Positions 1 through 64,000 of a DNA stretch of 64,000 nt are shown here, one piece after another (position 1 is the first letter of the stretch; every line of letters starts with the position of its first letter). The notes under the pieces are model-generated. The model saw nothing but the letters and a program-made list of their open reading frames with translations, was not told the DNA's origin and ran no database searches. The stretch lies in the NCBI RefSeq assembly GCF_964204645.1, contig NC_134033.1:13276655-13340654 (forward strand). The letters are read 5' to 3'. The translations under genes and the position numbers were made by a program. The stretch is from Tubulanus polymorphus. Lineage: Eukaryota; Animalia; Nemertea.

Positions 1-3000
1 ATATCCGGAACTGCAATTGCATCATGCATGGTTCTGGGTAATGCAATGAACAAACAGCAATTACCTTTATTTAGAGGTGATAAATCAATATATAAAAGAG
101 TATGATATTAACAACTTTGTCATAATGAATGCATTTTCATCATATCTATATATACTAATAGCACCAACGAGTATTTCCGCGAAATTTTTTTGCAAGCAGA
201 TCAGCATGAACTAGTGCAACAGCTATTTCAATACAGGACACATCGCTGTAGCGCAGCGGTAACAGTAAAGTACATGTACTTGACTTTCATTCCAGATTTT
301 GTTTTCGCATCTTAATCTTTCTCTTACACAGTTTGTTTACCGAATACGCATTTTTACAACATTCACAATTCAGTGACATTCTGACTCAAACTTCAAATAT
401 CTACCCTGGAGTTCACCTCCGGAAAAGGGGTTTTGTTTTGCGTTCTACAATTCTTTGACCAAGTGACTCACTACAAACATATGAGTCTATACCAGTCTGA
501 ACAGCTCACTCAAAAAGATCTGCAAAATTCCCATGGTTTCCAGGGGTACTTGTGTTAAATAGTTTCTTTGAATGAATGCTTCGTCAATGCTCTTCAAGCC
601 TCATCAACCACTTTTCCACCAAAACAACGCAATCTTTCTATGATATCAATCATGATATACATATGTACAAAAATTTGATATGCATAATAGCATTTGATCC
701 CAAAATAAGGTACCATCTGATACATTCCCATTTACTCTGTTCTAGGGCTAACAGCTTGCTTCCGGCTCATTAACCACCAGATAGAATATAAATATATCCA
801 TAATTTATAGGAAATCCAAAATCCAACGATTAACTACGTCCCGTAGATCATCCATCCCGAATTGGATCAAAATAATTTCAAAAGCAAAAGGGAATATACA
901 AATTTGTGATAAAAGTTGACAAATGCTGGATGACCCTCAGCCAAGTAAAGAAAATGGATCCGTTGATCTTAACGAGTAACATAGAAGAAACCAGGGGCTG
1001 GAAGGATTCCCATGTAAGACAGAAGTGTAGAATCTGATGAAATTAATGCTTAATGCAACAAAAATCATATCATAATTTTGTTGTAAGATGCAGCAAAAAT
1101 GTAATTTACATAAAGGAAAACATAAAGATTTAATGAAAACCTTCCAGTGCAACCAGGTCGAGACACAATTTTGCCATTAAGACTTGAATCAGGGACACCA
1201 TGCCATTTGGTAACGGGTGAAATGCTTGATTTCAATATTCAAGGGTTAACATATACCATAACCGATGAAGGAACTTGCCGCAATCATGGAAAATGCCATT
1301 GGCTACAATTTTGTAATAGATTGTGAAAACAAAATATGCTTTGTACTCGTACATATAGATAGAAATGCCGAGTTTATTCAATATTGATTGCCCCCCAGTG
1401 AAGATATGCAGACACCAATGACCTAGAATTTCTCCAAAATCATAGAACATGTCATTAGCGATAATTTTGCAAATGATTCTATCAAACGTCCCAACATGAT
1501 TAAGAGAAATTGCATTCACCCACGTGGAAACTGGATAATCAACGAAGTCGGTAATTAATCTCAAACATCAAGAATATAAGTTAAAAACATGTTGATTCCT
1601 CTAAAAGCCTTCTAACTCCATAACACCAATGAGGATAGACGAGATGGCTACCATTTACTGATCAAGTCTGATATGCTTAAGATCTCTCCCCAAAGTATGC
1701 CCATCACAAATGGCAAACCATAAAGAAGCTACATGACTATGATTCAAGCCATAAATCATATATAATTAATGGGGAGGGCAAAAAGGTCACTAAAAATATT
1801 ACTTCCACTTTAGACGAATGGATGAAAAGTGACGACAACAGCTAGCCCCGGGGCTACGTCAAACAGGCTAAAAACAAAACACCACACCAGTGCGTTATAA
1901 TGATGGTGGTATAACAAGGCAACTAGGTGTGAATACGAGACTTTTTACAACGATAAAGTTGTTGATAATGAAGTGAAAATCGGAACTGTTGTACACGTGA
2001 TATATTTTTGCAGTAAAAAGCGATTTTCTCCACCATTGGTTACCTGCGTTGTATTCGCTGTGCCTTGCGCTTGCGCTTCTCGCGTGCAAAGCTGCGCCAC
2101 TTGTCTTTTCTGTATATAAGACATATGGGAATGTAACATACAAACAAATACACGTAATGTGATCATTAGCTCATTACCTATGGTTGTTACATATATACGG
2201 TCACAAAATTATAGGCCTATATTCCATAGAATCTGATCATCAATTGATCAATTTGATCTACGGTAATCGACTTAATTCTTTTGATCGGGGAAACTTCGGG
2301 GTGAGCTCGCAATTAATGCTTCATAACTAGCAACTAATGAATCCCATCTTCTAATCAGCAGAATGCACTTTGGACTTTCTTTTATTTCTTTTGCAGGGAG
2401 AGCACAATGTAGGCAGAGTAGTAGTTGTTGGTGTATTGGACCACATGCCTACTGTTAACGATACGGAAACAGGTTTATCTTATGGAATACGCAGGCTTAA
2501 TGATGCAGTGGTTATGAAGGTATACCAACTTCTCACCAGAAGTTCATCAATAAAGAGGGAAATAACAGTCAAATTCAAGCTCCTAAATCTGGTCGAGTTA
2601 AGAGGGTTGTTTTCATTTTCATTAATTTAAAAAAATTCCAAAAACGGATAATTGGTAGAGCCATCTCTCTACTGGTATGTTCAATGGGCTGATCATCTAT
2701 GGTAAATATATTGAGGGATATCCAGCTTTCGTCAACTCAACGTATGCAATTCTTAGTTAGAACAATCTCCACATAACAATGATATTCTGGCTTGTGATTT
2801 TGTTTTTGTGTGTCCAGACATTGGCAATGAATGAATACGACCAGCACAGACTCTCGACCTGTACATGAATTTGGTTTCTTCAAATCTAATAAAATGTTGT
2901 GTGCAGCTTGACGAGTGCTTCAGCTATTTTTTTAACGCTCTGATTGAGAGGATGCCACTAGACCTGGATCTTCATTGCGTATTGTATACACGCGAGATAT

Positions 3001-3500
3001 GATATCGTCCACGAACCGGTTATGAGCTGGAGGGGTCTGCTTACGTTGGAAAAAAACTAGTTTGAAGAGAAACCTATTGGATTGTTAGGTTTTTCTTAGG
3101 GAAATCATCAACTCGGATCATCCAGTATTACATAAACCACTTTATACGGCCTCATAAACCTAACAGACGTTTGGTAACATTCTGTCCGGATTGCGTCAGA
3201 CAGCGCAAATGTGACTGGGGTGTTACGCAATTGTTTACTAATCTATCTACTAAATGACGAACATAATGCATGACTACCACAGGAAAAAGATCGGACAAAT
3301 AATCTTAGAAAATAATACGCAACTAGTTAACGATAAAATTATTATACTTCCATTGTTTAAACTAGAAATATCAAGTTATGTTTCGGTCATGAATAGCAAC
3401 GTGTACCAATGTCAGGAGCACATTACGCGATCATGAAAGTTTTTAATCTGTCGTTTAAATGGGCTTTAGGTGACGTTGGCTTTGTTTTCTGAATTCATAA

Positions 3501-3730
3501 GGCTAAAAAAATTGATACCTTGTTTCGTAATTCTGCTGAGCTTAATTAAATGTTGACCCGGCTGGCCGCCTATCTACCCTGTGTACATTGCTTTTTGTTA
3601 AATCATGATCAAGCTCATCTTCTATAACTGCTGTTTAACATAAATGTAATGAACGGATTACTAATTTCGTTGCAGCTCAGAAAAGTGACGCGGCCATTTA
3701 GGAGAAACAAGGCATCATTTCATTTTAGCC
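3501..3730. mobile_element. PIF/Harbinger (Tourist-like) MITE, family 1 copy 1
   Basis: TIRs GGCTAAAA..GATACCTTGTTTC / GAAACAAGGCATC..TTTTAGCC, TAA TSD on both sides; homologous to 44962-45176. Confidence 0.85.
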
Positions 3731-4319
3731 TAACGTATTTACATTTCATCATGAAATATGCAATTCATAAATTGAGCACTGCATTGGTACTTCGTTACGA
3801 ATGACGTCATCTTCAAACACATTTCTTAATATAATGAATAATATTAAATCATCACTAAAAGATAAGAGTGATAAAAAAACCAAATTGCTGCCTACACTAC
3901 GCAAAATGTAATAATCTTCATTGAAGATAAATATTTTGTAAAACCTGCGTTTTTTCCTGTACTCATTGCTACTAGTATTCAACAAAATATTGCCTATTGC
4001 ATAAGTTGTTATGTTATGGATAAAAAATTCAGACAACTGGTAGCCATTTGATACCAGTGAATGGCGGAATACTTTCACAATTTGAAAGACTACCCATGCT
4101 ATTGAAAAGAAAAAACCCCAAGAAAACAAAACTTTTAATATCTTTTCTTTTTGCCAATATTAGTATTTATATGTGAATTTCACACTCATTTATTGTTTTT
4201 TTTTTTTTAAGGAGAAAATTTTGAAAAAGAGAATGTAAGCGAGTAAGTTACTTCGTCACCAAATGATTGCCTTCTTTCTGTTAAAATTTTCAAACGCGTT
4301 GTCATTTTGTATCATCATG

Positions 4320-4389
4320 TTATTCATATAACAGTGCAAAAAGAAAGATCGAGTCAAAATATGCCACCAGTCCGAAGAGAGATGAAGAT
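4320..4389 (-). CDS. Candidate terminal exon of gene A (R-SSSLFGLVAYFDSIFLFALLYE*)
   Basis: Acceptor ttttattag at 4391-4390, correct phase 2 after exon 5828-5590, hydrophobic tail then TAA. No homology to gene B, so tentative. Confidence 0.3.
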
Positions 4390-5589
4390 CTAATAAAATT
4401 AATCAAGAAGCTTATATATGTATAAGTTGAGCTATTAAAATAGAACAAGACAATAGCTGGAAGCCACGTGATGCATGTGCAATGTTTATTAACTGATGTA
4501 CTTTGCAGAAAACCGGCAAATATTCCTGAGCCAGTATGATATCAACGTGCCCGCGACTAACTTTTCGCAACATTTTTCAATTTCACCAGAAAGAAGGCAG
4601 GTCGATTAAAAATTCATCATCTGCTTTTTTCACAGCCAGTTAGAGATACGCACGCACGCAGGCAGGCACACAGTTTTTAGTTGTCTGACCGACCGTCATG
4701 TTAAGCACCCAAGCAGACTGAACCCTGGACCCTGCTTAGAACAGTTTTTAATTTGAAAATGTCATTGGATTAGAACACTAGACCCTTGATCTCTTATGTG
4801 ATGACAGATATCTGTGCATAGTACAAGAGTTGGTACGTGGCAACAAAATAAGTGGATGACCAGACACATTTGACCAGTGATAAACAAAACAGACCACAAA
4901 GCATTTTACTGCCAATAGTGTCACTCGGGCTGTAACTGTTTATCAATGCCCATATTTAGGGTCAAAACTAATTGACAACATACCTTAAATGATCAATGGG
5001 CTGATTTGACCTGAAAAGATGGGTTTCCCCACTCATGTTAATAACATGATACATGAGAAAAGCTATTGGTCCACGACTGTATTGTAATCACACTAATAAC
5101 TAATGGAACTCGTGTAGCGGATCAGGCTGAAAGTGGAGCAGTTACGAATTACATGAAGTCTTCCCGAAGACACTACAGTGAACCTTCGTTATAACAAACA
5201 TGGATATAACATATTATTACTATATGACGAAATGAAGATTTTCAACCCTGTACTCTGGTCCCCTGAAGTTTGCTGTATCAACAACAAGGAGTAACCCCTT
5301 TCTGAATTCACACTTTTCCCATGAAAATAAGCGGAAATTGTGTATTTCAGCTGGCAAAATGGCTGCCAGTTAGCAATCTACAATTTTCGAAATGGAAAAT
5401 CTGCAAGAAATCTGATTTGAAGCATTCATATTAGAGAGAGAGAGATAGAGTTATATCACCATAATTTAACGCAATCGTTTTTTAACACATTTCAATCCTT
5501 ATGAATATATTCATAAAGGGAATAATATACAACATGATAGTAATAAATCAGCTGGCTACGAGTTTACGTTAAGTATTATTGGTACTAAC

Positions 5590-8500
5590 CGTGCTGAATG
5601 ATCGACGAGAAATACATCGCGTTGTTTCAGTTCCTGCGTGACGCCAAACATGTCTGTCAGTTCATTCGGTTGGCTACACGGTATCGTCTTGCTGTTACGA
5701 AAACCCGGCAGTTTGCCGAATTGTTTGTACGTTTTACACTGCGTGTAAGGATCGAGATAATATCCGGTGACTAAGTCGCACTTCTCACCGATATTACACT
5801 TGTGCAGGACAGCAACAGACGTGAGGTTCTAGATAAAAACAAAAATACGTTATTAGAAGCGATTCTACAACATTTTCTGTATCATGTTTTACATATAACC
5901 ACAGTTGAGTTTCAGTTTTAGTCATACCTGACTACCTGCTATCTGAAATTGTAGTAGTTTTCCCCAAAAAATGACAGTAATTTGACACCAAAATTTGTGG
6001 TCTAATTGAAAATGAACAAGAAATTATTCTGATGTTGGGAGTAGTTGAGCTTTTAAAAAGCGTAGAAAAACTATACTCTCAAATAGTAATCTTAGGTTAA
6101 GAAGGTCCAGAAGAATTATCGAGGATTTTTGTCAAAAATATTGTTTCGATTAATGCCTAAAACTTACCTTATGCAGTACAACTGATAATTCAAACATGTC
6201 TGCCATTGGGTACGGGCAAAACTGTTTAATGATATCCTCCATTCCGTAGAAAGCCGAGTTGTCATGGTTGTTGAAATGGTTCACTGCTCGATATAGGGGA
6301 GTCAAGTAGATAGCTTTTAATTCGATCTTCACAACGTAGCCAGATCCTGAAAAACGATACAGAAATAGGTTAAACACTCAGTGCTTAAAGAAAATACCTT
6401 CAGATCTTTGGATTTTGGACTACTGGAGGCACTAGACGCTACCAATGATCCTACTGGAGGCACTAGACGCTACCAACAATCCTGAATATCCAGAAAATAG
6501 AACATACCTCTATCGAGTACGAATGTATTATTCTTCTCCATGAAATATACCGACGACGTGCGCACGGTTTTAACTTTCGATAGATTTTCCATTAGAACAT
6601 TTTTGGAACCCTTCGGTTCTGGAAGCGCCAACACATCTGAAAAAGAACAATGTCAAAACATAGATCACAAGATAATTAAATCGTATATCGAATGGCGGCT
6701 TTCACTTTTCGAGAAAGTTTTCAATGAGAAAAATCATACCTCGACATTCACGATCCGATTGATGAACGCAAGGAGCGTGTTCATACTCATGCGGCCCGCA
6801 TTTTCTAGTACAAGCTACGCGAAGACAAAAATTAAAATAATTCATGCCAATTGTATCATCTTTAAACGTGAAGCTCGCATTTGATTGAAGAGAATATCCC
6901 TACTTCACAATCAAATTTTGGTTACATCAAATATGCATACGTACGTATCACATACGAATTGCAATATTTCATAATTCAACGACCCCTGCGTAGAACAATA
7001 TACTAAATAATGCCTATGCCCAAGCTGCATACAGAGCTATCATTACCTTTACAAATAGTGTTGGATTTTTCACCACATGGCTGAGAAATGTACTCCTCTT
7101 CATTACAAAACTTACGACAGCCTATTAAATGATATAGGTTTAATAGTTGTTTCATCTTTGTATTAGTGCATACAACTCTCCCCACGTTATTTTAAACTTA
7201 CTTTCGCATAACTTCGGTTTACCGCCTTTGCACGGCACTACTTCGAACATACCGATCGAACACGGCTGGTTACAGTCTGCAAAAAAGAAGTTTCTCGATT
7301 AAACTTTAATTGATTTTCCTGTGCTACAAAAACAGAAAAAAAAGAACTGAAGAGATAAAGCAGCTGATGCCAGACTCCGGGGAGAGCAACCGACAAACAA
7401 ACCGACTCATCTTGATGTGAAAACAACTACAAAGCAAGATATCGGGGAACCGCGTGAATTTCACATACACTCAAAGCTAAAGATCTCTCAGTGAAGAGTT
7501 TGTATAAAAAGGATGAATAATTACCTCGACAATTTCGGCCATCACCGAAGTAACCATCTTTGCACACGCACATATAAGATCCATTTGTATTGTAACAACT
7601 TGCATTTGAGCTACACTGATGCATAAAACTATGGCGGCATTCATTCACATCTACCAAAATATATGAAATTTAATCAGCATTTTTCGTTTATTAAATGATC
7701 ATTTCATCACCAATAGACGAAACATTTGGTAAAATCAGTATATTTTCTAAAAATCGACCAAACAATTCTCTCCCTTAATAGTAGAATAATCTTGTAAATC
7801 CTTACAGCTGACATCGTCTAGCAGAGCGTTTAAATGTGTGACTTACCTACACAAAGCAATGGTTCATTTGGAATAGGGCGATATCCACGAGGACAGATAC
7901 ACTGACCGGTGACGCTATCACACCCTTTACTGCATCTTTTGTGCGAACAACTGGTGTCACTTTTTGGCGGTAGATAAGGACTTTCAACCTCTAAAATAAT
8001 AATTTCATGAACCTCATCAGGATATACAACAATAATGAAGAAACAACGAAGATCCACATGGTACAATACACAAAGAAATCCGGTTAACAGTTGTGAGTTT
8101 GAGATATAAGATCGCTCCCGTCTTACCAATAAAACAGTTCGATCAAAGGATATCATTAAATATTCATGTCTTATCTGCATGGTCCACTACAGACACCATT
8201 AATACTTGAGAATATACCTCAGAGCAGCACTCTTCCACCTATCCGCGTAATCAAAAGGCGTACTTACCATACCATATAACTTGATTGTGTTTATGCCATC
8301 GTGTTGTATCTAAATTAGCCCGTCGCTGATTATGCGAGAAAAGTTTGCTGCCATTGCGTATAACTCCGCGCGGGGCGTAAACGGTAATGTCTACGGTAGT
8401 CTCATCGATGGCTGCGTAGACTCCAGCGACAATGCCGAATACCATCAATATGGTGAAGCTGGTCATAGGCAGACTGAAAATAACCCGCGAGATAGATCCC

Positions 8501-11500
8501 TAGAACAACGGACTACACAGTTCTATCAGAAACAGTAGGAACATGATTATCTTTTCTTGTATCATGATGAAAATGGTAACAGATAACAAAATGCAACAAT
8601 AGTCAAAACTGAACGTGGCCCTAGTCTGGGGGGTAATGGGAGGTAATGCCGGATTATTACACCGCTTACCTCGTAATACCACCGGAACCCGAGCCATAAC
8701 TACTGCTATTACTGCGAGTGGTAGCTATTCCAGAAGATACCGCCGCTCTCGGCAAACGATCCGCAGATCTTTGTCCGCTGCATGTATCCGTATCGCCGTT
8801 ACTCGAACCAACTCCGCTATCATCACCGGGGTTCGGATCATCTTGATGCTCGGGCCTAATGATAGGTCCGTAACTCACGTGCGGAGGCTGGAAATCACAC
8901 AGCAGTTAACGATCGAGCAATCGAAATTATGAGTTGAAAAGTGATTTAGGATATCAAAATTTAGACATTCAAGATAGACTTTATGTATATCTCCTTTCAC
9001 TAAGTAGATACTACAGTAACCTCTACTAAGTAGTCACCAGTCTATGCATTCTGATGTACACTAAATGATTAACGAGTTAATTGAATGGTAGGATACTTAC
9101 CTGATACGGGTTTCCGAAAACACTCGTCGGTGAAGACCTCTCCGATAAGATCGTATCCATCGCTCTCTTCGGCGGAACAGGGGGCTTAGAACCTTTAGGT
9201 TTAGAATACAACGAATTATTGGACGAGGATACCGACCCCGATCCAGATCCGCTACCGGAACCGCTCGAAAAAGTAGACAACGATACCGGATTTGCCGAAG
9301 TACTTCTGTGCGGCGCGAACGTTTCGTTATAACTGGGAGGCGCTCCGCGAGTATTCGGGAACGCTCGAGTGCACGTATTCGCCGGTTTCCCTTGAACGAA
9401 CAAAGTCGGCGATGAATGATCGTCGGCGTTAATCACAGTTATTACGCTACTAGCGCTACTCGAACTCATGGTACCGTTACTACTACGATTCATATCCGTC
9501 GATCGTTGATTATCCAAAATGAAATCCGGAATACAACAAGACGGAGATTGCGTTCCGTGTCCTTGGTTCGATTTCGGGCTTCCTTCCACGTCGCAATGCC
9601 CCGACGTAGGGCTAATTTGCCAGGCGACGCGTTTTTCTTTCTTTTTTGCGCCGGGTTGTTTTTCCGCGACGGGCAGAATTTCCGCGCGAAATCGGTCGCC
9701 GTCGAATTGATCGCTGTCGTTCGATAGCTGTTCTAACGCCTCGAGAGGTTCCAACTCCTGACCTCCGCAAACGTCTTGAATCTTAAACGCGGGTTGAACT
9801 TGTCTGAAAGCACGATCCTCATCGCCGCTCATATCATCTTTCAATTTATCCTTCGTTTCACTACCCAACATAGAGGCTTCATTTTTAAGATTAGTGTGCT
9901 CAATTTTTCTGGTCCTGCAATAGTTACGGTAATATAAATAATCATTGGCATTTAATTCTAACAATTTCTCTATGAAAAGTGGATGAAAACTAAATAAAAC
10001 AGATCATTGAAAATTTTGATTAAGTATCAATCATTTAGGTATTAGTATTATTTTGCATTTTTCAATACTATTAGCTTTTAACACTGATAACATACATTCC
10101 TTCAACGTCCGTCTCAGAGTCTTGAAGTTCAGAGTCGATTGCAGCTTTGTATTTCTCGCGTCCAATAATACTACGACCAGGAGGCCAAACTTGATGATCA
10201 ATCGATTCCTCTTCCGAAGACTGATACTCGTCAACATCTACAGGGCGAGGTTTTCTTCTTTTTTTTCGTTTAGTGCGGGAGTGCATCTAAATATCGGAAA
10301 AACAATTACAACAAACTACGCCTTACTCAGCAGCATTAGGACTGTAAGCATTTGAGAGTTCAGAATCACAGATTGGAAATAAAAGATTTTTCCGAACAAG
10401 TTTTAGTAAAATTCACTGACTTTTTTGCTCTAAGCAGGTATCAAGCAAGGTAGAGTCTTCTACATTTTTCCATTTATATGTATGTTTATATGCATGTGCA
10501 TTTGTTATTGCATTTCAATCGTAATATGGGCCTATTCACCAAACGTGTTTCAGTTTGATAAATCGATAAGATGATTCATAACACAACAAATAACAACTAG
10601 TTGTACAAAACATTGCCTCTAAAACGAGGGGACATGCAGGATGGTGGCGTAAGCATCATTGTGAAATATCAAAAGACCAGCTGTGTCAACGTGAAAACAA
10701 AGTTATTTATAGCCATGCTGAGAGATCTGTTCAATTACAGTCAAACAGGTTTCAGGATGGATGTGCCATATTTCAAATATTGTAAATATTGCATGCATCA
10801 ATAATTTTCAAATGCACGCATCAATAATTTCCAAATGTACAGGATATTATCCCGATAGAAATGATATGCAAGATTTCCAGTTTCATGATGAAAAATCTAT
10901 TCGATGAAAGCTGTTGTGAGATATGTACTTTACTGAATGCCTGTATTCATACGGGCAGTTCACTAAACTCACTCCGTACTAAGTCTTACCTGCATCTGAG
11001 AAAGTGCATTCGGTTCATTTTTTGCTTCACTCCCTAAATACTGGTTCTTAACGGGGCTGTTGTTGCGGTTCATATTCAGCAAAGGGGCTTGAGTTGAATC
11101 TGATAAATAAAATTAGTGATGATACAATACAATAGACTCCACAGCTTAAAGATACATGAATTCCAGAGCAGGGATCGGTCACTATCACAATGAATTTGAG
11201 TAAGAAAATGTCTGAGGCAATTGACGTCTGGGGTAAATGGAGTTAAAGCGATTTAATGCCAGTTCGATGATGTTAATTAATTCCTACCTGATACTGTTTT
11301 AGACATGAGGTTACAGTGAGATGAGCTGACTGGTAGAAACATCGAACCACTTATATGAAAACCTACACGACAAATAATAAGATATTAATGTATTAGTACT
11401 TCTGATATTAACCCTTTTACAGCCTTAGCAGTGCACGATGATGCTAGTCTATTAACCAGCCGCTAAGTCTACTCTGCACTAGGCTGACAGAAGCAAGTAA

Positions 11501-13676
11501 GTTGACATGAGCCTGGTTTATACCTGACAGCACGAGGCATTAACCTCAGAAAAATTCCTATCCTAATCTTTCAAGGGGTTCGGGGGTCTTCCCCAGAGAA
11601 ATTTGTTTTTAAATGGTTGCATTTTGAAGGCTCTGGGAATATTTGAAACCGTAGTTTTCCGGTATCGGAATTCAGGTTGAATGAGTCACTTTGTTCGTGA
11701 AAGTTTATGGATCACGTTTGATAGTCATCAGAAATACGTATTTGAAAAAAATTATTATCGGCAAAATGCTTGGCCCAGCCGAAGCCGCACCGGCCGCCCC
11801 CACAGCCACCCCCACAGCCACCCCCACCTCCTCTAGCCCTGCTAGGGTGTATGTAATGGTTACCAATAGTTCAGCAACTCATCAAGAGTAAAACAAAAAT
11901 ATCGATATACCGCTGAGTGGGGTAATGCAAATATTGGCACCCGAGTTATTTCAGCACATACATAAATTGAAATGACAATCAATTAAATTTTCAACTCAAT
12001 GGGAAAGTGAAACCGACAGTGAAATAAATACGACATGTTTTGATACAGTTGAACGGTATATTAAAGCAGTCAAACCAGTTTGATTCAGATTTTGATCTCA
12101 ACCAGACATTATTTACAATCCACGTGTAATAAGCGAACATTAATGAATGCGAAATTGATGTTTTTTAACTCTTTCAGGCCATAACCGACCAGAATTACTT
12201 GCGTTCGGTATGATTATATTTCTGGATACAGGCTACAATCACGACTACCGAACTTGTAACTGTTTGACATTATCAGTACTGGTATGTATGACATTATCGG
12301 TATCAAGATTTCGTGGTTTGATTGATGCATTGCAGTCTATAAAAGAGATTGGAAGATGCTTACCGGGATCTGAATGCCAATCAAAGCTCTTAATATACGG
12401 ACGTTTGAACCGATTCCACCAACAAACGTAAATAATCGAAGCAACCATAACGAGAACAGTAATTACGATTACTGTCAATGCAATATACGGAGCCAATAGC
12501 TTCTCTGCAGGAGCTTCGTCATACTGCAAAATAATCAAAAGGACTTCAAAGACAGAATCCATCAATAAACGGCTTTAGAAGTTCAAGTTCCAGTTGTATA
12601 GTTAAAATGTGAGGACAGATCCAAGGCCTACTTTTGAAGGACTTTTGACTCATTTAAAGGTACTTTTGTTCATTCTAAAGCTATATCTGGAGGTGTATTC
12701 ACTAGGCATCACATTCGAAATTGTGCGATGGGTGAGATGTATTCTTAACAGCATGTCCAAATCTGTTCTTATCCTACCAAGATCAGTTCGTAAGGTTCCA
12801 TATAACAAGGCAGTAAAAACAGTTCATTTAGAAAAGGGCACCTCAAAACATTTGAGGGGCTTCTAAACACCCACAAGACTCCTTGGATATGCCAATACAA
12901 CTAAGGGTTAAAACGATTGATAAACTTTTTAACTCTAAGACTCAAACTTAACCTAGCTTTAATTAACCGTGAGCAACACATTCAGATTGTTGACCTCGAG
13001 TTGAATTTTATCAATAAACTTCAGCAGCCTTACTAACCACATGTAATAAGGCTACACTAACAAAAACATTCTCACTTACCACTTGTAATCAGGCTTCACT
13101 TACAAACTAAAACCACTTACCACTTGTAATAAGGCTTCACTTACATACTAAAACAACTTCACTTACCACTTGTAATAAGGCTTTTCCATCCTGATTCACA
13201 AAATGATGCTTCACACGAGACAGATCCATTACTGAAGAGGCCGTTACATTGATACGTATTTGAAAATCAGGAGATTCGATGAATCTAATCCATCCCTGGA
13301 AATATTACAAATAAATAATTGAAATCTCTTAAACGTAAAATTATATTTCCATTGTGGATAATAAACGGTTGAGCAATAAGTCTATGAATACATTACAATC
13401 ATATCTAAATTTTACAGGTGGTAGTACATAACATCCTGGAATTTGACATTAGAAATATCTAAAAATGTGCTTCGAGATATCAATTAGCTTCTATACTTGT
13501 AGGCTATTTCTAATCCATAAAATACCAACCTTGAATGATGTTCTAATATGAATCCATGTAGGAGGTAAAATTCGTTCAGGTAAATGTGTGTAGACGGCCT
13601 CTTCAGTTGCGACATCACTCCCCATTACAAAACAGTGCGAAAAGAGAACACCAAATAATACTGCAAGTCTCCACAT
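5590..13676 (-). CDS. Gene A: uncharacterised membrane protein (SP, ectodomain, TM, long Ser-rich cytoplasmic loop, second hydrophobic segment, EGF, cbEGF, 2x TNFR-Cys, Cys-rich domain); paralog of gene B; 3' end unresolved
   Basis: 16 phase-consistent GT-AG exons: 13676-13530, 13295-13167, 12523-12364, 11362-11288, 11099-10990, 10286-10096, 9914-9101, 8887-8670, 8473-8268, 7990-7847, 7650-7525, 7121-7047, 6814-6740, 6636-6508, 6346-6168, 5828-5590 (3017 nt, open). SP MWRLAVLFGVLFSHCFVMG; TM YIALTVIVITVLVMVASIIYVCWW; cbEGF DVNECRHSFMHQCSSNASCYNTNGSYMCVCKDGYFGDGRNC; TNFR repeats CRKFCNEEEYISQPCGEKSNTIC and CTRKCGPHEYEHAPCVHQSDREC. Confidence 0.85.
6420..6483. repeat. 31-bp tandem repeat x2
   Basis: CTACTGGAGGCACTAGACGCTACCAA(TG/CA)ATC twice. 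Confidence 0.9.
13040..13185. repeat. Tandem repeat (~41-46 bp unit, 3-4 copies) containing the 3' end and donor of gene A coding exon 2
   Basis: CACTTACCACTTGTAATAAGGCTT repeated at ~13073, 13114 and 13160, with a degenerate copy at ~13040. Confidence 0.9.
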
Positions 13677-14050
13677 TATCGTTGAATAGGCCTAGCCTGT
13701 AACAAATGATAAAGTAAATTTTAGATCATATAGTTGATAAATTAGCGACTTGTACAGTGGCAGATCCAGAGGGGGTTTGAACCCAGCCCCCTTATTTTTA
13801 TCCTAGTGCCCTTTTGAAAATCCAATTGATACAGGCTTCTTATTCCCCGTACCGGTACTGATCTTGATCTAATATGCACTAAAATTACATTAAAATGTAC
13901 CTAAATTTCTTCCAGGCTCGGCCCCTGTTGTAATGCCCTTGATCCAGTTTCAAAAAGATGATGGTACTTAATAATTCTAAAATGAAATCAGGCCCAAGGG
14001 TATAAGCTGCATAAGCGACACAGTCAAATCGATTTAGAGTTTAACTGCAG

Positions 14051-14186
14051 GGGCCGAGTTTCACGAAAAAGTGAAAGCCTAACACGGTTAAGTTTGAATT
14101 GTTGTCCTCATTGAAAAAGTGAAGTAACCAATAGCGATTAGGCCTACAACAAAAATTTGAGTTAAACTTTTTGTGAAACTGGGCCC
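14051..14186. mobile_element. Short MITE in the first intron of gene A
   Basis: TIR GGGCCGAGTTTCACGAAAAAGT / ACTTTTTGTGAAACTGGGCCC. Confidence 0.6.
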
Positions 14187-14864
14187 AGGCCAGATTTAGG
14201 GGTTGATCTCGAAGTCTGGACCCCTGCTTTTCCATCATGATTGCGCTTTTGTCGGAGCCAGTTTGACACTAATCCTATGAAAATTGCATCTTTTCGGATT
14301 TAAAGCCTTTTTATTATCAATCATTTCTACCTAATTTGATTTGCAATAGAATTGTTGAATTGCCTTACTAAACTAAAATATTGCTGCAATAACAGGTAAG
14401 TATGTCATGTAATTAACTATCGCAGGATCTTGACCGTGTGTAGTGCCTAACAAATGTGGGCATAAATGTAAATGTTTTGTATTTTATCTTATCATTGACA
14501 TGAATTTAATTTGTGTTGTTTGTTTTTGTCAGGGCTTTTGGGCTCATATACATCCATGTTGTGCACTGTGTTACACCTACGAAAATATTTCTGTATGTTC
14601 CGATATGAAAAGGCTTGCTTGAAAGGCTCGCTAACGAGTTAATGGCCCGTGTTATTAGTTCTCCCATTCCTATGCAATAGGTAATATACAGAATTGAATT
14701 GAATCGTTTGACAGTTAGCCTGACATGACATTGGACCTAATCAATACGAGAAAGACTATCTATAACTATTGTACTATAGTTGACCTACCTATAGCCAAGC
14801 TATACTAGCGGAGAGATAACAACCATGACCACGATCTAAGATACCAGATCCATTCATCCCTTAC

Positions 14865-15364
14865 TCGCCAATTCAGCTCATATTGCGGAAAAAACAAATT
14901 TGTCATCAAAACCGCTGTTCTTTATTTGATGTCCCCCACCGATTGCTGGCCATAATTTATTAATTTCTTCAACCCGTCGCCCGCTAATCGATCTCATCGA
15001 TAGAAACGTGTTATGAAAAATTGAAGCAGTCCTATATACGCCGGAATTCAGATGGGAAAACCCTTTTGTATAGATGTGGAGTGAATTGGAAATAAGAATT
15101 ATATTTCAGCGGGAGTGTTTACTGGGATGGCAATGGCTGCTACGTTGACGTCCTGACAGTAAATGACGTTAACGTAAACGTTCATGGTTTCGATTTACTG
15201 ACATTTCTGATCGGGCCCTAAGCATGATTACCGTTATCTATGCATGATAGGGCTTAGTTCGGTATAGAGCCTTGACTCTCAAGTCATGATGGATGGTTTT
15301 ATCCAGGATATTATTTGCGGTCTACTTTTTAAAAAGCTAGGCCCTAGCACTTGAGTCGCTCGCC
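14865..15364. promoter_or_regulatory. Probable bidirectional promoter between genes A and B
   Basis: Gene B ATG at 15365. Gene A has an acceptor at 13698-13697 just upstream of its ATG and a candidate non-coding first-exon donor (GA|GTAAGG, 14864-14863), so both starts lie within about 500 bp. TGACGT motifs near 15146 and 15164. Confidence 0.55.
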
Positions 15365-42154
<26,790 letters not shown>

Positions 42155-43790
42155 AATTGTAATTTATCGTTAGTTCGCGACTAAGTTAGTTTACCTCAAA
42201 ACTCAATTGTGTAGGAGGCTTGTTGATCGTAAGTATTTTATGTAAAGTGGCAAAAGACTGTAGGGAATTCATTCATATACGCAACGAATTTCAAGTTATT
42301 TTCTGTATATACATCAACCAGTTAGGTACGAAGATGATAGATAATATATACTTTTAGATAACCAGTGGGTTGGGCTTTCTATTCACTTTTCGTTTATCAC
42401 TTCAGTAGGCAGAATTGGATTGCCTTCGATATGGTATGTCTACCAAAGCCATTGCAACAAAACGCATTGTTTGGTACATTGAACGAAACAATGCATTTTT
42501 TTCTCAATCCACAGTTGCGTAAAATGTTGTCAATATAGATCTGATTGTTAAAAGCATTTCACCGTCGAGGTGGGCATAGTGTCAGTGGACCCTTTATAGT
42601 TGATAATAGTGTATGCAAAAAAAACGTTGTTATAGGTAAAATATGTGTATAAACGATTTTGTGAAAGATATGTCTTCTAACTTGTCTCAAAATTATGGCA
42701 AATGGCTGTTTTTAGATATATGTACCATATTAATAATCATATATTACTACTACTTTCAAGGATTCAGTAACGAATTCAGTTCATTAACGAAATCCAAGTA
42801 TTTTTGTGATTATTTGATTTTCTTAACGAAACATGAAGTACAGAATGACAAAGTTGTATGAAAATAACTCTTAAAAAAACATTCTACTTTATTGAATTTT
42901 CAGATAATGCATCAGTATTCCCAACAGGTTTCATCATTCCATTCCAATGTAATTAACTAGTTCATGCAGATCATCGTGTTTCATTGTGAAATCTGATTTC
43001 ATTCCAAATATATTCCATTTTGCCATCATAACATAAGTATTCTTAAGCTTAACACGCTGCTGGTAACGGTGTACACAATTATATACCAGTTAATCACAAT
43101 ACAAAGAAGAAAAGCCAAAAGAAGCTAGACACGCTCGGATCCACTCATGGACGTTACGATTATGGAAAAGCCTGAAAAAATGTACATTGACATCATAATT
43201 TGTTTGCCAACCAATGCTGGAGACTTGTCAAAAAACAAAATAAAAAGGGATTTACAAACTTAAAGGTTATATAATGTACTGCACGGTAAATCACATGTTG
43301 TTTATGACCACCAATATGGCGTATTCACGTAGAAAAGGCACATGGCTGCAAGAGCTCTGTAGTTTTTACACGTCCATGATAAGGCTAATCGAGTGGCCTT
43401 TGTTAAGTTACTGGTAGTGCCAATGTATTGTAGAAAGGAGGCCTCCGCAATGTTGTCTGTTTATGTTCAGGATATTTAATTGTTTCTGCCTTGTAATGTT
43501 CCACATTTTAAGTACCTAGCTATGCCCAAGCGCAACCTGGGATTGTTAGTTTTCAAGGCGGCTACCTGAGTAACTGGTACTAAGGGATAGATAGATTTAT
43601 TTTTTTGTGAAAGAACTTTGTGGAAAAAATAACACCCCCATACTCAATCAGTTTTAGAACTTGAGGTTTAGCAAGAAATCAATTAAGCAGTGATGCTCTC
43701 CTTTCTCATTTCAGAAGTATCACAAATCTTGTAATAAGACATCCAACATTTTTGGGTAAAGGCCACAAATAGTTTCACTGACTCATCTCT

Positions 43791-43939
43791 GGGGTCATTC
43801 ATTTATTACGTATTGGGTGAGGGGTCAGTGCAATTGCATTCTGTAATGCTTTATGTATAAGAAAAAATGGCCAGTTTTGTGTACAGGGGAAGGTTGAAAA
43901 ATTCAAATTTTATGTGTACGTAATAAATGAATGATCCCT
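43791..43939. mobile_element. MITE family 3 (GGGrTCATTCATTTATT TIR)
   Basis: TIR GGGGTCATTCATTTATTACGTA / TACGTAATAAATGAATGATCCC; relatives at ~53998-54124 and 55435-55765. Confidence 0.7.
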
Positions 43940-44961
43940 AAGAGATGATATAGATGTAGTGGGTCGCTTGTCAAATAAACTGAAAAAAACCATAACTTAA
44001 CTGCTTTGCATTTTCATTTGCTTATATTATATACCTGTGTGAAGAATTTATGTATACATTTTATAGAAAAATATAATTTGTAAATATTGTTGATAATTTA
44101 GATATATATGTGAGTGTAAGATAGATATAGAATTGCTGTCAACTGCGGTTAATCGGCAGAACATGGAGCCAAGTTTTTTGGCTTGGATGTCCATTTGGTA
44201 ATATATACATTTCTCTGCCATGAATAAAAAAAACCTGATCAGTTCAAATTATTGTTGATATTCAAAACTGTAAAAAGCTAAATGGAACATTTTCTATTAC
44301 AGATACTTAGATCAGCTACTCCCATTCACATCCTGATACCTGATTCTCTGATAAAAGGCATATTTGACTATGTGGACCTTGTGAGTCCAAAACTTGAAAT
44401 GTAAAAAAATGAGTGTACATAATATGCGTGGTGATAGCGATAGATTCCAAATTACAATATAAATGAAAAAGTACTAAAGCTGGAATGTGAAATTGGACAA
44501 TGGCTGGGAGTGACCATTTGAAACAGTTGAAAAATTAACAGATTTCGTACTTCTCCGTTTCATATTGTGGGAATCTATTGAAAAAATATATGCATAAAAT
44601 GTTCTCTTACAAAATGATCGTAACAAATTACAGATTATGAATTACCCATTGGACAGATTGTTTCAAAAATATATGTAGGCCTACGGATTAAGTACTCGTG
44701 CATGTATGAGGGCTGAACTGGGGACTGATGAACCAAAGTTGACTGTGTTTGTAAATATTGTTACGTGTAAATACAATGAGAGAGAGTGAGAGTGAGAGTG
44801 AGAGAGAGAATTATGTACCGTACATGTATAGTGAATTTTCTTATTTTGATATAGAACGCGGTGGTCATAGTGAGAATTATATCACACAACAATTAGTTTC
44901 TTTTAAGAATATTTTTTACAGTTGTGCAATGATGAATTTGTACTAGAAAATCTACTCATTA

Positions 44962-45176
44962 GGCTAAAAAGAATCGATACCTTGTTTCTAATTTCTGCTG
45001 AGCTTAAAAGTTGACCCGGCCGGCCTCCTATCTACCCTGTACATTACTTTTTTAAATCGTGATAAAGCTAACAATAACTGACCCGGCAGCTATAAAAATG
45101 AACTGGATTACAAATCTTATTGCACTTTACGAAATGACCCGGCCGATTAGGAGAAACAAGGTATCATTTTTTTGCC
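44962..45176. mobile_element. PIF/Harbinger (Tourist-like) MITE, family 1 copy 2
   Basis: Same TIRs and internal sequence as 3501-3730; TTA TSD on both sides. Confidence 0.85.
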
Positions 45177-46419
45177 TTATATATGTAATATATTTTACGG
45201 TTTTGGCAAATTTGAATTATACTAAATGATATGTACACATTTGTATTCCATTAAACTTATTTTGTATCGATCCGATCTGATCTATTTAAAAGATTGCATA
45301 TCCGTTTCTACGCTGACTAAAACGCTATAAAACCCATTGATGAAAAGGCAAGAAAGTTCTGATGGATTAACGAGCTAAAAAACCCTACTAGTTTAGACTA
45401 ATATTTTTCATTAGACTCTTAACTAGGGATTATACATTGTAATAAGGTAAACAGCTATGCACGTGTGTGAACATGCCAATTCAGTATACTCGGCGAATAA
45501 TCTCAATTTGCTTTACATTTTAACTGGTTTGTCGTTTAGACATAGAACGTTCGTATTAATATCTCTTAACGTATCTGAAAGATTTGCCCATACTTCATCA
45601 ACCTGCAGCTATCAAACTGCTGTCTGTATGCATCCCCTCACACGTTCATCGGACATTCATTATTTTCCCAAAACATGGTCAGACATCGCCAGCCCCTATA
45701 CCCCAGACATATTCTTTGAAAATGAATTAGGGTGTCATGTCTGAACCATCAATTTTAGACAGACATTTACCATGAAATAAATGTGTCGTTTAGACATCGC
45801 CATTCAAAAGGTGATCGTCTGGAGGGGCGGGTACCGACGGCAGATTGGCGGCTGCATTTGTCTGGACATAAATCTTCATTTTTTTGCTTGTGAAATTAAA
45901 TTTTGAAAAATTGTTGGAACTTATATTTATTCATTAAATAAATCTTACAAGGACCAATAATCCCCAATATATTGGCCCAACTTATGACATTTTTCCCATT
46001 GGCAATGTATGATGTCCCAAAGCTTCGTATACGTTCCATGACTCTGTTAGAAAATCGCTTTGAAAAATTATGTCAATAAACATTTCATCTGTATACATTC
46101 TAGTTTACATTTTATTTTTCATCTTTATTTAAGGAAGGAACGATGGTACTCGCGATACGTTGACAAATAGTTTAAATAAGACACGAAAAATGACTTGAAA
46201 GTTAATCGAAGCCTTGAGAAATAACACATATATTGATATTGTCGACTGAACTGACCGATAATCAAGCAGTCTACCTATATTAGCCCAATACACTGATGAC
46301 AGTGCACATCCTCTCAAAAATAATTATTGAAATCTATTGAAAATAAGATAAAAGTGTGATGAAATATATTCAATTGCAAAGTAAACGGAAAAAAAACACC
46401 GGACTGAAACATACATGCT

Positions 46420-46710
46420 GGGCTAACCAGGATACAAGAGAGCTACGGTACAAAAACATATCTTAACTTTTGTAGCAAGAGATACAAAAAAGGAACTCCA
46501 TCGACAATCTCCTTGCCTTAAAGTCTGCTGAGGAAACCACCAATTAAGTATTCAAAACGCGAAGAAAGCCAGGGCAGACAAAATCGAAAAGTATGCATGC
46601 AAACCCAGATGAAATTTGGTCAACCTTCCGAACAATGACCAAAAATCACCCTAGAGATCATCGTCAGGTGACAATGATCTCTAGGGTAAGATCGAAACGT
46701 CGTGTCTTTT
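46420..46710 (+). mobile_element. Penelope-like retroelement remnant with inverted hammerhead-ribozyme-type terminal motif
   Basis: TGACAATGATCT-ctagggta-AGATCGAAACGTCGTGTC, preceded by an inverted partial copy that reads CCTGACGATGATCTCTAGGGT on the minus strand; degenerate basic ORF fragment upstream. Confidence 0.5.
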
Positions 46711-47951
46711 ATATGTTTTAGATTGAATAAATAAATTTCTGGTTTTTAAATTCTTTTAATCTGTAAATAGTGGGATTTTATCTTATTATCCGTTCACCAC
46801 GTTTGAGTGTGGTTATCGTTCTATACGGGATTATGATATTCTTTTGAGCTCTGCGTTTTGTGGTCAGGTCATTACGGATAGGCTAGTTTCTTGAGAGCAG
46901 TTCTTATATGTTTGATTTTTTTATCTAAAAACATTCGATCACAAATACGTAGAGCTAGAAGAAATAATCCTTGGTTAATTTGATATCTTGCACTTTCGAT
47001 ATTTTCCTTTTCGATTTTGTTTGTGTTGCTACATGGGTATACCTACCTTTCCTTTGCTTTTTCTCCATTACCGGTACGGTGCAATTAAGGCCCTGAGAGG
47101 ATAACCTAATTCTTTCTAACATTTATTATCCGAAGATTGTTTCGCTGCTCTGTTTCAGTGGGCCAACGAGTTGTTGTTTGTGAAATCTGAATTTGAACAT
47201 AATTTGTATTTTGAATTTTTAAACTATTAACTTTGACGTGGAGAAAGTTTTTAAAAAAATAGAACAATCTACTGTTCGGATAATTATCATTTAATTATCT
47301 AGCTCTACCGCTGAAAATGGATCCAATATGATTTATTGTCTTGGGATACCACAAGACACGAATGACGTAAACTAAGCAAGATAAGGCCTCATGTACAAAT
47401 AAGGTAGACTGAGTATATTAATCGAATAGTTTATGTATTCGCCACAGTATTTAGGGGCAGCACTAGACGATTGAGACAGAATTTTACAGGTTTTGTTCGA
47501 TATTTAGGACTACCCGGTTTTGAAAGGACTGAAAAGAGTACCTGCCTGAGCTAGGACGGCTCCGCAAAAATCAAAACTGTCTGTACGGATTGATGATTTT
47601 CTGTATAAGCCCTTCCAAACGCAGTGATAAAGAAAATATCCCCGTATTTATTCCATTGATTAACCCAGACTTTCATTTTGAGAATATATGTAAGGGTTAC
47701 TTTAAAACCATCGCGTTTCGTCATCTTCACTCACCAGAGGGCGTTGAGAGTTCTGTGTGGTGAAGATGCGACCTGAAATTGGGTTCAGATTTGGAATGAA
47801 ACTGCGTCACAAACGAGGAATTTGACGAGGACGATCGGGGAATCGGAACCACAACCTAAATGCGCGCTCGCCTTTTATTCAATCGAAGGGATTTCTAACT
47901 GGGAATATTCGATACTTTTGACCGGAAATTATAAATAACTTTTGTTGTCAA

Positions 47952-50900
47952 ATGAAAATGGCTGCCATCCTGGGCAGCAATGGCGGCGGCGGCGGACTAG
48001 CAGCAGCAAACCGTCCTCCTCTTCCTTCGAGGATGTTAATCGTGGCGATCGTGTTGTTATCGGGGCTGGTTTCCCGTGCAATAGCTACTATAGGATGTTC
48101 GGAAGTAAGACATTCGTATAAAATGAAAGGTTTCGACGAGTGGGAAGTGCCGTTCAAAGCGATTTCAGGTAAGCCGTTTCTACATTTGTTCATTCATTCT
48201 CTCGCATGAAAAAGAAATATCGATTTCTTATAATCACAGTCAGTGTTTGTTAAGATTTTATGTGAATCATCTGACCGTATGTGTCTAGTCTTGCTTTCTT
48301 CAGTTTTTCATAATCTTTTATGCACAGAAATATGAATTGTACTCTTGTTAAAACAAGCAATCGATCAATCAACCCAATGTTGTTATAATTTAGGATAAAT
48401 CAAGTCTTGAATGTATCAATTGAATTAGCAATTGCTATAAATGCTGGTGCTGTTTGTACTAATAGATGGTATGGCATTTGGCTGGGATACTGCGTTGAAG
48501 ATCATTTTACACTACACTGCTTATTTATCATAATTTATAGTTCTAAGCTCTATGCTGAAATGATAAATCTTTAGAACTGGGTGGGTTGTAAGGAACGTGG
48601 CCTTTAGAATCTGCGTTTTGTTTGTTGTTTTTATATGTATGACATCTAGTCGGTAGCTTGCTGGAGTCGTAAATTGATTTGTGCCGTTTATTTTTGCATC
48701 TCAGGAAAGCGGTTAGACAGCTCCTTGTCAAACTGTATTTGTTTTGGGTCATTGGAAAAACAAATCCGGGTTGATTCAGTGGTCGGGTGTCCTATATACG
48801 CTAAAAACAGCTGCGCCTCGTCTGTGCAACTGTATTCCTCAGTAGTTTCAACGGCAGGAAAAAATATCCTTCAAGAAGGACTTGTAGACTTTTTTGTTGA
48901 GAAAGGGGTCCTTATTAAGGGAGTGCCTTTCGACATTTAGTCGCTATACAAATGACAAGTGCATTGAATTCAGTCATTCACATCGTGGCCCCATTGAATT
49001 GCTCACATGCACCACGCTGTTCTTCACTAATCAATTTCTATAAATTAATTTTCCAGGTGAACATTTACAGATATGCCCTCAAGGGTTTACGTGTTGCACA
49101 AAGGAGATGGAAGCGAAATTTTCCAAAAAAAGCATCAGCGATTATAAGAAATTTTCAGGCGAAACTATGGACGTCCTTCAGAATACGTTTCGCTCGCGAA
49201 CGCAGAAGTTTGACAGTATGTATCACAAATCAGTGCAGCATTTATTTCTTGTGAAAGCAAAATGAGGGTCTTTTATATACATTGCTTTTATGGGCGGAAA
49301 AAGAAATCAATTCTTCGCAAAATCATTCAATTTTAGAAATGTTCTTCCAAACTTTTTTTCCTAACAACAAACTTAAGGAGACCTTGTTAGAACAGATACT
49401 AAGATCGTTCGTTATATCCAGTATGAAATTATTGAAATTGTCCTTATAGGATTATATTCTAGATTTGTAATAGGCCTAACCGATTAATGGTTATATCTGA
49501 GTTTTGTCACAACCAGGTTCCACTGAAACGTTTCTGACTGCTTATAATTGTGGTTAGGTACCGTTAAAAAAAGAATATACGAAATCTGAAATCTTTACGT
49601 ATTGGTTTACATGTTACTGTGGGTTTTGGCCGTTCGTCAAGCAGAAGGTTATAAGAGTGCTGATCATGAGTAATGATTAACACATGATTTTAATATAAAG
49701 CACCGTATGTGTACCTGTATAGAACACTTGTACGGGCTATTCACACAGACTGACTGCATTCCATTTCAATGACGTCATCTTCTGGGAAATCAGAGGTCAC
49801 AATGCTTGCACCCACATATCTTTTTTCGTTATAAGTGAATAAATGATTGTGAGCCAGACAAATTTGCACGATTATGATAATTGCGTTTGCACTATTTGCA
49901 TTATTGGCAAAATAGCCATGTATGAGTTCACTATTCAATGACTTCAAAGGTCAATAATACATTAATGTGGGTGGTTGCTCAAGCCAGCGAGTTATACAGG
50001 GATCTGTTTGCCTCGATTTAAAAGAATTTCTAAGTTTTCAACGACAAAATCTATTCAAAAATTGGTCCCACTGAACAGAGCAAAGAATTGTATCATTACA
50101 AACATTTTGTATGTTGTATGAAATAACATGTTGATGTACTCCTATAACAGAATTTACACAAGCCAGAGTTATACACAGGGGGACTGTATGATGCCGTAAT
50201 CTAAAACAGAATCGCTAAGTTTTCAACAGGAAAAAACTATCAGAAAATCCACCCCATTGAACGGCGTTGCATCATAATATAAACATCCTGAATACTGTGG
50301 AACCTGTTGATGTACTGGACAAAATATTATACATGATAATATATTGGTATATTGGACAAAATACATGAAATAACCTAATTGAAACGCCAAGTAATAATCG
50401 CACCCTCCACCAATTGACATTATTGTGGTGAATGATTTGTTATTCCGAGAACAAATCTTAGTACCTTGGGTAGGTGTTGATTTTGGGGTGAAAAAAAGGT
50501 TTAGGTCACCGGATCTTTCACTTAGAAAAAAACACCTTATCTTCCTAAAAAAAAACCTTATCTTCCTGTTCTATTTCATGAAATTTTTACGCTTTTTTTT
50601 TCTTGCAGGATTTTTCACGGAATTATTGGAAAAAGCGAAAAGGGATCTTCACGACATGTTCGTTCGTACGTATGGTTTACTGTATCAACGCAACTCTTTC
50701 GTTTTCACGAATCTATTTCACGATCTACAAAGTTATTACAAAGGCGAAGATCAAAATCTCAGCGACGTGCTCGACCAGTTTTTCACCGTTTTAATGCAAA
50801 AAATGTTCGAACTGTTGAACGCGCAATATCAATTCGATCAGACGTACTTGAACTGCGTGACAGAGTTCATGGATAAGTTGAAGCCGTTCGGCGACGTGCC

Positions 50901-53900
50901 GCAAGTTCTGTCGCATCAAGTGAAACGGGCGTTCATAGCGGCGCGTACGTTCGTACAAGGTCTGGCGGTTGGACGAGGCGTTATCGAGGAAATTACGAAG
51001 GTAAGATATGCAAATATGGAAAACTCGGGAATCAGGGGAAAAAAATGGAGAAATTTGAATAGATTTTGTGACAAAAAAGATGCTATTGACCGCGCAATTC
51101 TTAAGTATCAATACATCATTCACGAAAAATGGTAGCTTTTGAAACCAACAATTTCTCCATTCACCTGTTGTAGATTCATTCGGGGGATTATGTCTTAGAT
51201 TTCATGGAGAAATCGGGGAATTCGGAATAAAGTGGTCGCTGATAGTTAGTGTTGATAACCTCCTCAGTATAGCAGCATAGCCAGCGCGTCGAGAATAGAT
51301 TATAAGATTAAATCCCATTTATATGTACAGATGTACTGTATCTCGGGAAAGCGTCTGAAACGTTGTATACTGATTCGCATTTTCAATAGATAGATTTTGC
51401 TTTTTAACCAATCATGGGTTTTAATGCATCATCGATGCGTGGGTCTGGTACCTTGCAATTCGTAAGGACAGCCCTAAAGGCTTGCATTGCATCATCATTT
51501 AACATATTTTATTTATTCCAATCATATATGATATGAATGTAGTTAATGAAAATGAAATAGATATTATTATCATACTGCTTGATCAGGGAAAATGTCGCTG
51601 TCTGATTTCTCAGTCGTAAGCTCAGTGGCTTCCTAGTATAATGAGAACAGAAGCCGAGTGTTATAAGTCGTTACTCGCATCGATTAATTATATATCTTCA
51701 GGTTCAGCCGACTGCGTCTTGTAAGAAAGCTTTGATGAAGATGATATATTGTCCTCACTGTCGAGGGTTACCGCGTGCGTTGCCGTGTCAGAACTTCTGT
51801 CTGAACGTAATGAAAGGTTGTCTCAGTTACCATTATAACCTCAATACCGAGTGGAATAATTATGTGGGTAAGTTCAAATTAACTGTCTGTAGGGATCAAC
51901 CTATTGTTCAAAGCTGGCGATTTTGTACCCAGGGTCCTTTCAATTCCTCGATTCCTTAATAACTCCTTCTAAAAAAAAAAGGAAAAATAATTTCAAAGGT
52001 GCTTGAATCTCCTTTAATTTGAGCAAAACGCCCAAAACTCTTGAGAAATTTAGGCAATTAGAAATATTTGTAGTTGTACAATCAGTAGACTTCCTAAATC
52101 AGTACAGTTGGGATCAGGATTTTATTTTTACTCAATTAGGCTGTTACCAAATTAGAATCGGAGTTCAGTATGTTAAAAGATAAAGATTTGCTTATTAAAC
52201 TACCTAATTAATGGTATGCCGAGATGAAAGTACTGATTTAGGAGTCTCGAAATTTGAAATGTTCTTAATATATAGGAACCCTCCTGGTACATTATCTTGG
52301 TGCCATTTCTGTCACATCACTTAGATTATTATCGTTGATATATTCACTCGTCTGTTTTATAGATGCACTGATGTCGTTAGCGGAAAGATTAGAAGGTCCT
52401 TTCAACATCGAAGCCGTCGTCGATCCTATAAATGTAAAGATCTCCGACGCGATCATGAATTTCCAGGAAAATAGCGGCGAAGTCTCGTCTAAGGTATCGT
52501 GTGTTATTGAATCTCTTTCTCCAGTGTTTTATAGCTCGGTATTTACATTAGAACTCACTTACTCTGATGACTACGTCCTCCCTGGATTACTCCTAATTAA
52601 GTAAAATCTTAATTATTAATGATAGTTCGAAATGGATACTGGTTACATCTCAAATGAAGTGAATATCTGCAAATAATTTAGCATTTTACTGTTGTTCCAG
52701 GGAGGTTTGCCCAAAATTAAAATGAAAACATTTTACTCCTGTATCATTCCCCCCAAAAAATTTCCCATAGCTGTCCCTGGTTAACAGCTAGTGCGCTGTT
52801 GGAATTATTAGAAACTCTGTCAGTACATGTTCGATACAATCCTACATAAGCTGATAGCTAAATGACGTGTTGTTTAATGATTGCAGGTATTTGCCGGATG
52901 TGGCCAGCCTCGTTTGTCCGGACGGCGCAAACGTGACACCCACGAGGAATATCCGTTCGGCGATTGGAATTACAATAACAATAAAAACTATGTGCGCCCG
53001 ACGACAGCCGCCGGGACTAGTCTCGACCGTTTGGTGCGAGACATCAAAGGCAAAGTGAAGATGGCGAAAGACTTTTGGGCGAATATATCGTACGCGGTGT
53101 GCGATGATCCGAAAATAGCCAGCAAGGAAAAAGATGACGCTTGTTGGAATGGCCTCGGAAAGGCAAAGTTAGTATAGAAATACTTTGTTAGCATTTTTGT
53201 GCCACTTTTCAAAAATGCCCGTGAGGCAACTTGGCTATTTCGTACATTTGTCATAATGATGTTAAGACACTCCAGTTAAAATTTAGCTTGTTTTAAAACA
53301 GATAGCATGATCTAATGTCTTTATCAATTTAACTTAAGAGGACTTCAGGATACAGGTCTTAATAAGACCAGAATGGACTAGCAGTTGATCTAAATTTACT
53401 CTTTTAGTACAATTGCTAGCCCATTCTGGTCCTCTAAAGGTCTGTATCGGGTATGTGCTGCGAAAACTGACTGAGCTAGGCTCTATCCAACGTCCTCTCC
53501 AAGTCAAGTTGAAATAGACAATACAGGCTAACTGATTGTTCCTAGATAGTTGTTTTGTCACTCTTTGACAGAACCTAAAAATTGCTAAGTATCATATTAG
53601 CATGTTCCTATCTGACCTTAAAAGTGTCCTTATAAGGACCAGGTTCGGTGAGTTTCGTATAAACGTTTTCAATTCTCAATTTCTAGATATATGCCTGGAG
53701 TCAGTAAAGATGGTCTAGACAATCAAGTCAGTAATCCAGAGGTTGAGGTCGATATAATGAAAAAGAACTCAATTATTGAACAGCAAATACTGCAGTTACA
53801 GTTGATTACTGGCAAACTACAAAGCGCTTACAACGGACAAGAAGTTGATTGGATTGACACAGGTATTTATATTATATTGATCGTCCGATAGTGAAAATTA

Positions 53901-55190
53901 GTATATAGAATATGACTCAATTTCGATGATTCACTTTGAAATCTGATGAACTATTATTTAGTCATCGGTAATGTCAGCTGGAATGATTATCATTATTGAT
54001 CATTCATTTATTAGGGGCAAGTGTAATTGCGTACTGTGATGCTTGTATATGAAAAAATGGTCGATTTTGCGTACAGGATTGAATAAGTCAAATTTTATAC
54101 GTACGCAATAAATGAATGATCCCTAATAGCCTATTGATAAGTTATCCTTGATTCACTCGATTAACTCCAGTGTTCTCGCTGAGGGGTTTATAGAACACTC
54201 TAACCCACTTTAGTCGAAGCTATTTGGATTCATTGCCTTAGCAGCTATTCATGTGTTTGGGAACGGTTGAGACGATTTTTAGACATTTTGACATTTCGAA
54301 ATATTGATCAACTGTTTGAACTAGGATGTTAGTCTGTATCCTCGACGAGGGGAATATCAGAGGCCATAGAAATGAGGTTAGAGTGTCCTGCCCTAGTAAA
54401 TAGAATTAAATCTTGAATGTCTGAAGTCATATTTGCTGCTTTATTCGGGCATCTGGCTTATTAGTTTATTGAGTTAAAAATGCTTGTGGAGTTAAAAGCT
54501 TTATTTTTCGAAAGGGCACTAGATAATCGCGACCGTATTGCTCAATATGGCACATACATATGTACATCTTCACCCGTCAAGGGATTCGAACACACTACGC
54601 TTAAAGCTGTTCCCCGAATCCCTTGACCTCACGAGTCGTTGGAGTCGTTACTAGCCGACCAGAATCCAGTCGTACCAATCACAGACTTGTAACAAACCGT
54701 CAGTAGACTTCTGTCGGTTTTCCCGTTAAATTGACCAATCAGCGAACGTTTTACCGAACGCAAATCGATATATGACATCACGCGCAACAGCGCCAGTAAT
54801 GAAATCACGCTTCGTGAGGCCAGGGGGCTGGAGGAAGCGAGTTCGGGAGTGATACCGGACCCCTGGCAAGCGAGGATGACATATGAAGTAATTTCATGTA
54901 GTAGTACTCATTCAATATAACATTATTTTGCAGCTGATTCAGATGGTAGCAGCGGTAGTGGTCAATCCAGCGGCAGCGGTTCCGGAGACGGACAGGACGT
55001 CAACAGCGGAATCGGTTTTAACGATTACACGCTACCACCGGTGCAACCACCCGGCAATAAAGGTGTACGGACGCATACGGGCCTTTCGATCGATGACAAT
55101 AAAAATGCCGCGCCCGGCGGTAGTATTACGACAACAATCACGACGATATTACTTCCGTTTTTACTCGTTTTAATACAGCACTTACGTTGA
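47952..55190 (+). CDS. GPC4/6: Glypican, GPC1/2/4/6 (dally-like) subfamily, ~592 aa
   Basis: 8 exons: 47952-48168, 49057-49215, 50609-51000, 51702-51867, 52363-52493, 52887-53167, 53687-53862, 54934-55190 (1779 nt). Motifs [107 protein letters not shown]; SG heparan-sulfate attachment cluster ([15 protein letters not shown]); hydrophobic GPI signal. Confidence 0.97.
51930..52283. mobile_element. MITE family 2 copy 2 (glypican intron 4)
   Basis: CAGGGTCC.. start, ..TAGGAACCCT end, internal similarity to the other two copies. Confidence 0.75.
53998..54124. mobile_element. MITE family 3 copy
   Basis: GATCATTCATTTATT ... AATAAATGAATGATCCCT. Confidence 0.65.
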
Positions 55191-55434
55191 TATAGTCCAC
55201 ATTTTTCGACACATTTGTACGAAGATTGAAATAACGATTGTATATTATTATAAGAATATTTAGGATGTGCTCTGGTTGTAAATATGAACGTGGACTTTTG
55301 TGGTCGATCAGATTATTTCTATATGCAAAAAAAAGATTTGGGAGGTTGAGTTTTGGATGCTTGTATTCTTGGAGTTTAAATATTGCTGTTAGATCTGTGT
55401 AATTACATTTAGTGCATTGGATATCGCATCTCAA

Positions 55435-55765
55435 AGGGACCATTCATATGTTAACATGCCCGTTGGGGGGATGTGGATTATGTCTGTTGCGTACAAGTCT
55501 GTGTAGGGAGGGGGGTAAATTATATGTTGTACGTACACCGATATGTCTATTGTACGAGAAATTTCTGAGACCGCAAACTACCGATACGGCACAAAAGCCG
55601 ATACCTCGAAAACTAATAATTACGTTACGATACTGCGCAATACTGATCTGATATCAATCTAAAATGTACCGTGAATCTTCGTAATACGTATGCAGGGGGA
55701 GCTCTAAATGAATGCGCACTCGCGTACAGGGGATTTCATGCATGCATGATAAATGAATGGTCCCT
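55435..55765. mobile_element. MITE family 3-related copy downstream of the glypican stop
   Basis: TIR AGGGACCATTCAT / ATGAATGGTCCCT. Confidence 0.6.
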
Positions 55766-57055
55766 TATGAAGATAAGTCCAAGCCATTTACTCGTTCCAG
55801 TTTAGTTTCCTCAATGTATTCAAATTGTGGACTCTGACTCCCGTACCTCTGTATATTGTCGTCTAGATACTAGTTTGCGATATATCGGTCAGGGGTTTGT
55901 CCAGAGGCTTTATCTTATACGCTGAAACGATAGAACGATAGAAGTTAATGATGCGGTGGCTGAAATCCAAAAAGGCCACAAAATTTTCCCTATTTATATG
56001 GAAATTAGCGGAACGAAGAGAGACTTGTTTTCCTTGAAGTTAAAAGCTAAATTCTGTTTAGATATGTCACTACTATAATAGCTCAAACAGTGCGAACGAG
56101 CGTCGGAAAACCTGAAATGCCAAGTAAAACACTTGCTAGGGATTTTGTTATCGGGAAATTTCTCGGAAACTCTTTCTGGCGTTGTTAGGGTCTGTATTTT
56201 TCGTGTTTTCCCGACGTTCATTTCCTGAAAGCTCGGTGCAAATATTATTGAACAGAACTCGTTTGTTTCGTCGTTCTAGTGTAATGTATAGTTATATATA
56301 TGGTTTAAAAAGATTTTTACGGCATTTATTTGTTTTATTCGGAAACGGTTAACTTTTTGACTACTACGATACGATTGACTCCGCTTGTCACGGGGCCGAT
56401 TGCCTCGCGTAGTCGCGCGAAATTTTAAAAACATTTTCTACCGAAATTCATGCGTGACGCGAACCCGTCGACGCTCCGACTAAGCGGGGTCTACTGCAAA
56501 TGAATTTACGTCTTCAAAGTGCCAGCGGTCACAAGAGGTCACAAGAGGACATACGGTTTCATTAAACGCGAATATTTGCATTGATAACGAAATAAATCAT
56601 GGAAATTACAATGTAGATTAGACATTGTAAAAAATAGATATTTGTATTTCTAACTTGTGCTTATGAATATATTTCAATCGGTGTATTTTGAAAATAAGTG
56701 TTTTGCACAGTATAATGTAGACAAATACATGTAGACTAAATGACACATTTCTTGTCGGTTCAATGCGAGATTTAGTTGTGTAATAGATCTTTGAAATATG
56801 CTTCTCGAATTATGCATCTTGTAGATATATATATATATGATTTCCGGGAGGAAAATATGTTTAACATTTAGAATGTTTTATCAATCGCGGTTGATATGGA
56901 TATGGCTTTTAATTAAATAGGTTCTGTGTTAAAGTTATAAACATTTTTTGCGGATATCTCGAGATGCAAGTGTTCATTGAATATGAAAACCAGTTGTTGT
57001 CCAGTCGTGACGATCGTTAACTTCATTAACCCCGACCCTCTTACTTCAGTCGATG

Positions 57056-57227
57056 CGGTCGAACCTCGATAGTACGATCTTAATCGTCGTTTTAACCAAA
57101 TTTCGTATTATATACAAAAACCGACTAAGCTTTACTACTATTTTACTACCGTTAAAGAATGGCAGGGAATCCTTATAAATAATCGTTCGTAGTTTTCATT
57201 AGGAATCGTACTAACCAGGTTCGACCG
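57056..57227. mobile_element. pogo/Tigger-like MITE
   Basis: TIR CGGTCGAACCTCGATAGTACGATTC / GAATCGTACTAACCAGGTTCGACCG. Confidence 0.6.
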
Positions 57228-57647
57228 AGTGGATGTAATTCTATATTAAATTGTTGATATTATTTATTTATTGTGTATGCTAGTATAAAAATACATGATT
57301 ATTAGTTTCTGTTTCGTATAGGATGTCATTATTTAAGCACATTATTGTAGTAGTGTTGGTCGAGAACTACGTTTGCTCTTCACTCAGACACTACGTTGTA
57401 TGTTATATGTTTCGGGGCCCTGTTGCACATTTTGCGGCCCGAGTTGTCTTTAAATCGTGAGACTGGTGTTAAGTAGCAAACTGGTCTTAAATCGAAGGCA
57501 GGTTTCGATTGGTCTCTACCAATTCCAGGACCCAGTTATACAATTCTGTGTTCAGATTTGACTCATCGGAAATGAACTGATTTTAACTCAGAGATGACTT
57601 CTATCGCGGCTGGGTCCTGAATATTGGTTTCAACGTGAAATGCTCTA

Positions 57648-58026
57648 CAGGGTCCCTACTACTCCTTGATTCCTAGAAAACTCCTCAACAAAAAATGCTT
57701 TTGAAGGTGTTTGAAGCTCCTTTTATTTGAGCAAAATGTTAGAAACTCCTAAAAAACTCGTTTAATTTTGAGAAATAGGCAACTATTTTTAGAAATAGTT
57801 CAGTAGACTGACTACCCCTAAATCGGTACAGATGGAACCAAGTTAAGGTAGTTTAAAGGATAAAAATATGTTAACAGAACCATAATATTAAGGGTTTACC
57901 GAGATAAACAGTACCGATTTAGGAGGAGTCTACTGTAATTGGGATACATGAAAGTAATGCGGACAATTCCTAGAAAATTTATTTCTTTAAAACTGATCCA
58001 GGAATGACTGATGTGTAGGGACCCTG
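57648..58026. mobile_element. MITE family 2 copy 3 (intact)
   Basis: Perfect 12-bp TIR CAGGGTCCCTAC / GTAGGGACCCTG, flanked by CTCTA on both sides. Confidence 0.85.
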
Positions 58027-59716
58027 CTCTACCTATTCCAAATAACGTAATATTGATGCAGCGGGTAGAAAGAATTGGTAATCTGTAATATCTATTCCTA
58101 AACATGAGCGGAATTGAAATCTGCCTCAACCAGCCGGTGGTGGTCAGGTCACACGTGTAAATCTTGTGTCGAAACACATACGGTATTTCGATTATACCTC
58201 AAACGAACAATCCATAGTTGAACATGAAAAACATTTACAATTTTTATCGATGCCCTGTATGCAAAATCTCTGACCTCGCGTACTTATTGTACCGTCATCT
58301 CTGCGCTAACAGCGTCGTTAGACGACGACGCGCTCTATAAGTAATGTTCGAATCATGAAATTTATATTTATTTAAACTGTACGTTTATTCGTAGATGAAT
58401 GAAATTATATTTCGATGTTGCTCATGTTGGACGGTCCCGATGCACCGGGTCGATTACTGTAGTCGTTAGTGTGCAGGAAGTCCTCGTTATCCTATACTTA
58501 AACTGTCGATGTTGTTGCGTATATTTTTTTCTCTCGCGCTTGGCATACATACTGGACCGGGCCAGTTAGTAAGGAAATTACTGTTTTTTGTTGAGGTAGT
58601 GTGATAAATTAATTTTATGACCCATTTTAACAGGGTAATGAAGTGAAAAAAAGATATCTCATAACAAAATGTAGAAAACAGTTAGTAGTTTTGTGGACCA
58701 CTCCTCTTTAGGTCAACAATTCTATGTATTTCATGAATCTCTAATGTATTTAATTGATGTGAAACTGTACTTATTGTTTATTAGTGCAGGACACTGATTT
58801 CTGAATCAAAGTAACAAGCGATTTTACTATCAAATTTTCCGAAATAAAAATTCAAATACATGTTTGAAGTAGTGCGTCATTTGGTTTTCGAATGTACAAT
58901 CAATGTGAAAAAGCTGTTTGGGTTACATTTCCTTTTTTGGGAAATAAAATTGAATATTTAAATACTCATTTAAAGCATAATGTACATTAAGGATATTTTA
59001 TTTCAATAAAGTTTATATGAAATGAATCATATCCGTCTGTGTGTGTAACACTGATTCGGGCATTTCCTGGGATACCCGGCGGTTATCAGGAGGCGACACG
59101 TTCTCACCTGTACAACAGTAAGGCATGAGAGACCTTCAGGTTGTTTATAACCTTGAGGTACCATCGTGACTATTTTTATCAGCGCAACCTTCTCAAGCGA
59201 TCGTTCTCCGACCTATTCACACTACATCGTTTGTAGCAGGTATACATTACTAACAGCGACGGTATTGCTACATTTTGGAAAACAATCGTTACAGCCTCGA
59301 AACGCGTTTACTTCAAACCAAGACGTTATGAAAAGTGCTGCATTACAGTCGTTTATAATGAAATTGAAGTAAATTCGCTGCAGCAATGCATTAGAACCCC
59401 TCAAAAATTGCTTCCATCGCGGCTGTTGGTCCGAGTTTGTCCACTTAGTAAATGAATGGAGTCGGCAAAATCATTTTGGTTTATTTTTTCTGAATAAGTC
59501 GAAGGTCCGAGTTGGCCATGTCCCAGTCAGGCGTCGTTTACAATACAAGACGCAAACTATGGTTAAATTGAGAATATTTATTTACAAAAAAGATAACGTA
59601 CAGACAGAAACGATCATATTTCACATCTAATCAGCATCAGAGATTTCTTTCGATCCATCCCCATCTAACAGTGAGTAGTTGTAGTCCCTGCTGAAACCCT
59701 TGTCTCAACGCATAGG

Positions 59717-62268
59717 CTATCTCATGAATACATCCGTATTCCGAAAGCTGGAATTATCCCTAAAATACAAAATATCAAACAGTCAATTGCTGTTCATCCT
59801 CATCGCTCGGGACCCAGTTTAAGTGATTTACTTAGATATCAGATTATCAGGTTCTAAAAAATTTACTATACTTCTGCCTGCCGTAAAAAGATATTTGAAA
59901 GCATTCCCAAACCAGGCATCAACATCATTAGAGATCAAAGACAGTCAGCGCCTTAGGTTCTTAAAATAACAGGGACTACGCTGGTCAGTCTATTCCATGT
60001 ATCTGCCAATAAGGCATGGGATACAAGCATCTGAACAAAATATTTGGCCTTACTGGATTGACTTCAATGTTTTCAGCAGTTTGTCATATATTTCACTGAC
60101 CACATTATTATCCAAAACCTCATTACAATTGGACAACAGGTCATTGTATTTTCATAGGGAAGAAGTGAAAATGCAGTTAGTACAAGACTTAAGATTAAAT
60201 TTCTAAAAATTCAAAGGGAATAATATTATACTTAAATATGAAATCTAAACAATTTCACTGGGGACGGATGATTAACCGACTATTTGAATTAGAACAGATA
60301 CAGGCTACGTACTTGATACTGTCAGTGTGTGTTTTGTATTCCATGATTGTATTTGGTGGAAGATTCAGTACTCGTTTTAACGTGTCTCTGATCCGTGAAG
60401 TTGTCTGATGATCGTAAGCCGTTTTATTCCATAATGACAAAATATCCTCCTACAAAACATACAAATAGATTGCATCAATACGCATTCTGTAATATGTATG
60501 ACGATATAGTAGACTACGTTTACCCCGGAGTCCATCGCCTCGGTTTATCACATGCTCCTCCAGACAATATAATACCGGTATTTCAAATGTTCCGACTCAA
60601 GTTCATCGTGATAATGACCCATCCCTGCTCCGAATGCCCCGGAACTGTCCCTGGATGTGGGAGAAGATTTATTGCTTCCATCAGATCCCAGGTAAACAGA
60701 GTCTACTGTCGTATGAAATATCGCTTACGAATGAACAAAATTCAGTTAGAAATTTGTGTTCAGTTGTATCCCTTATATACCTGATATCTAATAGAAATAA
60801 CGGCGCCGCAGATCTCTTCGCCGACCATAAACTGTTCACCGAGCATGGCGAGGATCAAATTCTCCCAACAACGAGAAGCCAAACCCTTCTTCAAACGTAC
60901 GATCCATTTACCACCGGCTTTATTAGCGGAATCCTAAAAACCAAACCGATAAATAGCTTTATGATCGAACCCGCGTTTTTACTCCTAGCAACCATAGTCA
61001 GGCGCAGGAAAACTGTGTTAGCGTGCTTAGTGGCTAATCCGTCGTCATTAGCACTAACCACCATTAGCACTAACGGGTATTTTTCTGCGCCCATTATCAG
61101 AGTTCGACCTTACCTATCCTGTACAGGGATTTTCTAGGAACTTACAATTTACCGAAAAAAGCCCTAATTCTTTATCGCTGGAAAGGTTTACATTTTCCTA
61201 ATAATGGCTTACACAAAATTTCCTCAAAATATATTAAAACACGCTTACTTCCCACATCGGTCGGATTCCCTCTTTGAATAGATGATAATCACTGTGTCCT
61301 GATAGGTCACTCGGACGCACGATGTGGCAGTAATGATCCCAGAACTGCTCAACCTGAAAACAAGCAGTAAATCAGTGATAATCAATTACTAAATTACTTA
61401 ATCAAGGTTATCATCAAAATATGTCTCCAAGTTTCGGATTTCGTTAAAAAACTGGACAAACTGTAGGGATCTTATTCTGTATGGAAAAAAAACAGGGTAT
61501 ACAGGTGCTTTAAATTCATAGGCCCTAAATGGTTTTCTATCTGCGCCAATCAGCTGTAAGATTAATGAAGAACTTACTGAGGCAAATGTACAAACAACTT
61601 TCAGATTCTGATCATAACTTAAAGACTGTTTGCCGGGAGCTCTTCTCGAAAACCAAAAACTATAGTTGAACTGTAACGGATGTTCACCCGGTCCCGGTGT
61701 CGTAACCGGCTGTAAGTAACATCGAAATGATTATCTTAACATAATAACAGGTCTTTCAACTTGTAATGTACAATCTACGAAATCATTAAACATTTACCCG
61801 TATGGCTTCTTTTCTGTCACCTTCATCTTCACTGTCTTCAGCTTTCAATCTATAAAATATTATAACAAAGACAGTTCAAATACAACTTAGCTTAATTCAG
61901 TCAGTTCCAAAGAAACCACAAGTAATTGACGCTCTATGGGGACCTCACCTCAGCATCAACATCAATATGGTATATATCATACTGTCACAAATTGTTGCTG
62001 ACAATGTCAGTGGGTGGAAAGAAAATACAGCCAGGAGTTCCAACACACCCTCCCTCGAGACTATACCAATTCGACTTCCGTGGATAATGGAAAAGGGGCA
62101 TAACATCCACACTACTTGAGTCCATCATGTCAATGCTAGTTCGTTCCTATTTTCTTAATTTCCGATACCCCTTGGAGTATGGGGTCTACGATTCCTCCGC
62201 CTGCTTTTGAACAAGAACGTGATGTTGGGATCTACTAAGAATACTTACGCATCAAACTTGTTATTCAT
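59717..62268 (-). CDS. EIF4E2: Eukaryotic translation initiation factor 4E type 2 (4EHP), 213 aa
   Basis: Exons 62268-62249, 61849-61798, 61709-61578, 61353-61249, 60933-60781, 60449-60313, 59759-59717. Starts MNNKFDALK; GEHPLQFNYSFWFSRR, VEQFW, DYHLFKEGIRPMWED, GGKWIVRLKKGLASRCWENLILAMLGEQFMVGEEICGAV, RIRDTLKRVLNLPPNTIMEYKTHTDSIKDNSSFRNT. Upstream exon donor at 62698. Confidence 0.97.
60492..60765 (-). ncRNA. Candidate intronic H/ACA-like structured RNA (EIF4E2 intron 6)
   Basis: Long-range stem AGTAGACT/AGTCTACT plus GTTTACCTGGGA/TCCGGGGTAAAC, closing just before ACA-tat. Confidence 0.35.
60957..61202 (-). ncRNA. Candidate intronic structured RNA (EIF4E2 intron 5)
   Basis: Hairpin, AGAAAA (H-box pattern), strong hairpin GGCGCAGAAAA..TTTTCCTGCGCC inside TCGAAC/GTTCGA, then AUA. 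Confidence 0.35.
61990..62219 (-). ncRNA. Candidate intronic H/ACA-like RNA (EIF4E2 intron 2)
   Basis: Hairpin, AGAAAA, long branched hairpin closed by GCATTGACA/TGTCAGC, then ACA-att. Confidence 0.35.
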
Positions 62269-63905
62269 GTTTCCGACAAATAAACCTTTCCAAAATATTC
62301 CTACAAACAATGGTAAAATGTGAACAAATATGTGTAAATTGTTGAATTAAACCTCTGGTAAATAAAAATACAATTGAATTTGAATTGATCACTCAGTTTA
62401 TGATGAAAAAGCCGAGTTGAGCGATTACCGGAGGAGAAAATATCGATATATGATACATCAATGGAAAGTTTATAACCTAAACTTACCAAAAATAAGTTTA
62501 TTCAGTAATCCCTAGGATTAAATAACACACTCTATAGGAAAATAAAATAGGGATCTCGTTTTGTGTATAATAAAGAAAATTTGAATTTGATTCGTACTCA
62601 TTTATTCTGCAGAGTTCTCAGAACTGCCATGTCAGGTGTCAGCGCCGCGTCAGGTCTCAAATACACAACTCTTTTAAGCGAAACGTAACGGAACTTACGA
62701 ACCATGATCTTTTTATGATTTGAAAATTATGTTCATTTTGTTGGCATAGAGATTCTCTAATATTTATTCATTTTACAAAATGCAATCTTTTTTCTCTATT
62801 CAAATTAAATAAAAGAAGACTGATGACACTTCAATCAGAATTTTTCACTATTCGAAGCCGCCGGCGCATGCCAAGCTGTATATCTTTTTTTATCGTGGAT
62901 TCTTAAAAAGGAATAAGAGTCCATGGTTTCATTCCACAATTCGGGTTACTTAGGAAAGAGAATAGAAAGTGATCCAAACGAAACCTGGGTCGGGTAACAT
63001 TTAGAATCCAAGTGGCGGAAAAGTCACAATTACTTGGAAATATCGCGTACAATAAAAACGAAAAATCGGACATATATTTCGAAAGTCTTATGTAAAGCCG
63101 AATGCTCCACATTCCAAATCAGTCCACATTGCGTTGTTGGTTCAAAAGAAAACGAAAAATTAAACATCAACTCAGCCTTAAACGTGCATTCTAGAAAGAA
63201 TTGGATTTATAAGTCTAGTATAGTCGCAATCTTCAGTCCACGGCATACTGCCGTCCAAGCTAACTTTTCCGACCCAATTATAGCCTACCCAATACAATTA
63301 ATACATTTGCCAGCAGAACACAATACTAATCAATGAAGTGTGTTCAGTCTTAATACTTTGTGTTGGCACCAATGATACTTCGTGAGTTGACAGTTGTGCT
63401 CAATATTGATACAAACTATTACAATGATATCGCGTTCGATACTAGCTGATACAATAATAGCGGCTCGTAGTTGAAGTTATTATTGATCCAGGCATATTGG
63501 AGGATCCCTGCAGAGAGCAACTACTTTTACGTAAAAATCAAAAACCCTCGAACTACAACTAAATTACGCACTGAGGCCGTATAGAACACTTTGTATTTGC
63601 CGCCTACGAGTAGTTGATCTCATTGGTGGAAATTCGAGCAGCCACAGCGAATCGTATATCGGCGTAACATTTACCTCTGAAGGAAAGCAATTATCTACAA
63701 CACTGACAATGACGATGACTGACATGTAATGGAATACGTAGAATTCTAATGGCGTTCAGATGATCGTGATGATGTGAAAATGAATTCGATGAAAGATGTT
63801 TAGATTTCATTTCTGAGTTCCGTAAGATAGCTTGGTTCGTGCTAGTGAAATTACGCTAGGATAGTTAAGTGTCTGTGTTTAACTGGTTAGGCTAGATCAG
63901 AAAAG

Positions 63906-64000
63906 ATGCAGCCGTGGAAGACGATCAAACCTCGATGGATGATGCTGAATATCATCTTGATGATGGTCATGCTGGAATCTGGAGCTGTTTTAGGAGATAG
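63906..64000 (+). CDS. Possible N-terminus of a secreted or membrane protein, truncated by the window edge
   Basis: MQPWKTIKPRWMMLNIILMMVMLESGAVLGD: basic n-region, hydrophobic h-region, small residues; divergent from EIF4E2. Confidence 0.35.
   Translation, partial: MQPWKTIKPRWMMLNIILMMVMLESGAVLGD

Follow-up and report, generated by a model that had tools for sequence, protein, structure and literature searches.

Two ancient head-to-head paralogs of the nemertean Tubulanus polymorphus encode seven-pass proteins with a predicted fusexin-like ectodomain

In the nemertean Tubulanus polymorphus two genes, here termed A (minus strand) and B (plus strand), lie head-to-head and in divergent orientation within the stretch of 64,000 nucleotides that was analyzed (the window). 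They are ancient, divergent paralogs encoding polytopic membrane proteins, and the main ectodomain of their family probably has the class II fusion-protein (fusexin-like) fold, as judged from a single structure model, that of B. Because this outer domain has the predicted fold of viral and gamete fusion proteins, A and B may represent an undescribed animal family for cell fusion, and a part of both proteins in cell-cell membrane fusion is proposed here with chances regarded as evenly balanced. Among cellular proteins, the fusexins known so far comprise HAP2/GCS1, EFF/AFF and the archaeal Fsx1, and the fusogens of most animal gamete and somatic fusions have not been identified (PMC8784728). A published description of the family or of its locus tags was not found in the literature searched, which lay largely outside subscription journals.

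Both genes were reconstructed in the window as chains of GT-AG exons with consistent phases and free of stops, and public gene models, both labelled 'uncharacterized' and recovered by a search with the largest exon of B, hold the same exons (A, XP_074657526.1, P0102; B, XP_074657570.1, P0001). Full-length comparisons were made with the database proteins (P0001, P0102 and relatives), and the reconstructed exons were searched singly. The public model of B matches reconstructed exons 2-20 exactly, adds a 66-nt exon and starts at a later ATG without the signal peptide. Gene A (protein of 2046 aa) begins with its ATG at 13676 (-) and extends 12.5 kb beyond the window edge: past the donor at 5590 follows an intron of about 12.45 kb, part of which occupies 1..5589, and then 14 more exons outside the left edge of the window (L001 30542-36153), encoding the remaining fusexin-like domain and the five-TM module. 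An end of gene A at the stop at 5556 was rejected, since exons continue beyond the window. Gene B (about 1870 aa) begins at 15365 (+). The upstream region common to both (13677..15364) thus measures about 1.69 kb from ATG to ATG and not the roughly 0.5 kb that had been given; the shorter distance requires a putative exon of A near 14790-14900, and a non-coding first exon may be situated there. Notable repeats were not found in this region.

Aligned as whole proteins, A and B showed 22% identity over 1346 columns (E=7e-73). By region, similarity was found in TM2 with the adjoining beta segment (E=2e-7), the EGF/TNFR repeats (E=3e-28), the domain following them (E=8e-26) and the five-TM part (E=5e-14 and E=9e-13), and it extends far beyond the Cys repeats, as had been predicted. 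All motifs quoted in support of the paralogy (16/16) were present on their strands, and the TM1 exon of 160 nt, phase 0-1, was recovered in both genes. The alignment module by module stood for most regions, with the exception of the cytoplasmic loops, which are unrelated and lack detectable similarity even by profiles, and of the N-terminal motif pairs, which were not significant exon vs exon (z below 2). Homology of the N-terminal domain is supported solely by shared introns and by profiles of the A clade compared with those of the B clade (prob 76%, E=2e-5).

Both proteins consist of a signal peptide, a small domain, TM1, a cytoplasmic loop, TM2, a beta segment, an EGF-like and a calcium-binding EGF (cbEGF) module, TNFR repeats, a Cys-rich domain of 560 aa, TM3-TM7 and a short tail; they are seven-pass, and the outer loops of TM3-TM7 measure about 270 and 140 aa and contain conserved Cys. 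In A, on the minus strand throughout, coding exon 1 (13530..13676) encodes the signal peptide and the beginning of the N-terminal domain, which is continued in exon 2 (13167..13295), flanked by phase-0 introns common to B and Nematostella. The TM1 exon (12364..12523) is followed by a cytoplasmic loop in five exons (8670..11362: 11288-11362, 10990-11099, 10096-10286, 9101-9914 and 8670-8887), which is of low complexity, without similarity to B and about 490 aa long vs 120 aa in B. An in-frame stop stands immediately beyond the exon-8 donor. TM2, short and with a signal-peptidase-like VYA end, and the beta segment lie at 8268..8473, the EGF-like and cbEGF exons at 7525..7990 (7847-7990 and 7525-7650), and the Cys-rich TNFR exons at 6740..7276 (7202-7276, 7047-7121 and 6740-6814). 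In B, on the plus strand, exons 1-2 (15365..16444: 15365-15610, 16292-16444) encode the signal peptide and N-terminal domain and are followed by the TM1 exon (19992..20151), the cytoplasmic loop, TM2 and beta segment (20971..22093: 20971-21155, 21368-21578, 21995-22093), the EGF-like (22257-22409), cbEGF (22506-22628) and TNFR exons (22918-22992 and 24013-24087; all within 22257..24087) and the linker exon of 66 nt that the public model adds (27048..27113, phase 1-1, non-TNFR). Two TNFR exons of 75 nt had been described for each gene, which is correct for B, apart from this non-TNFR exon, while A has three.

In A, B and Nematostella TM2 is a short hydrophobic stretch that has small residues at -3/-1 (VYA, VYS, VYT, AMA); in B it is signal-like with a VYA motif, and in some gastropod B proteins the small-residue ending is less clear. 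In Patella and Haliotis annotated isoforms start within the loop preceding TM2. Because of these residues and isoforms TM2 is read as an internal signal sequence, and the analogy with viral class II polyproteins, which likewise carry such a helix upstream and are processed by signalase, suggests cleavage by signal peptidase (PMC8706100). The signal-peptide-like TM2, the stop past the exon-8 donor of A and the short gastropod isoforms would also suit an artefact of gene prediction, in which a single-pass N-terminal protein and a neighbouring EGF/TNFR protein beginning at TM2 were fused into each gene. This is very improbable indeed, as loop and TM2 of B share one open exon, the phase-2 intron before TM2 is retained in four A orthologs, and joined TM1-TM2 models are present in Nematostella, Lineus, Lingula, Owenia and molluscs.

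The EGF/TNFR repeats amount to about 8% of the chain. The cbEGF and TNFR repeats reach or come near the Pfam cut-offs (for TNFR, PF00020, E=7e-7 in B and 1e-3 in A), and EGF and TNFR were the only Pfam matches both exon by exon and on the database proteins; NCBIfam gave no match. With no characterised family matching the full protein, the family is unnamed, as had been supposed. Its description as EGF/TNFR membrane proteins applies insofar as the repeats are present; they are minor beside the main ectodomain, for which a class II fusion fold is predicted. TNFR Cys-rich repeats are shared with the TNF receptor superfamily, membership of which was rejected on architecture (seven TMs, no death domain, repeats not the main ectodomain). 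The function inferred originally, a receptor with its co-receptor or decoy binding ligands via these repeats, is now considered quite improbable. The quality of the repeats, the long, Pro-rich loop of A and the conserved divergent layout would agree with it. Against it, both proteins are full-length and seven-pass, neither being truncated; no death, kinase or other recognised signalling domain was found in either by Pfam; the cytoplasmic loops are not conserved; the repeats are a minor share of the ectodomain, and molluscan B proteins lack the first EGF.

The 560-aa domain had no sequence match in Pfam, NCBIfam or PDB sequences. HAP2, EFF/AFF or any PDB chain did not match the fusexin-like domain by sequence, and PDB sequence profiles yielded nothing for the fusexin-like or TM parts and EGF hits only for the wider ectodomain. 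In B the domain (P0001 residues about 455-1013) occupies 27977..39447 (+; exons 27977-28256, 28336-28510, 33699-33894, 34030-34125, 34212-34811, 37737-37859 and the start of 39239-40388). An AlphaFold2 model of P0001 240-1030, from an alignment of 21 sequences, reached a pLDDT of 79.3 and a pTM of 0.59, with most 10-residue blocks over the fusexin-like region at 75-95. When this model was compared with the PDB by Foldseek, the best 50 of 288 hits at E<=0.001 were all class II fusion proteins with every class II branch represented: hantavirus Gc (E=1.1e-9), EFF-1 of C. elegans (2.9e-8) and Arabidopsis HAP2 (4.4e-8), as well as E1 of Semliki Forest and equine encephalitis viruses, nairovirus Gc and dengue E. 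In a viral library, the top hits with names were envelope glycoproteins of viruses, chiefly of bunyaviruses (best E=1.8e-10). The PDB alignments comprise 566-652 columns, in keeping with the size of the domain, at TM-scores of 0.26 or less by target, an rmsd of 19-29 A and 6-10% identity, for pre- and post-fusion targets alike. Since TM-scores are low and only B was modelled, the fold is to be regarded as probable, not proven. In A the first third of the domain (residues about 851-1031; 5590..6636, -; exons 6508-6636, 6168-6346 and 5590-5828) is assigned the same fold by homology to B.

In the P0001 model the domain shows four short strands (460-505) and a 20-residue strand (553-572) leading to a disulfide loop and a helical insert of 100 aa, in which some ten Cys are conserved; return strands (698-742) and further strands follow, and a seven-strand sandwich (about 926-1013), the predicted Ig-like domain, precedes TM3 at 1040 by about 25 aa. 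By our judgement the predicted strand succession fits the class II order. At 19 alignment columns Cys is present in 90% or more of the members. An Ig-like domain III joined via a linker to a TM anchor is thus present in the prediction for B, but four additional TMs come after it. It is unlikely that the match is misleading, a product of long beta strands and an Ig domain on a shallow alignment, and that the family has a fold of its own as an adhesion protein or a subunit of a channel or transporter. The low TM-scores, high rmsd and an alignment of just 21 sequences speak for this, as does the five-TM module, which is found in chlorarachniophyte protists without the fusexin region. On the other side, no other beta-rich elongated protein appeared among the best 50 of the 288 PDB hits, E-values reached 1e-9 to 1e-10 at a probability of about 1, and entire targets were covered.

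Viral class II proteins (hantavirus and nairovirus Gc, alphavirus E1, flavivirus E) gave the best structural matches to the B model, with which they share the predicted beta-rich rod, the C-terminal Ig-like domain, a short linker and the TM anchor. Unlike them, A and B are intron-containing host genes conserved across phyla, have EGF/TNFR modules ahead of the domain, a large helical Cys-rich insert and four extra TMs, and show no sequence similarity to them. A close viral relative, or any relative in viral, metagenome or prokaryote contigs, was not found in contig scans of low sensitivity. With HAP2/GCS1 the family has in common the structural match to the Arabidopsis protein (E=4.4e-8) and helices in the presumed tip region. 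It differs in being multi-pass and in lacking the residues of the invariant Glu-Arg salt bridge, a HAP2 feature (PMC6089408): no such pair was found, no conserved acidic column exists in 545-715 and the sole Arg column is conserved at about 70%, on a provisional strand assignment. Membership in HAP2 was rejected, as the HAP2-GCS1 Pfam domain is found in 0/22 members, Macrostomum included, and neither the Glu-Arg pair nor sequence similarity to solved HAP2 is present. The Macrostomum member is labelled 'Hapless 2' by its source, probably an automatic annotation, as Pfam support for HAP2 is absent. Dictyostelium employs two HAP2 paralogs (PMC8784728), and Nematostella also possesses a HAP2 (PMC6089408), which counts against the fusion proposal. 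EFF-1/AFF-1 resemble A and B in the structural match to EFF-1 (2.9e-8) and as Cys-rich animal ectodomains without an obvious hydrophobic loop; architecture and phyletic range differ, and membership was rejected for want of an EFF-AFF Pfam match and of sequence similarity to EFF-1.

A clear exposed aromatic fusion loop was not found in the family. A conserved short helix, LxxxF (P0001 626-632; 33759..33779, +), inside the Cys-rich insert is a candidate membrane-contact element or may instead be buried; its hydrophobic moment is modest and variable (0.1-0.7). It could be that A and B are true fusexin homologs which lost fusion, so that the elongated domain functions in adhesion, in recognition or as a scaffold, or one paralog merely chaperones the other, a reading that we hold to be somewhat doubtful. 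The lack of a clear fusion loop and the insert dense in Cys and helices favour it, and the four TMs after the anchor, together with EGF/TNFR repeats on domain I, could hinder fold-back of a trimer. Yet both paralogs and the cnidarian proteins keep all three predicted domains as well as linker and anchor, and EFF-1 accomplishes fusion without a hydrophobic loop (PMC8784728). The family may act in the manner of fusexins and may be a member of their superfamily (PMC8784728).

The five-TM module of B with short tail and stop lies at 39526..42154 (+). TM3 (about 39526-39582) and TM4 (39751-39807) are followed by the first helical outer loop, TM5 (40703-40759) and TM6 (41150-41206) by the second, which bears Cys, and TM7 (41885-41941) is the last. 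To our knowledge, fusexins described so far carry one or two anchors at the C-terminus, as against five here. The module had no match in Pfam, and its model (pTM 0.49) had no fold match in the PDB by Foldseek (best E=3.3), for which reason an identity with Tweety or prominin was rejected at the sensitivity used. In chlorarachniophyte protists the module is colinear over its length, stands behind an RCC1-like domain and occurs without the fusexin region, which argues for a function of its own. TM4-TM7, as four TMs with two Cys-bearing outer loops, resemble in topology only the fungal Prm1, a four-pass protein with two such loops that acts in cell fusion (PMC3718343). DCST1 and DCST2 are paralogs of roughly 22% identity, arranged head-to-head, interacting and required for gamete fusion (PMC8989947). 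A and B are like them and the DC-STAMP family as a multi-pass, head-to-head pair of about 22% identity with long helical outer loops, and the resemblance is one of analogy only. Fusexin or EGF/TNFR domains have not been reported for DCST, and membership in DC-STAMP was rejected (no DC-STAMP Pfam domain in single-sequence scans, no C-terminal six-Cys RING, with 0-2 Cys in all tails). The spacing of segments TM4-TM7 presumably resembles that of Prm1, too.

Named relatives were found in Lineus, Owenia, Lingula, Patella, Haliotis, Batillaria, Bulinus, Plakobranchus, Sinanodonta, Argonauta, Macrostomum, Nematostella and Sanderia; no deuterostome or ecdysozoan was among the hits with names, most short hits carrying none. 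Nothing beyond Lineus orthologs, one B-like protein and one protist protein was gained from word-based protein searches. In a quick unrooted tree with SH-aLRT support and without bootstrap, three clades of A, B and cnidarian proteins, respectively, were obtained, each with SH-aLRT 100; Macrostomum formed a long branch whose placement is uncertain. Several lophotrochozoan phyla are represented in each of the clades A and B, and in the brachiopod Lingula B exons lie on the opposite strand starting 3.07 kb upstream of the A start, with an assembly gap between, so that the head-to-head layout is common to two phyla. The old duplication in divergent orientation that had been suggested is borne out by these results. 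In Owenia both genes are situated on one 31.9-Mb contig with near-adjacent accessions, and in Lineus the contigs of the two genes are of identical length. In cnidarians one copy was seen: at two loci of the cnidarian clade, Nematostella included, no second paralog was found within 10 kb, and the Nematostella copy, LOC5508744, faces Nuf2.

Ahead of the fusexin-like domain, seven intron positions are common to each pair among A, B and Nematostella. In the fusexin and five-TM part A has 16 introns and B nine, with none in common, and Nematostella has none; at a second locus of the cnidarian clade this part is a single reading frame of 4.4 kb. A orthologs have 12-14 of the 16 introns in common. 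Because a single exon without introns encodes this part in cnidarians, and A and B share no intron there, as against seven upstream, the simplest reading is that it was an intronless cassette when joined to the 5' exons and still at the split of A and B. We infer that its source may have been viral or retroposed. Complete loss in cnidarians together with full turnover in one paralog would be a less simple history.

Regarding a mechanism, signal peptidase would cut at TM2 and so yield a membrane-bound N-terminal product and a C-terminal product whose EGF/TNFR repeats, placed on domain I, could serve recognition or regulation. Upon triggering, the fusexin domain would contact the opposite membrane, trimerise, bridge both membranes and fold back in the direction of TM3; the other TM helices and the two helical outer loops would act as a built-in accessory module in a role akin to that of Prm1 or DC-STAMP-type proteins. 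A and B probably cooperate, be it as a hetero-oligomer or with one chaperoning the other. The fusexin and five-TM cassette, then without introns, was probably linked to EGF/TNFR exons of greater age prior to the divergence of cnidarians and spiralians, and the A/B duplication probably preceded the lophotrochozoan radiation. In its widest form, put forward tentatively as a possibility, the proposal is that of a fifth fusexin branch: an active animal cell-cell fusogen in which an intronless class II cassette, possibly of viral descent, together with a multi-pass accessory module of its own that may be a relative of Prm1 or DC-STAMP, became attached to EGF/TNFR exons of the host prior to the cnidarian-bilaterian split, and which in lophotrochozoans would form an A/B heteromer expressed from a bidirectional locus. 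Among the fusexins found described, none resembles the family in its seven-pass architecture, its EGF/TNFR cap, its paired locus or its proposed history as an intronless cassette.

A conserved family of cnidarians and spiralians that is invisible to sequence searches would supply named fusogen candidates in tractable animals such as Nematostella, Macrostomum, molluscs and annelids. If the proposal is true, a fusexin would be embedded in a seven-pass protein with recognition and accessory modules of its own, and the intron pattern, as a record of the entry of the cassette into animal genomes, bears on the viral or cellular origin of class II fusogens. Should A and B prove not to be active in fusion, they would still illustrate clearly that the class II fold has been re-used. 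As a minor observation, the cytoplasmic loop of A is long and carries Pro-rich motifs.

The five-TM module, the C-terminal part of A and B that comprises TM3-TM7 and follows the predicted fusexin-like domain, has no model in Pfam, and it was also encountered in the Amorphochlora and JGI protist proteins P0137, P0166 and P0179, where it is fused to an RCC1-like domain. This combination in protist proteins marks the five-TM module as an ancient and mobile eukaryotic unit.

The Nematostella copy (locus L003, 1-8571, minus strand) is placed head-to-head with Nuf2 at a distance of 1.4 kb. The B genes of Patella and Haliotis are very long (228-260 kb), and the gastropod B proteins P0155, P0157, P0129 and P0130 are devoid of the first EGF-like module. 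B of Owenia contains a nested gene of 476 aa in antisense orientation, whose domains are DSL and F5/8 type C. In Lingula the middle of gene B was lost to an assembly gap (locus L004, about 3735), at which the gene is annotated as a fragment of 592 aa.

In the window, read-through at two donors of gene A (minus strand; stretches 5556-5590 and 8667-8670) leads to an in-frame stop immediately or within at most 11 codons, and retention of the introns after these two donors would, judged from the sequence, be expected to yield truncated A products. A 41-bp tandem repeat (13032-13183) duplicates the exon 2 donor of A, resulting in additional copies of the exon end and in possible cryptic donors. Within the long intron of A, an open frame of 86 codons (2370-2630, plus strand) gave no match in a Pfam scan and is probably not a gene.

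Several protein-like segments at about 59000-61730 (minus strand) could represent exons of one more gene; their sole match was to eIF4E, weak and under the cut-off (E=1e-3). Downstream of B lies a glypican gene (47952-55187, plus strand), three exons of which matched Pfam Glypican in the Pfam scan (best E=3e-44).
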